From: an uncultured Candidatus Saccharibacteria bacterium
GTDB lineage: Bacteria > Patescibacteriota > Minisyncoccia > UBA6257 > 2-01-FULL-56-20
DNA: 64,000 bases
Assembly: GCA_965231155.1 (NCBI GenBank)
Contig: OZ246418.1
Location: 498,496 to 562,495, forward strand
Reading direction: 5' to 3'
The translations under genes were made by a program, and so were the position numbers. Shown in pieces: positions 1 through 64,000 of this stretch. The notes below the pieces were generated by a model. The model had not been told where the DNA came from, did no database searches, and saw nothing but the letters and a program-made list of their open reading frames with translations. How positions within the stretch are numbered: position 1 is the stretch's first letter; each line of letters starts with the position of its first letter.

Positions 1-613
1 TTAGAATTAAGGCGCTCCCTTTTGATTCTACTTGAAAACCATCAGCTCCTAGATCAACTAGACTCTTTCTTAGGGCGGTATTTTTTTCACTGTTGGATAC
101 TCGAATCCACGAAGGGTAAATTCTGATCTCACCACCATTTTTCAAGACTCTCTTTATCTCCTGGAAGAAGAGTCTAATTTTCGTAGCGTCTTCGGCATAA
201 AATGGAGAACCGTAATGTGAAATAATTAAATCAAATGTTTCGTCTTGAAATGGCAAGGCTTCGCTTCGGCCAGCTACTAAATCAGATGCTCGGTTGCCAC
301 GGCGTAGTTGGTCAATTTGCCAACCTAATTGACGATCGCCGTCCTCATAATTTCTATCACGATATAATTGCTTCTGCTCTTCTTCGGAAAGGGCGTAAAA
401 CGGGTCAAGAGATGTTATGTTTAAAGACTCATCTCTCAGTTCATTTGCAAACTGGTTTAGTCCAGAGCCAATATCTAATATTTTCTTACCTTTTAGTTGT
501 TCAATGTTCAGGTCTAAATCTTCAAAATGCTCATTTCGTCCTCTTGCCGTAGGAGCATATTCTTCCCATATAGGGTCGTTTATTTTATCTCTTTGTGGAT
601 TTTTTTCTGACAT
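1..613 (-). CDS. class I SAM-dependent methyltransferase (3' end runs off the window start)
   Basis: Minus-strand ORF read by eye from ATG at 613..611 and still open at position 1; absent from the supplied ORF track. Translation MSEKNPQRDKINDPIWEEY...KKILDIGSGLNQFANEL...LPFQDETFDLIISHYG...LKNGGEIRIYP shows the glycine-rich SAM-binding motif I (ILDIGSG) and the acidic post-I/motif II pattern. Confidence 0.6.
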   Translation of the reverse strand, partial: MSEKNPQRDKINDPIWEEYAPTARGRNEHFEDLDLNIEQLKGKKILDIGSGLNQFANELRDESLNITSLDPFYALSEEEQKQLYRDRNYEDGDRQLGWQIDQLRRGNRASDLVAGRSEALPFQDETFDLIISHYGSPFYAEDATKIRLFFQEIKRVLKNGGEIRIYPSWIRVSNSEKNTALRKSLVDLGADGFQVESKGSALIL

Positions 614-641
614 ATACAAGAAGTATAACAAAACCAAAGTG

Positions 642-713
642 CTCCCCGGGTAGGATTCGAACCTACAACCTTCGCCTTAACAGGGCGCCGCTCTACCATT
701 GAGCTACCGGGGA
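642..713 (-). tRNA. tRNA-Asn (anticodon GTT)
   Basis: Reverse complement TCCCCGGTAGCTCAATGGTAGAGCGGCGCCCTGTTAAGGCGAAGGTTGTAGGTTCGAATCCTACCCGGGGAG folds as a cloverleaf: 7-bp acceptor TCCCCGG/CCGGGGA, D-arm GCTC/GAGC, anticodon loop CTGTTAA (GTT), T-arm GTAGG-TTCGAAT-CCTAC, discriminator G. It resembles E. coli tRNA-Asn at its ends (UCC start, G73 discriminator). Confidence 0.85.
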
Positions 714-974
714 ATATGAGGCTTAGTGTAACAAATCATTTGAGATTTTCAACTTGCTCGACAACTTCCTCTGTTGTATAAAATGGGGAGTGAGAGGAGA
801 CCTTCATGATTCCCAGAGCCCTGCTGGTAATTGGCGTTTCGTTCGTTTTTTGGAGTATGTTCCATGCCTCACCTTCTTCGAGAGGGGAGAAGCTCTTGAA
901 AGAGCAGGCTGGACGAGGTCCGGTTCTCCTGCCTAGCCGTCGTAGGCTTCCTGAAGGTGACGGGACCTATCCGA

Positions 975-1145
975 GTTGATTCTGATGGAGCGATTTTCGG
1001 TTGTCCTCGATCTCATCACGAGGAATCAGGATGTTCCCGCTGAGGATCTTGCCGACCTTGTTCTGTTCGTCGGTGAAGGTGATTCGACTCCAACTCAGCG
1101 TGCTGGAGTAATGACGGCTCTTTGTATGAGATATAAGGAGCGATT
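975..1145 (+). CDS. hypothetical 56-aa protein (below the ORF-track size cut-off)
   Basis: ATG at 975, TAA at 1143-1145. Translation MERFSVVLDLITRNQDVPAEDLADLVLFVGEGDSTPTQRAGVMTALCMRYKERFKT. It lies in a GC-elevated 430-nt spacer and is followed immediately by an intrinsic-terminator hairpin. No recognisable family. Confidence 0.25.
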
Positions 1146-1146
1146 C

Positions 1147-1184
1147 AAGACTTAAACGGCCCGTGTTACCACGAGCCGTTTTTT
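1147..1184 (+). terminator. rho-independent terminator (hairpin plus T-run)
   Basis: acggcccgtg-ttacc-acgagccgt stem-loop followed by ttttttttattttttt. Confidence 0.6.
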
Positions 1185-1207
1185 TTATTTTTTTCTGTAT
1201 CGCTTAA

Positions 1208-3685
1208 CTATGAACAGCGGCTGAAACCACAACTGCGACAACTCATGCATCCTTCCTGAAGTTGTAGGGCCGCGCCACAGTCTGGGCAACCAGGCATCAT
1301 GCCATAGTAGGCGATTGATTTCTTAGTAGTTACAGAAACCGTTTCCTGTTCCACACTCTCTTTGACGTTTACCATGACTGGTTCACTTTCTGTCAGTTCA
1401 GTTCGTGGATTATCAACGGCGTTGATGTGCTCCTCAAGAATCTGACCGATCGCATCGGGAAGGGAGAGGACGGTGCCTTTGTTGGTCATCGTTGGCATTG
1501 GTCCACGGATACCTTTGAGGTTGTGAATTACTTCATTTGATTTAATACCGGTGCGAAGTGCCAGTGAGATCAGGCGACAGATGCCCTCGCTCTGCTCTTG
1601 GAAGAAGCCACCGCTCTTACCAATAGTGGCGAAGACTTCAAATGGCTGACCGAGTTCATCGTTATTTACGGTAACATAAAGATGGCCATAGCCAGTTTTC
1701 ACTTTATACGTTTTTCCGGTCATCACCTCGGGTCGTTCGCGAGGGACGAGATTGCCAGTTGATAGTTGGTCGAGCGAGATGGAGACTTCCACTTTTGTTT
1801 CGTTAGTTTGAGAAGGCGCAGTGCGGATTCCTTCCTTACCAATTTCGGTTGGTGATTTGATGTTTTCGCCGGTACCAATATTCAAGATCTGCACGTTGCG
1901 ACTGCCATCGCGATAGGCAGTAGCGCTCTTACATTTCAGTTTCCAAGCATAGACGTAGCCATTGAAGACATCTTCGTGGGTAGCGCTGTTGGGGAAGTTG
2001 ATGGTCTTTGATATGGAGTTGTCAACATTCTTCTGGAACGCTGCCTGCATCTTCATGTGATTTTCTGCAGAGATGTCCATGGCCACCACAAAGGTTCGAC
2101 GGAGCTTCTCAGGGAGCCAGGAGAGACCCTGGATGCTTCCGGTGTTTGTAATTTCATCTTTCACCTCCTTGATCTGCTCAGGAGAGAGTTTGGCTTTCTT
2201 CAAGGCATCTTCGAAGTATTTATTAAGGTAGGTGTAGCGCATGCCATCCTTATCTTGTTTGATATAGGAGATGGCGAAGTTTGGTTCGATACCGCTTGAA
2301 CAGTCGAACATCATAGAGATTGAACCGGTTGGTGCCACGGTCGTGAGGGCAGCATTCCTCATCTTTATCTTTTTCTTGGCATAGATAGAGTGAGGGAGGT
2401 TGGGGAAAGCACCTTTTTCTTTGGCGAGAGCCTGAGACATCTCATGGGAGGCGTCGGTAACGGCTTTCATTACTTTCTCACCGAGCTTCTGACCTTCTGT
2501 TGAGTCATAGGGGATACCCAATTGATAGAGCATATCGGCGAAACCCATAATGCCTAGGCCGATGCGACGATTTTTTTGAGCCAACTCAGTGACTTGTTTT
2601 ACCGGGAAGTCGAAAGTGTCGATAACATTATCCATCAGTCGAGTGGCGATTTTGACTGATCGCTTCAGACCGTTCCAGTCAAACTTTCCATCCTTGACGA
2701 AGACAGCCAAGTTGATCGAACCAAGGTTGCAGTTGTCGTAGTGATGGAGGAACTGTTCGCCGCAAGGGTTGGAGCAGTCGATTGGTCCGAGTCCAGGCAG
2801 GGGATTGGTGCGATTTACTTCGTCGATGAAAACAATTCCTGGTTCACCATTCGACCAGGCGTTGTGAACGAGTTCGTCGAATAGTTCTTTGACGGTAATG
2901 TCTATCTCTTCGGCGCCAATTACAGAACCATTTGGAGCGCGGAGCACGCGATGTGGTTTTGTTTTTACTCCTTTCCATTCGCAATACCACTGCTCGTTTG
3001 GCCTTTCGGTCAGAGCTTTCATAAAGGCGTCAGTTACTTTGATAGAAATATTGAAGTTGCGAATATCGCCTTCAATTTGTTTGCAACGAATAAAATCTAG
3101 AATATCTGGATGGTCGATCTGCATCATAGCCATGTTCGCACCATGACGTCCTTGTTGTTTGATGATACCGAATGATTCGTTGTAGACGCGGAGAAAGGAA
3201 ACTGGACCAGAAGAAACACCATTTGATTTTTTGGTTGGCGTCATGGCTGGTCGAAGATGTGAGAAATCAAATCCTAAACCTGAACCTGCTTGTTGAAGGA
3301 GAGCTGCATCCTTGAGGGTTTGAAAAATATTTTCCATCGAATCAAGCACGGGAAGCACGATACAGTTTGCGACGACTGGTGTGTCCGCTCCGGCATTCGT
3401 AATTGTTCGTCCAGCAGGAGTGTATTCTTTGCGAGACATGACCTCGAAGAACTCACGCTCAGTTTTTTCGATGAACTTTTCGTCATGGCCATAATTTTTC
3501 TCCATGCCGGCTAAGGCGTGGGCAATTCGCTGGAACATTTCAGCAGGAGTTTCCTGAGATCCATCGGGGCGTTTCGTAAGATAGCGTTTTTTCATCATGC
3601 GCAACGCATTTTCAGAAAAACTTTCGTTTACTTTTCTGGCTTCTGCTTTTGGAATTGCGAGTACTGCGGACTTTTTTGTGGCCAT
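1208..3685 (-). CDS. nrdJ: ribonucleoside reductase, class II adenosylcobalamin-dependent (NrdJ-like)
   Basis: 825 aa. RNR catalytic core motifs are present (NPCGEQ active-site Cys region, NLGSINL, C-terminal Cys pair) and there is a C-terminal zinc ribbon CPDCG...CMSCRSCGFSRC, typical of monomeric class II enzymes such as Thermotoga NrdJ (about 827 aa). No nrdB or ATP-cone was seen. Confidence 0.8.
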   Translation of the reverse strand: MATKKSAVLAIPKAEARKVNESFSENALRMMKKRYLTKRPDGSQETPAEMFQRIAHALAGMEKNYGHDEKFIEKTEREFFEVMSRKEYTPAGRTITNAGADTPVVANCIVLPVLDSMENIFQTLKDAALLQQAGSGLGFDFSHLRPAMTPTKKSNGVSSGPVSFLRVYNESFGIIKQQGRHGANMAMMQIDHPDILDFIRCKQIEGDIRNFNISIKVTDAFMKALTERPNEQWYCEWKGVKTKPHRVLRAPNGSVIGAEEIDITVKELFDELVHNAWSNGEPGIVFIDEVNRTNPLPGLGPIDCSNPCGEQFLHHYDNCNLGSINLAVFVKDGKFDWNGLKRSVKIATRLMDNVIDTFDFPVKQVTELAQKNRRIGLGIMGFADMLYQLGIPYDSTEGQKLGEKVMKAVTDASHEMSQALAKEKGAFPNLPHSIYAKKKIKMRNAALTTVAPTGSISMMFDCSSGIEPNFAISYIKQDKDGMRYTYLNKYFEDALKKAKLSPEQIKEVKDEITNTGSIQGLSWLPEKLRRTFVVAMDISAENHMKMQAAFQKNVDNSISKTINFPNSATHEDVFNGYVYAWKLKCKSATAYRDGSRNVQILNIGTGENIKSPTEIGKEGIRTAPSQTNETKVEVSISLDQLSTGNLVPRERPEVMTGKTYKVKTGYGHLYVTVNNDELGQPFEVFATIGKSGGFFQEQSEGICRLISLALRTGIKSNEVIHNLKGIRGPMPTMTNKGTVLSLPDAIGQILEEHINAVDNPRTELTESEPVMVNVKESVEQETVSVTTKKSIAYYGMMPGCPDCGAALQLQEGCMSCRSCGFSRCS

Positions 3686-3891
3686 AATTTTGTCCTTATT
3701 TTTTATTTTTTTAAACCTTTATTTTTTTAGTTTTTATTAACCGCTTTAGCATTCTATAGGCATTCCCAAGGCCCTGCAAAAGTGTGAAGTTATACACAGA
3801 ACCCTTCGAAGAGAGAAGTGAGTACTGGCTTCAAATCTTTGTATTGTTGGTATCTATTGACAACAAAATAAGGTATTTTAAGATGAGAGGC

Positions 3892-6111
3892 ATGGAAAAA
3901 GTGGGAGTCTTTTTAAAAAGAGTTTTGGCTGGTTTCTCGGTTTCTTTCTATGTGTTCTTGGTGGCAGTGTTTTTTATTGGATCAGTGGGAGGGTTTTTTG
4001 TGGGACAGATATTTTTTTCTTCCGCGCAGGAGAAGGAGAAGGTTATTGCACAAGAATTTTCAATAAAAGATAAACCGTCTCCATTGCTCGCTTCAATTTC
4101 TGAAGTTTTTCAGCGTTCTTTTGGTGAAAGTTCTCGTTATCTTGATGCCGAAGTGTCTCTTGCTCCTGTTAATTCATCAGAATCTATAATAGATAGCGTG
4201 AAAGGGACTTCATCTTTGAATGGAGCTTCATCGACAGAATCATTTTTATTACTAAAGAAAGAAAACGAAAAGAAAAGTGTTTCTGAAACAGTAGTAAGTT
4301 GTCTCGCTTCTTCAACTTCAGTGCTTAGTCGAGAGGTGGTGATTAATGAGTTAGCATGGATGGGATCAGTGGCGCAATCGAGTGAAGATTCTTCGGCGGC
4401 GAGTCGGCGAGAGTGGATTGAGCTTTTGAATATTTCTTCCCGAACTATTTCTTTGGCAAATTGGAGACTCGAAGATACAAATGGAAAGTTTAAAATTATT
4501 TTTCCACATGGAGCAGTATTACGCGCGGGAGATTTTTATCTTTTGGCCCGAGGCAGTGGAGAAAAAATTTTAGGGAATAAACCAAATCTGATTTATTCGG
4601 CACCATTGTCGAATGAGGGGATGAGAATAAAACTTTTTAATGACCAGTGTGCAGTTGTCGACGAAGTCGGTGACGTTCGAGGATGGCCCGCAGGTAATCG
4701 AGAAACAAAACAGACGATGGAGCGAGATGATGATTTGATGGGGTGGCATACGAGTGTTTCTCCGGGAGGAACTCCAAGGGCAGAGAATAGTGAGATTATT
4801 TCGATTTCTGCCAGTGCTGACCAGACGCCTTCTGTGATTTCTCATATGTCTAAGAGTTCTGAATCAAATCCGCCAAACGCTACATATCCGAAATTAATTA
4901 TTACTGAGGTTCAGACTGCCTCTGTTTCAACTACTCGTGATGAATTTGTGGAAGTCTATAATTCCAGCGATCAGGTGGTTGAGTTGACTGACTGGTATCT
5001 CCAGAAGAAGACAAAATCAGGCGTTTCGTATACTTCTTTTGCGCCCAAAGGGGTTTTTGCGGGACAACGAATCTTACCTCGGGGATTCTTTGTGATTGCG
5101 CATCCTTCGAGCTCCTTTCTATATAGTGTGTCTACCGAGGAAGGGCTTGCCGATGATAATACCTTGGTCCTCAAGAATCCGAACGGGGAGGTGGTTGATA
5201 AGGTTGGCTGGGGAGGGGCCAGTGATTCTGAGGGATTGGCAATAGGAAATCCAGGGCCTAGCGAGAGTATCCAGAGAAAGTTTTCTGGTGGGACGTATGT
5301 TGACACTGATTCCAATATAAATGATTTTGAATTTCAGGATTGTCCGAGCCTTGGAAAAATGATTGAGAGTTGTTCATCTTTGGCGATTCTTTTAGTTGAG
5401 GATATTGTTTCTTCGACGGTATCTGAAAGTGCAAGTTCTTCTTCTGAGACAGGAGCAACTTCGACAGATCAGATAGATAATAATTTTTCATCATCCACTA
5501 TTGATTTCGCTTCATCGACCGAATCAGTGGCGCCGAGTAGTACGATAGAGTCATCGAGTACAAGTTTTCTAGATATATCTAGTAGCACTACCAATACTTC
5601 TTCGACAGCAGAGTCATCAACCATTTCTTCTTTCGTTGATCATCTCGTGATTTCTCAAATTCAGATTACTGGTGGCGCGGGAAATGCTGAAAATGATTTT
5701 ATAGAAATTTTTAATCCCACTTCTTCAACGATTGATATGAGTGGTTGGAAGTTGCGAAAAAGAACACAGTCAGGGACGGAGTCGTCGATCAAGGTTTTCT
5801 CAAACGGGGGTAGTATCTCATCGTTAGGAATCTTTAGGTGGGCGAACTCTAAAGACGGATTTAGTGAAGCGATTGGTGCGCAGGCCTCAAGTACACAAAC
5901 TATTTCTAACGATTCAAGTATCGGACTTTTTGATGTGATAGGAAATCTGATTGATGCAGTGGCCTGGGGAAGTGGCCATACGAATCCATTTGTTGAGGGG
6001 GAAGTTTTTGGGACAAACCCTGGAGATAAACAAATCCTCAGAAGGAATTATCTTGATGGAGTGATCGTTGATACGAACGATAATAAGAAAGATTTCAGTC
6101 TCGAGAATTGA
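3892..6111 (+). CDS. membrane-anchored surface protein with three lamin-tail (LTD) domains and Ser/Thr-rich linkers
   Basis: ORF track gives 3784..6111. The likely start is the ATG at 3892 (MEKVGVF...), which follows a GAGAGG ribosome-binding site; an N-terminal TM helix follows. Three repeats fit the LTD pattern (INELAWMGS...EWIELLN...LANWRLED ; LIITEVQTAS...DEFVEVYN...LTDWYLQKK ; LVISQIQITG...NDFIEIFN...MSGWKLRKR), separated by S/T-rich low-complexity stretches. Confidence 0.55.
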   Translation: MEKVGVFLKRVLAGFSVSFYVFLVAVFFIGSVGGFFVGQIFFSSAQEKEKVIAQEFSIKDKPSPLLASISEVFQRSFGESSRYLDAEVSLAPVNSSESIIDSVKGTSSLNGASSTESFLLLKKENEKKSVSETVVSCLASSTSVLSREVVINELAWMGSVAQSSEDSSAASRREWIELLNISSRTISLANWRLEDTNGKFKIIFPHGAVLRAGDFYLLARGSGEKILGNKPNLIYSAPLSNEGMRIKLFNDQCAVVDEVGDVRGWPAGNRETKQTMERDDDLMGWHTSVSPGGTPRAENSEIISISASADQTPSVISHMSKSSESNPPNATYPKLIITEVQTASVSTTRDEFVEVYNSSDQVVELTDWYLQKKTKSGVSYTSFAPKGVFAGQRILPRGFFVIAHPSSSFLYSVSTEEGLADDNTLVLKNPNGEVVDKVGWGGASDSEGLAIGNPGPSESIQRKFSGGTYVDTDSNINDFEFQDCPSLGKMIESCSSLAILLVEDIVSSTVSESASSSSETGATSTDQIDNNFSSSTIDFASSTESVAPSSTIESSSTSFLDISSSTTNTSSTAESSTISSFVDHLVISQIQITGGAGNAENDFIEIFNPTSSTIDMSGWKLRKRTQSGTESSIKVFSNGGSISSLGIFRWANSKDGFSEAIGAQASSTQTISNDSSIGLFDVIGNLIDAVAWGSGHTNPFVEGEVFGTNPGDKQILRRNYLDGVIVDTNDNKKDFSLEN

Positions 6112-6192
6112 CCTTGTTTTAGTAATTGTGTAGGATGGATTCCTATCGCGCGCCTTTTGCCGTGATAAAAAGTTCATTAACAGGAGAATAGT

Positions 6193-6471
6193 GTGGTGGA
6201 TAGTGGTGTAATTGTCGGGGAAAGTACATTGGTTACGGTTCGACTTCGTGAACCATATCATTCAGATCATAAGCTTTCGCTTTTTTTCGATCCGGAAACA
6301 GACGGTTTCCTGCTTTGGGTCGAAAACGGGAGAAGGAAGTTGACTCGGGATTTTCCGTTCCGAACGCAAGCAACTGAGCTTCTCGGTGTACTTGGTCAAC
6401 TGGTAGCTTGTCCTCAGGTTTTGTCTGAGGCCGAAAGTTTCGTCAGGAGACACGCGGGAGGTCGGGTATGA
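6193..6471 (+). CDS. hypothetical small protein (92 aa), first gene of a translationally coupled pair
   Basis: ORF with GC around 50%, above the local background. Its stop overlaps the start of the next ORF as ATGA (gtATGAactgg). No recognisable family. Confidence 0.4.
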   Translation: MVDSGVIVGESTLVTVRLREPYHSDHKLSLFFDPETDGFLLWVENGRRKLTRDFPFRTQATELLGVLGQLVACPQVLSEAESFVRRHAGGRV

Positions 6472-6707
6472 ACTGGCGGAGTAGATCTCTCTCTGGACGC
6501 CATCACGGTGGCGTCGTCGAGATGGTGGTCTTTGAGACTGCGATGACTTTCAAGATCATCGTTGATGATACGGTAAGATTCTTACGACGTTGTGAGAGTC
6601 GTTATGATCTCCAGGCAGTCGGGGATGATATTAAGAGGTTGATTGGTTGCCCGGAAGATCGGGCGGCAGCTCTCGCCTTTATCCACTCACACAAGCATCG
6701 TTTCTAG
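6468..6707 (+). CDS. hypothetical small protein (79 aa), second gene of the coupled pair
   Basis: The start codon overlaps the upstream stop by 4 nt. Same strand and compositional profile as its partner. No recognisable family. Confidence 0.4.
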   Translation: MNWRSRSLSGRHHGGVVEMVVFETAMTFKIIVDDTVRFLRRCESRYDLQAVGDDIKRLIGCPEDRAAALAFIHSHKHRF

Positions 6708-6831
6708 CCGTTCGATATTTTCTCGAGCGGCTTTTTTATATTCTTTTGACTTGATTGGTGTTTACCCTTATTTTTATGGCATATCAACTGTTGAGGCGAG
6801 GAATAGAGAAGTTGAGCAACCTACTATATAT

Positions 6832-9348
6832 ATGCAGAATAAAATTGTTATTAAAGGAGCTCGTGAGCACAATCTGAAGAATATTTCTTTGGAGTTGCCA
6901 CGAGATAAAATGATTGTATTTACTGGCCTTTCTGGTTCCGGGAAGTCGAGCTTGGCGTTCGATACTATCTTTGCTGAAGGCCAGCGACGATACATCGAGT
7001 CGTTGTCGGCCTATGCGCGACAGTTTTTAGGGCGTTTAGATAAGCCAGATGTGGATGAAATCGAAGGACTGTCGCCAGCAATTTCTATTGACCAGAAGAG
7101 TCATTCGGCGAACCCGCGTTCGACAGTAGCCACAATTACGGAAATCTATGACTACCTTCGTGTGCTTTTTGCACGTGTTGGTGTGCCACACTGCCCAGAG
7201 TGTGGGCGAGAGATTAAAAAGATGACCAGCGAGGAGATTGTGGACACGGCAATTGAAATTTCTAATCGAAATAAAAATAAGAAAAATATTTTGATTTTGG
7301 CACCAGCCGTACGTGGACGAAAAGGGGAGTATTATCAGATGCTCTATGATTTCTTAAACGCAGGATTCAGTGAGGCGCGAGTTGATGGAAAGTTTGTGTC
7401 ACTTCGGGAGCGTATTGATCTTGGGAAGTATAAAACACATACCATTGAGTTGGTGATTGATCGAATGCCAGCGGGACTTGATTTTAAGGATAAAGATAAT
7501 CGTTTGCGACTGGCTGAGGCGATTGAGACAGCATTGAAATATGGGCATGATGTAGTGACATTGATTACTGATGAGGAGTTTTCTTTATCAGCGCAGTTCA
7601 CCTGCCCGAATGATGGTTTTTCATTTCCCGAAATTGAGCCACGACTTTTTTCTTTTAACAGTCCATACGGTGCGTGCCCAACCTGTCATGGCTTGGGGAC
7701 TGAGGATGTCTGGTCGGAGAAGATCTGTCCGGACTGTGAGGGAAGGCGTCTCAAAAAAGAGAGCTTGGGTGTATTGATCGGTGGAAAAAATATTGTGACC
7801 GTAACGGCGCTCTCGATTGCCGAGGCGTATGATTTTTTTGGTAAGCTAGAGAAAAATAGTAAGGCGAAGTTTGCGGAGATTGCCGAGGTGCCATTACGGG
7901 AGATTCGGAATCGTCTGAAGTTTATGATCGATGTGGGGCTCGAATATCTCTCGCTTGATCGAAAAGCGGGAACGCTTTCTGGTGGGGAGTCTCAGCGTAT
8001 TCGTCTGGCTTCGCAAATTGGGTCGCGTTTGGTGGGAACGCTTTATATCCTAGACGAACCAACCGTCGGTCTTCATCAGCGGGATAATGCAAAACTAATC
8101 CAGACACTCCAGGAGCTTCGAGATCTGGGGAATACCATTATTGTTGTTGAGCATGATGAGGATACAATTCGAGCCAGTAACTATTTGGTTGATATTGGGC
8201 CAGGTGCGGGAGTGCATGGTGGTCAGGTGGTGGTGGCTGGGCCACTGCCGGAGATTCTCAAAGACACCACGCATAAGTCTCTGACGTTAGATTACTTGCG
8301 AGGTAAGGAGTTTATCTCAGTGCCAGAGAAACGCCGATCGGTGACGAAGAATCATGAGTTTTTGAAGATTAAAGGAGCGACTGCGAATAATTTGAAAAAT
8401 GTGGACGTGAATATTCCGCTCAGACGCTTCACGGCGGTAACTGGCGTTTCTGGTTCGGGCAAGAGTTCTTTGGTGTACGACGTACTCTTTAAGGCGATTT
8501 CAAATAAATATAATGGGAGTAGTTATATTGTTGGCGCGCACAAGGCCATGCTGGGACTTGAGTATGTTGATAGGATAATCAATGTTGATCAGTCAGCAAT
8601 TGGACGAACACCACGATCGAATCCGGCGACGTATGTGGGAGCCTGGACGTTCATTCGAGATATTTTTTCAGCAACAGATGACGCGCGAGTGCGTGGCTAT
8701 AAACCAGGTCGTTTCAGTTTTAATATTCCTGGCGGACGATGTGAAAACTGTGAAGGGCATGGCACACTGGCAATCGAGATGCATTTCTTGCCAACGGTAT
8801 ATGTTGAGTGCGATGTCTGTAAAGGAAAGCGGTTTGATCGCGAGACTTTGCAGGTGGAGTATAAAGGAAAAAATATCTATGAAGTTTTGGAGATGACGGT
8901 TGAGGAGGCGACTAAGTTCTTTGAGGATATTCCGTGGCTCCATGATCGTTTGAAGATATTAGAGGAAGTGGGTTTGGGATATATCAAACTTGGTCAGTCG
9001 GCGACGACACTGTCGGGTGGTGAGGCTCAGCGTATCAAGTTGTCATCAGAATTGGGGAAACGTGACACTCGGAAAACCCTCTATCTTCTCGACGAGCCAA
9101 CAACCGGTTTACATTTTGCCGATATTGATCAGTTACTAAAAGTTATTCAACGGCTAGTGGATCGAGGAAATACTGTTGTCGTTATCGAGCATAATCTTGA
9201 TGTAATTAAAACGGCCGATTGGGTGATTGATCTTGGCCCAGAGGGTGGGGTGAAGGGTGGAGAAGTCATGGCCGCAGGAACTCCGGAGGAGGTTTCTAAG
9301 AAGGCGAAGAGTTTTACCGCGGAGTACTTGCGTAAGGTTCTGAAATAA
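6832..9348 (+). CDS. uvrA: excinuclease ABC subunit A
   Basis: ORF track starts at 6643. The canonical UvrA N-terminus [45 protein letters not shown] begins at the ATG at 6832. There are two ABC ATPase modules (GLSGSGKSS and GVSGSGKSS Walker A; LSGGESQR and LSGGEAQR signatures) and zinc-finger Cys clusters (CPEC, CPTCHG, CPDCEG, CENCEG, CDVCKG). 838 aa, a short UvrA. Confidence 0.9.
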
Positions 9349-9376
9349 AACTTCTAGTTTCTGATATAATGAAAAT

Positions 9377-9655
9377 ATGATTCATGTTGAGGGTCACAAG
9401 TTTACTCGTGATGGCGAACAGATTGGTTGGCTTGAGGGATCCCAGCTGTATGATAAGGATGGGCGTCACGTCGGTTATTTTGAAGAAGAGAATATTTATA
9501 ATCGGGGCGGTCATAAACTAGCATATATTCGGGGGGATTATCTCCACGCAGAGAACGACGAGAAGATCGAACTAAGCAAACTTCGTGAATCCGTTCATGG
9601 GGGAGAGCTTTCTGATTTAGCGCGTGGGGCAGTTCAGGTTCTTCTTGGAGATTGA
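9377..9655 (+). CDS. hypothetical small protein with internal roughly 16-aa repeats
   Basis: 92 aa. A motif recurs: DGEQIGWLEGSQLY / DGRHVGYFEEENIY / GGHKLAYIRGDYLH. It sits between uvrA and uvrC on the same strand. Confidence 0.45.
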   Translation: MIHVEGHKFTRDGEQIGWLEGSQLYDKDGRHVGYFEEENIYNRGGHKLAYIRGDYLHAENDEKIELSKLRESVHGGELSDLARGAVQVLLGD

Positions 9656-9699
9656 GTCGTCTTTTTTGCGCTTTGAAGACCTTATGATAAGGTTTTGAG

Positions 9700-10920
9700 A
9701 TGGATCGATCGTCTCTTTATAAAAAGCTCCCAGAGACACCTGGTGTGTATCTCATGAAGGATGAAAAAGACCGTCTGCTGTATGTGGGCAAGGCGGGTAA
9801 TTTACGACGTCGCGTGTCGAGTTATTTCACACGACCTCACGATAATCGAATCCAAAAACTTGTTGAAGAAATCGATCATATTGAACATCGTACAACCGAC
9901 ACAGCTATTGAGGCTTTGGTCTTAGAGGCGGAACTCATAAAAAAATACGAACCTCCCTTTAATATTAGAGAGAAGGATGGCAAAAGTTTTCTTTTTGTGG
10001 GTATCACGCGCGAGACTTTTCCTCGGGTGTCACTCGTACGAGGCAAGGATCTGGATAAGAAGGATAAGAAGTGGCGGAAAACGTTTGGTCCATTTACGGC
10101 TGCTTCCAGCTTGCGAGAGGCTTTGCGGATTTTGAGAAAAGTTTTTCCGTTCAATACTCATGATCCTGATAAAAAATACACTCGTCCGTGTTTTGACTAT
10201 CAGTTGGGACTTTGCCCTGGTCTATGTGCGCATAGTATATCACGCGCCGAGTATTCAAAAACTTTGCGGAATCTTATTTTGTTTTTAAGTGGAGAGAAAA
10301 AGAAGATTATCACTCAGTTACAAAAAGAGATGAAACTGGCCAGTCGAAATCTAGAGTTCGAAAAAGCTCAGAAGTTACAGCGTCAACTTTTTGCTCTGGA
10401 ACACATTCAGGATGTCGCGTTGATTTCTGAGGGTGAGATCTCTGGAGGAGAGTTTGTTGACAGGGGAGATTATCGCATTGAGGGATATGATATTTCTAAT
10501 ATTTCTGGAATGTCAGCAGTTGGTTCGATGGTAGTGGCAGTGAATGGACGGATGGCTCCAGAAGAGTATCGCAAGTTTAAGATTCGCACAGTTCAGGGAG
10601 CGAACGATGTGGGGATGATGGCTGAGGTTTTAGAACGTCGCTTTAGTAATAAGTGGCCATTACCGCAACTCCTACTCATGGATGGAGGTGCTCCTCAGGT
10701 CAATGCAGCCAGAAAAGTTTTGCAAAAGTTGAAACTGAGTATTCCGGTTGTTGGTTTGGCAAAGGGGCCAGAAAGGAAACGGAATGATACTATTGGATTA
10801 ATTCCTAGGGGGGTCAACTTAGAGACGTTAATCAAGGTTCGCGATGAGGCACATCGCTTTGCGATTTCATATCACAGGCAGATCCGAGCCCGTGAATTTA
10901 TTAATCATTCAGACAACTGA
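9700..10920 (+). CDS. uvrC: excinuclease ABC subunit C, short form lacking the C-terminal HhH region
   Basis: GIY-YIG nuclease motif (PGVYLMKD...LLYVGKAGNLRRRVSSYF), UVR domain (EFEKAQKLQRQLFALEHIQ) and the C-terminal endonuclease region (EGYDISNISGMSAVGSMVV...YRKFKIRT). At 406 aa it is well short of the roughly 600 aa of canonical UvrC. Confidence 0.85.
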   Translation: MDRSSLYKKLPETPGVYLMKDEKDRLLYVGKAGNLRRRVSSYFTRPHDNRIQKLVEEIDHIEHRTTDTAIEALVLEAELIKKYEPPFNIREKDGKSFLFVGITRETFPRVSLVRGKDLDKKDKKWRKTFGPFTAASSLREALRILRKVFPFNTHDPDKKYTRPCFDYQLGLCPGLCAHSISRAEYSKTLRNLILFLSGEKKKIITQLQKEMKLASRNLEFEKAQKLQRQLFALEHIQDVALISEGEISGGEFVDRGDYRIEGYDISNISGMSAVGSMVVAVNGRMAPEEYRKFKIRTVQGANDVGMMAEVLERRFSNKWPLPQLLLMDGGAPQVNAARKVLQKLKLSIPVVGLAKGPERKRNDTIGLIPRGVNLETLIKVRDEAHRFAISYHRQIRAREFINHSDN

Positions 10921-10932
10921 TTTAAGTAATCC

Positions 10933-11412
10933 ATGAAGAAGAGAGAAGTAGTTCTTATTCTTGATAATATTCGTAGTCTTCATAATGTGGGTTCTATTTT
11001 TCGTACTGCTGATGGTGTTGGTGTAAAAAAGATTTATCTCCTTGGGATCACACCAGAACCAGTCGACTTGTTGGGGAGAGTTCGTGGACCCATTGCCAAG
11101 GTCGCCTTGGGGGCTGAGGGGATAGTCCCGTGGGAAAAAATTAGTTCATTTTCTCGCCTTGCGAAAGAACTTCGCGCTGATGGGTATGGTATTTGTGCTC
11201 TTGAGCAAGCGAAGACTTCAGTCGATTATCGAAAACTACCGAGGAAAATACAGAAGATTGCGTTGGTCCTCGGAAACGAAGTTGAAGGGGTCTCGAAAGC
11301 GATTCTTAGGAGTTCTGATTTTATACTGGAAATTCCTATGGTTGGAGAAAAAGAATCTTTGAATGTGAGTGTTTCGGCAGGGATAGCACTGTTTCGTTTA
11401 GTCTACCCATAA
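10933..11412 (+). CDS. SpoU/TrmH-family RNA 2'-O-methyltransferase (SPOUT fold)
   Basis: 159 aa. VVLILDNIRSLHNVGSIFRTADGVGV, ALVLGNEVEGVS and the C-terminal knot motif LNVSVSAGIALF are present. Size and motifs resemble TrmL/TrmH. Confidence 0.75.
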   Translation: MKKREVVLILDNIRSLHNVGSIFRTADGVGVKKIYLLGITPEPVDLLGRVRGPIAKVALGAEGIVPWEKISSFSRLAKELRADGYGICALEQAKTSVDYRKLPRKIQKIALVLGNEVEGVSKAILRSSDFILEIPMVGEKESLNVSVSAGIALFRLVYP

Positions 11413-11428
11413 GTATATAATTGTTACT

Positions 11429-11905
11429 ATGAAGTGGTTTTTCTTTCTCTTTGGACTTCTTTTCCTTATTTTTTTGGCGAGTTTTTTTTGGCTCAAGCAT
11501 GGTCGTTCGTCAGAGCCTCTCCAGTCTGGGCAGTTGAGGATAGATAGTGATGTTATCAATATCGAAATCGCTTCTTCCTCTTTAGCTCGCGAGAGGGGAT
11601 TGTCTGGTCGAGATAATCTTCCGAAAGACCATGGTCTTCTTTTTATCTTTCCGATCACCGCCCGTTATGGTTTTTGGATGCGAGATATGAACTTTGCTAT
11701 CGATATGGTTTGGATTCGGGGCGACAAGGTTGTCGGAGTGACTTCTGATGTGCAACCACAAACAAATACACCAATCTGGAAATTATCAGTTTTCTACCCA
11801 CCGGAAGCTGTTGATAAGGTTCTGGAGGTGCCTGCTGGAACTGTAGCTAGCCATGGATGGCAGGCAGGGAGTCTTGTTGTTTTTCCTTCCAGTACGGTAC
11901 AATAA
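11429..11905 (+). CDS. DUF192-family protein (COG1430), N-terminal TM/signal
   Basis: 158 aa. Hydrophobic N-terminus, then the DUF192-like core (LLFIFP...MRDMNFAIDMVWI..DKVVGV...PAGT). Confidence 0.55.
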   Translation: MKWFFFLFGLLFLIFLASFFWLKHGRSSEPLQSGQLRIDSDVINIEIASSSLARERGLSGRDNLPKDHGLLFIFPITARYGFWMRDMNFAIDMVWIRGDKVVGVTSDVQPQTNTPIWKLSVFYPPEAVDKVLEVPAGTVASHGWQAGSLVVFPSSTVQ

Positions 11906-11910
11906 ACAGT

Positions 11911-12234
11911 ATGGAATCTATGGAAAAAATACCTGTTTCGCGATCTTTTCCGGATGACGAGAAGGAGTTTCGCTTGGATCGTGAATACTCTCTCATATTG
12001 AAAGTTGGAGAAGGGCAGGAGGCGAGTTTTAAGGCTAATTGTTTTCGAGAGAATGGCCGACTGCAGTGTCATATCAACAAAGACGGTCATTCATTGGACT
12101 TCTATCAGTTTGGGGTTGATGAATACAATCCAGAGAATGATTCTTACGTTGTTTCCCTTCGTTCACGAGAGCCTGGCCAGGAAGATTGGATAGCGAAGGT
12201 GGAATTTTCGAATCCTGATCGTAAGGTACACTAA
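11911..12234 (+). CDS. hypothetical protein
   Basis: ORF track gives 11857..12234. The first in-frame ATG after the upstream stop is at 11911 (MESMEKIPVS...). No recognisable family. Confidence 0.4.
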   Translation: MESMEKIPVSRSFPDDEKEFRLDREYSLILKVGEGQEASFKANCFRENGRLQCHINKDGHSLDFYQFGVDEYNPENDSYVVSLRSREPGQEDWIAKVEFSNPDRKVH

Positions 12235-12251
12235 TTTTCTTATAAAATTTT

Positions 12252-13277
12252 ATGGTGCGTGTTGCTATAAATGGTTTTGGCAGAATTGGTCGGTTGTTTT
12301 TACGGCAGGCTTTGCGTAGGCCAGAGTTGTCGATAGTAGCTATTAATGATCTTGGTGATCTTGAGAATCTCGCCTATCTTTTCAAATACGATACAGTCTA
12401 TGGGAGGATTACTGATGAGGTGCGTGGGGATACTGCGACGGGTGAGTTGGTGATCGGTGGTCAGCGAATAAAAGTTTTACAGGTCAAGGATCCAGCAATG
12501 TTGCCTTGGAAAGATATGGCAATTGATATTGTTGTTGAGTCAACGGGACTTTTTGAGTCTTTCGAGAAAGTGAAATCGCATATTGTGGCAGGTGCCAAAC
12601 GAGCAGTACTTACTGCACCAGCAAAAGATGGAGAGGGGGAGGGAAGGACTGTGCTTATGGGCGTGAACGAAGACATTTTAAAGGACATCGTAATTTCTTC
12701 GAATGCTTCTTGTACCACGAACTCGGTTTCTCCCGTAATGACCGTTTTGGCTGATAATCCAGGAATTCTGAAGGCAGTTTTAGGAACGGTTCATGCCATG
12801 ACTTCAACGCAGGGTTTGGCTGACGGGCCAGTACGTGGTGGACATGATTTTCGACGAGGCCGTGCGGCGCCACATAATATTGCTCCATCGACAACCGGTG
12901 CGGCTATTGCCGTTACTCGGGCAGTTCCATCTCTCGAGGGAAAGTTCGATGGCTTAGCTTACCGTGTCCCAGTAGTCACGGGGTCAATGTCTGATATTAC
13001 TTTTTTGGCTGCTCGGAAGACGACTGCTGAGGAAATTAATAAGATCCTGACTGAGGCCTCTCAAGCGCCACGATGGCAGGGTATTCTCAAAGTAACTAAT
13101 GATCAGATTGTTTCTTCCGATATTATTGGCGAACCGTACGGGGCAATCGTTGATCTATCGCTGACTAAGGTTATTGATGGTGATTTAGTGAAGGTTATCT
13201 CCTGGTATGACAATGAGTATGGATATGTTTCAACGCTGACTCGGCACGTCTTGAAGATTGCTTCTTTTCTCCAGTAA
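12252..13277 (+). CDS. gap: glyceraldehyde-3-phosphate dehydrogenase
   Basis: MVRVAINGFGRIGRLFLRQA Rossmann motif and the active-site SCTTNS region, with the characteristic WYDNEYGY near the C-terminus. 341 aa. Confidence 0.9.
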   Translation: MVRVAINGFGRIGRLFLRQALRRPELSIVAINDLGDLENLAYLFKYDTVYGRITDEVRGDTATGELVIGGQRIKVLQVKDPAMLPWKDMAIDIVVESTGLFESFEKVKSHIVAGAKRAVLTAPAKDGEGEGRTVLMGVNEDILKDIVISSNASCTTNSVSPVMTVLADNPGILKAVLGTVHAMTSTQGLADGPVRGGHDFRRGRAAPHNIAPSTTGAAIAVTRAVPSLEGKFDGLAYRVPVVTGSMSDITFLAARKTTAEEINKILTEASQAPRWQGILKVTNDQIVSSDIIGEPYGAIVDLSLTKVIDGDLVKVISWYDNEYGYVSTLTRHVLKIASFLQ

Positions 13278-13280
13278 TTT

Positions 13281-14270
13281 GTGTCTAAAAATTCTCTCGC
13301 TTTTATTCTCTTTGTCCTTTTCGTCTTGGGGGTGTCTTTCAGTGTTGTAAGATTTGGTTCTTTCGCAGAGGAGATTGCCTTACCGAAAAAAGTAGATAAG
13401 GGACAAGTGGAACTTCTTTTCGTGGGAGACATTATGCTGTCTCGTTCGGTAGGTGATCGAATGATTCGGAAAAATGATTTTCGGTTTCCATTTTTATATG
13501 TAGCTTCGACTACCAGTCAGGCGGATATTGCTTTTGCCAATTTGGAAACGAGCATCTCTTCTCGTGGTAAGGACCAGGGGAGTATCTATTCTTTTCGATC
13601 AGATCCGCGAGTTCTTGAGGGATTAACGTTTGCTGGGTTTGATGTATTATCGGTGGCCAATAATCATATTTGGGATTGGGGATCTGAAGCCTTAGTCGAC
13701 ACACTCGATCTTTTAAAGAAGAATGATATCCAGCCAGTTGGTGCAGGGAGAAATGAAATGGAAGCCAACGCGCCGGTTTTTCTCACCCGCAAGAATACGA
13801 AGTTTGCGTTTTTTGCCTATACCAATCTAATGCCTCGAGGTTTAGAAGCTGGAGCTGATACTCCTGGACTCAGTCATTCTAATCAGGAAAGTATTTTAAG
13901 TGCCATTCGTGCGGTACGTGCCCAGGCAGACATCATCATCGTTTCCTTTCACTGGGGAGAGGAGTATGAACATCAGGCGAATAGCTTGCAACGATCTTTG
14001 GCTCGTCAGATGGTGGAGGCTGGGGCAGACTTGGTGGTTGGTCATCATCCGCACGTTGTCCAGGAGTTGGAGCAATATAAAGCAGTTACGGGATCTTCAG
14101 ATCGTACAGGATGGATTGCCTATAGTTTGGGGAATTTTGTATTTGATCAGAGTTTTTCGACATCAACAATGACGGGGATGGCACTTTTTGCTTCGGTGCG
14201 AGATGGGAAAATTATTAACGTAAGTAGTCGCACGGTAGCCATTAATACCGTCTCCCAGCCTTCTTTCTAA
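13281..14270 (+). CDS. CapA-family metallophosphoesterase (poly-gamma-glutamate capsule biosynthesis-like)
   Basis: N-terminal TM anchor. CapA signature blocks are present: LLFVGDIMLSR, ADIAFANLE, GFDVLSVANNHIWDWG, GAGRN, VSFHWGEEYE, VVGHHPHVVQ. Confidence 0.75.
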   Translation: MSKNSLAFILFVLFVLGVSFSVVRFGSFAEEIALPKKVDKGQVELLFVGDIMLSRSVGDRMIRKNDFRFPFLYVASTTSQADIAFANLETSISSRGKDQGSIYSFRSDPRVLEGLTFAGFDVLSVANNHIWDWGSEALVDTLDLLKKNDIQPVGAGRNEMEANAPVFLTRKNTKFAFFAYTNLMPRGLEAGADTPGLSHSNQESILSAIRAVRAQADIIIVSFHWGEEYEHQANSLQRSLARQMVEAGADLVVGHHPHVVQELEQYKAVTGSSDRTGWIAYSLGNFVFDQSFSTSTMTGMALFASVRDGKIINVSSRTVAINTVSQPSF

Positions 14271-14323
14271 TAGTTGCGAGAGAGGTTCTTGGTCTTGTTC
14301 TGTGGAAACGGTATAATAAAAGA

Positions 14324-15730
14324 ATGAAATTCCGATTTGTAGTTTCGTTTCTATTATGTTCAGTTTTACTGACACCAGTGGTGCGTGCCGATGAGTTTTC
14401 CTCATTACAACAACAGATACTTTCACTTATCCAGCAAATTACTCGACTTCAATCGGATCTGACTAATCTAGAGAGAATTAGTCAGTTTTCATGTTTTACT
14501 TTAAATAGAAATCTGCAATTGGGAGATTCTGGTGATGATGTGGTTTTCCTTCAGACTTCTTTAGAGAAAGAGGGTTTTGATGTTGGCGGTGAGAAAGGAA
14601 AGAAAGAGTTTGGCGAGCTGACGGCTTCGGCGGTAAGTGGCTTCCAACAGAAACATAGTGCGCAGATCCTCACTCCTTTAGGGTTGAAGTACGGTACTGG
14701 TTTTGCGGGGAGTGGAACACGAGCTAAGCTCAATTCGTTGTACGGATGTGCGGCAAAGGCACCAGACCTAAGTCCTGGTCAGATTCAGCCGGTTCGTGCT
14801 TTAAAACATCTTACTATTCTAACTCCAAGTGGAGGTCAGGTATTAAACAATCCATTGAATATTTCGGGTTACGTAAATAGTAATGGTTGGATAGGAAACA
14901 ATGCTGGAACCGCAAAATTATTAGATACTACCGGATTATTGTTGGGACAGGCCTCTCTTCAACCAAAAACTGATGTTAGGTATAAGCCCGTTGCTTTCGA
15001 GGGGAAGATGTCATTCAGGATTCCTCGCATAGATACCGGAGTACTCATTTTCACAAGTCAAAATACCACTACCTTCCTTAGTGCTTCAGAGAAAGAAATC
15101 CGTTTGCCTGTGAAGTTCGCTCTTCCGAATAAGAATATTATCGTCAAAGCACCGCAAGCTGGAGAACAGTTGGTTGGTGGAGAGACGTTCACTGTGCAAT
15201 GGACATCAACTTCGACTGCGCCTGTGAGTCTTTATTTAATCAACACCACCTTAGAGGCTTTCGGTTCCGATCGGGCTCTATCTTGGAAGGCTGAAAATAT
15301 TCCTAATACACAGTTTTATCGAGGCACATTACCTACTGGTTTTTCCGGTAATTATCGTGTGCATGTTAATGATGGTTCAGGTTTCGGTACTAGCCCAACT
15401 TTTTATGTTTTCGACCGATCTCAGGTTGCTGGAAAATCACCGGCCATTATCGAGGTGACTGGTCCGACGAATTTGAAAATCAATCAGAAAGGTTCTTGGC
15501 AGGTGCGCGCTTCTGATCCCGACAAGGATGCGCTATCTTTTTCGGTTCTTTGGGGTGATGGTTCAGTAGGCACCCCAAATGTAAGTAGCCAGACTGACGA
15601 AGGGATTTGGTTGGCATCGTTTGAAAATCATAGTTATGCATTGAAATATAACTACCCCGTGACTTTTATGGTCACGGACAGTAAGGGTTTGAGTACTCAG
15701 AAGGTTCTTACGGTTAAGGTGGCTCCCTAA
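14324..15730 (+). CDS. secreted protein with a peptidoglycan-binding (PG_binding_1-like) domain and Ig-like beta domains
   Basis: Signal peptide (MKFRFVVSFLLCSVLLTPVVRA). LQLGDSGDDVVFLQTSLEKEGF...GEKGKKEFGELTASAVSGFQ matches the PGB1 helical-repeat pattern. The remainder is beta-rich. Confidence 0.5.
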   Translation: MKFRFVVSFLLCSVLLTPVVRADEFSSLQQQILSLIQQITRLQSDLTNLERISQFSCFTLNRNLQLGDSGDDVVFLQTSLEKEGFDVGGEKGKKEFGELTASAVSGFQQKHSAQILTPLGLKYGTGFAGSGTRAKLNSLYGCAAKAPDLSPGQIQPVRALKHLTILTPSGGQVLNNPLNISGYVNSNGWIGNNAGTAKLLDTTGLLLGQASLQPKTDVRYKPVAFEGKMSFRIPRIDTGVLIFTSQNTTTFLSASEKEIRLPVKFALPNKNIIVKAPQAGEQLVGGETFTVQWTSTSTAPVSLYLINTTLEAFGSDRALSWKAENIPNTQFYRGTLPTGFSGNYRVHVNDGSGFGTSPTFYVFDRSQVAGKSPAIIEVTGPTNLKINQKGSWQVRASDPDKDALSFSVLWGDGSVGTPNVSSQTDEGIWLASFENHSYALKYNYPVTFMVTDSKGLSTQKVLTVKVAP

Positions 15731-15826
15731 ATGAGATAATCTCGTTGGGGATAACTTTTCTCATGGTTTCTTATGGGGGGGTATCATTAAAGTCATAAAA
15801 GTCATTAATTATAATCCTCTCGTTGT

Positions 15827-18115
15827 ATGAAAAAACCCCTTAGTGTGTTGTTGGTTGTTGGTGTTATGTTGCCAAGTTTTGCATCGGCTAGTGTCATTGG
15901 TGATGTTTTTTCCGGTTTAGCATCTATTCCAGAGCAGTTTTCTGCTCTGGTGCAGATATTTCAGATCAAGCGTCCTAGTTCCGCGTTAGGACTAGTAGAA
16001 TCATCTTACTCGACTTCTTCTCCTGAAACGGTGAGCTCGTCTTCGGTGGTAATCACCGGAGTTGATCTTCCTGCTACTATAAACGATGCTTCGCGTCTGA
16101 CTTATGGGATTTCTATAATGAATAATGGTCAGGCATCGGTTTCTGGCGTTTCTTTGTCTGCATATCTTTTACAAGAAATTAGTGGTCGAACTAGGAGATC
16201 ACCTGCGGGTGGGTCGGCGGTTCAGTGTGGTGGTGAGCGTCGTGGAGTTATTCCTCTCGGAGAGTGTCGTTTTTCATCTTCTACGTTTACCGTGAGGGGT
16301 AATGTAGGAACGGCCACTGCAGTTTTCGAGCTTCGAATGCAGTCGAATATTATCGCTGAATATCGTTTTCCGGTGACCATTGAAGCAAGACTAATAAAGA
16401 GGAATCTTTCAGTGATGAAGCAAGGATTAGGAAAAGGAAGTGTGACTAGTAATCCTTCTGGTATTGATTGCGGTCGAGATTGTATGGAGCAGTATGCTGT
16501 TTCGAGCAGTATTATTCTTACCGCTCAGCCTGAAGCGGGGAGTGTGTTTACTGGTTGGACGGGATGTGGCGTAGTGTCTTCTTCTCAGTGCGTTGTGATA
16601 ATGAGAGGTGCGGAACGAGTTACTGCTCGCTTTGATGTTCGTCCGATAGTTTCAACCAGCACAGTTACTCTTTCAGTGAGTAAAAATCCTGCTTTGACGC
16701 AGCCAACTTACCCTGCAAATCGGGGTAGTGCAAAAATTGGTTCATATACATTTACGGCATCGGCTTCGGAGGGAGTTAACCTCAATAGAATATCTATTGT
16801 TACTTTTGCCACTGGTTCATCGCCATTTGCAAACCTCCGGTTGATGGTTGGAAACACTCAGTTTGGTACTGTTATTCCCAGCCTAAGGCCATATGTAAGT
16901 TCTAGTTTTTCAGGTACTTTAAGCATCCCGCCAGGAGGAAATAGAACTGTTGATGTGTATGCAGATATTCTGAGTGGGCCTTTAGGTACCTATCCGACAG
17001 CGACAGCAGTGACTGATTGCACCGGACAGGGGGCAGCAACTTTTGCGAGCGTTTCTTGTCCCTATGTTGCCGGACAGGGAGTTGTCTTGGGAGGACAACC
17101 TAGTTTGGTTGTTACTATAGACGCCAGTTCACCTCCTAATGGGCAGTTAGTGATGGGCTCATCAAATAATCCCTTAGCTGTTTTTCGTTTTAATGAGGTT
17201 TCTAATCTTGAGGATATCAAAGTTACCTCACTCAATGTTTTCGACTCAGTGAGTTCGATTTCTTCTGTGAAACCTGCTTTTTCCAATCTGACTCTTTCTT
17301 ATTCAGGAGCTAATGAACTGACAGTTGCTTCTCCAGCGAGAGCTAGTACGAATGGAAGGGGATATTACTATACGTTCAATTTTGCCAATCCAATTATTGT
17401 TCCTCAGAATGGTTCAATTTTGGCTCTTCTGAAAGGTGATGTTGCTTCTTTTAGTAGTAGCGGAGCGACTGATAATACGACGCATGTGTTCAAGATTGCC
17501 ACTTCGACTGACTCTGACAATGACACAACAGCTGAGACAGTTAATGCTTATGGCAAGACTTCTAATGCATCTTCTTTTGTGAGTTTGAATTCTTCATTTG
17601 CGAGTACTCAGACGGTCCTCAGGAATAAGTTGACGGTGACTGCATCAGGGATTGGCCCAACGACAAGTCGAACGAAAAGTGCAGTTGATGACCTTGGTAC
17701 TATCAACTTTAGTGCCGATGCCACTGGCACAGGGAGTCTTCTCTTGGGATTAGTGAGAGTTACCTTAGCCGGATCAGCTTTAACGGGGCAACCTCTCAGT
17801 ACTTCTTCAATTAGCTTGTACGATCCAGTTTTAGGTTTGTCGTTTCCTCTCGTGTCTTTTGCTTCAAGCACGGCCGACTTTAATCTGAATGATTATCAGC
17901 TTGCCGCAGGTAGTACCAAAGATTATCGTTTACGATTAAATTCGACCTTGTTAGCTCCTGGTCAGCAGGGTATCTCCCAAACACTTTCAGCAAGAATCAA
18001 TTTTGCTACTGATGTGAGATATAAAACAGGGCCGACTGGAGGAAGTACGGTCAATCTTCTTCCCAGGGATGTTCCAATTATGATTAATTCGGTTTCTTAC
18101 ACTCCTGGGACTTAG
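15827..18115 (+). CDS. large secreted Ser/Thr-rich surface protein with an InlB-B-repeat-like module
   Basis: Signal peptide present. GKGSVTSNPSGIDCGRDCMEQYAVSSSIILTAQPEAGSVFTGWTGCG resembles the divergent InlB B-repeat (Flg_new-type) fold. The rest is low-complexity S/T-rich sequence. Confidence 0.45.
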   Translation: MKKPLSVLLVVGVMLPSFASASVIGDVFSGLASIPEQFSALVQIFQIKRPSSALGLVESSYSTSSPETVSSSSVVITGVDLPATINDASRLTYGISIMNNGQASVSGVSLSAYLLQEISGRTRRSPAGGSAVQCGGERRGVIPLGECRFSSSTFTVRGNVGTATAVFELRMQSNIIAEYRFPVTIEARLIKRNLSVMKQGLGKGSVTSNPSGIDCGRDCMEQYAVSSSIILTAQPEAGSVFTGWTGCGVVSSSQCVVIMRGAERVTARFDVRPIVSTSTVTLSVSKNPALTQPTYPANRGSAKIGSYTFTASASEGVNLNRISIVTFATGSSPFANLRLMVGNTQFGTVIPSLRPYVSSSFSGTLSIPPGGNRTVDVYADILSGPLGTYPTATAVTDCTGQGAATFASVSCPYVAGQGVVLGGQPSLVVTIDASSPPNGQLVMGSSNNPLAVFRFNEVSNLEDIKVTSLNVFDSVSSISSVKPAFSNLTLSYSGANELTVASPARASTNGRGYYYTFNFANPIIVPQNGSILALLKGDVASFSSSGATDNTTHVFKIATSTDSDNDTTAETVNAYGKTSNASSFVSLNSSFASTQTVLRNKLTVTASGIGPTTSRTKSAVDDLGTINFSADATGTGSLLLGLVRVTLAGSALTGQPLSTSSISLYDPVLGLSFPLVSFASSTADFNLNDYQLAAGSTKDYRLRLNSTLLAPGQQGISQTLSARINFATDVRYKTGPTGGSTVNLLPRDVPIMINSVSYTPGT

Positions 18116-18194
18116 AGAATAAAATATGAGTTTTTTCAAAAACAGCCCCTCCAAGGGACTGTTTTTGGTTTTGGTATGTTATAATTGTTTTATT

Positions 18195-18659
18195 ATGCAT
18201 ATTTATTTTGGAGCAGATCATCGAGGTTTTGCGACGAAGGAACGACTCAAAGAATTCGTGAAGGGAATGGGACACGAGGTGGAGGATATGGGGAATACTG
18301 TGTACAACGAAAATGATGATTACCCAGAGTTTGCTGCTAAGGTGGCCGAGAGGGTGAGTGCCGATCCTTCGGCGCGGGGTATTATTCTTTGTGGTTCGGG
18401 AGGTGGTGTGAACGTGGTGGCTAATAAGTTTCCTCGTGTTCGTTCGATGATTGGTGTTTCTTCTTTGCAGGTATATGCTGCTCGTCGTGATGATGATATG
18501 AATGTCTTGTGTTTGGCAGCCAGTTTTATGGCCGAGATCGAGGAGCAAGAAGCAGTGAAGATATTTCTGACTACCGATTTCTCCGGAGAGGAACGTCACC
18601 GTCGTCGCTTAGGAGAAGTGGAGGCTATCGAGCATAAGAATTTTGTACAAGGCCTATAG
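18195..18659 (+). CDS. rpiB: ribose-5-phosphate isomerase B (RpiB/LacAB family)
   Basis: ORF track gives 18126. The in-frame ATG at 18195 gives MHIYFGADHRGF... (family start pattern). ILCGSGGGVNVVANK and the DYPEFAAKVAE motifs are present. Confidence 0.8.
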   Translation: MHIYFGADHRGFATKERLKEFVKGMGHEVEDMGNTVYNENDDYPEFAAKVAERVSADPSARGIILCGSGGGVNVVANKFPRVRSMIGVSSLQVYAARRDDDMNVLCLAASFMAEIEEQEAVKIFLTTDFSGEERHRRRLGEVEAIEHKNFVQGL

Positions 18660-18665
18660 ACTATT

Positions 18666-19316
18666 ATGAAGGTTATTCCTTCGGTTAATTGTCATGACCT
18701 AGACGGCATCTTGGCTGTTTTCCATCGCCTAGAAAAGTTTTTGCCGGCGGGGAGTTCATTGCATCTTGATATCACTGATGCACGATTTACATTTAGTCGG
18801 ACGTGGGCTAATCCAGAAAGATGGCAGGGGATTCTGAAGCATCTGGCAGTGAAGGACGTAAAGTTCGAGGTGCATCTGATGGTTGAGGATCCAGAGGAGG
18901 TTCTGGAATCATGGTTGAAGGTAGGCGCGGAGCGGGCAATTGTTCACGTAGAGGCCATGACTGACTCAGCATTTATTCGAGAGACCTGTGAGTCGTATAA
19001 CGCTCAAGCAATGCTAGCCTTAAGTCCAGAAACTTCTGTAGAGCGACTGAATCCATATTTGAATACCTGGTCGGCGTTCCAAACATTGGCAGTGAATCCT
19101 GGTTTTGCCGGACAGAAATTTCTGCCGACAGTACTTTCGAAAATAAAATTTTTGAGAGAGCGAGTGCCGCATGCTATAATCGAAGTAGATGGTGGAATGA
19201 ATTTAGAAACTGCAATGTTAGTAAAGGCGTATGGTGCCGATACCATTGTGTCTGCTTCGTATGTATTAGATGCACATGATCCTGGCGGTGCGTTTCGAGA
19301 ATTACAAAGGATTTAA
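18666..19316 (+). CDS. rpe: ribulose-phosphate 3-epimerase
   Basis: 216 aa. IPSVNCHDL...LHLDITDARF...VHLMVEDP...VNPGFAGQKF...VDGGMN matches Rpe metal and phosphate-binding blocks (unusual but alignable substitutions). Confidence 0.75.
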   Translation: MKVIPSVNCHDLDGILAVFHRLEKFLPAGSSLHLDITDARFTFSRTWANPERWQGILKHLAVKDVKFEVHLMVEDPEEVLESWLKVGAERAIVHVEAMTDSAFIRETCESYNAQAMLALSPETSVERLNPYLNTWSAFQTLAVNPGFAGQKFLPTVLSKIKFLRERVPHAIIEVDGGMNLETAMLVKAYGADTIVSASYVLDAHDPGGAFRELQRI

Positions 19317-19322
19317 ATTACT

Positions 19323-20183
19323 GTGGAATCATTACACGAAAAGAAACTGAAGTTCCTGGAAGAGATGGCCAGCGTTTTACGTCAGGACGTGATTAAGATG
19401 CTCACGATTGCGGGTTCGGGACACTCGGCCGGCCCGTTGGGCATGGCAGACATTTTCACTGTTCTTTATTTTCATATTTTGAATCACAACCCCAAGAAGC
19501 CAGACTGGCCGGATCGTGATCGTGTGGTTCTTTCGAATGGTCATATCTGCCCAATTTTATATGCGGCACTTGCTCGATCTGGGTATTTTAAAGAAAGCGA
19601 ACTGAAGACTTTGCGTCAGCTCAATTCACGACTTCAGGGACATCCTCATCGAGGAGCGTTGCCTGGTATTGAATCTACCTCTGGTCCATTAGGCTCTGGA
19701 CTCTCTCAAGCTATTGGCATGGCCTTAGCCGCTCGTCTCGATCGAAAAAACTATCGTGTGTACTGTCTGATGTCAGATGGCGAACACCAGGAAGGAAATC
19801 TTTGGGAGGCGGCCATGTTTGCGGGAAAGGAGAGGTTGCGGAACCTGACGGCGATTATCGATCGGAATAATATCCAGATCGATGGCCACACTGAGGATGT
19901 GATGCCCTTGGAACCATTCCGTAAAAAATATGAGGCGTTCAACTGGCATGTCTTAGAGGTTGACGGTCATAGTTTCGAGCAGATTACAGCAGCTATAGCA
20001 GAGGCTAAGGCCATTTATGAGAAGCCAACGATAATTATCGCTCACACTATTCCTGGTCGAGGGGTGAGTTTCATGGAGAATAACTATCTCTGGCATGGTA
20101 TGCCACCAGGATTGAATGATGTGCCTGGCGCGCCTCCAAAGGCTGAGCAGGAAAAAGTTGCTCTTAAAGAACTTCAAAAATAA
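19323..20183 (+). CDS. transketolase, N-terminal subunit (TPP-binding domain of split transketolase)
   Basis: GTG start. GSGHSAGPLGMADIFTVLYF, the GHPH... region and GDGEHQEGNLWEA are TPP-binding motifs of the transketolase N-terminal section. Confidence 0.85.
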   Translation: MESLHEKKLKFLEEMASVLRQDVIKMLTIAGSGHSAGPLGMADIFTVLYFHILNHNPKKPDWPDRDRVVLSNGHICPILYAALARSGYFKESELKTLRQLNSRLQGHPHRGALPGIESTSGPLGSGLSQAIGMALAARLDRKNYRVYCLMSDGEHQEGNLWEAAMFAGKERLRNLTAIIDRNNIQIDGHTEDVMPLEPFRKKYEAFNWHVLEVDGHSFEQITAAIAEAKAIYEKPTIIIAHTIPGRGVSFMENNYLWHGMPPGLNDVPGAPPKAEQEKVALKELQK

Positions 20184-20201
20184 CGCGAGTTATAAACTAT
20201 T

Positions 20202-20735
20202 ATGAAAATCATTAACATTGTGGTGGGTATCGGTACGACCTTAATTTTGGGATCCTTGATTGTGTTGGGTATTCGGGCATTTCATCCCGGACCGCCACCA
20301 CTTGATTACTCGACATTTGCAAAGATCGTGCCACCAGTAGAGACGAGTTGTACGAAAGGAGACATCGATTGTGTGACGGCTCGAGACAAGTATTTTAAAG
20401 AACAGCAGGTTGAACAGGATCGAATAAATGCTGAACAAAAGAAGTGGGAGGAGGCGATGAAGCAGTATAATCGTGATGTATTCTTAATCGCGAATATTAT
20501 TGGCATCCTGGTGTTCGTTGGTGGATTTCTCATTATTTTCAAAACCGATGTCGCTAGTCACGGCGTGCCAGTTGGGGTTATGCTCGCTGGTCTCTGGGGG
20601 ATTATTTATGGGTACGCTCGTGGTTGGGGAAGCGCTGATGATCAGCTCAAATTTTTTGTTGGATTAGCGGTAGCGGTCTTAGTTATTGGTGGCAGTATGT
20701 GGCTCATGAATCGTTATCGGCAGTCTCATTCATAG
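20202..20735 (+). CDS. hypothetical integral membrane protein
   Basis: 177 aa with N-terminal, central and C-terminal TM helices. It is inserted between the two transketolase subunit genes. Confidence 0.45.
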   Translation: MKIINIVVGIGTTLILGSLIVLGIRAFHPGPPPLDYSTFAKIVPPVETSCTKGDIDCVTARDKYFKEQQVEQDRINAEQKKWEEAMKQYNRDVFLIANIIGILVFVGGFLIIFKTDVASHGVPVGVMLAGLWGIIYGYARGWGSADDQLKFFVGLAVAVLVIGGSMWLMNRYRQSHS

Positions 20736-20740
20736 AGATC

Positions 20741-20965
20741 ATGGTTTTTCTGGGCATAGCGATTGGTTTTTCGATTGCTTGGCTATTATATTCCTTTTCC
20801 CAGTTTTTCCTTTTTCTTATTGCTCTTGTGGTTGCGTGTTTGGCTACATTTATGCTGTGGCGGATTAAGAGGCAGGAATTAATGAAGGGAATTTTTCTTG
20901 GTTTTCTGTGTTATTCCATATTTCTGGGAGCGACATATTTATATTTTTTTGTTATCCTAAGTTAA
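20741..20965 (+). CDS. hypothetical small membrane protein
   Basis: ORF track gives 20699. Likely start is the ATG at 20741 (MVFLGIAIGF...) just after the upstream stop. Two predicted TM helices. Confidence 0.35.
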   Translation: MVFLGIAIGFSIAWLLYSFSQFFLFLIALVVACLATFMLWRIKRQELMKGIFLGFLCYSIFLGATYLYFFVILS

Positions 20966-21976
20966 ATGCTAAACTCTGACGCCAAACTTAACCCAAAGAT
21001 TTTCGACAAGGATGTCGATCAGAAACCAACCAGGAATGGATATGGTGATGGTTTAGTGGAGGCAGGGGAACGAGATTCGAATGTGGTAGCCCTTTCTGCC
21101 GATTTAACAGAATCGACGCGTGCTGAAGGGTTTGCTAAGAAGTTTCCAGATCGATTTTTCGAAGTTGGAGTGGCTGAACAGAATTTAGCAACCATCGCAG
21201 CTGGGCTTGGTGTCTCTGGGAAGATTCCTTTCATTTCTTCTTACGCTGCGTTTTCTCCTGGTCGTAACTGGGAGCAGATTCGAACGACTATTTCGTATAA
21301 CAATTCGAATGCAAAAGTAGCTGGTCATCATGCCGGAATTTCTGTTGGTCCTGACGGTGTGACTCATCAGGCGATAGAGGATATTGCGACAATGCGGGTG
21401 ATGGCCAATATGCGTGTGATCGTGCCATGCGATGCCATTGAAGCGAAAAAAGCGACACTGGCAGCAGCTCATGTTTGGGGCCCTTTCTACCTCCGTTTTT
21501 CTCGAGAGAAGACGCCGATAATGACCACTGAAGAAACTCCTTTTCATGTGGGGAAGGCAGAAATTTTTTGGATGACAAAAGGTGGCCGTTCCCGATTAGC
21601 GCAGGACAAGGTGGCCATTTTGGGATGTGGACCGTTGGTCTATGAGGCGTTACTTGCCGCACGAGCGCTCGAGGAGGAGGGGGTGAACGTGGTGGTCTTA
21701 AATGTCCATACCGTGAAACCTTTAGACGAAGAAAAAATTGTGGAGATTGCCAAAAAATATGGGGCGATTGTGACCGTTGAGGAACATCAGGTATCGGGTG
21801 GGTTTGGTGGGGCAGTGGCAGAGCTTTTAGCCAAGAAGTATCCGGTACCAATCGAGTTTATCGGTATGCAGGGGATTTTTGCGGAGTCTGGACCGGCCAG
21901 CGCACTTTTCCAGAAATATGGAATGATGGCTAAGGATATCAAAGCGGCAGCAAAGAGAGTTATGCGAAGAAAATAA
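20966..21976 (+). CDS. transketolase, C-terminal subunit (pyrimidine-binding plus C-terminal domain)
   Basis: 336 aa. FEVGVAEQNLATIAAGLG and GISVGPDGVTHQAIEDIA are typical of the transketolase Pyr and C-terminal section. Confidence 0.85.
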   Translation: MLNSDAKLNPKIFDKDVDQKPTRNGYGDGLVEAGERDSNVVALSADLTESTRAEGFAKKFPDRFFEVGVAEQNLATIAAGLGVSGKIPFISSYAAFSPGRNWEQIRTTISYNNSNAKVAGHHAGISVGPDGVTHQAIEDIATMRVMANMRVIVPCDAIEAKKATLAAAHVWGPFYLRFSREKTPIMTTEETPFHVGKAEIFWMTKGGRSRLAQDKVAILGCGPLVYEALLAARALEEEGVNVVVLNVHTVKPLDEEKIVEIAKKYGAIVTVEEHQVSGGFGGAVAELLAKKYPVPIEFIGMQGIFAESGPASALFQKYGMMAKDIKAAAKRVMRRK

Positions 21977-23010
21977 TGCTTGATGTACTCACTATTGGTT
22001 CGGCGACTCGGGACGTTTTTATGCAGAGCGTGGCCTTCCGGGCGGTTCGAGCGAGGAAGTTGGAGCATATGGGTTTCCCCGCAGGCGAAGCCGAGTGTTT
22101 TCCATTGGGTGGAAAAATTGAAGTTGAGGCGCCGGTTTTTACAGTTGGTGGGGGAGCGGCGAACGCGGCAGTGACGTTTGCTCGCCAGGGATTAAAAACC
22201 GCCTCTCTTTTCAAGATAGGCGAAGATGATTCTGGTCGTTCAGTTCTATCTGATTTAAAAAACGAAAAAGTAACCACACTCCCGCTTTTTGATAAGAAAG
22301 CGATGACTTCGTACTCAGTTATTCTTTTGGCGCCGAGTGGTGAGCGGACAATCTTAAATCATCGTGGTGCTTCTGAAGGTATGCGTGTCAATGAATTCCC
22401 AGTTTCTAAAATGAAAGCCAAAATTGGTTATATCGTTCCCGGGAGGATTCCTTTTCCAGTTTTGATGACGGCGGTGAGGATTATGAAGAAAAATGGGGCG
22501 TTTCTCGTGATGGATCCTTCGAGCCATTATTTGGAGATGGGAGCGAAGAAGTTGAAGCCGCTTTTAGATGCGATTGATGTGATTAAGATGAATCGTGAGG
22601 AGGCTTCCTCTTTAACCGGGATTCACTATGAGGATGAGGTGGGGATTTTTAAGAAATTAGATGAACTGGTACATGGGATTGCGGTAATGACTGATGGACC
22701 GAAGGGGGTCCTACTTTCTGATGGAAAGAATATCTATCGAGCGGGAACTTACAAAGAAAAAGCAGTTATCGATCGAACGGGAGCAGGTGATGCGTTTGGA
22801 AGTGGTTTGACTGCTGGCCTTCTGGAGGCCCGAGGATTTTCCAGTCGCCAGTTTACGTCAGCAGATTTCGAATATGCCATCAAACTTGGTTCGGCCAATG
22901 GGACAGCGGTGGTGGAGCATATCGGTGCCCAGCCAGGGATTTTGACCGATCGGCAGTTCAAGAAAGAAGTACGCTGGAAGAACCTATCAATAGAGGCAAA
23001 GTCCTTGTAG
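21976..23010 (+). CDS. PfkB-family carbohydrate/nucleoside kinase (ribokinase-like)
   Basis: GGGAANAAVTFARQG (PfkB motif 1) and DRTGAGDAFGSG (PfkB motif 2). Start overlaps the tkt-C stop (ATGA-type coupling). Confidence 0.75.
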   Translation: MLDVLTIGSATRDVFMQSVAFRAVRARKLEHMGFPAGEAECFPLGGKIEVEAPVFTVGGGAANAAVTFARQGLKTASLFKIGEDDSGRSVLSDLKNEKVTTLPLFDKKAMTSYSVILLAPSGERTILNHRGASEGMRVNEFPVSKMKAKIGYIVPGRIPFPVLMTAVRIMKKNGAFLVMDPSSHYLEMGAKKLKPLLDAIDVIKMNREEASSLTGIHYEDEVGIFKKLDELVHGIAVMTDGPKGVLLSDGKNIYRAGTYKEKAVIDRTGAGDAFGSGLTAGLLEARGFSSRQFTSADFEYAIKLGSANGTAVVEHIGAQPGILTDRQFKKEVRWKNLSIEAKSL

Positions 23011-23047
23011 TTTGGCCTTCTTCGAAGAGTTCGGATAGAATATAGTA

Positions 23048-24301
23048 ATGACTTCATTAGAAACTATTGCGCGGATTTTGCGAGCCGATAAAAAATATTT
23101 AGAAGGGGTGAATAATCGCCTTATTGATCTGACTGGCAAGAAGGGGGTACTCGATCAGCTGGTTGAGGAAAACGAAATGCTTATGGGGCGAGCGCTTTCC
23201 ACGTTAGGTATCTCTCGTCAGGTGAATTCGAAGGGGGCTTATAGTGCATTAATCACGAAAATTGGTGCTGACGATCAACATATATTTAAAGCACTCGGTG
23301 AGCCTGATTCTCGTTCGACCGAGGAGTGTCAGCGTGTGGCGACGTTGGTAAAAAATGCCGTGAATCCTCCTAAGGGATTATTCTTGAGACTTGATAAGGC
23401 GCGGGAGTTTCTTATGAAGGAACCTCCTCGACAAGTCATGGGTTTTCTAGGATATCAGACGGTGGAGGAGCTGTTGGCCAAAGAAGATCTCTTCGAAGTG
23501 TATAGTTCGTTGCGATTCATTGAAGGTAATGAGTGGTTGAATACAGTTTTCTTTAAGCAGTACGAACATCTATCGCCGAGCGATTTCGAGGAACGGGAGG
23601 TTGAGGTGCGTGCTTTGGGACACAAATGGACAGAGATGTCTCAGAAGTTTGTGGCCAAAAAACGTCACAATATCAGTCATCTGAAGGAGCTAGGAGTGGT
23701 TTTTATTATTCCCACCACACTTGGCATTCCTGGTGAGATCTTGCGAATGATTACTTTGATTGGACACTATCTCTACGAAGTTCCATTTTATGCGGATATG
23801 TTCCGACGCATTATCGCTCAACCAGAGACATTTTCTAGTAACTTCACTTCATTGTTACGTGGTGATTTACCGGAAAGTCGTCATTTAATTGAGGATCCAT
23901 CAACCTGGTTGGTTGTCCAGCGATATCTGGCAAAAGATGACGAGAATGACTGGCGACTGTCGGCTGCACATATCGACCCCGAGGCATTGCATTGGGCAAA
24001 AGCGATTGCCGTTTTGCCAAAAGCCACGGCAATGATGGGTGGTTCGGCTGAGGATATTTCTTTCTGGATTAATCTTGGGTGGGTAGGGGATTATTTCCAG
24101 GATGAGAGTGGTATCGATGTGCTCGTGAGTTTTGATCTTGTTGATACGGTTATGTCTTTAGTTCAGCAAAAAGAGATGGTCAAATACCTCTACCATCATC
24201 AGGAGGCATTATGGAATAAGATTTTTATTTCCTATTTTGGAGAGGAGGAGATTGAGAAAAGAGCCAGAGAGTCGTTACTTCAGGGATATTTTCGTTTGTA
24301 G
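23048..24301 (+). CDS. hypothetical cytoplasmic protein (417 aa)
   Basis: Long ORF without TM segments or recognisable motifs. Confidence 0.45.
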   Translation: MTSLETIARILRADKKYLEGVNNRLIDLTGKKGVLDQLVEENEMLMGRALSTLGISRQVNSKGAYSALITKIGADDQHIFKALGEPDSRSTEECQRVATLVKNAVNPPKGLFLRLDKAREFLMKEPPRQVMGFLGYQTVEELLAKEDLFEVYSSLRFIEGNEWLNTVFFKQYEHLSPSDFEEREVEVRALGHKWTEMSQKFVAKKRHNISHLKELGVVFIIPTTLGIPGEILRMITLIGHYLYEVPFYADMFRRIIAQPETFSSNFTSLLRGDLPESRHLIEDPSTWLVVQRYLAKDDENDWRLSAAHIDPEALHWAKAIAVLPKATAMMGGSAEDISFWINLGWVGDYFQDESGIDVLVSFDLVDTVMSLVQQKEMVKYLYHHQEALWNKIFISYFGEEEIEKRARESLLQGYFRL

Positions 24302-24306
24302 TTTCT

Positions 24307-24525
24307 CTAGCGAGAAAGGGAACTAGTATTTGAGGAGGACGAATTAATAGCTTCACTCCAGGCGGTACTTAATGGAGCAGTATCTACTATTTCTTGAGAT
24401 ATTCTTTGAGTTTCTGGTGCTTCGATCTGAGTAATCTCCAGTTTAGTATTCCAGAGGATGAGTCCAATTAAGAAAATACTCCCCAGGAGGATTAAAATAA
24501 TTGATTTGAATTGCTTGGCGTTCAT
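24307..24525 (-). CDS. hypothetical small membrane-anchored protein
   Basis: ORF track gives 24307..24636. A start at the minus-strand ATG 24525..24523 (MNAKQFKSIILILLG...) gives 72 aa with one TM helix. Convergent with the upstream gene. Confidence 0.3.
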   Translation of the reverse strand: MNAKQFKSIILILLGSIFLIGLILWNTKLEITQIEAPETQRISQEIVDTAPLSTAWSEAINSSSSNTSSLSR

Positions 24526-24677
24526 AAAGGTAAGTATATACCAAGACGAGGGCTGTTGTTTGTAGAGGTTTCCTCCTGTGCATATCCCACCATCCTTTAA
24601 GAGGGGGGGGTAGTATAATGAATAGTAATATAACAAAGTCGTCTGTTATCTCATTATTAATTTATTAAAAGAGATTC

Positions 24678-25910
24678 GTGGAACATCATAAGTTGTATGC
24701 CAGTTTGGCCTTAGGTATGGTGGCAATAGTTGTCGGGTTTGCAGGGTTTAGCGGTCAGATAGGTGAGCGCTTAGCAAGTCTCGATGGCAAGGTGGCTGAT
24801 TTATCAGCCCAGATTCAGACTAGCCTCGATAACCAGGTGAATATTGCTGAGACCCAGACGGCGTTATATGCAGTGCCAGTGAATCCACCACCTGGCCATA
24901 CCACTTCCTCAACTTTTTGTTTCAGTGCGAATGGTGTTGAAATCAAGATCAATGTTCCGTCGGTAGGAGGGATTTCTTTCCAACAGGAGTGTCAAAATAG
25001 GGGAGGAACAGTAATGTCTAGCCAACTTAAGCTTTTTTACCCTTCTCCTCAATACAATATCGGTGGAGTACGAACAGAGCTTACCTGGATTGGGACTAGT
25101 TCGATCCAGTGGCAGCAATCTGACAATATTAAAAGTGTGTCCATTGCACTTTATAAAAACGATGCTCTGATTGGGACGGTTGCTCGAAGCTTATCAGCAT
25201 CTTCCGCTTTCGTGTACGTTCCAGGTGTTTCAAGTACTAGCTCGTTGCCCTTTGTTAAGTATCCTTACTATACAGATCCACCTTCCTACTCTTATCAGTG
25301 GAGTCCTTCTAAGGTTTTTTCTCGTAGCTTGGTTGGGCAGGATCGTTTTAAGATTGGTATCACTGGCTATTCTTCATCAAATACTCCTTTAATTACCACG
25401 AAAAGTGAATTCCCTTTTTCGATCATCGATCCATCCTTGATGGTGAGTCCTTTAATTTCGAATAAGACTTATTCTCGAGGAGAAAAAAATGTTTTAGTGG
25501 GTTCTTATAGGATCTCTCCCCAGCAACATGATGCTTGGCTAACTGGTGTAACTCTTACTACTAATGGAGCTGGTAGTCGTTTCTCTAATCTCAGAGTTCT
25601 AGTGAGGGGACGATCATTTGGTACTTCCACATATTCGAATATTCGGAATGGAGAGACGTATGCATTTATCGCACCTAGTGTAAGTCAGGATTACTTTAGT
25701 CAGTACTTACCTTTGAGCAGCAGCTCCGTCTCTTTTGATATTTATGCGGATGTGAATGCAAGCTCAACTCCTGGTTCTTTTGGGCCTGTTTTCATGTTGC
25801 GTGGATGTCAGGCTGTTGTTCCTATGACTGAGAATCGTCCTATCGTGTCTTGTTCTCCAGTTTCAGGATATGGTTTCCCAATGAGAAGCTTTGATTTAAC
25901 CATTCGATAG
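24678..25910 (+). CDS. hypothetical secreted/membrane-anchored protein (410 aa), S/T-rich
   Basis: N-terminal TM/signal anchor (LYASLALGMVAIVVGFAGF), then beta-rich S/T-rich sequence. No family recognised. Confidence 0.45.
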   Translation: MEHHKLYASLALGMVAIVVGFAGFSGQIGERLASLDGKVADLSAQIQTSLDNQVNIAETQTALYAVPVNPPPGHTTSSTFCFSANGVEIKINVPSVGGISFQQECQNRGGTVMSSQLKLFYPSPQYNIGGVRTELTWIGTSSIQWQQSDNIKSVSIALYKNDALIGTVARSLSASSAFVYVPGVSSTSSLPFVKYPYYTDPPSYSYQWSPSKVFSRSLVGQDRFKIGITGYSSSNTPLITTKSEFPFSIIDPSLMVSPLISNKTYSRGEKNVLVGSYRISPQQHDAWLTGVTLTTNGAGSRFSNLRVLVRGRSFGTSTYSNIRNGETYAFIAPSVSQDYFSQYLPLSSSSVSFDIYADVNASSTPGSFGPVFMLRGCQAVVPMTENRPIVSCSPVSGYGFPMRSFDLTIR

Positions 25911-25944
25911 TTATCGTCCTTCCGGTTCCTCAAGAGTAGAAATA

Positions 25945-25978
25945 AACCCCGACAATATTGTCGGGGTTTATGTTTTTT
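25945..25978 (+). terminator. rho-independent terminator
   Basis: Perfect hairpin aaccccgacaa-tat-tgtcggggtt followed by tatgtttttt. Confidence 0.75.
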
Positions 25979-26004
25979 AGGGGGGTTCTTTTTCCGTTTC
26001 TCTC

Positions 26005-26034
26005 TTGACAGCTTTTCTTGTATTGGTGTAAGAT
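26005..26034 (+). promoter_or_regulatory. sigma70-like promoter for tuf (TTGACA-N18-TAAGAT)
   Basis: TTGACA at 26005-26010, 18-nt spacer, TAAGAT at 26029-26034, about 80 nt upstream of the tuf ATG. Confidence 0.5.
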
Positions 26035-26116
26035 TGGAGACGTCGAAAATAAATAAATAAGTGGGAAAAGGGCGGTTTTTTTATTGCCTTATTTTTCTCC
26101 CTGCAGTAACAAAAAC

Positions 26117-27316
26117 ATGGCAGAGAAAGAAAAGTTCAGTCGTTCCAAGCCCCACGTGAATGTCGGTACCATTGGTCACGTTGACCACGGAAAGACGACA
26201 TTGACGGCGGCTATCACCCACGTCCTCCACTTGAAGGGATGGGCGAAAAAGGCGGAGTCGGTCGACCAAATTGATAATGCGCCAGAAGAGAAGGCCCGTG
26301 GTATTACCATTGCCCTTCACCACTCTGAGTACGAGAGTGAGAAGCGTCATTATGCACACATCGACGCTCCAGGACACGCCGATTATATTAAAAACATGAT
26401 TACAGGAGCCGCCCAGATGGACGGTGCTATCCTCGTAGTCGCTGCGACTGACGGTCCAATGCCTCAGACTCGCGAGCACATTCTTTTGGCCTACCAGGTT
26501 GGTGTGCCAAAGATCGTGGTGTTCTTGAACAAGATTGACCAGGTGAGTGATCCAGAGTTGATCGACTTGGTAGAGTCTGAGATTCGTGAACTTTTGAAGA
26601 AATATAACTTTGATGGTGATGCCACTCCAATTATTCGTGGTTCAGGTCTTAAGGCCTTGAATGCGGCTTCAGCTGATGATGCCGATGCCAAGCCAATCTT
26701 GGATTTGATCAATGCGTTGGATACCTACATCCCAGATCCAGTTCGAGAGACCGATAAGCCATTCTTGATGCCAATCGAAGACGTCTTCTCTATTGAAGGA
26801 CGTGGCACTGTGGTTACCGGTCGTTGTGAGCGCGGTAAGGTGAAGGTGAACGAAGAAATCGAAATTGTTGGTTTGCGCGATACCCAGAAGACCGTGGTCA
26901 CTGGTATCGAAATGTTCAACAAGCTTCTTGATGAAGGTATGGCTGGCGATAACGTCGGTATTCTTCTCCGTGGCTTGAAGAAGGAAGATGTGGAGCGTGG
27001 TCAGGTCTTGGTCAAACCAGGAACTGTGAACCCACACACAGATTTCGAAGCTGAAATCTACGTCTTGAGCAAGGAGGAAGGAGGACGACACAAGCCATTC
27101 TTCAAAGGCTACAAGCCGCAGTTCTATATCCGAACCACTGACGTAACTGGTGAAATCACTTTGCCGGAAGGCATGGAGATGGTGATGCCTGGTGATACCG
27201 TAAAGATCACTGTGAAGCTCATCTCGCCAGTCGCTTTGGAGGAGAAACAGCGTTTTGCTATCCGCGAGGGTGGTAAGACTGTTGGTGCTGGTGTGGTTAC
27301 TAAGATCAACAAATAA
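26117..27316 (+). CDS. tuf: translation elongation factor Tu
   Basis: ORF track gives 26084. The ATG at 26117 gives [34 protein letters not shown]. Full EF-Tu with G1-G5 motifs ([17 protein letters not shown]). Confidence 0.95.
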
Positions 27317-27321
27317 CATCT

Positions 27322-27648
27322 ATGAAAAAGGAGTCTGGCGCTTCCGCCAAATTGAGAATCAAGATTCGAGCCCACGATCACAAACTGATCGATAATTCGG
27401 CTCGTCAGATTATCGAGACCGCGGAGCGCCACGACGCCAAGGTGGTTGGTCCGGTACCGTTACCGACTGAGATTAAGCGATACACCGTGAACCGTTCGTC
27501 TTTCGTGGACAAGGATTCACGAGAGCAGTTTGAACTCCGAGTGCACAAGCGCTTGGTTGATATCTTGAACCCCAATGCAAAGATAATTGAATCTTTGTCT
27601 AGTCTCAATTTGCCTGCGGGCGTAGATATTGAGATTAAGATGGTCTAG
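27322..27648 (+). CDS. rpsJ: 30S ribosomal protein S10
   Basis: [24 protein letters not shown]...GPVPLPT...[16 protein letters not shown] matches S10. 5 nt downstream of tuf. Confidence 0.9.
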
Positions 27649-27660
27649 AACTCAAGACTC

Positions 27661-27689
27661 TAGACAAATTGAGGGTGATCTTCTACAAT
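27661..27689 (+). promoter_or_regulatory. candidate internal promoter (TAGACA-N17-TACAAT) ahead of rplC
   Basis: TAGACA at 27661-27666, 17-nt spacer, TACAAT at 27684-27689. It sits inside the unusual 160-nt rpsJ-rplC spacer, which also has complementary segments cacgttagc (27695-27703) and gctaacg (27770-27776) plus a ggaat-gaa-attcc hairpin. Confidence 0.35.
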
Positions 27690-27807
27690 GGGTGCACGTT
27701 AGCCAGGAATGAAATTCCCTAATTTTTAAGGAAAATTATTTCACTCGTTGGTGTGCAGAATCGCCCGGGCTAACGCCTGGGTAGTGTTTTTCTAAGACTT
27801 TTTATTT

Positions 27808-28356
27808 ATGGCCTTTTTACTTGCCAAAAAAGTTAGGATGAGTCAGATCTGGAAGGATGAAAAAATCATTCCAGTGACGATTATCGAAGCCTTACCAAAT
27901 AAGGTTTCTTTGCGTCGCACTACCAAACGTGATGGTTATGAGGCGGTTCAGGTGATGGCCGGAAAGTCCAAGAGGGAGTTCCGCGTACCAGCTGACAATC
28001 CGTTGAAAGAAAACGACATGATCGAGATCTCTGCGTTTGCAGAGAATGACGTGGTTCGAGTGAGTGGTGAAGTGAAGGGTCGTGGTTTCCAGGGTGTGAT
28101 GAAGCGCCATGGGTTCCATGGTGGTCCAGCAACTCATGGTCAGAAGAACCGTCAGCGCGCTCCTGGTTCGATTGGTAGCACTGCCCCGCAACGCGTGGTC
28201 CCTGGACGACGCATGGCTGGACATATGGGTACAAATCGAATCACCTTGAAGGGTTTGAAGGTGGTTGGTATTGATACTGAGAAACATCTTATCTTTTTGC
28301 GCGGAGCAGTTCCGGGTGCTCGTGGTGCGTTATTAGAAATTCAAAAAGTGAAATAA
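27808..28356 (+). CDS. rplC: 50S ribosomal protein L3
   Basis: Conserved L3 blocks: KVRMSQIW, GKSKREFRV, RGFQGVMKRHGF, GTNRITLKGLKVVGID. Confidence 0.9.
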   Translation: MAFLLAKKVRMSQIWKDEKIIPVTIIEALPNKVSLRRTTKRDGYEAVQVMAGKSKREFRVPADNPLKENDMIEISAFAENDVVRVSGEVKGRGFQGVMKRHGFHGGPATHGQKNRQRAPGSIGSTAPQRVVPGRRMAGHMGTNRITLKGLKVVGIDTEKHLIFLRGAVPGARGALLEIQKVK

Positions 28357-28360
28357 GACT

Positions 28361-29008
28361 ATGAAGCTCCACGTGTACAATCAGAAGAATGAACAGGTTA
28401 AAGAAATGGAAGTTCCCGCCAGCGTTTTTGGTGTGGCGTGGAATAACACGTTAGTTCAGCAGGTATTAACTGCTCAGTTGAATAATAGTCGTCGACCATG
28501 GGCTCACGCCAAAGATCGTAGTGAAGTGCGTGGTGGTGGTCGCAAACCATGGAAGCAGAAGGGGACTGGCCGAGCGCGTCATGGTTCGACTCGTTCACCA
28601 TTGTGGTCTGGTGGTGGTAAGGCGCATGGTCCAAGTAAAAATCGTGATTATAGTCAGAAGATCAATAAGAAGATGCGTCGTGTTGCGATTTTCTCGATTC
28701 TTTCTAAGAAGCTTAAGAATGATCAGATCAAGTTCTTTGATGAGTTTGATCCTAAAACTACAAAGACCAAGGAAGTTCAGGCCAACCTTCGTGCTTCTTT
28801 GAATATGACTCCTCGTAAGAAGAAGTTTGATGTGCTCTTGATTCCGGCTGCACCAGCAACACCATTGGCGAAGGCGGTTCGCAATTTGGACAAAGCAAAA
28901 GTGCTTCCCGCGACCAGTCTTAATGTCTACGACCTCTTGAACTATCAGAATATTTTCATCGAAGAAAAAGCTGTTGAAGTTATTGCCAGTCGCTATAAAA
29001 TTTCCTAG
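28361..29008 (+). CDS. rplD: 50S ribosomal protein L4
   Basis: GGGRKPWKQKGTGRARHGSTRSPLWSGGG is the L4 signature. Confidence 0.9.
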   Translation: MKLHVYNQKNEQVKEMEVPASVFGVAWNNTLVQQVLTAQLNNSRRPWAHAKDRSEVRGGGRKPWKQKGTGRARHGSTRSPLWSGGGKAHGPSKNRDYSQKINKKMRRVAIFSILSKKLKNDQIKFFDEFDPKTTKTKEVQANLRASLNMTPRKKKFDVLLIPAAPATPLAKAVRNLDKAKVLPATSLNVYDLLNYQNIFIEEKAVEVIASRYKIS

Positions 29009-29011
29009 ACC

Positions 29012-29284
29012 ATGGCCAATCTCTCTCTCATCAAAAAACCGCTTGTCACTGAGAAAGCTAGTATGCTTGAGCCATTGGGTCAGTATGTCTTTGAGGTTCG
29101 CTCAGAGGCTACCAAGCCAGAGGTGAAAAAGGCAGTGGAAAAGATGTATAACGTTAAGGTGAAGAATGTCACTATGGTTCAGTTGCCAGCCAAGCCACGG
29201 CGGTATCGAGGCTTAGTGCGCGCGATTACTGGACGAAAAAAGGCCATCGTTATTTTAAAGGCAGGAGAAAAGATAAACTTCTAA
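29012..29284 (+). CDS. rplW: 50S ribosomal protein L23
   Basis: 90 aa. LIKKPLVTEKAS...VFEV...KPEVKKAVEKMYNVKV fits L23. Confidence 0.9.
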   Translation: MANLSLIKKPLVTEKASMLEPLGQYVFEVRSEATKPEVKKAVEKMYNVKVKNVTMVQLPAKPRRYRGLVRAITGRKKAIVILKAGEKINF

Positions 29285-29285
29285 T

Positions 29286-30113
29286 ATGAAGAACTACTCC
29301 CCAACAAGTCCATCACGTAGAAATATGACTTCGGTCTCTTACCGAGGAGTGTTAACTGCGTCCAAACCATATCGCAAGTTAACAACTCGTTTAAAGAGCA
29401 ATGCTGGACGAAACTCTCAGGGAAGAATCACTGTTCGTCATCAGGGAGGTGGTAATAAAAAATTGTATCGCTTGGTTGATTTCAAGCAACAGCGTCTCGA
29501 TGTACCAGCGAAGATTTTGACTGTGGAGTATGATCCATATCGATCCTGTTTCATCTCGCTTGTTGAGTATGAAAACGATAAGTCAAAAGCCTATGTGCTT
29601 ACTCCTCACAATATTAAAGTTGGTGATTCCATCGTTACTTCCGAGCAGGCACCGTTGAAGATTGGTAACCGTTTGAAGTTGAAGAATATTCCAGTTGGTT
29701 ATCGAGTGTATAATGTGGAGATTCTTCCTGGTTCTGGCGGTAAGCTCGCACGTTCAGCTGGGTCGTCCGTTGAAGTGCAGGCCAATGCAGATGGGCATAC
29801 TGATTTAAAAATGCCTTCTGGCGAGGTTCGACGTATTCCTTGGGAGTCGTGGGCTTCATTAGGACAACCTTCTAACCCTGACTACAACTTGGTCAATTTC
29901 GGAAAGGCAGGACGTTCTCGATGGTTGGGTATTCGACCAACGGTTCGTGGTTCTGCTATGAACCCAGTGGATCACCCATACGGTGGTGGTGAAGGAAGTC
30001 AGCCTCGTGGTACAAAGAAACCAAAGACTTTGTGGGGTAAGGTTACTGGCGGACACAGGACTCGCAACAAGAAGAAATGGTCAACAAAGTTTATTGTGAA
30101 ACGAAGAAAATAA
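29286..30113 (+). CDS. rplB: 50S ribosomal protein L2
   Basis: RNSQGRITVRHQGGG...LARSAGSSVEV...GEVRRI...ATVRGSAMNPVDHPYGGGEG matches L2. Confidence 0.9.
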   Translation: MKNYSPTSPSRRNMTSVSYRGVLTASKPYRKLTTRLKSNAGRNSQGRITVRHQGGGNKKLYRLVDFKQQRLDVPAKILTVEYDPYRSCFISLVEYENDKSKAYVLTPHNIKVGDSIVTSEQAPLKIGNRLKLKNIPVGYRVYNVEILPGSGGKLARSAGSSVEVQANADGHTDLKMPSGEVRRIPWESWASLGQPSNPDYNLVNFGKAGRSRWLGIRPTVRGSAMNPVDHPYGGGEGSQPRGTKKPKTLWGKVTGGHRTRNKKKWSTKFIVKRRK

Positions 30114-30116
30114 AAC

Positions 30117-30434
30117 ATGTCACGTTCATCTAAAAAGGGTCCATTTGTTGATCCAAATCTCTTAAAGAAGGTTGCCAACCGCAAGGCAGAGGATGGTCCG
30201 ATTAAGACCTGGTCTCGGGCTTCAGAAATTTCTCCTGATATGGTTGGGTATATTTTCGCGGTTCACAACGGAAAAGATTTCATTACGGTTCGAGTGGTTG
30301 AAGAAATGGTTGGTCATCGACTTGGTGAGTTTTCTCCAACTAGGAAATTTGTTCGTCACGGAGGAAAGATGCAAAAAGAGCTTGAGCAAAAATCATCCGC
30401 TCCAGCACCAGCTGCGAAAACTGCTAAGAAATAA
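30117..30434 (+). CDS. rpsS: 30S ribosomal protein S19
   Basis: [18 protein letters not shown]...[32 protein letters not shown] matches S19. Carries a short Ala/Lys-rich C-terminal tail. Confidence 0.9.
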
Positions 30435-30436
30435 AT

Positions 30437-30961
30437 ATGAAACAGCAACAAGCCACATTACGATATCTCCGAATGACTCCTCGCAAAGTGCGAGCGGTGG
30501 CTGGTTTGATTCGTGGTTTATCCGCTGCTGAAGCTGAGGCTCAGTTGATGGTTCAGCCTCGTCGAGCCGCCAAACCAATCTTAAAACTATTGCGTTCAGC
30601 TTTAGCCAATGCTAAAAATAACCAACGAGAAGAAGCGACACACTGGAAAATTGATTCTTTGAAGATTGATCAGGGTCCGATGCTCAAGCGTTACTTGCCA
30701 CGAGCCCGTGGTTCCGCTTCACCAATCCAGAAGAAGATGTGTCATATCACTCTGACTCTCGCGGAGATTGAGGGAGTGAAGTCTCGTAACTTTACAATCG
30801 TACCGAAGAAGAAAAAGAAGATGACTCCTTCCGCCGAGACGAAGCGGGCACCGAAGACAAAGGTGAAGGCCGCCCCTAAGACGGAGAGCGAGGCTCAGAA
30901 TAAAGAAAATCCTGGATTCTTCAAAAAAGTCTTCAATCGTAAGTCTGGTATGGGCAAATAA
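30437..30961 (+). CDS. rplV: 50S ribosomal protein L22 (with Lys-rich C-terminal extension)
   Basis: ATLRYLRMTPRKVRAVAGLIRGLSAAEAEAQL...MCHITLTLAE is the L22 core. A roughly 55-aa K/T-rich tail follows. Confidence 0.9.
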   Translation: MKQQQATLRYLRMTPRKVRAVAGLIRGLSAAEAEAQLMVQPRRAAKPILKLLRSALANAKNNQREEATHWKIDSLKIDQGPMLKRYLPRARGSASPIQKKMCHITLTLAEIEGVKSRNFTIVPKKKKKMTPSAETKRAPKTKVKAAPKTESEAQNKENPGFFKKVFNRKSGMGK

Positions 30962-30966
30962 TTATT

Positions 30967-31662
30967 ATGGGACAAAAGATTAATCCAAATTCTTTCCGAA
31001 TAGGCGTCAGTAAGAAATGGCCAGTCCGCTGGTTTATTAAGAGTGACGCACCTCAGATGCTCGAAGAGGATGAAGCTATCCGAAAGACTATCTATGAAAA
31101 GATTAATCAGGCCGGTATTGCTGACATTGAGATTGAGCGTACTTCCAACAAGGTGATTGTGAACATCAAGGCAGCTCGACCAGGTTTTGTGATTGGTCGT
31201 GGTGGCAAGGGGATTGAGGATCTGAATAAGTTGATGCAGAAGCGAGTAGCGAAGATTGGTGGTAAGAAGAAAAATATTCCACTTTCTATTAATGTTGAAG
31301 AACTAAAGCGTTTTGATGTTTCGGCCGCATACGTGGCTCAACAGATTGCTTGGGATATTGAGCGTCGTATGCCATTTCGTCGTCTTATGAAAAAGTATCT
31401 CGATCAGATTATGCAGACCCAGGGTGTTAAGGGAGCGAAGATTCTGATGGGCGGTCGTCTTGGTGGTACAGAAATTGCTCGTCGTGAGTGGCTGAAGAGA
31501 GGACAGTTACCATTACAGACTTTGCGAGCGGTGATTGATTATAGTCGTGCTACTGCACACACCACCTACGGAACGATTGGTATTAAAGTTTGGATTTACA
31601 AGGGGGATTCTTTTGATGAGAAGACTTCTAAGAAAGAGGAAAAAAGAAAACCTCGCGCCTAA
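30967..31662 (+). CDS. rpsC: 30S ribosomal protein S3
   Basis: MGQKINPNSFRIG...KH domain with GRGGKGIEDL...GVKGAKILMGGRLGGTEIARREW. Confidence 0.9.
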   Translation: MGQKINPNSFRIGVSKKWPVRWFIKSDAPQMLEEDEAIRKTIYEKINQAGIADIEIERTSNKVIVNIKAARPGFVIGRGGKGIEDLNKLMQKRVAKIGGKKKNIPLSINVEELKRFDVSAAYVAQQIAWDIERRMPFRRLMKKYLDQIMQTQGVKGAKILMGGRLGGTEIARREWLKRGQLPLQTLRAVIDYSRATAHTTYGTIGIKVWIYKGDSFDEKTSKKEEKRKPRA

Positions 31663-31671
31663 AATACGACT

Positions 31672-32082
31672 ATGTTAATTCCAAAAAAAGTAAAACATCG
31701 TAAGTGGCATAAGGGACGATCTCGTAGTCGTAAGGTTGAGACTCGTGGCTTAGAGGTGAGCTATGGAAGCTTTGGTATTAAGGCTATGGGTGCAGCCTGG
31801 TTGACTTCGAATCAGATCGAGGCAGCTCGTAAGGCGATGACCAACCTCCTGAAGCGCGAAGGACGATTGTGGATTCGTGTGTTCCCAGACAAGCCAGTCA
31901 CTGCACGACCACCAGAGCTGACTATGGGTGGTGGAAAAGGTAGTGTTGATCATTATGTCTTCCCGGTTCGTCCAGGTAGAATTATCTTCGAACTCGATGG
32001 TGTCTCCGAGGAAAAAGCTCGACAGGCGTTTCGTGTGGCCGGTTTTAAATTGCCGTTCAAGACGAAAGTAATCGTGAAATAA
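31672..32082 (+). CDS. rplP: 50S ribosomal protein L16
   Basis: MLIPKKVKHRKWHKGRSRSRK...GSFGIKAMGAAWLTSNQIEAAR...RVFPDKP matches L16. Confidence 0.9.
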   Translation: MLIPKKVKHRKWHKGRSRSRKVETRGLEVSYGSFGIKAMGAAWLTSNQIEAARKAMTNLLKREGRLWIRVFPDKPVTARPPELTMGGGKGSVDHYVFPVRPGRIIFELDGVSEEKARQAFRVAGFKLPFKTKVIVK

Positions 32083-32092
32083 CTACCCGACC

Positions 32093-32290
32093 ATGAAGAC
32101 TAAAGAAAAACAAGATTTAAAAAAGAGTTCTCGACCAACGCTCTTGAAGATGTTAGAAGAAGAGCGCGAGCGCTTGCGTGTTTTGCAGTTTAACTTGGCG
32201 GCGGGTAAGGTAAAGAATATTCGCGAAATTCGAACAGCGAAGAAAAACGTGGCTACCATCTTGACGTTTTTGAAATTAATGACAGAATAG
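32093..32290 (+). CDS. rpmC: 50S ribosomal protein L29
   Basis: 65 aa helical protein (LEEERERLRVLQFNLAAGKVKNIREIRTAKKNVATILTFL) in the conserved position between L16 and S17. Confidence 0.85.
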   Translation: MKTKEKQDLKKSSRPTLLKMLEEERERLRVLQFNLAAGKVKNIREIRTAKKNVATILTFLKLMTE

Positions 32291-32297
32291 ACCATTC

Positions 32298-32549
32298 ATG
32301 ACCGATACACAAAAAACAACCAAACGACGACTCCAGGGAACTGTGGTTGGCGGGAAGATGGAGAAAACCCGAGTGGTGGCTATTACTCGTCTTAAGAAGC
32401 ATCCGAAGTATTCGAAATACTATCGAGTGACCAAGAAGTTTAAAGTTCACGACGAGAAGAATGAGTATCAGGTTGGCGATCAGGTTGTAGTCGAAGAGTG
32501 TCGGCCACTTTCTAAAGAGAAACGTTGGGTAATTGTCGGTAAAATATAA
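32298..32549 (+). CDS. rpsQ: 30S ribosomal protein S17
   Basis: RRLQGTVVGGKMEKTRVVAI...KYYRVTKKFKVHDEKNEYQVGDQVVVEECRPLSKEKRW matches S17. Confidence 0.9.
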   Translation: MTDTQKTTKRRLQGTVVGGKMEKTRVVAITRLKKHPKYSKYYRVTKKFKVHDEKNEYQVGDQVVVEECRPLSKEKRWVIVGKI

Positions 32550-32551
32550 CC

Positions 32552-32920
32552 ATGTTACAGGAACGATCCATTTTGAAAGTTGCAGATAACTCCGGCGCCA
32601 AGACGGTGCGGTGTTTCCGTATCTTGGGAGGTACTCGAAGGCGGTATGCTCGACTTGGCGATATTCTTGTTGCCTCTGTGCAGACTGCCGAGCCACGCAA
32701 GAACGTGAAGAAGAAAGATATCGTGAAGGCTCTGGTAGTACGAGAACGCAAAGCATTTCGACGAGCCGATGGTTCGTATGTTCGTTTTGATGAGAATGCA
32801 GTAGTGATTGTTGATGCCAAAAGGGAGCCAGTAGCGACTCGTGTATTCGGTCCAATGCCTCGTGAGTTAAAACAGATGGGTTATACGAAACTCATGACTT
32901 TAGCTGAAGAAATTGTCTAA
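32552..32920 (+). CDS. rplN: 50S ribosomal protein L14
   Basis: MLQERSILKVADNSGAKTVRCFRILGG...VFGPMPRELKQMGYTKLMTLAEEIV matches L14. Confidence 0.9.
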   Translation: MLQERSILKVADNSGAKTVRCFRILGGTRRRYARLGDILVASVQTAEPRKNVKKKDIVKALVVRERKAFRRADGSYVRFDENAVVIVDAKREPVATRVFGPMPRELKQMGYTKLMTLAEEIV

Positions 32921-33227
32921 CATGAATATTCGCAAAGGAGATACAGTAAAAATTAGAACAGGGAAGGACCACGGTAAGACGGGGACGGTTCTTCGAGTTG
33001 CTCCGAATGATGATAAGATTACGATCACCGGATTGAATCTCTTCAAGAAACGATCGAAGCCGAAGAAGCAGGGTCAGAAGGGGGAGATGGTGGAAGTCGC
33101 GCGTCCATTGCCACGGTCACGGGTGATGTTCGTTTGTCCTAGTTGCAAAAAAGCGGTACGCTTAGGCGCCCGTATCGATGGTGATCAAAAGGTACGATAC
33201 TGTAAAAAGTGTCAGGCAACCGTCTAA
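32913..33227 (+). CDS. rplX: 50S ribosomal protein L24 with C-terminal zinc-ribbon extension
   Basis: KOW region IRKGDTVKIRTGKDHGKTGTVLRV...ITGLNLFKKRSKP, then CPSCKK...RYCKKCQ (four Cys). 8-nt overlap with rplN. Confidence 0.85.
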   Translation: MSNMNIRKGDTVKIRTGKDHGKTGTVLRVAPNDDKITITGLNLFKKRSKPKKQGQKGEMVEVARPLPRSRVMFVCPSCKKAVRLGARIDGDQKVRYCKKCQATV

Positions 33228-33232
33228 ATCTC

Positions 33233-33724
33233 ATGAACGATAGAAAACAGTTAAAAAATTTCTTGGAGAAGATTGTGGTAAATACCGGAGTTGGTCGCTT
33301 AGGCCAACAGCCGTCTTTTGAGGACAAAGTTTTTCCTCTGGTGGCCAAGGATCTGGCGGTGATTACTGGACAGAAAGCCCAGGTACGTAGGATCGGTAAG
33401 TCTATTGCCGGATTTAAGGTTCGAGAGGGCCAGATTGTCGGTGCTCGAGTAACGCTTCGACGTGACAAGATGGTTGATTTTTTTGAACGCTTGATTAATA
33501 TAGTACTACCTCGCGTCCGTGACTTTGGTGGTATTCCTCTGACCAACGTTGATCAAGGAGGTGTTTTGAATGTTGGCCTCAGGGAACACTTGGTATTTTC
33601 TGAGATTAATCCTGAGGACACACCGCTTGTTTTTCCATTACAGGTAGTGATTGTGCCACGCGATAAAGATCGAGAAAAAGCTCTGGCGATGTATCGTTCG
33701 CTTGGCGTACCACTCAAGAAATAA
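33233..33724 (+). CDS. rplE: 50S ribosomal protein L5
   Basis: ORF track starts at a GTG at 33209, which overlaps rplX. The ATG at 33233 (MNDRKQLKNFLEKIVVNTGVG...) follows the rplX stop. L5 blocks ITGQKAQVRRIGKSIAGFKVREGQIVGARVTLRRDKM are present. Confidence 0.9.
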   Translation: MNDRKQLKNFLEKIVVNTGVGRLGQQPSFEDKVFPLVAKDLAVITGQKAQVRRIGKSIAGFKVREGQIVGARVTLRRDKMVDFFERLINIVLPRVRDFGGIPLTNVDQGGVLNVGLREHLVFSEINPEDTPLVFPLQVVIVPRDKDREKALAMYRSLGVPLKK

Positions 33725-33726
33725 TT

Positions 33727-33912
33727 ATGGCTAAAGTATCTGTCATTGCGCGAAGCAAAAAGAAGCCAAAGTTCTCGTCCAGAATCGTTCGACGTTGTTT
33801 TCGCTGTGGTCGAAAGCACGGCTATATGAGAGATTTCAATCTCTGTCGTATCTGTTTCCGCGAGATGGCAGCTATGGGACACATTCCGGGAATTAAAAAA
33901 TCCAGCTGGTAA
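33727..33912 (+). CDS. rpsN: 30S ribosomal protein S14, zinc-binding type Z
   Basis: 61 aa with CFRCGRKHGYMRDFNLCRICFRE (C4 zinc motif) typical of short S14 (RpsZ). Confidence 0.9.
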   Translation: MAKVSVIARSKKKPKFSSRIVRRCFRCGRKHGYMRDFNLCRICFREMAAMGHIPGIKKSSW

Positions 33913-33920
33913 ATTTATTT

Positions 33921-34298
33921 ATGTACTACGATCTCTTAACCCAAATTAAAAATGCCGAGGCGGCTCGCCGGAAGTCTCTCCGTGTGTCGTTTTCGAATCT
34001 CGATCTAACGGTGGCAGAGATCTTGGTTAAGCATGGTTTTATTAAAGATGTGAAAAAGAAACTGATTGGCAAGAAGAAATTTTTAGATATCGATCTTTCC
34101 TCTAAGACTCCTGCGCAGATTTTACAGTTTAAAATTGTCAGTAAGCCAAGTCGTCATCTCTATGTTCAGGCCAAGGAGCTTTTCCCAGTGAAGCAGGGTT
34201 ATGGATTGGCGGTTATTTCGACCTCTCAGGGAGTAATGACTGGAGGAGAAGCTAAAAAGCGTCGTTTGGGTGGAGAGTATCTTTTTGAAATCTGGTAA
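33921..34298 (+). CDS. rpsH: 30S ribosomal protein S8
   Basis: DLLTQIKNAEAARRKSLRV...GFIKD...GLAVISTSQGVMTGGEAKKRRLGGEYLFEIW matches S8. Confidence 0.9.
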   Translation: MYYDLLTQIKNAEAARRKSLRVSFSNLDLTVAEILVKHGFIKDVKKKLIGKKKFLDIDLSSKTPAQILQFKIVSKPSRHLYVQAKELFPVKQGYGLAVISTSQGVMTGGEAKKRRLGGEYLFEIW

Positions 34299-34305
34299 TA
34301 CTACT

Positions 34306-34851
34306 ATGTCATCTTTTAGCAAAAAACCAATTTCAATTCCTGCCGGCGTCACTATCGAAGAGCGTGCTGATCATTTTTTGATTCGTGGAGCTCAGGGGAC
34401 CAAGGAACTCCCAAAACTTTCTGGGGTGGCAGTTACTATTTCTCCAGATTCTGTTTTGGTGAGAACTTCTTCTGAAGATCGACAATCTCGAATGAATGAA
34501 GGGACAACCTGGTCTCTCCTGACCAACTCTTTAAATGGTGTGGCTACGGGATTCACCAAAGTTCTTGAAATTGAAGGAATCGGGTATAAGGCAGTAGTCG
34601 AGGGTTCGACTTTAGTTCTTTCTTTGGGGTATGCTCATCCTGTACGGGTGGAGATTCCTTCAGTCTTAAAGGTGACAGTTGAGAAGAAGGCGTTGACGAT
34701 TCAGGGATCAGATAAAGAAATGGTGGGTAAGTTAGCAGCTCAGATTCGAGCGTTTAAGAAGCCTGAGCCGTACAAAGGGAAGGGCATTCGCTACCAAGGA
34801 GAGGTTGTTCGACGCAAGGCCGGTAAAAAAGCAGCCACTGCGAAAAGCTAA
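34306..34851 (+). CDS. rplF: 50S ribosomal protein L6
   Basis: ORF track gives 34270, overlapping rpsH. The ATG at 34306 (MSSFSKKPISIPAGVTIE...) is the likely start. L6 tandem-domain blocks include YKGKGIRYQGEVVRRKAGK. Confidence 0.9.
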   Translation: MSSFSKKPISIPAGVTIEERADHFLIRGAQGTKELPKLSGVAVTISPDSVLVRTSSEDRQSRMNEGTTWSLLTNSLNGVATGFTKVLEIEGIGYKAVVEGSTLVLSLGYAHPVRVEIPSVLKVTVEKKALTIQGSDKEMVGKLAAQIRAFKKPEPYKGKGIRYQGEVVRRKAGKKAATAKS

Positions 34852-34863
34852 CACCAGATAACT

Positions 34864-35226
34864 ATGAATAAGACCAAAAAAGTACAGGAGAAAAAGATTC
34901 GTCGAGTGGCTCGTACCCGCTCGCACATTCTGGGAACAGCTGAACGTCCACGCTTGGCGGTTTTTCGAAGTAATCACTACACGAGTGTTCAGTTGATTAA
35001 TGATGAAACTGGTACAACTTTAGCGATGGCTTCCAGTAAGAATCTGACTGGTGCTGACGCGAAGAAGAAAAAGACCGAGCAGGCCGAGATGGTTGGTAAG
35101 CAGATTGCTGAAAAAGCTCTGGCCCTCGGAACGAAGAAGGCAGTTTTTGATCGACGATCATATCAGTATCACGGTCGAGTGAAAGCAGTTGCTGATGGTG
35201 CACGGTCAGCGGGTCTGAAAATATAA
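34864..35226 (+). CDS. rplR: 50S ribosomal protein L18
   Basis: RRVARTRSHILGTAERPRLAVFRSNHYTSVQLIND...AVFDRRSYQYHGRVKAVADGARSAGLKI matches L18. Confidence 0.9.
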   Translation: MNKTKKVQEKKIRRVARTRSHILGTAERPRLAVFRSNHYTSVQLINDETGTTLAMASSKNLTGADAKKKKTEQAEMVGKQIAEKALALGTKKAVFDRRSYQYHGRVKAVADGARSAGLKI

Positions 35227-35231
35227 CTATC

Positions 35232-35738
35232 ATGAGAAAATTTGAACCACGGCAACCACGGCCGGTAAAAAAAGAAGAATTCCAGGATCGTATGCTTGAT
35301 CTCCGACGCGTCACTCGTGTGATGGCTGGTGGTAAGCGTTTTCGTTTCCGAGCGACAGTAGTTATTGGCGATCGCAATGGTCGTGTTGGTGTGGGTGTTG
35401 CGAAGGGTTTGGATGTCCAGCAGGCAATGGCCAAGGCTAAATCTGACGCTAAGAAACACTTGATTGAGGTGCCTCGTATCGATAAGAGAACTATCCCTCA
35501 TGAGGTTTCAGCAAAGTATAGTGCTGCTCATGTTTTGATTAAGCCAGCGAGTGTTGACCATGGTATTCGAGCTGGTGGGAGTGTTCGTTTCGTACTTGAG
35601 TTGGCGGGTATTAAAGATGCCACCGCCAAGTGTCTTGGCCGTACTCCAAACAAACTTACGAACGCCATGGCTGCCATTACTGCGCTTTCAAAGATGAAAC
35701 AGGAAAAGCCTCGCCCACGAGTTACCCCAACTGCTTAA
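35232..35738 (+). CDS. rpsE: 30S ribosomal protein S5
   Basis: LRRVTRVMAGGKRFRFRATVVIGDRNGRVGVGVAKG...PHEV...KPASVDHGIRAGGSVRFVLELAGIKD matches S5. Confidence 0.9.
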   Translation: MRKFEPRQPRPVKKEEFQDRMLDLRRVTRVMAGGKRFRFRATVVIGDRNGRVGVGVAKGLDVQQAMAKAKSDAKKHLIEVPRIDKRTIPHEVSAKYSAAHVLIKPASVDHGIRAGGSVRFVLELAGIKDATAKCLGRTPNKLTNAMAAITALSKMKQEKPRPRVTPTA

Positions 35739-35778
35739 TTTACTTTCCCTTTAATTCATTCTAGTCTTTCAACATACT

Positions 35779-36192
35779 ATGCAGCTTCACACCTTATCAT
35801 CTCAGAAAACAAACCGTGCTCAGCGGGTGGCTCGTGGCGGTAAGAGAGGGACCTACTCTGGTCGGGGACAGAAAGGACAGAAGTCTCGTTCTGGTCGTCG
35901 CATTCGTCCAGCAATGCGTGATCTTATCATCCGCATTCCAAAGAAACGTGGTTTCCATAACAAGCCAAAAACTGCCTCAGCGTTAGTACTGCAACTTTCT
36001 GACCTCAAGAAGATGGAGGGCGTGGTGGATCGCGAGGCCTTGAAGAAGGCAAAGATGATCCCACAGCGTCATCTTGGCTTAGTGAAAATTTTATCAGCCG
36101 GAGAAGCGCCTACCGGTCTTACTGTTCGTGGCCTCGCAGTTTCCGCAGTTGCGAAGAAGAAGATCGAGGAAGCGAAAGGGAAGGTTGAGTAG
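35779..36192 (+). CDS. rplO: 50S ribosomal protein L15 (follows rpsE directly, with no rpmD/L30 gene between)
   Basis: RVARGGKRGTYSGRGQKGQKSRSG...GFHNKPK matches L15. Only a 40-nt non-coding gap separates it from rpsE. Confidence 0.9.
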   Translation: MQLHTLSSQKTNRAQRVARGGKRGTYSGRGQKGQKSRSGRRIRPAMRDLIIRIPKKRGFHNKPKTASALVLQLSDLKKMEGVVDREALKKAKMIPQRHLGLVKILSAGEAPTGLTVRGLAVSAVAKKKIEEAKGKVE

Positions 36193-36213
36193 TATTTTTT
36201 CTCATAATCACCA

Positions 36214-37485
36214 ATGAACCGATTTGTCCAAATTTTTCAGGCTCCCGACTTACGAAAAAAGATCCTGATTGTTCTCGGTCTTCTTTTGGCTTCTCGAGTG
36301 TTTTCGGCCATTCCAATCCCAGGAGTTGACGTCGCTAATCTTCAGCGTTTTTTTGGCTCTAATCAGTTGCTTGGCCTACTGAACCTTTTCTCTGGAGGAG
36401 GTTTATCCAATCTTTCGATTGCGATGCTTGGAGTTGGTCCGTATATCACCAGCACGATTATTATGCAGTTGCTGACCATTATCTTTCCTAAGTTCAAGGA
36501 AATGTACTACGAAGAAGGGGAGCGTGGTCGGGCTAAGTTCAATCAGTATTCGCGTATCCTCACCGTTCCTTTGGCGGCATTGCAAGCTTTTGGTTTCTTG
36601 AAGTTGCTGGCTTCTCAGGGAGTTATTATCGAACCTTCTGGTTTCGAATTACTTCGCAACGTTCTCGTAATTTCAGCGGGTTCTCTGATTATCTTGTGGT
36701 TAGGAGAGTTGGTTGGCGAACAGAAGATAGGTAATGGAGTTTCCTTGATCATTTTCGCCGGTATCGTGAGTAGTTTGCCAAGTAGTGTTCGTTTGGCTTT
36801 TGAAGCCTATACTCCTGGTCAGTTGCCAATCTATCTTGCCTTTCTAATAATCTCTTTCCTTGTGATCGCCGGCGTAGTGTACCTGAACGAAGGTGAACGC
36901 AAGGTGCCGATCGCCTATGCTCGTCGGGTGCGAGGCAATAAGATGTATGGTGGAGTAGCCAGTTATCTTCCCCTCAAGGTGAATCAGGCCGGTATGATTC
37001 CTCTTATTTTTGCAGTTTCGGTTTTGCTCTTCCCTCAGTTCATTGCTCAGATTTCAGCTGTTTTTTCACCTTCTTTTTCGATTGCAATGAACTCCTGGGT
37101 AAATAGTTTTTTGAATAATCAGCTCATCTATGGAGTGAGTTATTTCATTCTTGTGGTAGTGTTCACTTACTTCTACACTGCCATAACTTTTGATCCTGAG
37201 GAGATTTCGAAGAACTTACAACGCAGTGGCGGTTTCGTACCAGGACTTCGACCAGGCGAGATGACAAGTAAGTATTTTAGTAAGGTTATCAATCGAGTAA
37301 CTTTGTGGGGAGCGATCTTCCTTGGCCTTATTGCAGTCTTGCCAATTATTGTCCAACAGATAACTGGTGTTGCAGTTTTGCATATCAGCGGTACAGCGCT
37401 TTTGATCGTAGTAGCAGTTGCTTTGGATACGATGAGGCAGATCGATTCACAACTGACTGTTCGCGAGTACGACGGTATTGCTTAG
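36214..37485 (+). CDS. secY: preprotein translocase subunit SecY
   Basis: 423 aa, 10 TM segments. ILIVLGLLLASRV...IPIPGVD...GVGPYITSTIIMQLLT...ISAGSLIILWLGELVGEQKIGNGVSLIIFAGIV are SecY signatures. Confidence 0.9.
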   Translation: MNRFVQIFQAPDLRKKILIVLGLLLASRVFSAIPIPGVDVANLQRFFGSNQLLGLLNLFSGGGLSNLSIAMLGVGPYITSTIIMQLLTIIFPKFKEMYYEEGERGRAKFNQYSRILTVPLAALQAFGFLKLLASQGVIIEPSGFELLRNVLVISAGSLIILWLGELVGEQKIGNGVSLIIFAGIVSSLPSSVRLAFEAYTPGQLPIYLAFLIISFLVIAGVVYLNEGERKVPIAYARRVRGNKMYGGVASYLPLKVNQAGMIPLIFAVSVLLFPQFIAQISAVFSPSFSIAMNSWVNSFLNNQLIYGVSYFILVVVFTYFYTAITFDPEEISKNLQRSGGFVPGLRPGEMTSKYFSKVINRVTLWGAIFLGLIAVLPIIVQQITGVAVLHISGTALLIVVAVALDTMRQIDSQLTVREYDGIA

Positions 37486-37509
37486 TTTTTTGTTTTATTC
37501 TGTTTTAGT

Positions 37510-37537
37510 AAAAAACACCGATAACGGTGTTTTTTAC
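37510..37537 (+). terminator. rho-independent terminator after secY
   Basis: aaaaacaccg-ataa-cggtgttttttt hairpin plus T-run. A flanking A-run makes it potentially bidirectional. Confidence 0.65.
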
Positions 37538-37572
37538 TAGATATATTTTTTGTCTTCTGGTAGAGTGTAGGC

Positions 37573-38247
37573 ATGAAGAAAATCGCCGTTATTATTTACG
37601 GCCCACCAGGAAGTGGAAAGTCTACCCAGTCTCGATTTTTGTCTGCCAAGCTCGATCTCTTTTTGATGGATACAGGGCGTTATTTGGAGGCCTTGGTTCA
37701 TGATGAGAAAAGGCAGAAAGAGGCAGTGATTCGCCGAGAACGCGCATTATATGATTCTGGAAAGTTGATGACACCGAGTTTTGTATTGCGTGTAGTCGAA
37801 CAGCGAATAAAAAGAATTGCGAAGACCGATTCCAGTATTATTCTTAGTGGATCACCTCGAACTTTATACGAGGCTCAGGGATTGCTTCCGGTGTTGGCCA
37901 GGGAGTTTGGGAAGGAAAATGTATTTGTGTTTGTACTTGATGTGTCCAAGGAAGTTTCTTTGAAACGAAATGGTAGTCGTTATTTGTGTAAGATCTGCTC
38001 GGCGCCACTTTTGGCAGAGTACTATCCGAGTAAAAAACCAAAGCACTGTCCAGTATGCGCGGGGCCATTGTACAAGAGGACTGATGATAACCCCAAAGTG
38101 TTGTCTACTAGGCTTGATCAGTACGAGAATCGAACTAAGCCAATTTTCGATTTTATGCAGAAAAAGGGATATCGTTTAGTTCATATCGATGGTCGTCCTG
38201 CTCCATTCAAATTGTTCCAGAGTATTTATGCCCATCTTGAAAAGTAA
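37573..38247 (+). CDS. adk: adenylate kinase with zinc-binding LID
   Basis: IIYGPPGSGKSTQ P-loop. LID domain has CKICSAP...CPVCAG (Cys4). 224 aa. Confidence 0.8.
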   Translation: MKKIAVIIYGPPGSGKSTQSRFLSAKLDLFLMDTGRYLEALVHDEKRQKEAVIRRERALYDSGKLMTPSFVLRVVEQRIKRIAKTDSSIILSGSPRTLYEAQGLLPVLAREFGKENVFVFVLDVSKEVSLKRNGSRYLCKICSAPLLAEYYPSKKPKHCPVCAGPLYKRTDDNPKVLSTRLDQYENRTKPIFDFMQKKGYRLVHIDGRPAPFKLFQSIYAHLEK

Positions 38248-38995
38248 AGAGCAGATAGAAGATATGGCGGTGGCGGGTCGGGAGCTTGGACGGATTCTGC
38301 AAGAGCTTCGAGTTATGGTTCGACCCGGATTATCTACTCAATTTTTTGAGGATGAGAGTCGTCGTCTGATTCGAGAGTCTGGTATGGAGCCAGCATTTCT
38401 TGGATATCAGCCAACTGGAGCGGCAGTGCCTTATCCAGCCGTACTGTGTATCGGCGTGAATGATGCGGTTGTACATACCACGCCATCGCGAGATCTCATT
38501 GTAAAAGAAGGTGATCTTCTCAAGCTTGACCTTGGGTTACGATACAAGGGATTGTGTGTCGATTCAGCGATTACGGTGGGGGTGGGTTCGATTGGTGTTG
38601 AAGCACAGCGTTTGATTGAGGTGACCGAAGAAGCGTTACGTCAGGCGATTCAGGTGGCGGTCGTAGGGAAGACGTTGGGAGATATTGGATACACTGTTGA
38701 ATCTTTCGTCGCTAGTGCTGGTTTTTCCGTCGTTCGCGATCTGACAGGACATGGCATTGGAGAAGTATTACACGAAGAGCCATCAGTATTTAATTTTGGT
38801 AAGCCAGGTCGGGGAATGGCTTTGCAGTCTGGAATGGTGATTGCCATAGAGCCGATTACCGCTGTTGGAAATGGACGGATTCGACAAGTCGCAGATGATA
38901 GCTATGTGACAACTGATAAGTCTTTGTCAGCTCATTTTGAGCATACGATCGCTATCACTGAAGGTGGGCCTCGTGTACTGACCGCCCCTTTTTAG
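38228..38995 (+). CDS. map: methionine aminopeptidase type I
   Basis: ORF track gives 38189. The ATG at 38228 (MPILKSKEQIEDMAVAGR...) overlaps the adk 3' end by 20 nt. MetAP metal-ligand blocks are present: VHTTPS, DLKLDLG...DSAITV, TGHGIGEVLHEEP, AIEPI, EHTIAIT. Confidence 0.85.
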   Translation: MPILKSKEQIEDMAVAGRELGRILQELRVMVRPGLSTQFFEDESRRLIRESGMEPAFLGYQPTGAAVPYPAVLCIGVNDAVVHTTPSRDLIVKEGDLLKLDLGLRYKGLCVDSAITVGVGSIGVEAQRLIEVTEEALRQAIQVAVVGKTLGDIGYTVESFVASAGFSVVRDLTGHGIGEVLHEEPSVFNFGKPGRGMALQSGMVIAIEPITAVGNGRIRQVADDSYVTTDKSLSAHFEHTIAITEGGPRVLTAPF

Positions 38996-39028
38996 GCTAA
39001 GTTGTTTTATAATGATAGGTACATACAG

Positions 39029-39754
39029 ATGTCTCACGAGCCACCTCTTTTATCTTTTGTTTTGCCGGTTCGCGATCAGTGTCGAGAACTGACACTTTTT
39101 ATTTTTAGTTTTTATCGTCACTTTGAATCTCGGAATGAAAGTTTTGAGCTTATCGTTATAGACGATGGCTCAAGGGATCAGACTTCTTTTGTAGTTGAGC
39201 GCTTGGCCCGTCAGTTTAAAACGATCAGCTTGATTACGCACCAACGACCGACTGGCTTAGGCGTAGCAGCTCGGGAGGGAATTTTAAAGAGTCGTGGTTC
39301 ACGGATTGTATTATTGCGTCCAAGCTTCTCTTTTCAGGTGCTTGATCAGTTATTAGAAGCTTCTCATTACCAGTCATTTTCTGGAGTGATACTTGGCCGT
39401 ATCTCGCCCTATTCCTCGCTTTGGCCACTGGCACTTTTCTTCCTGTACTCTTGGAAATTGTTTGATTGGCTTTTCAGGATGATTGTTCCGGGAGGCGTTT
39501 CGGCACGTTTCAGTCCGATTATCTTTTCTCGATCAGTTGGCGAGGAGGTAGCACGAGCCGGGCGGATAGCCCATGGAGGTTTTCAGTTTGAACTTATTTT
39601 CCTGGCCAGTCGTCGTCGAAGGGAAGTGACGCTAGTTCCTCTGACACAACCATTTCTAGTAGAGGCGTTGCCATTCTTTTACTTTTTAACAGTTACCAAG
39701 GAGCTTCTCCGAACTTATTTTCGTGAGTGGCGCCAACCGAAAGCGACTACGTAA
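39029..39754 (+). CDS. family 2 glycosyltransferase (DPM1/GtrB-like)
   Basis: ORF track starts at a TTG at 39002. The first in-frame ATG is at 39029 (MSHEPPLLSFVLPVRDQ...). The FELIVIDDGSRDQT DxD-type motif places it in family 2. Confidence 0.55.
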   Translation: MSHEPPLLSFVLPVRDQCRELTLFIFSFYRHFESRNESFELIVIDDGSRDQTSFVVERLARQFKTISLITHQRPTGLGVAAREGILKSRGSRIVLLRPSFSFQVLDQLLEASHYQSFSGVILGRISPYSSLWPLALFFLYSWKLFDWLFRMIVPGGVSARFSPIIFSRSVGEEVARAGRIAHGGFQFELIFLASRRRREVTLVPLTQPFLVEALPFFYFLTVTKELLRTYFREWRQPKATT

Positions 39755-39758
39755 TTTC

Positions 39759-40829
39759 ATGACGAAGCATCAAAAATCTTTTTTGACAGTAGATAGTTTT
39801 CCTGAGTTTGATGATCACGAAGAGATTGTTTTCTTCGCAGATAGAAAGACTGGTTTGCGGAGTTTTGTGTTTATTCATAGCACGGCACTTGGTCCCGCGA
39901 CGGGAGGAACCAGATATTTTAGCTATCGGACAGAAGCTGAGGCGCTGAGGGATGGTTTGCGTCTCTCGCGAGCGATGACCTATAAATGTGCTCTGGCCGA
40001 CGTTCCTTTTGGTGGTGGTAAAGGGGTGATCATTGCTGATTCTCGTGGGGTAAAATCCAAACAACTCATTCAATCGTATGCTCGTTATATTGATACTCTG
40101 AATGGTCGATATTCGACCGGTGAGGATGTCGGGTTGACTGAACATGATGTCAAAATCATGGAGGAGGTGACGCCTCATATTAACGGTCCCTCCAAGGTGG
40201 GGGATTTGAGTCCTTGGGCGGCTCTTGGTGTCTTCTCGGCGATGAAGGCAGGTTTACGAGAGGCATTTGGCTCCACTTCTTTTACTGGTCGAACGTTTGC
40301 TATTAAGGGCATAGGAAAAGTGGGTTCTCATCTTTTGGACCTTATTTATAATAGCGGAGGTATAGTTTCTATTGCTGATCTTGATACAACTAAGGTCAAT
40401 AAGCTTGCGAAAAGATACAAAGGAGTGCAGATAGTTCCTCCGCAAAATATTCATCGACAGAAGGTTGATGTGTATGCGCCATGTGCAATGGGGGATGAGT
40501 TTTCCACAAAGACGGTTTCCCAGTTGCGTTGTCGGGTTGTTTGCGGAGGAGCGAATAACCAGTTGGTTTCCATGGAAATTGGCGAGAGTCTTCATCGGAA
40601 AAATATTTTGTATATCCCTGATTATGTAGCCAATGCGGGAGGGCTTATTAATGCCGTGGCCCACCTGATGCCTGGTGGCTATAAAAAAGACTGGGTGGAA
40701 ATGAAGGTGAGGGCCATAGAGAAAATGACGACCTCGTTGATTCAATCTTCGAATCGAACCCATACACCAATGAATCGAGTGGCTGATACCCTGGCCCAGA
40801 AGATTGTTCAACGTAAGAAGAGGAGATAG
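39759..40829 (+). CDS. Glu/Leu/Phe/Val dehydrogenase-family amino-acid dehydrogenase (leucine-dehydrogenase-like size)
   Basis: ORF track gives 39723. The likely start is the ATG at 39759 (MTKHQKSF...). Catalytic ADVPFGGGKGVI motif, GIGKVGSHL NAD-binding Rossmann motif and VCGGANNQ are present. About 356 aa. Confidence 0.7.
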   Translation: MTKHQKSFLTVDSFPEFDDHEEIVFFADRKTGLRSFVFIHSTALGPATGGTRYFSYRTEAEALRDGLRLSRAMTYKCALADVPFGGGKGVIIADSRGVKSKQLIQSYARYIDTLNGRYSTGEDVGLTEHDVKIMEEVTPHINGPSKVGDLSPWAALGVFSAMKAGLREAFGSTSFTGRTFAIKGIGKVGSHLLDLIYNSGGIVSIADLDTTKVNKLAKRYKGVQIVPPQNIHRQKVDVYAPCAMGDEFSTKTVSQLRCRVVCGGANNQLVSMEIGESLHRKNILYIPDYVANAGGLINAVAHLMPGGYKKDWVEMKVRAIEKMTTSLIQSSNRTHTPMNRVADTLAQKIVQRKKRR

Positions 40830-40905
40830 TTGTTTTCTCAGTTTTATTTCTATGCAATGCTTGAAGGTAGAAAAATGCCTATTTTGAATATTACTTGTCC
40901 ACAGA

Positions 40906-40932
40906 TACTGTTGTCAACTATTGACAACAGTA
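40906..40932. promoter_or_regulatory. perfect 12-bp inverted repeat (tactgttgtcaa-cta-ttgacaacagta), candidate operator
   Basis: Exact palindrome with 3-nt spacer in the 200-nt spacer upstream of the 41030/41764 surface-protein genes. No U-tract follows, so it is not an intrinsic terminator. Confidence 0.3.
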
Positions 40933-41029
40933 GTAGGTACTCTAATCTAATACCAGGCACTTCGATAACTTCATATGAGTGAAGATAAGGAAGTGATACA
41001 ATCAAACCTAAGGAAGGAGAATTCGAACA

Positions 41030-41698
41030 ATGGGACAACACGAGAAGCAGAAACGATTTATTTTGATAGGTGTGCTGTCGTGCGCCTTGGTTCTTTGGGG
41101 AGCTATCTGGTATTTTGGGGCGTTCCCTCAGCTGGGGTCCCAAGAACAGGAGGTCTATCCAGAGTTAGTGGTGATCAATGAGGTTAGAGGTCCTCAACCA
41201 GGGGATCCCAGACCGAAACCACTTCCGGTGTTGCCGTTTGAGATTGACTGGCCGGCTTCGAGTACGATTGATCGAGAACTTTTCAGCTCTTTTTCTGAAG
41301 AGACTCGTCAAATGATAAGAAAATCTTCGGCACCGGTGCTATTACCTAGCACACCCAGGGCGCCTACTTCAACGCAGATTTCTTCTTTTGTGGGTGGTTA
41401 TGTTTTTGCTATAGACTACCCAGATATTCCGATTATTTCTCGTGTGATCAGTTCGGGTGAGGGTGGCGGAAAGGCACCGTCTACTCCATCTCCTTACATG
41501 CCTGACAGAATCAGGGGGTTACCGGCAGACATCGGAGAAACAGAAGGAGGTTGGTATGCAAACTGGAATGAATTCGGCGCTGCTTACTACCTCGAGATCC
41601 GTTGCTTCCGAGTGCCCAGAGACCCTCGATGCAGGAGCGATCAGTATCTTCGTTCTATCGTAGAGAATCTCCATTATGTTGGAGGGAAAGGAGAGTAG
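41030..41698 (+). CDS. hypothetical membrane-anchored protein (222 aa)
   Basis: N-terminal signal anchor (FILIGVLSCALVLWGAIWYF), then a Pro-rich linker and an uncharacterised domain. Immediately upstream of the giant peptidase gene. Confidence 0.45.
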   Translation: MGQHEKQKRFILIGVLSCALVLWGAIWYFGAFPQLGSQEQEVYPELVVINEVRGPQPGDPRPKPLPVLPFEIDWPASSTIDRELFSSFSEETRQMIRKSSAPVLLPSTPRAPTSTQISSFVGGYVFAIDYPDIPIISRVISSGEGGGKAPSTPSPYMPDRIRGLPADIGETEGGWYANWNEFGAAYYLEIRCFRVPRDPRCRSDQYLRSIVENLHYVGGKGE

Positions 41699-41763
41699 AA
41701 AATCTGGGGATTGATAGTAATTGTTTTTTCAACGCAACCCACAACCAGAGGAAGGAGTGAAGG

Positions 41764-44700
41764 ATGAACTTACAAAAGAAAGGAGGATTCCTCCTCCTGA
41801 TTTTTTTCGTTATTTGGTCGATTCCGGTCGAAGCAGAGTATTTTTCTTATGCATCTCCAGGGGATCTTATTCCTCAGAGCGGTGTAGGAAAAGTCGATTT
41901 TACTGTCCATGCACCGGGAATTCGTTTTCCGGTGGAGTTTGGACCGGTCTACGCTAACTCTCAAGTATGGCGGCCTGGTGGATATAGATATGGAGGAGGG
42001 AGTCCTAGTGATCCTTCCAACTTCAAGTATCCTTGGCAGGACAACTTTTGTGAGACCAGGGGAAGAGATTGGTCTACCCCCGAGTGTCCTAATCAGGATG
42101 GAGGGCATCACCAGGGTCAGGATAACCGTCCACCGACATATGTCGATAAGACTTACTGGGCGGTGGCCACCGCAGATGGGACTATTTCGTATGGTGCCAA
42201 CGACTATGTGGTTACCCTGACAACTCCTGGTAACAGTTCTGATAGTATAACTTATCGTTATATGCACCTTGATCCTTCAAGTATTGTAGTTGCAAACAAT
42301 GCCGTTGTGAGAAAGGGAGATCGGATAGGGAAGATATCAAATTGGTTTGGTGGGGAGTTAACAACTATCCACCTCCATTTCGATATCCAGAAGTTTGTCC
42401 CTTCAATAGGGAGAACTACTTGGGTATCTCCCTATATGTCCCTGGTGCGTTCATACGAGAGTTTGATTGGCTATCAGGGGTACACCATTAACACGTCCGT
42501 CAAGGTGACGGGTATAGGCACGGGCTTTTTGCCTGTCTATGGTTCGAGTGCCTGCGGATCGGTTATCGGTTACCGAGGGGAGACTTCGGTTGCTGTTGTT
42601 CTCGATGGTCCAGTCACCTGTGGCGGAGAAGTCCGCTGGAGAGTACGTTTTACGGACTGTCTTGAAGGATGGGTAAGCGGTGAGTGGCTTAAAGCTACTA
42701 ATTGCTTAGGAGCTCTTGTGAATCCAAGAGATGGAGCTTCGGTTAGTTTTCCGGCGCAGTTTACGAGTGGTTGGTCTGGGGATTGTCGTAATGCTACGTT
42801 GGCCTTCTCAAACGGCCAACAAGAAGTGGGATTTCCGATCCCTTCGTTCTACGATCAAACGATTTCGGAAAACTACTGGAATCAGAGTATCGTTCCTGTT
42901 ATTGGAAATGGTCCAACCTACAACTGGTCAGTTGGAGAGAACTTTTGCGGGAGTTTTTTTCCTAGAACTTCCTGGCAGAATTTTCAAAAGGTGTCTAGTT
43001 GTGTGTCTTTGGCAGCGCGGAGTGGTGGATTCGCCCGAGCGGCTAATCAGTGTGGTGGTGCAACGCCGACCTCGACGCCTATTCCGGCTATGACTTTCAC
43101 GCCAACGAGGACGTGGACGCCATTGCCTGGAGGATACTCACCAACACCAGTTCCGAGTCTGACTCAGATTCGGACGCCAACTAATACGCCATTTCCGACA
43201 CCGCCGCCAACGGCAACATCGCTTCCAGGCACACCAACGCCAACTGCCGGCTCGTTGATCTTTGTCGATAATTTCAATCGTCCAGATTCGACGGTGGCAG
43301 GGAACGGATGGAGTAATGTACATCCCTCGATTTTCGTGCAGGGGAATCGATTGGTTGGTTCGGGAATTATTACTCGCGACCTACCATTTAATTTTCCTAT
43401 TCGTATTAGGGGGCGTTTGATCGGTGGTGGTTGTGGTACAGCAGGAGGAGTGAGTGATCATTTCGATCATGAACTCAAGCTTTTTACCGACCAGTATGGT
43501 TCTGGCGGTTATGGACTGTACTTCTTCCGTCCTGATGAAACCCAGTTCAATTCCCAGATTGCTCTTCTTGATGGGAACATTATCACAGATCGAGTCTACT
43601 CTTTTCCACAGTTTGCGAATGGAGTGGATATCGATTTTTCAGTGTTCTCTGATGGAAGTGTTCGGGGTGTAGCAGGTAGTCAGGGCATAGACTTTCCTTT
43701 TGTATTTCCAGCAAGGGAGATGCAAAAGAGAGGTAATTTTTTTATGCTCCGGCTTCACTGGAACTGTCCCGAGAGATTTCTTGCTTGGGATGATTTAGTG
43801 GTAGAGGCAGTTGCTTTGCCAACTCCGTCTCCGGCTTGGAGTAGTGTGGCGACTATGACGGCAACTTGGACATCGGTGATGACTCCTACCAGCACATCTT
43901 TACCGACTATGACACCCACGGTGAGTTTCTTGCCAACAGTCACGCCGACGATGGTCAAAGGTGACTGTTGCACGGTTCACGATTCTCCGGGGTGTAATGT
44001 CCCAAGTTGTGAGGATTGGGTAAACTCTGTGATTAATCCGGGTGGGACTTCCATTTGTTTTCAGGTGGACGCATTAAATCCGGATTGGCGGGTGAGTTGC
44101 GTGAATGCTGCATTCCGTAATCCTCAGGCTTGTCCTTGTGCTCCGACATTCGCGCCAACTGCAACGACAACCTCAACGAGGACGCCGACGGAAACACCGG
44201 GAGGTGGTTGTTATCAGGTTCACGTTGGATCAGGGTGTGATGACGAGGAGTGTGAGGTAAAAGTGTGCGAAGCTGATTTTTCTTGTTGTGGTGGCGGTTC
44301 TAGTCCTCGTGGCTGGGATCAGTCGTGCGTGAATGCGGCAAACTTTTTTTGTAGGCCGACAAGCACGCCAACAGCGACAGCCACTGCATCTGTTACCGCG
44401 ACAGCAACAGCAACGGTGACTCTGACGCCGATTATTCTGCCAACGCCGACAGCTACAGAGATATCCTTAGAGATCCCTCTGTGTTCTTTTGAGCCGTTGG
44501 TTCATTGTATGGTTTTTGACCAGGCATCTCTTCGGATCAGAGAAACACGTGTGGGTATGAAAACCCTGTGGAGAGGTTCTCGTTATGGCGAAGGAGAGTC
44601 TCAGTCCCTTGGGAATCCTCTGTCTTCCACCAACTACGCCATCTGTCTTTATCAAGGAGAGTCTACATCTCTGGCTCTCGGTGGGACGGTTGAAGCTGGT

Positions 44701-44985
44701 CAGGGGTGGCGATTGCAGGGGAGTGGGTTCTCTTACTCATCTGATCTTAATCAGATGAAGCTGAGAATCTCCCTGAGTCATCACGTTCTCTCGGATCATT
44801 TCCTTGTTCGTCTTCGTGATCGAGAGGATCGAGTGGAGATTGATTCTGTGACTCCTCTTATCTTCCAGATTCAGAACTCCGAAGGAAGGTGTTGGAGTAG
44901 TACGTTCCAACCGCCTTTTCGGACGAGTGGTTCGTCAAAAACATCGGCTCTTTGTGAGACAAGAACGAGCCCTTGCTCTCCTTAG
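41764..44985 (+). CDS. giant secreted peptidoglycan hydrolase-like protein: N-terminal M23 (LytM) peptidase domain, SH3b-like domain, P/T linkers and two Cys-rich repeat modules
   Basis: Signal peptide. M23 pattern GGHHQGQDN...ADGTISYG...YRYMHL...VRKGDRIGKIS...TIHLHFDIQ (HxxxD ... HxH). YTINTSVKVTG...VIGYRGETSVAVVLDG...VRWRVRF...GWVSGEWL resembles a bacterial SH3 fold. Long TPTPT linkers and two related Cys-rich modules follow (around nt 43970-44160 and 44200-44350). Strong RBS (ggaaggagtgaagg) before the ATG. Confidence 0.5.
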   Translation: MNLQKKGGFLLLIFFVIWSIPVEAEYFSYASPGDLIPQSGVGKVDFTVHAPGIRFPVEFGPVYANSQVWRPGGYRYGGGSPSDPSNFKYPWQDNFCETRGRDWSTPECPNQDGGHHQGQDNRPPTYVDKTYWAVATADGTISYGANDYVVTLTTPGNSSDSITYRYMHLDPSSIVVANNAVVRKGDRIGKISNWFGGELTTIHLHFDIQKFVPSIGRTTWVSPYMSLVRSYESLIGYQGYTINTSVKVTGIGTGFLPVYGSSACGSVIGYRGETSVAVVLDGPVTCGGEVRWRVRFTDCLEGWVSGEWLKATNCLGALVNPRDGASVSFPAQFTSGWSGDCRNATLAFSNGQQEVGFPIPSFYDQTISENYWNQSIVPVIGNGPTYNWSVGENFCGSFFPRTSWQNFQKVSSCVSLAARSGGFARAANQCGGATPTSTPIPAMTFTPTRTWTPLPGGYSPTPVPSLTQIRTPTNTPFPTPPPTATSLPGTPTPTAGSLIFVDNFNRPDSTVAGNGWSNVHPSIFVQGNRLVGSGIITRDLPFNFPIRIRGRLIGGGCGTAGGVSDHFDHELKLFTDQYGSGGYGLYFFRPDETQFNSQIALLDGNIITDRVYSFPQFANGVDIDFSVFSDGSVRGVAGSQGIDFPFVFPAREMQKRGNFFMLRLHWNCPERFLAWDDLVVEAVALPTPSPAWSSVATMTATWTSVMTPTSTSLPTMTPTVSFLPTVTPTMVKGDCCTVHDSPGCNVPSCEDWVNSVINPGGTSICFQVDALNPDWRVSCVNAAFRNPQACPCAPTFAPTATTTSTRTPTETPGGGCYQVHVGSGCDDEECEVKVCEADFSCCGGGSSPRGWDQSCVNAANFFCRPTSTPTATATASVTATATATVTLTPIILPTPTATEISLEIPLCSFEPLVHCMVFDQASLRIRETRVGMKTLWRGSRYGEGESQSLGNPLSSTNYAICLYQGESTSLALGGTVEAGQGWRLQGSGFSYSSDLNQMKLRISLSHHVLSDHFLVRLRDREDRVEIDSVTPLIFQIQNSEGRCWSSTFQPPFRTSGSSKTSALCETRTSPCSP

Positions 44986-44988
44986 TGT

Positions 44989-45017
44989 ACACCTAGATTT
45001 TTTCTAGGTGTTTTTTT
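44989..45017 (+). terminator. rho-independent terminator
   Basis: acacctag-attttttt-ctaggtgt hairpin followed by ttttttt. Confidence 0.7.
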
Positions 45018-45132
45018 ATCTACTATTGACTAATTATGTTTAATATATTATAAACAAAACCAGCAAGCTCTGGAGGTCTGACTAGTCCGTGAGGGCCAGA
45101 AAGACAGGAGCTAATAATGAGGAGGGTGTCTT

Positions 45133-45579
45133 ATGACACGCATGATGGTTTGGATGGGGGCGTTGGTCGCCCTAGTGGTCTCGCTGGTTGGCTGTGGTCA
45201 ACCGCCTGCCGCGAAGCAGGCCGAAGATTTCAGCTTCCTCGATCGAACCTGGGGGGACGAAGAACAGGTCGAGCCGGACGGGATGCCGTTGGTAAGGCCG
45301 GCGATCTACAAGCCAGCTACCAAGAATCCGGCGGCGGGAGTTCGGAAGACGGTTCCCGCAGCGGAGACGTCGAACGAGTCCTGTGCTGAGTTTTTCCGCG
45401 TTGCCGGGAGGTTCGAACTCCCGGTCTATCTCGGCTTTGGTGCTCGTCCGGCCTACCGGACGACGCTTGCCGAAGCCAAACGGTTGGCGACCACCGTCGG
45501 AGCGCCACCCATGTTTATCCCGATCGGAGATGGGCACGGGGCGTTTCTGTGTTTCCCACCGGAAACCAAAGACGGGTAA
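45133..45579 (+). CDS. hypothetical lipoprotein (148 aa) in a compositionally foreign, high-GC segment
   Basis: Lipobox LVGC after a hydrophobic signal (MTRMMVWMGALVALVVSLVGCGQ). Local GC is around 60% against about 44% background; several overlapping ORFs in other frames are high-GC artefacts. Confidence 0.4.
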   Translation: MTRMMVWMGALVALVVSLVGCGQPPAAKQAEDFSFLDRTWGDEEQVEPDGMPLVRPAIYKPATKNPAAGVRKTVPAAETSNESCAEFFRVAGRFELPVYLGFGARPAYRTTLAEAKRLATTVGAPPMFIPIGDGHGAFLCFPPETKDG

Positions 45580-45628
45580 TGTCCTACAAAGGAGATGAGA
45601 GACTCCTCGAAAAAAAACTTCTCTCTCA

Positions 45629-45667
45629 GGACCCAACAGCATCTCGCTGTCTGGGTCCTTTTTCTTT
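45629..45667 (+). terminator. rho-independent terminator
   Basis: ggaccca-N16-tgggtcc hairpin followed by tttttcttt. Confidence 0.6.
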
Positions 45668-45674
45668 ATTATGG

Positions 45675-45703
45675 CATGCGGTTATTTGACACTAGGTGTA
45701 ATA
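45675..45703 (+). promoter_or_regulatory. sigma70-like promoter for rnpB (TTGACA-N17-AATAAT)
   Basis: TTGACA at 45675-45680, 17-nt spacer, AATAAT at 45698-45703. The predicted transcription start around 45710 coincides with the RNase P RNA P1 5' strand. Confidence 0.5.
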
Positions 45704-45709
45704 AATGAA

Positions 45710-46122
45710 ATAATAATTCAGGTCATTTAGACGACTACTCTTTGATTAAGAAATTAATTGAGGGGAGGAAAGTCGGGACACTCACTTGTTTCTCTTAAGA
45801 ACGATTAATCCTTAAGAGAGGTAAGTTAAAAAAGTAGCGGCTAACAGCCGTCATCCGCAAGGATCGAGGTGCGAGCAGAGACGTCTCTTTTCGAAAGGAG
45901 AGAGACTTCCATTCGGCTTGCTGAATGGAAGAGCTCTGATAGTAATATCGGAGGTGAAACGGCTAAATCCTTACTGAGTGCAAGGTCGTGTTCCCGCCTT
46001 TGGCGGGGAAGTGCCGCTCGAGCCTGGAAGTAATTTCAGGCCCAGATAAATGGTCGTCGTCCCGACTGCGTCGTTATTTACGAATGTTGTCGGGAGCACA
46101 GAATCCCGCTTATCGAATGACC
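45710..46122 (+). ncRNA. rnpB: RNase P RNA (bacterial type A-like)
   Basis: P4 5' strand GAGGGGAGGAAAGUCGGGACAC (consensus GAGGAAAGUCCGGGCUCC) and P4 3' strand CACAGAAUCCCGCUUAUCG (consensus ACAGAACCCGGCUUAUCG) co-vary, CGGGA pairing UCCCG. GGAGGUGAAACGGC matches the P10-P12 GGUGAAA region. P1 forms as GGTCATT (45710-45716) pairing AATGACC (46116-46122). An intrinsic terminator follows (46129-46152). Confidence 0.75.
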
Positions 46123-46128
46123 AAAAAA

Positions 46129-46152
46129 ACTCCACCGTAAGGCGGAGTTTTT
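46129..46152 (+). terminator. rho-independent terminator after rnpB
   Basis: actccaccg-taa-ggcggagttttt. Confidence 0.55.
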
Positions 46153-46171
46153 GTATCTTCGAAATTTCTTA

Positions 46172-46645
46172 TTAACTACGAATTTCTCCGTTTACTCGCT
46201 CAGAGACATTCAGACGGCGCATTAGATAGAGGACTCCAGCCAGAAGGACGGTGGCGGTCGCGGCAACTTCGATTAATCCCAGTCCGCAAAGGATACCAAT
46301 GGCAGCGGTCGTCCAGACAAAGGCGGCAGTGGTCAGTCCGTGAACGTGTTCGGTGGTTTTAATGATGATGCCAGCTCCGAGAAAACCGATACCAACAACG
46401 ATATTGCCAATGATACTAAGGAAGCCAGCGTTGGAAATCATCATCGCTTGAGCTAGTTCTGGAGTTGGTAAGAGAACATAAGGAATACTCAACGCTACCA
46501 GAGTGAAAAGGGCTGATCCACCGGAGACCAACATTTCCGTTCTGATGCCCGCTTCTTTGCCGGAGAGTTCTCGTTCGAGTCCCATTAATGATCCAAGAAT
46601 CATGGCTACTGCCAATCGTGCAATAATTTGTGAAAAAGTAAGCAT
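46172..46645 (-). CDS. MgtC/SapB-family membrane protein (N-terminal MgtC domain only)
   Basis: ORF track extends to 46849. The family N-terminus MLTFSQIIARLAVAMILGSLMGLERELSGKEAGIRT begins at the ATG 46645..46643. 157 aa, 4-5 TM segments. Confidence 0.6.
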   Translation of the reverse strand: MLTFSQIIARLAVAMILGSLMGLERELSGKEAGIRTEMLVSGGSALFTLVALSIPYVLLPTPELAQAMMISNAGFLSIIGNIVVGIGFLGAGIIIKTTEHVHGLTTAAFVWTTAAIGILCGLGLIEVAATATVLLAGVLYLMRRLNVSERVNGEIRS

Positions 46646-46668
46646 TGATTTAGTATAGTATAACATAA

Positions 46669-47982
46669 ATGCGTACACTGATCTCAGAAATTTCAGAAAG
46701 AGAGGGCCAGCGAGTGGAGATAAAAGGTTTTGTGCAGACCATTCGCGATCAAGGAAAGATCGTTTTTTTATTAGTGCGTGATCGCACTGGTTTGGTGCAG
46801 GTGGTTTCTGGGAAAGGTGAAGCGGAGGCCATGAAAATTGCCCAGTCACTGACGTTAGAGTCGGTGGTGGCGGTGAGGGGCTTAGCTAAAAAGGAAGCTC
46901 AGGCGCCGGGAGGGTATGAAGTAGTCGGTGAGGAGATCGAGATTCTTTCGTTGTCTCATCCAGAGTTGCCAATTCCTATTTTAGAGAAGGGAAATCAGGA
47001 AGAGGCTGACCAGCCTATTCGCCTCGACTGGCGTTGGCTCGATCTCCGCAAGCCACGCAACCTCCTCACTTTCCAGGCTTGGACGACTTTAGAGGAGGCG
47101 TTTCGGGATTACTGGGTGAAGAACGATTATATTGAGATTCATTCGCCGAAGTTGGTGGGTGCACCAAGTGAGTCTGGCGCCGAGGTTTTTGAAGTGAAAT
47201 ATTTTGATCGCAAAGCATATTTAGCTCAGTCGCCACAGTTTTATAAGCAGATGGCCATGGCCGGAGGTTTTGAAAAAGTATTTGAGGTCGGGCCAGTCTT
47301 TCGAGCGGAACCATCATTTACCTCTCGGCATGCCACCGAGTTTACTGGGTATGATGCCGAGTTTGCCTTCGTTGATTCTCATGGGGATGTAATGGCTGAA
47401 GAGGAGAAGGCGATTCAGCATGCCATCAAGGCAGTTGCTGAAAAGCACGGTGCCCAGATCGAAGCGGAGTTTGGGCGTAAAGTTATTGTGCCGACAGTGC
47501 CTTTCCCAAGAATTTCTATGAAGGAAGCCAAAAAGATTCTTGGAGAGATGGGTGTGTCAAGTGAAAAAGAAGGTGATCTCTCTCCAGAGGAGGAGCGAAA
47601 AATTTGTGAGTATGCTCTTAAGGAGTTGGGGCATGAATTTGTTTTTGTTACGGATTATCCGGTCAGTGTTCGACCGTTTTATCATATGCGCCACGAGGAT
47701 GATCCAACGCTCACGAAGAGCTTTGATCTTTTGTGGAATGGACTTGAGATTACGACCGGTGCTCAGCGTGAACACCGATATGACGTTTTGGTCAGTCAGG
47801 CGAAGGAGAAGGGAATGGATATCGCAAGTATCCAGTTCTATCTGAACTTCTTTAAATATGGTTGTCCGCCTCACGGTGGTTTTGGCATGGGGCCAAACCG
47901 GATGATTATGAAGTTGCTTGGCGTGGATAGTGTTCGTGAGGCGATGTTTTTGTATCGTGGGGTGAAGCGGTTGGAGCCGTAG
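46669..47982 (+). CDS. aspS: aspartate--tRNA ligase, archaeal/eukaryotic type (class IIb); AsnRS not excluded
   Basis: N-terminal OB fold (RVEIKGFVQTIRDQGKIVFLLVRD), motif 2 FEVGPVFRAEPSFTSRHATEF, motif 3 GGFGMGPNRMIM. At 437 aa it matches the short archaeal-type enzyme rather than the bacterial one of about 590 aa. Confidence 0.6.
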   Translation: MRTLISEISEREGQRVEIKGFVQTIRDQGKIVFLLVRDRTGLVQVVSGKGEAEAMKIAQSLTLESVVAVRGLAKKEAQAPGGYEVVGEEIEILSLSHPELPIPILEKGNQEEADQPIRLDWRWLDLRKPRNLLTFQAWTTLEEAFRDYWVKNDYIEIHSPKLVGAPSESGAEVFEVKYFDRKAYLAQSPQFYKQMAMAGGFEKVFEVGPVFRAEPSFTSRHATEFTGYDAEFAFVDSHGDVMAEEEKAIQHAIKAVAEKHGAQIEAEFGRKVIVPTVPFPRISMKEAKKILGEMGVSSEKEGDLSPEEERKICEYALKELGHEFVFVTDYPVSVRPFYHMRHEDDPTLTKSFDLLWNGLEITTGAQREHRYDVLVSQAKEKGMDIASIQFYLNFFKYGCPPHGGFGMGPNRMIMKLLGVDSVREAMFLYRGVKRLEP

Positions 47983-48066
47983 AGATTAGTTGACGCGGAC
48001 TAAGGCGATGACGTAGCATTGAGACTCAAGAGAATAGTTTTATTAAATTTAATTAAAAATCTACAC

Positions 48067-48678
48067 ATGGCAGATACACATCCAAAACAAGAAAGAACAT
48101 TTATTATCATTAAACCAGATGGCGTTCAGCGTTCATTGGTAGGGGAGATTATCGGTCGTTTTGAGCGCGTCGGTTTGAAACTTGTGGCAATGAAGACACA
48201 GGTGCCGTCAGCCGAAATGGTCCGCCAGCATTATCTTTTGGATCCAGAATGGATTAGGAAGGTGGGCGAGAAATCTATTGAGGGTTACAAAAAGAAAGGC
48301 TTGGTGCCACCATCGGAAGATCCAATTCAGTTGGGCGAGAAGGTTATTGAGGTTTTAGCGAAATATCTGACCAGCGGTCCAGGTGTATTTATGGTGTGGC
48401 AGGGAGCGCATGCTGTTGGTGTGGTCAGAAAATTAGTCGGTGGTACGGAGCCATTATCTTCGGATGTAGGGACTATTCGTGGGGATTTTGTGTTGGATTC
48501 ATACCAGATGGCTGATCGAGATGGTCGGGCAATTCGTAATTTGATCCATGCATCCGGCAGTGTTGAAGAAGCAGAGAATGAAATTCCTCACTGGTTCAAG
48601 AGCGAAGAACTGATTGATTACAATCTTGTGGGTGAGAAGATTCTGTATGATGTTAATTTGGACGGCATCATCGAATAG
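48067..48678 (+). CDS. ndk: nucleoside diphosphate kinase with a roughly 50-aa insertion
   Basis: ORF track gives 48019. The ATG at 48067 gives MADTHPKQERTFIIIKPDGVQR. Active-site NLIHASGSVEEAENEI is present. About 50 extra residues lie between the N-terminal core and GPGVFMVWQG, relative to the typical 140-aa Ndk. Confidence 0.75.
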   Translation: MADTHPKQERTFIIIKPDGVQRSLVGEIIGRFERVGLKLVAMKTQVPSAEMVRQHYLLDPEWIRKVGEKSIEGYKKKGLVPPSEDPIQLGEKVIEVLAKYLTSGPGVFMVWQGAHAVGVVRKLVGGTEPLSSDVGTIRGDFVLDSYQMADRDGRAIRNLIHASGSVEEAENEIPHWFKSEELIDYNLVGEKILYDVNLDGIIE

Positions 48679-48718
48679 CTCATTTTTGCGTGTTGGTGGT
48701 GTGGTACAATAGAAAGCG

Positions 48719-49852
48719 GTGATTTCTATAAATCCTTTTGATCGGCGAGAAAAGTTTTTCGTTCTTTTAATTGCGCCCGAGAGGATCAGCGCTATCTTAT
48801 TCGCGGTAACAAGGGATCGTTCCATTAGTTGTGAGAAGTTTTGGCCGGAGTTTACGATCCAACAGAGTCATCGGTGGTGGCCGAAAACTTTTCCTTACTG
48901 GAATGTGATTGTGGCTGTCTCACCTCATCTTGCGTATACCGCCGATATTCCGTTGCATCTACAGCGAGAAGGGTCGTCACACGGACCATTGTCATTTTCT
49001 CAGTTAGATAATTTGCTCGGTCGGGCCATGAACCAGGAGTTCATGGCTTATCGGAAGGTGGCGGGTAAGGCGTTACAGGTATCTGATCTTGATATTGTGC
49101 TTGCTGATAGCCGGATTGCTGACTTTCGAATGGATGGTCATAAAGTACATAGTCCGATGGGATCTCGAGCTAAGACTATTGAGGCGCTTATCTCTATGAC
49201 CTTTGTGCGTCGAGATGTGTATGAGTCGTTAAGGGCCTTGTCCCGAAGATCCCGTTTTTTCTTTACAAGTCTTGATCGAGCTCAGCTGATTGCGCTTGGA
49301 AAGGTGTATGAACCGCCGTTTTCTCTGGCGCTCTTAGAATCGCCACGTTCTTCCATTTTCCGTATGAGTGGAACTGCTACCGGGAATCAGATTGATCGTC
49401 ATGAGATCGCCTGGTCGGCTAAGGAGTTTCTGCAGGTTTTTATGGATACTTGGGGAGTGAACGAGGAGATTGCTCGGGATCTTTATCATTTGTACCAAAA
49501 AAAGGAACTACCCGAAGTTATCCAGCAATCTATTACTAAAGAATTTACACGTATTACTGATCGACTAGAAAAGCTTCTCGGAGCGCACTCTCATAAATCA
49601 AAAATTTTAATGACGAGTCAGGAAGAGGTACTGCCAACTTCTTCACACTTGGCGCTGGAGCGAGTTTCCCTTGCTTCTATTCTAGAAAAAATGGGATTCA
49701 CCACCGAGGAGATGATCTGGCCAGTAAAAGAGTATGAACAATTTTCTTACTGCGCACCACTTCTTGAGTTTTTTTCGGATCAGGGCAGTCAGGAGGTGAA
49801 TCGTTGGTTGCGTCGACGACTTCACTGGTTGGGTTCAATGAACTATACTTAA
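48719..49852 (+). CDS. hypothetical cytoplasmic protein (377 aa)
   Basis: No motifs recognised. Weak, unverified resemblance of FFVLLIAPERISAILFAV...DLDIVLAD to actin-like ATPase (FtsA/PilM) strand motifs. Confidence 0.4.
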   Translation: MISINPFDRREKFFVLLIAPERISAILFAVTRDRSISCEKFWPEFTIQQSHRWWPKTFPYWNVIVAVSPHLAYTADIPLHLQREGSSHGPLSFSQLDNLLGRAMNQEFMAYRKVAGKALQVSDLDIVLADSRIADFRMDGHKVHSPMGSRAKTIEALISMTFVRRDVYESLRALSRRSRFFFTSLDRAQLIALGKVYEPPFSLALLESPRSSIFRMSGTATGNQIDRHEIAWSAKEFLQVFMDTWGVNEEIARDLYHLYQKKELPEVIQQSITKEFTRITDRLEKLLGAHSHKSKILMTSQEEVLPTSSHLALERVSLASILEKMGFTTEEMIWPVKEYEQFSYCAPLLEFFSDQGSQEVNRWLRRRLHWLGSMNYT

Positions 49853-49857
49853 TAGGT

Positions 49858-51501
49858 ATGTTAAAAATATTTGTTGATAAAAAAGATACAGTCTCTGTTC
49901 TGGCTGGAAAGATTGCACGAGCTTCTGGTGATAAAGTGACGTTGGTGATTCCTCGTGGTTCAAAATTGGGGGAGGCAAATCACTTATCGCTTCTCAAGAA
50001 GCATGCTGATGAGGCCGAAAAGACGTTAGTTATTGAATCAATCGACGAGCATATTTTAGAACTTGCGGAGAGACACGAGATGGAACGGGTTCATCCGCTT
50101 TTTGAGGGTAGCAGCGAAAAACGGCAGACTTTTTCTGATATTCGTTCACATAAAACCCAGAAAATTACCGAAAAGTCCATGGAGGTAGAGAAAGAGGATG
50201 ACGAGGTGGAGGAGGAAGATGTTGATGAAGAGGTTGAGGAGGTGGAGGAGGAGAGGCCAAGGCGTTTCGCCCGTTTTCGTCGTCGACCAAGACAGGAACA
50301 AGAGGCGTATGTCTATGCCGAAGATGAAGATTCTGTTGATGAGGACGAAGAAGCGCCCTCGCATAGGACGAGATATGTCGTGGGGGGAGTGGTGGTTTTC
50401 TTCGTTGTCGTCGGTTTGGTGCTCTGGGGAGTTGGTAGTGCATTCGGCCGTGTTGATGTTGCTGTGACTCTCAAGAAGACACCGTGGCAGTCAACTACCA
50501 CTGTGTCTGCCGATAAATCTCTCAGTTCGTTACGGACTGGAGGTACGACGGTACCTGCGATGCTTTTTACAGAAAAGAAGAATACCGCACAGATTTTTAA
50601 AGCCTCAGGAAGGAAGCAGACCAGCCAGAAAGCGACAGCGAAGGTCACTATTTACAATGGATATGATTCTTCGCCCCAGACCCTGGTGGCGACTACTCGT
50701 CTAGCCACTCCCGATGGCAAGATTTTCCGTCTTGATAGTCGAGTGGTTGTTCCTGGTGCAAAGTTGGCCAATGGGAAGATTACTCCAGCAGGAATCGAGG
50801 CGACTGTCACTGCTGATCAGCCCGGCAAAGAGTACAATATTGGTCCATTCGAGAAGATGACTATCCTTGGTTTCAAGGGAACTCCTAAATATGACGGTTT
50901 TTATGCAACGATGAAGGAGAAAGCGACTGGTGGTTTGATTGGTGAGGCACCATTCCCCACAGACGAAGATATTGCTAAAGCCGAAGAGAAAACCAAGGAG
51001 ACATTGCGATCAGCTCTGGATATTAATATCCGTCGACGTATCCCCGAAGAGTTCAAGATTCTTAAAGATGCTTCGTCATTACAGATATTGAAGATGACTG
51101 TGAATAAAATAACAGATGATCAGGGAAATTTTGGAGTACTTGGCGAGGGGCAGTTATCAGTTATTGCCTTCAAGGAGGCTGATGTTCAGACTGTTCTTGA
51201 GGGGATTATGAAGGGAGAACAACCGGAACTTACATTCCGTAGTCTAACTCTTGCGTATGATGGTACTCGGACGGATTTTGCGAATGGGAAGATGAGTTTT
51301 ACAGTGAAAGCTGATGCGGTGCTGACGAGCCCCTTTAATTCTGATACGGTGAAAGGACAGATAGCCGGTAAGGGAGTTGATGATGCTCGGGCGTATCTTG
51401 GTCGTCTGACTGGCCTGGAATCGGCAAAAATTGGCATCTGGCCACCCTGGCTTTGGTCCCTTCCCCAGAATATGAGTCGGATTACTATCGTTGTGCAGTA
51501 G
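49858..51501 (+). CDS. hypothetical bitopic membrane protein with poly-acidic segment (about 548 aa)
   Basis: ORF track gives 49804. The ATG at 49858 follows the upstream stop. Cytoplasmic N-domain, an E/D-rich low-complexity stretch (EVEKEDDEVEEEDVDEEVEEVEEE), one TM helix (VVGGVVVFFVVVGLVLWGV), and a large extracytoplasmic C-domain. Confidence 0.4.
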   Translation: MLKIFVDKKDTVSVLAGKIARASGDKVTLVIPRGSKLGEANHLSLLKKHADEAEKTLVIESIDEHILELAERHEMERVHPLFEGSSEKRQTFSDIRSHKTQKITEKSMEVEKEDDEVEEEDVDEEVEEVEEERPRRFARFRRRPRQEQEAYVYAEDEDSVDEDEEAPSHRTRYVVGGVVVFFVVVGLVLWGVGSAFGRVDVAVTLKKTPWQSTTTVSADKSLSSLRTGGTTVPAMLFTEKKNTAQIFKASGRKQTSQKATAKVTIYNGYDSSPQTLVATTRLATPDGKIFRLDSRVVVPGAKLANGKITPAGIEATVTADQPGKEYNIGPFEKMTILGFKGTPKYDGFYATMKEKATGGLIGEAPFPTDEDIAKAEEKTKETLRSALDINIRRRIPEEFKILKDASSLQILKMTVNKITDDQGNFGVLGEGQLSVIAFKEADVQTVLEGIMKGEQPELTFRSLTLAYDGTRTDFANGKMSFTVKADAVLTSPFNSDTVKGQIAGKGVDDARAYLGRLTGLESAKIGIWPPWLWSLPQNMSRITIVVQ

Positions 51502-51563
51502 GAGGATGGGGGAGAGTTGACAGTCAGGGGATGATGCGGTTATAATCTCTGGACTGTTTACAG

Positions 51564-51785
51564 ATGGTTTCTAATTCACAAGAGGCTCGTCCCGAGAGAG
51601 GAAAGGTGGAGGAGGCCCTACCAGGGCTTTCTTTCCGAGTTAGACTTTTTGATCACGATCGAGAGGTCATTGCTTATCTTGCGGGAAAATTAAAACTGCA
51701 CCACATTAAAGTGTTGCCAGGTGACGAGGTACTTATGGAAATGTCTCCGGACGGCCATCGAGGCAGAATTGTAAGAAGGCTTTAA
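51564..51785 (+). CDS. infA: translation initiation factor IF-1
   Basis: S1-like OB fold. GKVEEALPGLSFRVRLFDHDREVIAYLAGKLKLHHIKVLPGDEVLMEMSPDGHRGRIVRRL aligns to IF-1. Confidence 0.85.
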   Translation: MVSNSQEARPERGKVEEALPGLSFRVRLFDHDREVIAYLAGKLKLHHIKVLPGDEVLMEMSPDGHRGRIVRRL

Positions 51786-51791
51786 AAAATC

Positions 51792-51905
51792 ATGCAAGTA
51801 CGTTCTTCCATTAAGAAGCGATGTTTGAATTGTAAAATTGTCCGTCGAACGGGACGCTTGTATGTCGTCTGTAAAAATCCTAAACATAAACAGCGTCAAG
51901 GTTAA
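51792..51905 (+). CDS. rpmJ: 50S ribosomal protein L36
   Basis: Absent from the ORF track (37 aa). Translated by eye: [37 protein letters not shown], a C3H zinc-ribbon L36. Confidence 0.85.
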
Positions 51906-51911
51906 ACTATC

Positions 51912-52295
51912 ATGCGTATTCTCGGTATCACCATTCCAGACGAAAAACATGTAAACGTGGCCCTCACGTATATTTATGGCGTTGGTCCAGTTGTCAGTGC
52001 TCGAATACTGAAAGAGACAGGAATTAAGGCTACTAAAAAAGCCAAGGAGTTGACTGCCGAGGAAACCAACAAGATTCTGAACTTTATCGAGAAGAATATC
52101 CCCGTAGAAGGTAACTTGCGTCAGCAGGTTCGTCGCAACATTCAAAACTTGAAGGAGTTGGGATCATACCGTGGAACTCGACATGCACGCCGACTGCCAG
52201 TACACGGCCAGCGAACCAAGACAAATTCTCGAACTGTTCGTGGTAATGTCCGTAAAACAGCTGGTAGCGGTAAGAGAAAAGTTGATCTTAAATAA
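51912..52295 (+). CDS. rpsM: 30S ribosomal protein S13
   Basis: MRILGITIPDEKHVNVALTYIYGVGPVVSARIL...GSYRGTRHARRLPVHGQRTKTNSRT matches S13. Confidence 0.9.
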   Translation: MRILGITIPDEKHVNVALTYIYGVGPVVSARILKETGIKATKKAKELTAEETNKILNFIEKNIPVEGNLRQQVRRNIQNLKELGSYRGTRHARRLPVHGQRTKTNSRTVRGNVRKTAGSGKRKVDLK

Positions 52296-52300
52296 AAACC

Positions 52301-52744
52301 ATGGGAAAGAAAAAAGTCATTCAAAAATCAGGCGACGAGACTTCGGGAAAGTCCAGTGCTTCTCGTGGTGGTACTTCGGGCAAGGGCAAGGCTCGCAAGG
52401 TTCAGCAGGGGCGAGTATATGTGAACGCTTCTTATAACAACACGATGATCACCGTGACTGATTCTAAGGGTGAGGTTTTAACGTGGGCTTCAGCTGGCTC
52501 TCTCGGTTTTTCTGGTCCTAAGAAGGCCACTCCATTTGCTTCTTCGAAGATTGTGGCGGCTATTGCCGAACGACTTAAGAACTCTGGTCCAGTGGATGTT
52601 GATGTCATTGTGAAGGGGATTGGGAGTGGTCGCGATTCGGCAGTTCGTTCACTTCCAAACCATGGGTTTAATATCCTTTCAATTAAAGAAGCTACTCCGG
52701 TTCCTCATAATGGCCCTCGACCGCCAAAAGTACGTCGCGTATAA
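52301..52744 (+). CDS. rpsK: 30S ribosomal protein S11
   Basis: GRVYVNASYNNTMITVTDSKGEVLTWASAGSLGFSGPKKATPFAS...VKGIGSGRDSAVRSL matches S11. Confidence 0.9.
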   Translation: MGKKKVIQKSGDETSGKSSASRGGTSGKGKARKVQQGRVYVNASYNNTMITVTDSKGEVLTWASAGSLGFSGPKKATPFASSKIVAAIAERLKNSGPVDVDVIVKGIGSGRDSAVRSLPNHGFNILSIKEATPVPHNGPRPPKVRRV

Positions 52745-52750
52745 CGAACT

Positions 52751-53374
52751 ATGATTAAGCATACAGAAAAAAGAGAACGATCGTTGGGCGAGTGTCTTCA
52801 TCTGAAGGCAGAGCGTTGTTCTTCGCCAAAGTGTGCAGCTTTGCGCCGTCCATATCCACCAGGCGTTCATGGACCAAATCCATCACGACCAAGGAAGCTT
52901 TCTGATTTTGCGCGACAGAGCCGTGAAAAGCAGAAGTTTAAAGTGAGTTATGGACTTTCCGATAAGAGTCTTCGTCGTCTATTTGCGATTGCTCACCAGG
53001 ATAAAGCACCTACTGCTCAGAAACTTTTGGAACTTTTAGAGCGTCGTTTGGACAACGTAGTATTCCGGATGGGTTTTGCAGAATCTCGTGCGTCAGCGCG
53101 ACAGGTGGTTAGTCATGGACATATTGCGGTGAATGGAAAAAATACAAGGACGCCGAGCGTTCTGGTCGAAAAAGGAGATGTTATCAGTTTCAAAGAGGGA
53201 TCAAAGGCAGGGGTAAGGCTTACTAAGGACGGCAGAGAGGCCCTGGCCAAGAAAGAGATCCCGTCCTGGCTGTCTTTGAATCCGGATAAGCTTACGGGCC
53301 AGGTAATCTCTCTGCCAGCAGATCTTGAACAACAGTTTGATGTCAGCTTGCTGGTTCAGTCATTTACAAAATAG
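52751..53374 (+). CDS. rpsD: 30S ribosomal protein S4 (with N-terminal Cys cluster)
   Basis: CLHLKAERCSSPKC zinc-type N-terminus. S4 domain LERRLDNVVFRMGFAESRASARQVVSHGHIAVNGK is present. Confidence 0.9.
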   Translation: MIKHTEKRERSLGECLHLKAERCSSPKCAALRRPYPPGVHGPNPSRPRKLSDFARQSREKQKFKVSYGLSDKSLRRLFAIAHQDKAPTAQKLLELLERRLDNVVFRMGFAESRASARQVVSHGHIAVNGKNTRTPSVLVEKGDVISFKEGSKAGVRLTKDGREALAKKEIPSWLSLNPDKLTGQVISLPADLEQQFDVSLLVQSFTK

Positions 53375-53396
53375 GTCCTAATACTTATCTACAACT

Positions 53397-54164
53397 ATGA
53401 AGATCACTCACTTAAGCGAAGCAGTTTCTATCAAAACCATTTCCGAAGAGGCGCGCATGGGCGTGTTCGAGGTGGAAGGGTTGTATGCAGGGTACGGTTT
53501 AACTGTTGGAAACGCGTTGCGTCGAGCACTTCTCTCATCTTTGCCAGGTGCAGCCATTACTCAGTTTAAAATAAAGGGTGTTTCTCATGAGTTTTCCACC
53601 TTGCCGGGAGTGAAAGAGGATGTTGTTGAGTTGAGTCTGAATCTGAAGCAACTTCGTTTTCGAGTGCATACTGATGAGCCACAAGTTTTACTTCTGAAAT
53701 CAAAGGGAGAAGGAGTTGTAACGGCTGCTGATCTCGAGGTGAACTCTGAGGTCGAAGTCCTTACTCCAGGTACGACCATTGCCACGTTGACTGGAAAATC
53801 AAGTGCCTTGGAGATGGAGGTGACCGTTGAGCGTGGTTTGGGTTATTCAGCAGTTGAGTCTCGAAAGAGGGAGAAGCTGGGAATTGGCGTGATTGCTTTG
53901 GATGCGTTCTTCTCGCCAGTAATTAAGGTGAACTATGTGATTCAGGATATGCGTGTTGGCGAGAGAACTGATTACAACAAACTCCACTTAGAAATCGAGA
54001 CTGATGGCACAATTAGTCCATCGACTGCCTTGCATAAGTCTGCGAATGTACTTCGCGATCATTTCGAGAAGGTAGCGTTGGTTTCAGAGCAGGCATTTGA
54101 GACGGCAGAAGCGGCCAAGCCATTAACCGAAGAGAAAAAGAAGGCGGCAAAATCAAAGAAATAA
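53397..54164 (+). CDS. rpoA: DNA-directed RNA polymerase subunit alpha, N-terminal domain only (no alpha-CTD)
   Basis: 255 aa. Alpha-NTD blocks EVEGLYAGYGLTVGNALRRALLSSLPGAAIT...LPGVKEDVVELSLNLK are present. The protein ends in a short Lys-rich tail (EEKKKAAKSKK) where the roughly 80-aa CTD would be, and rplQ follows immediately. Confidence 0.85.
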   Translation: MKITHLSEAVSIKTISEEARMGVFEVEGLYAGYGLTVGNALRRALLSSLPGAAITQFKIKGVSHEFSTLPGVKEDVVELSLNLKQLRFRVHTDEPQVLLLKSKGEGVVTAADLEVNSEVEVLTPGTTIATLTGKSSALEMEVTVERGLGYSAVESRKREKLGIGVIALDAFFSPVIKVNYVIQDMRVGERTDYNKLHLEIETDGTISPSTALHKSANVLRDHFEKVALVSEQAFETAEAAKPLTEEKKKAAKSKK

Positions 54165-54170
54165 AAAAGC

Positions 54171-54524
54171 ATGCAGCACGGCAAGAAAGGACGAAAATTT
54201 CATAGAGAAGCCTCGGCTCGAGTTCCTTTTGTAAGGAATTTGGTTAACAACCTCATTCGTTACGAGAAGATCGAGACTACGGTGGCTCGTGCTAAAGAAA
54301 TCAAACCAAAAGTAGAGAAGTTGGTGACTTTGGGCAAGAAACAGACTTTGGCGGCTCGTCGGCTTTTGATTCAGCGTTTACATAATGAACGAATGGCGGG
54401 TAAGGTTATTGATGATCTTGCGAAGCGATATGCCGAGAGAAAGGGAGGTTATCTGAGAATCAAGAAGTCTTCGAAGACTCGTCGTCGTGACGGTTCGATT
54501 CTTGTGGTAATCGAGTTTGTATGA
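54171..54524 (+). CDS. rplQ: 50S ribosomal protein L17
   Basis: HGKKGRKFHREASARVPFVRNLVNNLIRYEKIETTVARAKEIKP matches L17. Confidence 0.9.
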   Translation: MQHGKKGRKFHREASARVPFVRNLVNNLIRYEKIETTVARAKEIKPKVEKLVTLGKKQTLAARRLLIQRLHNERMAGKVIDDLAKRYAERKGGYLRIKKSSKTRRRDGSILVVIEFV

Positions 54525-54907
54525 TAAAACCTTTGAACACTGCTATGGAACATCACATTGATGCCGCAAACAAAAGATTGGGTCGTCTCGCTTCTGAGAT
54601 TGCCGTTATTTTGCAAGGGAAGAAGAGCGCGGACTATGCACCGAACGTGATTTCTAAAGACCGTGTTATTTTAAAGAACTGGGATAAAGTTACTCTGAGC
54701 GGAAACAAGTTTCGGGATAAGATCTACTATCGTCACACTGGATATATGGGGCATTTGAAGAGTCTGACTTTCGAGGAGGCGTATACTCGAGATCCTCAGA
54801 AGGTGATTCGAGAGACGGTGCGTCGTATGCTTCCAAAGAACTTTATCAATCATCGTCGATTGACCAACTTGGTATTTGTGGGTGGTAAAGAGAAAACTAA
54901 AGAATAA
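54521..54907 (+). CDS. rplM: 50S ribosomal protein L13
   Basis: DAANKRLGRLASEIAVILQGK...YYRHTGYMGHLKS...VRRMLPKN matches L13. 4-nt overlap with rplQ. Confidence 0.9.
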   Translation: MIKPLNTAMEHHIDAANKRLGRLASEIAVILQGKKSADYAPNVISKDRVILKNWDKVTLSGNKFRDKIYYRHTGYMGHLKSLTFEEAYTRDPQKVIRETVRRMLPKNFINHRRLTNLVFVGGKEKTKE

Positions 54908-54915
54908 CTATCATT

Positions 54916-55347
54916 ATGGAAGCTGTAGCAAAAACAAAGAAGACGGTAAAGATTTCTCCAAACCATTACGTGGAAGGAGTTGGTCGTCGAAAAACTGCGA
55001 TTGCGCGAGTTCGATTAACCGAGGGTGGCTCTAAGTTTTTAGTGAATGAAAAGAAGCTCACCGATTACTTTCCTTTGAAAAAATTGCAGGAAATTGCCGG
55101 AGCTTCTCTGAAGGAGTTGCAGCTTACCGCAAAGTATGGAATTGACGCCCGAGTTTCTGGAGGAGGAATTGCTGCTCAGGCCGAAGCTATCCGTCATGGT
55201 GCTGCTCGTGCACTTGTGATCGCTGATGAAACGTTGAAGCCACGACTTCGCGCCTTAGGATTTATGACTCGTGATTCTCGTATGGTGGAACGTAAGAAGT
55301 ATGGTTTGAAGAAGGCTCGTCGATCTCCACAGTGGGCAAAAAGATAA
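54916..55347 (+). CDS. rpsI: 30S ribosomal protein S9
   Basis: GVGRRKTAIARVRL...SGGGIAAQAEAIRHGAARAL...DSRMVERKKYGLKKARRSPQWAKR matches S9. Confidence 0.9.
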   Translation: MEAVAKTKKTVKISPNHYVEGVGRRKTAIARVRLTEGGSKFLVNEKKLTDYFPLKKLQEIAGASLKELQLTAKYGIDARVSGGGIAAQAEAIRHGAARALVIADETLKPRLRALGFMTRDSRMVERKKYGLKKARRSPQWAKR

Positions 55348-55425
55348 TTCGCTTTGGATTTTTCTCCTAGCCAAAAGGCCTAAGTCGAAAAATCTCAAAG
55401 CTCATTATGGTGTAACTTAATGTAG

Positions 55426-55454
55426 AAAACCGCCTTCCGGCGGTTTTCTTTTTG
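55426..55454 (+). terminator. rho-independent terminator after rpsI
   Basis: aaaaccgcc-ttcc-ggcggtttt hairpin followed by ctttttgg. Confidence 0.7.
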
Positions 55455-55460
55455 GTTTTG

Positions 55461-55634
55461 TGGTATACTATACACGTCCCGTAGAAGATCCAGACTAAAT
55501 AATCAACAACGGGAGGACGAATTGTTTCTTATTGCTGGTTTGTCCGGAATATTGAGACTGAGTCCACCCACCTGGCGATACGCTGGGTCGTCTTCTCGGG
55601 ATGCCAGAGTACCCCCTTTGTAGGGGGTTTTCTG
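55461..55634 (+). promoter_or_regulatory. candidate promoter (extended -10 TGgTATACT) plus roughly 150-nt structured leader ending in an intrinsic terminator/attenuator, upstream of the HAD/PMM-like gene
   Basis: tggtatact at 55461-55469. The leader has several GC-rich complementary segments (acccacctgg...ctgggt). A ccccc-tttgta-ggggg hairpin with T-run lies at 55612-55634, about 43 nt before the downstream ATG. No known riboswitch consensus could be matched by eye. Confidence 0.3.
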
Positions 55635-55676
55635 TTGCGAGGGGGCATTTTGACTGCTATTATTCAGGATAATCCA

Positions 55677-56465
55677 ATGGTATTAGAAAAAGATTATAGC
55701 AAGAAAGAATTGATCGTTTTTGATCTTGACGGCACTCTAACTGTAAGTAAGAGCACTATGGATCGGGGGATGGGAGAGCTACTCGGCGAGTTACTTAAGG
55801 TCAAGATGGTGGCGGTTATCGGTGGCGGAAATTATGCTCAATTTGAAAGTCAGCTCTTGTCTAGCCTCTCTTTGCCAAGTTCACTTTCCGAAAAACTTTT
55901 TATTTTTCCAACCTCTGGGTCGGCTTTTTATAGATATGTTGCTGTAGGTTGGGAAAAGGTCTATGAGGAACTCTTGACTGAAGATGAGAAAACTAGAATT
56001 TATAGGGCGTTTGAGAGGGTTTTCTCAGAGTTAAATTATGAGAAGCCAGAAGTAATGTATGGCGTTGATATAGAAGATCGAACTACCCAAATTTCTTTTT
56101 CTCCACTTGGGCAGCAGGCTTCTCCTCAAAAGAAAGAAGAGTGGCGGGAAAAATATAATCCCTTACGACTTAAGATGCGTGATATGCTCGCAGAATATCT
56201 GCCTGACTTTGAAGTTCGGGCGGGTGGGATTACGACCATTGATGTCACTCGGAAGGGGATTGATAAGGCTTATGGAATTCACAAGATGGAAGAGTATTTG
56301 AAAGTTCCTAAGTCAGGAATGTTTTTCATTGGCGATGCAATCTATCCTGGAGGAAATGATTATGCCGCAGTTGTGGCGGGAGTTGATTATATTAAAGTTA
56401 CTGGGCCAGAAGAAACGAAAATGGTGATTCGTGGTTTGCTTGGTGAGCCACTATCTACTTCTTAA
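55677..56465 (+). CDS. HAD-superfamily IIB hydrolase, eukaryotic phosphomannomutase (PMM)-like
   Basis: ORF track gives 55635. The likely start is the ATG at 55677 (MVLEKDYSKKELIVFDLDGTLTVS...). HAD motif I FDLDGTLT, a cap region, and motif IV FIGDAIYPGGNDYA are present. Confidence 0.6.
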   Translation: MVLEKDYSKKELIVFDLDGTLTVSKSTMDRGMGELLGELLKVKMVAVIGGGNYAQFESQLLSSLSLPSSLSEKLFIFPTSGSAFYRYVAVGWEKVYEELLTEDEKTRIYRAFERVFSELNYEKPEVMYGVDIEDRTTQISFSPLGQQASPQKKEEWREKYNPLRLKMRDMLAEYLPDFEVRAGGITTIDVTRKGIDKAYGIHKMEEYLKVPKSGMFFIGDAIYPGGNDYAAVVAGVDYIKVTGPEETKMVIRGLLGEPLSTS

Positions 56466-56468
56466 TTT

Positions 56469-58355
56469 ATGAACAAGAATTTTCAGATATACACAGAGGA
56501 AGCAGATAAGGATATTCAAAAAATCCGCGAGCATGTTACGCAAAAAAAGCGGGAGCCTCATTCTCTTCTTTTGTCAGATTATTATTTTTTTCGTTTTAAG
56601 AAACAACTTTTAGAGGTGCTTGGTGGGTTGGTTGGGGTTGAGGAGTGCCTTGAAGGATTAAATCAGCCTCCTGCCCATATCGCAGGCGATTTTGCTTTGC
56701 CAGTTTTTCCACTAGCCAAAGAAAGAGGAGAGTCTCCGGCTAAGGTCGCAGAGGGTGTTGCTCATCTTCTAAATACTCAGGCCACCAATGATGACGTACT
56801 GTGGGCTTCGGCGGTAGTGGTTGGTCCTTTTGTAAATATTATACTCAAGGATCAGTTTCTTATTGAGTCGGTTCTTGGTCAGATCAGGGACCTTAGTGGT
56901 CGGTATGGAGAAAACAATGGGAATGAGAACAAGATAGAATCGGAACGAAAAGTTGTGTTAGTTGAATATTCTTCTGTGAATGTGGCGAAGCCAATTGGTG
57001 TTGGCCATATGCGTTCAACAATTATCGGGCAGGCGATTGCCAATATTTTTGAATATTCGGGAGCGGTGGTTATTCGTCACAACTATCTTGGGGATTGGGG
57101 GACACAGTTTGGTAAGTTGGCCTATGCGTATGAACTATGGGGAGATGAGGAGATGCTCAAAAAAGACCCTCTTCGTTCGTTAAAAAATTTGTATGTAAAG
57201 TTTCACGAAGAGGCAGAGAAAGACCCAGCGCTTGAGGATAAGGGTCGGGAGTACGCCGCTCGTTTGGAGGCTGACGACGAGGAGTTGTTGAAGGTGTGGA
57301 GTAAGTTTAAGGATATTAGCCTAGAAGGCTTTAAAAAGACCTATGAGAGGCTGGGGGTTAGCTTCGATACCTACCTGGTTGGAGAGGCTTATTTCGCCCA
57401 TTCTGATGAGAAAGATCGTGTTATAGGCCAGTGTCTCGCACAGACAGACATTTGCCATGTTGATGAGGAGTCTGGGGCGGTAGTTGTTGAGGGGCTCCAT
57501 GGGCGAGGGAGTGACTCTCACAAGGAACTGCCCGCGTTTATCCTTCGTAAAAAAGACGGAACGAGTTTGTATCTGACGCGAGATGTCGTGGCATTAAAAG
57601 AGAGAATCCGTTTCTGGAATCCCGATCAGATTTTTATTGTCGTTGGTAGCGAACAGGAACTTCACTTTAGACAACTTTTTTCTTTGGCCGAAAGATTGCA
57701 TATTCTTGATGAAAAGAAAGTAGCCACACATATCAGTTTTGGTACGGTACTGTCTGATGGCAAGAAGATGTCGACTCGTAAGGGCAGTCTTGTGGAGCTC
57801 GAAGGTCTGCTCGAGGAGTCGGTTCAGAAATCAGCCACTATCCTTAAAGAGAAAAATCCTGATCTCTCCGAAGCTGAGATTAAACAAAACGCTGAGATCA
57901 TTGGAATCGGGGCGGTGGTCTATAACGATCTTCGTCAGTCGAGGGAGAGAAATATTTCCTTTGACTGGAATCGAATGTTGGATTTTGAGGGAGGGAGTGC
58001 CGCGTATCTGCAGTATACCTGCGTCCGCATCGCCTCTATTCTCAGTAAGGTTGGAGTGGGGGAGGTGGCAGTTTTTCCTTTGGAGCCCACGGAGCGATCG
58101 CTTCTACTGAAGCTTTCTGAATTTCCTAAGATAATTCACCAGGTACAAGCTAGTGGAGATCCACACCCGCATCTTATCGCCACCTATCTTGAGGAGTTGG
58201 CTCAACTATTCAATTCGTTCTATGGTTCGACTTCCGTGAAGGGTACTCAAGACGAGGCTCAACGGAAGATGAGGATTCAATTAATTGGTAGTGTTCGGCA
58301 GGTTCTTGTGAACGGACTTAACCTTTTAAATATTCGAGTGCCTCAACGTATGTAA
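56469..58355 (+). CDS. argS: arginine--tRNA ligase
   Basis: Class I catalytic core: VEYSSVNVAKPIGVGHMRSTIIGQAIANIF (HIGH-type), GKKMSTRKGS (KMSKS). The C-terminal DALR-type anticodon-binding domain ends ...IRVPQRM. Confidence 0.85.
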   Translation: MNKNFQIYTEEADKDIQKIREHVTQKKREPHSLLLSDYYFFRFKKQLLEVLGGLVGVEECLEGLNQPPAHIAGDFALPVFPLAKERGESPAKVAEGVAHLLNTQATNDDVLWASAVVVGPFVNIILKDQFLIESVLGQIRDLSGRYGENNGNENKIESERKVVLVEYSSVNVAKPIGVGHMRSTIIGQAIANIFEYSGAVVIRHNYLGDWGTQFGKLAYAYELWGDEEMLKKDPLRSLKNLYVKFHEEAEKDPALEDKGREYAARLEADDEELLKVWSKFKDISLEGFKKTYERLGVSFDTYLVGEAYFAHSDEKDRVIGQCLAQTDICHVDEESGAVVVEGLHGRGSDSHKELPAFILRKKDGTSLYLTRDVVALKERIRFWNPDQIFIVVGSEQELHFRQLFSLAERLHILDEKKVATHISFGTVLSDGKKMSTRKGSLVELEGLLEESVQKSATILKEKNPDLSEAEIKQNAEIIGIGAVVYNDLRQSRERNISFDWNRMLDFEGGSAAYLQYTCVRIASILSKVGVGEVAVFPLEPTERSLLLKLSEFPKIIHQVQASGDPHPHLIATYLEELAQLFNSFYGSTSVKGTQDEAQRKMRIQLIGSVRQVLVNGLNLLNIRVPQRM

Positions 58356-58421
58356 ATGATGGGTTTGTTATACTTAAGAAAGTAACTAGCGGGCGGATTT
58401 CTAACCGAGGAGGGAGAGGCG

Positions 58422-58721
58422 ATGAGGTTCTTTCTTGGTATTCTTCTTCTCGTTTTCCCCACCTGTGTATTTGGAGGGGATCTTAGTCAGAAGACGAGAG
58501 TCTTCGAGAAACAATCGTCAGAGACAGAGAAGATCTTAGATGTTCTTCTCACTGAAGACATTAGGGGAAGGAAAGCCCTTCGTCTAGATCCGTTGATTCT
58601 CGGGGGTGTGAATTTCTTTGTCGATGCGGACAAAGAAGAGATATCTTGGCCTGACTGGCTGGGAGTCGAAATTAGACTGAAGGGAGAGAAGCCTTTTTTT
58701 ACTCTCAAGGCTCAGTGGTGA
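58422..58721 (+). CDS. hypothetical small secreted protein (99 aa)
   Basis: Signal peptide MRFFLGILLLVFPTCVFG. No family recognised. Confidence 0.35.
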   Translation: MRFFLGILLLVFPTCVFGGDLSQKTRVFEKQSSETEKILDVLLTEDIRGRKALRLDPLILGGVNFFVDADKEEISWPDWLGVEIRLKGEKPFFTLKAQW

Positions 58722-58761
58722 TTCGGGCATCGTTTTCTCATAAAAACGGTGCTTTTTCTTG

Positions 58762-58832
58762 TCGGGCTGCCGGGAATCGAACCCGGTCTACATCCACCCC
58801 ATGGACGCGTACTACCAGTATACTACAGCCCG
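58762..58832 (-). tRNA. tRNA-Pro (anticodon GGG)
   Basis: Reverse complement CGGGCTGTAGTATACTGGTAGTACGCGTCCATGGGGTGGATGTAGACCGGGTTCGATTCCCGGCAGCCCGA. 7-bp acceptor CGGGCUG/CAGCCCG, D-loop with GG, anticodon loop AUGGGGU (GGG), T-arm CCGGG-UUCGAUU-CCCGG, discriminator A (C1/A73 as in bacterial tRNA-Pro). Confidence 0.8.
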
Positions 58833-58921
58833 CTAAAGCGTTATCAGAGTATCTCGATTTAAGAGTGGAGTAAAGAGTATTTACCTTTTTATTTGAAGCT
58901 TTTTTTTATATAATTTCACGT

Positions 58922-61177
58922 ATGCCAAGAAAAAAGAAAGAAATCTCAGAAGTTGTTGTGATGGATGTTTTGCACGAAGAGGAGGTCGTTGGGATCAGGG
59001 AGGAGTCTAGTTCTACAGAGCAAAGTATTTGGAGAAGATTAAGTCGTTGGAGTTTTGTTCTGGGGTTGGCCTTGATGCCTTTCTTTTTTGTCCCGGGCGC
59101 TCCTGGATTGGCATCGATAACTCAGCAAACAGTGGGTGGAGTGTTGATTATTTCGAGTTTAATTTTTTTCCTGTTTGATAGTCTGCGAGAAAGGAGGATT
59201 CCATTTTCCTCGTTGTCTCGAGGAGTCAAAATTTTCTCTCTGATTTTCTTTATCGGAGTTTCTGTTTCCTTGTTTTTTTCTCCGGCTCGAAGTTTCAGTT
59301 TCTGGGGAGGAAGTAGTTTTGAAGGAGGCACTGGCCTTGCTTTTCTATTATGCCTCCTTAGTTTCTTTCTTGGTACCTCTCTTTTTCGGGAGAGGAGGGA
59401 TTCCAGCTTTCTCTTTTCCGGAGAATTCTTTTCTTTATTTGCCACTTATCTTTTAGTGGTCTTAGTGAACCTTTTTTTCTTTGCATTCGGTCGTCCGTTC
59501 TTGGGAATAACAAGCAACGCATTTAATCTCTTAGGTGGAATTAATGCATTTGCTATTTTTTCAGGAGGAGCGTGCGTCTTGTTGATTGGGTATCTGCTTG
59601 CCTACGAGCTTATTTTTATAAAAAAGATTTTAGTAACGCTCCTTGCTGTTCTGTCTTTCACTTTCCTACTACTATTCGGTAACGCAGTGATCTTCTTAAT
59701 TTCTATTGCAAGTCTTTTGACGCTCTTAGGGTTTCAGCAAAGCTTTTCTTTAAAGGTTGGGAATCGGTTCAGTTTGGGAACTGCTTTTGTAGTTTTGGCT
59801 ATTGCGATTCTTTCATTCTTGGCTATTACTGGTTACCGTGTAGGATCCCTCCTCAATTTACCAGCTGAGGTAGCACCCAGTTTTAACGCTTCACTTTCCA
59901 TCGCTACTCAAGTTCTGAGTAGTAATGTTCGGTCTCTTCTGGTCGGTTCGGGGCCAAATACATATAGTTCAGATTTTGTTTCCTTTAAGCCACTCTCGAT
60001 CAACCTGACTTCTCTTTGGAGTGTTGATTTTCCAGGCGCGTACTCTTTGTGGCTGACGTTACTACCAACACTAGGTTTGGTTGGCACCTTAGCTTTCTTA
60101 TTTTTATGTCTATCAATTTTTTGGCAAAGCTTGCATCGGTTGACTGTAGATAGTAAGAAGGGCAATTTCTCAAGGCCAGAATTCCTTCTATCACTGGGAA
60201 TAGCTTTTCTTTTTATTAGTTCATTCTTCTTTGGATTTACTTTTCCGTTGATTATCTATTTGTTTGTTGGTTTGGGCTTGTTAGCTGGTTTTTCAAAGAA
60301 CGAGAAGGAGGATGCTTTGCTTGTAGTAACTTCTTTGCGATCTTTTTTTCTGACTCTTATCCTCATCGCGTTCATTGTTTCGTTTGCGGTACTTGGCTTT
60401 TTCCTGGTCCAGAGATTCTATGCTTCTCTAGTAATGAATCGCAGTGTCGAAGTTTTTAATCGGGATGGTAATCTCGAAAAAGTGCTTCAGGATGTTTCAG
60501 TTGCTCACCGCATTTTCCCTCAGGAAGCTACGGCACAGCTACTGAGCACTCTTTGGCAGCGATCTTTAGTGCTTTCTTTGGGGGAGGGTAGTTCGTCGCT
60601 TGCGACAGTAACTCCTCAGGACTCTTTTAATCTCAGCGTTTCTTCTGCGCAGGAAGCTATTCGTTTGAATCCCATCAACCATCAGAACTGGGCTCTCCTT
60701 GGAGATATCTATCAGAACGTTGTATCGATTGAAGGTGCTTCAGATCAAGCTATTAGAGCTTATGCTGAGGCTGAGCGCGTGAATCCCACGAATCCATTTT
60801 ATCCCTTGGTTCTGGCTCGATTGCAGATTCTCTCTGCGGATAGGGCAACTAGTACTGCTCGAATAAATCTTCTTGCAACAGCCGAGGAAGAGCTTCAAAG
60901 AAGTATTCACCTGAAACCAAATATGGTGGAAAGTAATGCACTTTTAGGACAACTTTATTATACAGAAGGGAAACTTGATCAGGCTGAGCTACTTTTCACG
61001 CAGGCCTTGGAGATTAATCCTGGGTTCAGTGATGCTCGTTACCTCTTGGCCTTACTCTATAAAAAGCAGGGGAAACTAGAAGAGGCTAGGGAGAATTTTA
61101 ATGAGGTTCTCAGGCTGAACCCAGGCAACGAGGAAGTTCTCAGTCAGCTCAACTCTCTTAAGGATTCTAAGAAATAA
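58922..61177 (+). CDS. polytopic membrane protein, O-antigen-ligase/Wzy-like, with C-terminal TPR repeats
   Basis: About 12 TM segments over the first roughly 500 aa. The C-terminal roughly 230 aa hold TPR-like repeats (ALLGDIYQN..., ALLGQLYYTEGKLDQAELLFTQALEINPGFSDARYLLALLYKKQGKLEEARENFNEVLRLNP). Confidence 0.5.
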   Translation: MPRKKKEISEVVVMDVLHEEEVVGIREESSSTEQSIWRRLSRWSFVLGLALMPFFFVPGAPGLASITQQTVGGVLIISSLIFFLFDSLRERRIPFSSLSRGVKIFSLIFFIGVSVSLFFSPARSFSFWGGSSFEGGTGLAFLLCLLSFFLGTSLFRERRDSSFLFSGEFFSLFATYLLVVLVNLFFFAFGRPFLGITSNAFNLLGGINAFAIFSGGACVLLIGYLLAYELIFIKKILVTLLAVLSFTFLLLFGNAVIFLISIASLLTLLGFQQSFSLKVGNRFSLGTAFVVLAIAILSFLAITGYRVGSLLNLPAEVAPSFNASLSIATQVLSSNVRSLLVGSGPNTYSSDFVSFKPLSINLTSLWSVDFPGAYSLWLTLLPTLGLVGTLAFLFLCLSIFWQSLHRLTVDSKKGNFSRPEFLLSLGIAFLFISSFFFGFTFPLIIYLFVGLGLLAGFSKNEKEDALLVVTSLRSFFLTLILIAFIVSFAVLGFFLVQRFYASLVMNRSVEVFNRDGNLEKVLQDVSVAHRIFPQEATAQLLSTLWQRSLVLSLGEGSSSLATVTPQDSFNLSVSSAQEAIRLNPINHQNWALLGDIYQNVVSIEGASDQAIRAYAEAERVNPTNPFYPLVLARLQILSADRATSTARINLLATAEEELQRSIHLKPNMVESNALLGQLYYTEGKLDQAELLFTQALEINPGFSDARYLLALLYKKQGKLEEARENFNEVLRLNPGNEEVLSQLNSLKDSKK

Positions 61178-61205
61178 CAGGTAAGAGTTTCTATTATGTG
61201 AGAAC

Positions 61206-61240
61206 AAAAAAACTGAAGCGATTTACTTCAGTTTTTTTGT
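61206..61240. terminator. bidirectional intrinsic terminator between convergent genes
   Basis: aactgaagcg-att-tacttcagtt hairpin flanked by aaaaaaa (5') and ttttttt (3'). It overlaps the last codons of rpmB. Confidence 0.65.
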
Positions 61241-61435
61241 TTCTTTGGCAGTAACCGGTTCCTTCTGGTTTTTCCTGAGACAGGAGGTACAGATTTTCAT
61301 CCTCACATCCTTGATCTTTGCCCACTGAAGGTTTGGATACTTACGTTGGGTGGGGAGGGGATTATAGTGGCCACGAAGCAACTTTCGCTGACCGCGCATA
61401 ATTGATCCCTTGCCACATAGTTGACACTGTCGCAT
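61223..61435 (-). CDS. rpmB: 50S ribosomal protein L28
   Basis: ORF track extends to 61471. The L28 N-terminus MRQCQLCGKGSIMRGQRK...PNLQWAKIKDVRMKICTSCLRK begins at the minus-strand ATG 61435..61433. Confidence 0.8.
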   Translation of the reverse strand: MRQCQLCGKGSIMRGQRKLLRGHYNPLPTQRKYPNLQWAKIKDVRMKICTSCLRKNQKEPVTAKETKKLK

Positions 61436-61442
61436 GGGGCCT

Positions 61443-61472
61443 ATTGTAGCACTGTTCGGCAGGGAAGTCAAA
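61443..61472 (-). promoter_or_regulatory. sigma70-like promoter for rpmB (TTGACT-N18-TACAAT on minus strand)
   Basis: Minus-strand TTGACT (plus 61467-61472) and TACAAT (plus 61443-61448). Confidence 0.5.
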
Positions 61473-61480
61473 GATTAAAA

Positions 61481-61510
61481 AGACCCTGGTTTAGGGTCTT
61501 TTTAGGTCGA
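61481..61510 (-). terminator. intrinsic terminator downstream of hsp20
   Basis: agaccct-ggttt-agggtct hairpin flanked by A-run and T-run. Confidence 0.6.
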
Positions 61511-61522
61511 TTTCCAGTTTGG

Positions 61523-62005
61523 CTATTCCATCCGAACCCTAATTTTCTTGGCTTTTTGTCTAGTCAGTTTTGGCAGGTGGATAGTGAGGACTCCATTTTT
61601 AAACACGGCATGGGCATTCTCAGCGTCAACTTCCTGAGGGAGTATGACCGATCGAGAAAACTTGCCCCAGTAGCACTCCTGGTAGAAGTAGTCTTCTTTT
61701 TTTACGGTATGTTCTTTACGTCGTTGTCCCTTAATGGTGATAGAGTCTGCGGTAACATTAATATCGAGATCTTTATCTGGGTCCACGCCAGCCACCGCTG
61801 ATTCAACCACAATTTCATTTGGTGTTTGATACACGTCGATGGTGAGTTGGCCCTCTAGCTCATCCTCCTCGGTAGGTTCTTCGGCACGGAAATGGAGTTT
61901 CGGTTTGCTGGTGATACTACTAGAGGATTTAGCTAAGTCTATCTTTAGAGGTTCCTCGAGATGTTCTCGTTCCTCATCGATATGATCTTCTGAATATGGA
62001 TTCAT
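61523..62005 (-). CDS. Hsp20 / alpha-crystallin family small heat-shock protein
   Basis: Alpha-crystallin domain LTIDVYQTPNEIVVESAVAGVDPDKDLDINV...ITIKGQRR...FSRSVILPQEVDAENAHAVFKNGVLTIHLPK. Confidence 0.85.
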   Translation of the reverse strand: MNPYSEDHIDEEREHLEEPLKIDLAKSSSSITSKPKLHFRAEEPTEEDELEGQLTIDVYQTPNEIVVESAVAGVDPDKDLDINVTADSITIKGQRRKEHTVKKEDYFYQECYWGKFSRSVILPQEVDAENAHAVFKNGVLTIHLPKLTRQKAKKIRVRME

Positions 62006-62049
62006 ACTGAGGAGTATAGCATTTTTTGTTTATCAAAGAAATCCACACG

Positions 62050-62754
62050 TCACACCGTTCGCCACTTGAGTTCTTCAAAGTCGCTGAGCACAAAGAAACC
62101 AGCAACCAGCAGAAGCGGGAGTATATAGGTCATACTTCCGTAGGTTACGATGAGGTAGTTAAAGTAGAGATGAAGGCCGGTAGCCAGAGGAATGCCAATG
62201 AGGAGAAAGTGTGTTTTGTTGAAATGACGAACATTCAAGGCCCAGAAGTAGCCGATAATAGCAGAGCTTAGGGCGTGGAGGAGAGTCGAACCAACGAAGC
62301 GAAGTGAAGCGATCTGGCCGATATAGCTCCAGGGAGCTGTTTGGATGGCTGGCGAGAGAGAGGGGATATTGCTGGCTTCACGTGAGAGGTAGGCAATATT
62401 TTCTAGGGTAGCAAAACCGAGAGCACCGACAACCATATAGATCATGGCGTCGACGGGCTCGTCAAAGGCTTTCATGTGACGAACGAACAAAAAGACAAAA
62501 ATAAACTTTCCCATTTCCTCAAGAAAAGCGGCCATGGTGAGGTAGGAGAGAGCATACGTGGTACCTTGTCCGAAGATAATAGTTTTTAGGATGCCGCCAA
62601 TAAGGAGTACGGCGATGGCGCTAATCATGCCGATAATAAAAACGGCGGCTACTAAGCGCTTTGGTTCAGGATGATCATCTTCTTCTTCAAAAAAGAGAAG
62701 CCAGACAAGCCCAGGGAAAAAACTGACAGCCAAAACGGCGGCTTGAAATGCCAT
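62050..62754 (-). CDS. PrsW-family intramembrane metalloprotease
   Basis: Multi-TM protein with the conserved FLEEMGKF (EExxK) and ATLENIAY motifs and the paired His region (LLHALSSAIIGYF) typical of PrsW proteases. Confidence 0.6.
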   Translation of the reverse strand: MAFQAAVLAVSFFPGLVWLLFFEEEDDHPEPKRLVAAVFIIGMISAIAVLLIGGILKTIIFGQGTTYALSYLTMAAFLEEMGKFIFVFLFVRHMKAFDEPVDAMIYMVVGALGFATLENIAYLSREASNIPSLSPAIQTAPWSYIGQIASLRFVGSTLLHALSSAIIGYFWALNVRHFNKTHFLLIGIPLATGLHLYFNYLIVTYGSMTYILPLLLVAGFFVLSDFEELKWRTV

Positions 62755-62781
62755 ATCCGTTTATTATATCAGATTTTCAGT

Positions 62782-64000
62782 TTAGTTATCCCACGACTGA
62801 ACCATCAGAATTTTTCCCGGATAGAATTTCTGATAAATCTCTTCGGTGACAAATGGCATAAATGGGTGAAGCATTTTTAGGCTTTGAAGGAGAATCTGTT
62901 CTAAGGTGCCATAAGATGCCCACTGATCGTTTATATTCTCGCCTCTTAGGCGTGGTTTAGCTGCTTCGATGATTTTATCGGCAAAGGTGTGCCAGAAGTA
63001 GTGGTAGGCGGTTTCGCTGGCTAGGTGAAAATCGTAATTCTCGATGTGTTGGCTCACTTCTTTCTTGACCTTCTGGAATTCAGCAATGATCGCTTTGTCT
63101 TCTTCGGTTAGAGCAGCAGTTTCTGGTCGAGGAGTAGTAGGTTTACTGATCATCACGAAGCGTGATGCATTCCAGATCTTAGTCGCAAAATTACGGTAGC
63201 CTTTGACGCGAGTTTCGTCGAACTTCACGTCATTGCCCGCTGAAGCGCCAGCAATCAGAGCCATACGCAAGGCATCGGCGCCATACTTCTCGGCCATCTC
63301 TACTGGATCGATGCCATTACCCTTAGACTTACTGAACTTTTGGCCATTTTTGTCTCGGACGATGCCATGGAAGTAGACTGTTTTAAACGGAACTTCTCCC
63401 AAGAGGCAACCACTCATCAGGATCATTCGTGCCACCCAGAAGGGGAGGATCTCGTATCCTGGTGCCATAAAGGTCGTGGGGTGGTAGTTCTTGAAATCTT
63501 CTTTATTTATATCTGGCCAGCCAAGCGTGGAGAACGTCCATAAACCAGAAGAAAACCAGGTATCTAAGGTGTCCGAGTCCTGGATCCAGCCTTCACCCGA
63601 AGGAGCTTCGATGCCACAATAAATTTCTTCTTCTTTGTACCAGACGGGAATACGGTGACCAAACCAGATTTGGCGACTAATACACCAGTCACGAAGGTTG
63701 TCGATCCAGTGGTAGTAGATCCTTTCGAATCGTTCGGGGACAATTTTAATCTGACCATTCTCGACGGACTTTTTCATAATCTCCTTGAGCGTCGTCTCGC
63801 TCCCCGAAGGAATGCCAGAAATATTAGAGTGTTCTAGCATGAACTTTGCATTGACGTTGATGAACCACTGGAGTTTGGGGAGGGGCTCAACAGTTCCGCC
63901 ACTTCGTTCGGCTTTGGAAAGGTTGATTTTAATTTTCTCCTCTTTCTCCATCAAACCTTCCTGTTTCAGCCAGTCGACGATGGTTGCACGAGCTTCAAGA
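62782..64000 (-). CDS. valS: valine--tRNA ligase (C-terminal part; N-terminus lies beyond the window end)
   Basis: VPERFERIYYHWIDNLRDWCISRQIWFGHRIPVWY, HPTTFMAPGYEILPFWVARMILM and KFSKSKGN (KMSKS) align with ValRS. The ORF is open through position 64000. No C-terminal coiled-coil domain follows the anticodon-binding domain. Confidence 0.85.
   Translation of the reverse strand, partial: LEARATIVDWLKQEGLMEKEEKIKINLSKAERSGGTVEPLPKLQWFINVNAKFMLEHSNISGIPSGSETTLKEIMKKSVENGQIKIVPERFERIYYHWIDNLRDWCISRQIWFGHRIPVWYKEEEIYCGIEAPSGEGWIQDSDTLDTWFSSGLWTFSTLGWPDINKEDFKNYHPTTFMAPGYEILPFWVARMILMSGCLLGEVPFKTVYFHGIVRDKNGQKFSKSKGNGIDPVEMAEKYGADALRMALIAGASAGNDVKFDETRVKGYRNFATKIWNASRFVMISKPTTPRPETAALTEEDKAIIAEFQKVKKEVSQHIENYDFHLASETAYHYFWHTFADKIIEAAKPRLRGENINDQWASYGTLEQILLQSLKMLHPFMPFVTEEIYQKFYPGKILMVQSWDN

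Follow-up and report, generated by a model that had tools for sequence, protein, structure and literature searches.

The strongest compositional outlier in the 64-kb window analyzed here, by which we mean the whole stretch of DNA under study, is a GC-rich gene encoding a protein of 148 aa. We propose that this is probably a resident, fast-evolving gene for a membrane-anchored surface protein, located in a slot that is exchanged by recombination and in which high GC is actively maintained. The slot is fixed in layout, running from a giant M23-like gene through a terminator, promoter, 5'UTR hairpin, coding sequence (CDS), and 3' element with terminator to rnpB. The coding part would be exchanged by homologous recombination between members of the clade, with the untranslated regions (UTRs) as arms, and two deeply divergent forms appear to be distributed incongruently with the phylogeny of the flanks. 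The protein may also be exposed on the surface and subject to selection, either diversifying or balancing, for example where an episymbiont interacts with its host or with phages.

Results

A GC-rich coding sequence beside rnpB

The ORF has a GC content of 61.5%, against 45.4% for the window (63.8, 51.7, and 69.1% at the three codon positions), and is the GC maximum among all 447-nt windows (mean 45.4%, sd 3.1%); the runner-up non-overlapping maximum is 54.4%. Relative to the 61 other long ORFs of the window, it has a z of 7.2 for total GC and 5.1 for GC3 (0.69 versus 0.43 ± 0.05). The raised GC is limited to about 45051 to 45575, and GC skew is modest (0.03 to 0.25). The encoded protein is enriched in GARP and depleted in FYMINK. 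The composition anomaly of the original prediction is therefore confirmed in size and place, and the shadow ORFs that it described are present, on both strands.

The 148-aa frame is the coding frame because differences between the window and its closest homologue (locus L002) fall 9, 15, and 39 times at the three codon positions, each of the three indels has a length divisible by 3, and the dN/dS ratio is 0.20. It is extremely improbable that the true gene is instead a 156-aa antisense ORF (45172 to 45642, minus strand), or that the block is non-coding. This long antisense ORF is open in the window, L002, and a second locus, L093; open antisense frames are, however, expected in GC-rich DNA, and it is the plus strand that carries the promoter, Shine-Dalgarno sequence, signal peptide, and terminator. 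The antisense ORF is ruled out as a real gene because substitutions concentrate at third codon positions of the sense frame, where the antisense frame has its first positions, and because its frame is broken in a third locus, L083 (98/193 codons open).

In all four loci, the slot is bounded on its 5' side by the M23-like gene, with syntenic homologues in L002, L083, and L093. The 1073-aa product has PT-rich linkers and Cys-rich modules, and its PF01551 match (E 1.3e-5, 25.7 bits) is slightly under the cutoff. The 3' side is rnpB, as originally predicted: a full-length match to RF00010 (model positions 1 to 367, E 1.5e-26, 86.8 bits) that contains the conserved GGAAAGUC and ACAGAA cores and is also detected in L002 and L083. 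Lineage-specific insertions keep it below 100 bits, the gathering score set by Rfam, which is why the default scan does not list it. Other neighbors in the window are MgtC and AspRS.

Table 1. Features of the locus, in coordinates of the window.
Feature	Position	Strand	Basis
M23-peptidase-like giant secreted protein, 1073 aa, upstream neighbor	41764..44985	+	PF01551 (Pfam)
Intrinsic terminator of M23-like gene	44989..45018	+	Scan: 9-bp stem and T-run
Predicted cassette gene promoter, TTGACT (45026-45031), 17 nt, TATAAA (45049-45054)	45026..45054	+	Read from sequence
5'UTR hairpin, putative 5' homology arm	45066..45112	+	Fold and conservation
Exchangeable cassette (putative), approximate extent	45114..45587	+	L002/L093 replaced tract, mapped by alignment
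Shine-Dalgarno GGAGGG, 6 nt ahead of ATG at 45133	45121..45126	+	Sequence
GC-rich CDS, type A allele, 148-aa predicted prolipoprotein	45133..45579	+	Composition, alignment, lipobox
Near-invariant 3' element AGGAGATGAGAGACTCCTCGA-(A7 or TTCCAAAA)-CTTCTCTCTCAGG, putative 3' homology arm	45590..45630	+	Four-locus alignment
Intrinsic terminator of cassette gene	45629..45667	+	Fold in context -30 kcal/mol, z -4.0
rnpB promoter, TTGACA, 17 nt, (TG)AATAAT	45686..45714	+	Scan, 11/12 matches; conserved in relatives
rnpB, RNase P RNA, bacterial type A, lineage-specific insertions; 3' side of slot	45719..46128	+	RF00010

The gene is predicted to be transcribed independently, from its own promoter and with its own 5'UTR hairpin, Shine-Dalgarno sequence, and terminator (Table 1). 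Both promoter hexamers are unchanged in all four loci; the promoter scan demands a T at position 6 of the -10 hexamer, so this promoter is not in its list. The 5'UTR (45055 to 45140) folds at -25.6 kcal/mol (z -1.7). Its hairpin is near-identical in the window, L002, and L093, and is shorter in L083, where it stands on the same GC[UC]C...G[AG]GC base. The ATG aligns with the same start in L002.

Both bracketing terminators that had been predicted are real. The terminator of the M23-like gene (44989 to 45011 plus T-run) folds at -13.2 kcal/mol (z -4.3), with compensatory T>C and A>G changes in L002 and L093. That of the GC-rich gene (45629 to 45658 plus TTTTTCTTT; z -4.0) has a 12-bp stem with one bulge and was missed by the terminator scan; it is conserved in relatives, including L083, where the stem is kept with a different sequence (pairing judged by eye). 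Just upstream, the four loci share the 3' element letter for letter outside a short linker; this includes L083, although its CDS has about 33% identity to that of the window. It occurs once in the 64 kb and has possible GGAG/CUCC and GAGAGA/UCUCUC pairings, which may form a pseudoknot.

A predicted membrane-anchored extracytoplasmic protein

Signals of bacterial lipoprotein precursors, the substrates of Lgt and LspA, are of the PROSITE PS51257 type and have K or R within the first 7 residues, then an uncharged h-region and [LVI][ASTVI][GAS]-C, with the Cys at 15 to 35. The 148-aa protein, which begins MTRMMVWMGALVALVVSLVGC followed by GQ, shows this pattern throughout: R3 in MTRMMVW..., an h-region at residues 9 to 17 (GALVALVVS) with no D, E, R, or K in 11 to 16 (checked by hand), and the canonical LVGC lipobox of the original prediction (L18-V19-G20-C21). 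The L002 homologue has R3, K4, and R6 and an LAGC lipobox with Cys20. The signal peptide is followed by an acidic, Pro-rich linker with FxFLD and EPDGMP motifs and by a C-terminal alpha/beta domain of ~65 aa with two Cys. The product is thus predicted to be a small membrane-anchored extracytoplasmic protein.

Searches of Pfam, NCBIfam, PHROGs, and PDB sequences returned matches at the level of the signal peptide only. One of these is a weak likeness to the LPS-translocon maturation lipoprotein LptM, which is confined to the lipoprotein signal peptide (residues 1 to 23) and scores below threshold (10.7 versus 27.3 bits for PF13627; 15.3 versus 27.7 bits for NF047847); the mature part of the protein has no similarity, and the protein is therefore not a member. 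AlphaFold2 models reached a mean pLDDT of 42 with two sequences and 49 with four, the C-terminal domain of the latter scoring 55 to 74 per 10-residue block. A Foldseek search of the PDB with the model gave no meaningful match (best E 0.17).

An orphan family with uniform GC

The family has four members in a collection of ~15 billion proteins, covered by two word-prefiltered searches (5.8e9 clusters, 90% identity) and one exhaustive HMMER search (1.84e9 representatives, 50% identity). Three of the four, which group as two related pairs, were recovered from metagenome assemblies. The only extra HMMER matches of the type A profile among the 1.84e9 representatives, P0005 (arthropod cuticle-like repeats) and P0006 (a fish Ig-repeat receptor), are false positives whose scores are summed over repeats.

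All four members occupy the same slot. The L002 homologue is 84% identical to the window protein and has a GC of 61.8%; that of L083 has a GC of 62.8% and a GC3 of 77% in a contig of 45.8% GC; and that of L093 has a GC of 60.7% on a 2.8-kb contig. Across the four loci, the gene has 61 to 63% GC and 69 to 77% GC3, against 45 to 51% GC for the contigs (the upper value, for L093, includes the cassette itself). The genomes themselves are placed at 45 to 48% GC.

The members fall into two forms, which are about 33% identical (31 to 34% aa) and align end to end at the protein level. Type A (window and L002) has the lipobox Cys; type B (L083 and L093) has an uncleaved-looking transmembrane (TM) helix and no lipobox. 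Membrane anchoring therefore appears to be conserved between the types, while lipidation does not.

The family appears to be an orphan that does not extend beyond a single narrow subclade of low-GC Patescibacteria (CPR). The GTDB genomes nearest by AspRS (at most 73% identity), some of which have 58 to 59% GC (L003, L006), keep MgtC-AspRS-NDK and do not keep the slot. Relatives at 75 to 82% AspRS identity (L084 to L087 and L094 to L096) also lack the M23/cassette/rnpB arrangement; in L084 to L087, the M23 side is missing entirely and RNase H abuts rnpB. A scan of JGI metagenomes with a 20-mer of the 3' element gave five matches in which similarity ends at the 20-mer, and these are chance matches, as is the single match in viral contigs. 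A protein-pattern scan of the viral contigs found no family member.

Apparent exchange of the coding part between conserved flanks

A swap of the coding part is seen between L002 and L093. In a blastn comparison of L093 with L002, positions 1 to 1494 are 98.1% identical and positions 2070 to 2795 are 99.0% identical, while 1495 to 2069 are unaligned. The C terminus of the M23-like protein has a dS of 0.04 and 98% aa identity between the two, against 33% aa identity for the cassette. The replaced tract is clean, consisting of the CDS plus about 7 to 20 nt on each side, and its position in the window coincides with the main GC-rich block. The 5'UTR hairpin was left in place by the swap, and the C terminus of the M23-like gene, a separate transcription unit, is unchanged.

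Among the window, L002, and L093, the arms on the 5' and 3' sides are 88 to 96% identical, and all four loci have the invariant 3' element of 42 nt. Because the replaced tract ends inside these conserved UTR elements, homologous recombination with the UTRs as arms is the most economical mechanism. Thus, the coding part appears to be swapped as a cassette between conserved UTR arms. No recombinase or strong GC skew was seen, and the 64-kb window holds no second or silent cassette copy. The block was also examined for a template repeat, a pair of attC-like sites, and a duplicated target site; as none was found, diversity-generating retroelement (DGR), integron, and transposon mechanisms were rejected.

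The L093 allele groups with that of L083 (62% aa identity), its best match among the sampled genomes, and its donor is unsampled; the M23 C terminus of L093 is only 43% identical to that of L083. The allele phylogeny thus appears incongruent with that of the flanks, and L093 could be a strain chimera. A chimera could have arisen between co-occurring strains that share a 45-nt stretch of the 5'UTR and the 42-nt 3' element. Even then, L093 would carry a type B allele on a long 5'UTR hairpin that is absent in L083, which is still incongruent. Furthermore, divergence between cassettes of the same type is lower than that of their flanks (dS 0.44 versus 0.8 to 1.3 in one pair; 1.38 versus 2.43 in the other).

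Origin and proposed maintenance of high GC

The original prediction read the composition shift as a sign that the gene had recently been acquired horizontally from a high-GC donor. The GC, GC3, and codon usage do resemble those of a gene from a genome of roughly 60 to 62% GC, the distribution is that of an orphan, and 58 to 59% GC genomes (L003, L006) are among the AspRS-nearest GTDB relatives. Against this, the gene is present at the same locus, and equally GC-rich, in L002, L083, and L093, a pattern that the original prediction itself had named as one that would refute it. The search for a donor homologue found none beyond the four clade members in the protein collection (5.8e9 clusters, 1.84e9 representatives) and none in viral contigs. 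There are no mobility genes, integrase, att sites, or flanking direct repeats around the block; the gene has a native promoter, UTRs, and terminator, all of them conserved; and L003 has no M23/cassette/rnpB arrangement. The syntenic GC-rich homologues refute recent import in its simple form, and we consider it very unlikely that the window genome recently acquired a gene that has not yet ameliorated. What stands of the lateral-transfer idea is that the slot seems to be replaced laterally, within the low-GC clade and via conserved flanks; the high-GC donor is not supported.

Import could also be recurrent: a high-GC reservoir outside the present sampling, such as a sister lineage, plasmid, or phage with the same UTR arms, would reseed the slot again and again. 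Each resident copy would then be young, and no GC-maintaining force would be needed. The youth of same-type cassettes relative to their flanks, the clean swap between the near-identical L002 and L093 genomes, and the lack of a sampled donor for L093 all speak for this scenario. It is nevertheless improbable: the breakpoints lie in UTR elements known from low-GC genomes only, so that a donor must share them; all four carriers are low-GC; and nothing was found in viral contigs, JGI metagenomes, or the 1.84e9 protein representatives.

Another possibility is that this is an Lpp-like lipoprotein gene expressed at a very high level, which owes its high GC3 to translational selection. The gene has a strong promoter, Shine-Dalgarno sequence, and terminator, and EF-Tu and S10 have the highest GC3 among the other ORFs (0.54 to 0.59). 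The cassettes, however, shun the codons preferred by EF-Tu and ribosomal protein genes and use those that these genes avoid: they are enriched in CGG, GGG, CCG, GCG, and ACG and depleted in the favored CGT, GGT, CCA, and ACT. Under the usage of the highly expressed set, their log-likelihood per codon is -1.38 to -1.42, compared with -1.08 for the highly expressed genes themselves. Since cassette codons are opposite to those of highly expressed genes, translational selection does not explain the GC; codon usage rules it out, and we regard it as having almost no chance of being the cause. Under general-gene usage, the values are -1.30 to -1.36, about as low as or lower than the poorest-scoring of the 60 other genes in the window (minimum -1.305), which confirms that codon usage is atypical.

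Selection on the transcript is a further alternative that we rate as quite unlikely; the mRNA would be highly structured and very stable, or the RNA would have a dual function beside rnpB. The native CDSs fold better than synonymous-codon shuffles at all four loci (z -1.6, -3.5, -2.8, and -2.9), while 14 low-GC window genes give a z of only -0.38 ± 0.73. The 5' hairpin, strong terminator, and invariant 3' element would fit such a role, as would the reduced synonymous divergence. GC-matched control genes also have negative values, however (mean z -1.23, sd 1.26, minimum -5.2), and the excess over them is weak (rank test p about 0.02, ignoring the non-independence of the two pairs). Moreover, the GC-rich block has no Rfam match, its protein-coding signature is clear, and types A and B have no nucleotide similarity able to carry a common structure.

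Neighboring genes of the window and L083 are saturated (pS 0.74 to 0.83). High GC has been kept across lineages with saturated synonymous sites in housekeeping genes, and it is therefore better read as maintained than as the fading footprint of an import. In the reading we prefer, that of a resident, exchanged gene, GC would be held high by a recombination-linked force, which may be GC-biased gene conversion (gBGC) at a recombination hot spot or, alternatively, selection for GC-rich DNA or mRNA at an exchanged locus, as argued for Borrelia vls.

A more specific proposal, which we hold to be possible though doubtful, is a vls-like system in which a locus-specific, recombination-linked process holds the cassette ~16 GC points (26 to 34 points in GC3) above the genome. 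Such a process might be GC-biased gene conversion of extreme strength, or GC-rich DNA might be selected because it is recombinogenic, and the 3' element and 5' hairpin might be dedicated exchange arms. A GC3 excess of +26 to +34 points is far beyond the usual effects of gBGC in bacteria.

Discussion

Atypical GC is routinely read as recent horizontal transfer, and the cassette gene is a clean counterexample. It also offers a natural test of whether biased gene conversion or selection can keep a gene far from the compositional equilibrium of its genome. In addition, it encodes a candidate variable surface protein, next to the giant secreted protein of M23-like type. Almost nothing is known of the cell-surface and host-interaction factors of uncultured episymbiotic Patescibacteria. 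The surface role is one that we infer wholly from sequence.

The gene resembles horizontally acquired ORFans and genomic islets in its atypical GC, GC3, and codons and in having homologues in a narrow clade only. It differs in keeping the same composition and site in relatives with saturated dS, in its native regulatory flanks, and in having no mobility signature.

Borrelia ospC, the staphylococcal agr groups, and the streptococcal pherotype loci are cases of divergent alleles between conserved flanks that are exchanged by homologous recombination. The cassette shares with them its conserved flanks, alleles diverged beyond the genome, and an incongruent allele phylogeny. These loci are not known to be compositional outliers. 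Furthermore, the two cassette forms differ in their anchor (lipobox or TM helix), and they belong to an orphan family of the CPR.

In recombining bacterial genes, Lassalle et al. (2015, PMC4450053) found a gain of non-optimal GC-ending codons and ascribed it to GC-biased gene conversion. The cassette likewise recombines, is rich in non-optimal GC-ending codons, and is poor in optimal AU-ending codons. It departs from such genes in the size of its GC3 excess and in the confinement of this excess to a tract of roughly 475 nt with sharp edges.

The vls cassettes of Borrelia, which serve the antigenic variation of a surface lipoprotein, have about 49% GC in genomes of 28.6% GC, a feature that is conserved across species and has been attributed to the recombination process (PMC11499132). 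In the Borrelia system, silent cassettes lie alongside in an array, conversion is segmental and runs in one direction, and the coding strand has G-runs and a strong GC skew of about 0.52. The window locus, in contrast, has no silent copy within 64 kb and the modest skew given above; exchange appears to involve whole-CDS alleles and to take place between genomes, and the two systems are not homologous in sequence. What the locus has in common with vlsE/vls is a predicted surface lipoprotein gene, a variable region with GC far above that of the genome, and recombination between conserved boundaries. If borne out, a vls-like variation system of this kind would be one so far undescribed in Patescibacteria.

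A GC-rich protein-coding gene beside rnpB

On the plus strand, the slot between the gene for a giant M23-like protein and rnpB holds an open reading frame, here called the cassette ORF, that encodes a protein. Relative to its closest homologue, in the related contig L002 (84% amino acid identity), it shows 9/15/39 differences at codon positions 1, 2, and 3, each of the three indels has a length divisible by 3, and dN/dS equals 0.20. The antisense strand also has a 156-aa ORF, which is a shadow ORF: its third positions fall on the least variable sense positions and its frame is broken in L083, another related contig.

The original prediction described a compositionally anomalous gene, bracketed by terminators, next to rnpB. 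We confirm the anomaly: the ORF has a GC content of 61.5% (63.8/51.7/69.1% for the first, second, and third codon positions) versus 45.4% for the whole window. Of all 447-nt windows (mean 45.4%, sd 3.1%), none is richer in GC than this block, the second independent peak reaches 54.4%, and the ORF stands apart from 61 other long ORFs in total GC (z=7.2) and GC3 (z=5.1). Both terminators were also recovered, the upstream one by scan and fold, and the downstream one, which has a bulged stem and was missed by the scan, by fold. The RF00010 match establishes rnpB as the neighbor; its score (86.8 bits) is under the Rfam gathering score of 100, and it is therefore missed by a default Rfam scan.

Features of the cassette locus and its surroundings (window coordinates)
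Feature	Position	Strand	Details
EF-Tu and S10	26084-27648		GC3 0.54-0.59
Superoperon interruption, map-infA	~38189-51785		about 12.5 kb
Giant M23-like secreted protein	41764-44985		1073 aa
Upstream intrinsic terminator	44989-45011 + T-run	+	terminator scan; fold z -4.3
Promoter, TTGACT-17-TATAAA	45026-45054	+	sequence
5'UTR hairpin	45066-45112	+	fold
SD, GGAGGG	6 nt 5' of ATG	+	sequence
Cassette ORF	45133-45579	+	148 aa; N-terminus MTRMMVWMGALVALVVSLVGC/GQ
3' element, 42 nt	45590-45630	+	between stop codon and terminator
Downstream terminator	45629-45667	+	bulged 12-bp stem; strong fold
rnpB (RNase P RNA)	45719-46128		RF00010, E 1.5e-26, full model length
MgtC, gene callers	46172-46645	-	157 aa
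MgtC, mechanical ORF	46172-46849	-	225 aa from GTG
AspRS	46669-47982	+	

The 42-nt 3' element occurs once within the window and is invariant in all four loci that carry the gene, although the L083 coding sequence has diverged to ~33% identity. It is a possible H-type pseudoknot; GGAG/CUCC and GAGAGA/UCUCUC pairings can be drawn, and the element has no Rfam match. At the downstream terminator, L083 keeps a stem of differing sequence (judged by eye, pairs not counted).

Genomic neighborhood

The nearest named AspRS relatives of the window, which lies on a contig of ~808 kb, are Patescibacteria (labels Minisyncoccia, Sungbacteria, and Jorgensenbacteria), with AspRS identity to GTDB species representatives of ≤73%. 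The ribosomal-protein superoperon is split between map and infA by a gene block that includes the cassette locus: GT2, glutamate-dehydrogenase-like, hypothetical, M23 giant, cassette, rnpB, MgtC (-), AspRS, NDK, and two hypotheticals. L083 has the same arrangement; in L084, a further relative, the stretch from rnpB to infA recurs, but what lies upstream of it differs. Features of the M23-like protein are a weak M23 domain close to its N-terminus, PT-rich linkers, and Cys-rich modules, and its C-terminal third is fast-evolving (61% amino acid identity to L002, versus 96% for AspRS).

Only MgtC-AspRS-NDK is kept in the neighborhood out to relatives with 73-77% AspRS identity. The mechanical MgtC ORF overlaps the AspRS start by ~180 nt; the gene callers' version is shorter, and thus there is no overlap. 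Among the ordinary genes, whose mean GC3 is 0.43, EF-Tu and S10 rank highest. The loci of L003 and L006, which by AspRS (70-73% identity) are closest to the window in GTDB, have 58-59% GC versus 45-48% in the window clade; there has thus been a substantial shift of genomic GC in this part of the Patescibacteria.

The rnpB genes of L002 and L093, a third related contig, have a common ~290-nt insertion (L002 ~4720-5010; L093 ~2300-2590) at a point inside rnpB homologous to near window 45838; the window rnpB is without it. Its ends are an ~18-nt inverted repeat (GACCCCGTCTCAGAAATA ... TATTTCTGAGACGGGGTC), it has no Rfam match, and it may represent an intron-like or MITE-like element. L083 and L084 each have a ~60-nt module of similar sequence (...GGCG[GA]GATGCTCAAAATTGTA...ACAATTTT...), which lies near the 5' end of rnpB in L083 (~8520-8600) and in the 3' half in L084 (~8470-8620). 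This differing placement suggests that helices of CPR RNase P RNA are mobile or have been independently expanded. Because of insertions, all rnpB genes score below Rfam's gathering threshold.

Homologues in the same slot

The anomaly had been attributed to recent import from a high-GC donor. This is not supported: equally GC-rich homologues occupy the same slot in L002, L083, and L093, which is the finding that the original prediction had named as refuting it. L002 is fully syntenic with the window (80-84% nucleotide identity along its length), and L083, whose AspRS is 83% identical to the window's, has the same M23/ORF/rnpB order. The L083 protein has an N-terminal TM helix and no lipobox, yet can be aligned to the window protein over the full length (pairwise E-value 6e-7 over 96 residues), sharing the motifs FxF[LA]D, EEPDG[LM]P, AIY[KH]P, Y.G...R..Y, and A[KR]RL. 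The comparative evidence is thin, comprising four sequences in two related pairs.

Cassette genes in the slot
Locus	Source	Protein	Type	Cassette GC/GC3	Contig GC
Window	NCBI + Logan	148 aa, lipobox	A	61.5%/69%	45.4%
L002	Logan SRR30597361	144 aa, lipobox	A	61.8%/70%	47.7%
L083	Logan SRR28842991	192 aa from MAQRR, TM helix	B	62.8%/77%	45.8%
L093	Logan SRR29305604	182 aa, TM helix	B	60.7%/73%	50.9% (2.8-kb contig; includes cassette)

The cassette proteins form an orphan family. With word prefiltering, 5.8e9 protein clusters yielded only the cassette gene itself and one other entry, P0002. When 1.84e9 representatives were searched exhaustively with HMMER, the only additional matches were two eukaryotic false positives with repeat-driven scores. 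Including the L083 protein in the profile brought in P0127 and P0126, the latter being the L083 protein itself. Pfam, NCBIfam, PHROGs, PDB, and fold searches returned nothing. The AF2 model is weak, with pLDDT of ~55-74 (10-residue blocks) only in the C-terminal ~65 aa, a predicted alpha/beta domain.

Exchange of the coding sequence

Around the slot, L002 and L093 are almost one and the same genome. Their M23 C-termini have 98.3% nucleotide identity (dS 0.04), and their 3'UTR and rnpB, including the ~290-nt insertion, are 99% identical. L002 nonetheless carries type A and L093 type B, with 33% amino acid identity between them. In blastn, L093 aligns to L002 at 1-1494 (98.1%) and 2070-2795 (99.0%), and the intervening part is unaligned; the replaced tract is thus the CDS plus ~7-20 nt per side (window ~45114-45587). 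This tract coincides with the main GC-rich block, and the breakpoints lie in the conserved 5'UTR directly past the hairpin and in the 42-nt 3' element.

The L093 allele is nearest to that of L083 (62% amino acid identity), while the M23 C-termini of these two contigs are only 43% identical. Same-type cassettes are less diverged than their own flanks in both pairs (type A, dS 0.44 versus 0.8-1.3; type B, 1.38 versus 2.43). In principle, the short L093 contig might be a strain chimera joined via shared arms. However, even if it is chimeric, its type B allele stands on a long 5' hairpin absent from L083 and would stay incongruent with the flank phylogeny. The coding part of the slot is thus best read as an exchangeable cassette.

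The original prediction is supported in part: the composition does look foreign and the slot does undergo lateral replacement, but recent import from a high-GC donor lacks support.

Putative function

We infer that, in each form, a short acidic/proline-rich tether and a small alpha/beta domain lie on the external side of the membrane. Our reading is that this is a putative variable protein exposed at the surface, which would be subject to diversifying or balancing selection and may act in interaction with host, phage, or neighbors. A role as M23-related partner or immunity protein is a weaker alternative. The gene always follows the giant secreted M23-like gene, but is a separate transcription unit, and the cassette type has been swapped without change in the M23 C-terminus. 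The locus would be a clade-restricted form of a surface-protein locus exchanged by recombination.

Possible causes of the high GC

The GC anomaly of the locus is unusually large and persistent. Between the window and L083, synonymous sites of housekeeping neighbors are saturated (pS 0.74-0.83). In a gene resident since this split, a neutral GC3 excess would not have survived: by a rough two-state estimate, even GC3 that began at 95% would be down to about 0.6. Therefore, either GC is actively maintained or the copies are repeatedly renewed.

Translational selection for high GC3 is excluded by codon usage. EF-Tu and r-protein genes favor CGT, GGT, CCA, and ACT and avoid CGG, GGG, and AGG; cassette preferences are the reverse, and the general codon table describes the cassettes better than the one for highly expressed genes. 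Cassette proteins have GARP of 0.32-0.39 (versus 0.27±0.04) and FYMINK of 0.18-0.20 (versus 0.27±0.03): GC pressure acts at the nucleotide level and also shapes the proteins. mRNA structure is a weak candidate for the cause. Native cassette CDSs form more stable folds than their synonymous shuffles do (z -1.6 to -3.5; low-GC window genes, mean z -0.38), but GC-rich control genes are likewise negative (mean z -1.23, sd 1.26).

The cassette GC effect is far larger than that known for GC-biased gene conversion in bacteria. The codon pattern matches that of recombining bacterial genes, in which non-optimal GC-ending codons are increased and optimal AU-ending codons decreased, a pattern attributed to GC-biased gene conversion (PMC4450053). 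Silent cassettes and strong GC skew, both present in Borrelia vls, were looked for in the window and not found. The vls cassette region, a recombination-driven surface-lipoprotein gene with about 49% GC versus 28.6% for the genome (PMC11499132), is nevertheless a precedent for a cassette gene kept far above genomic GC.
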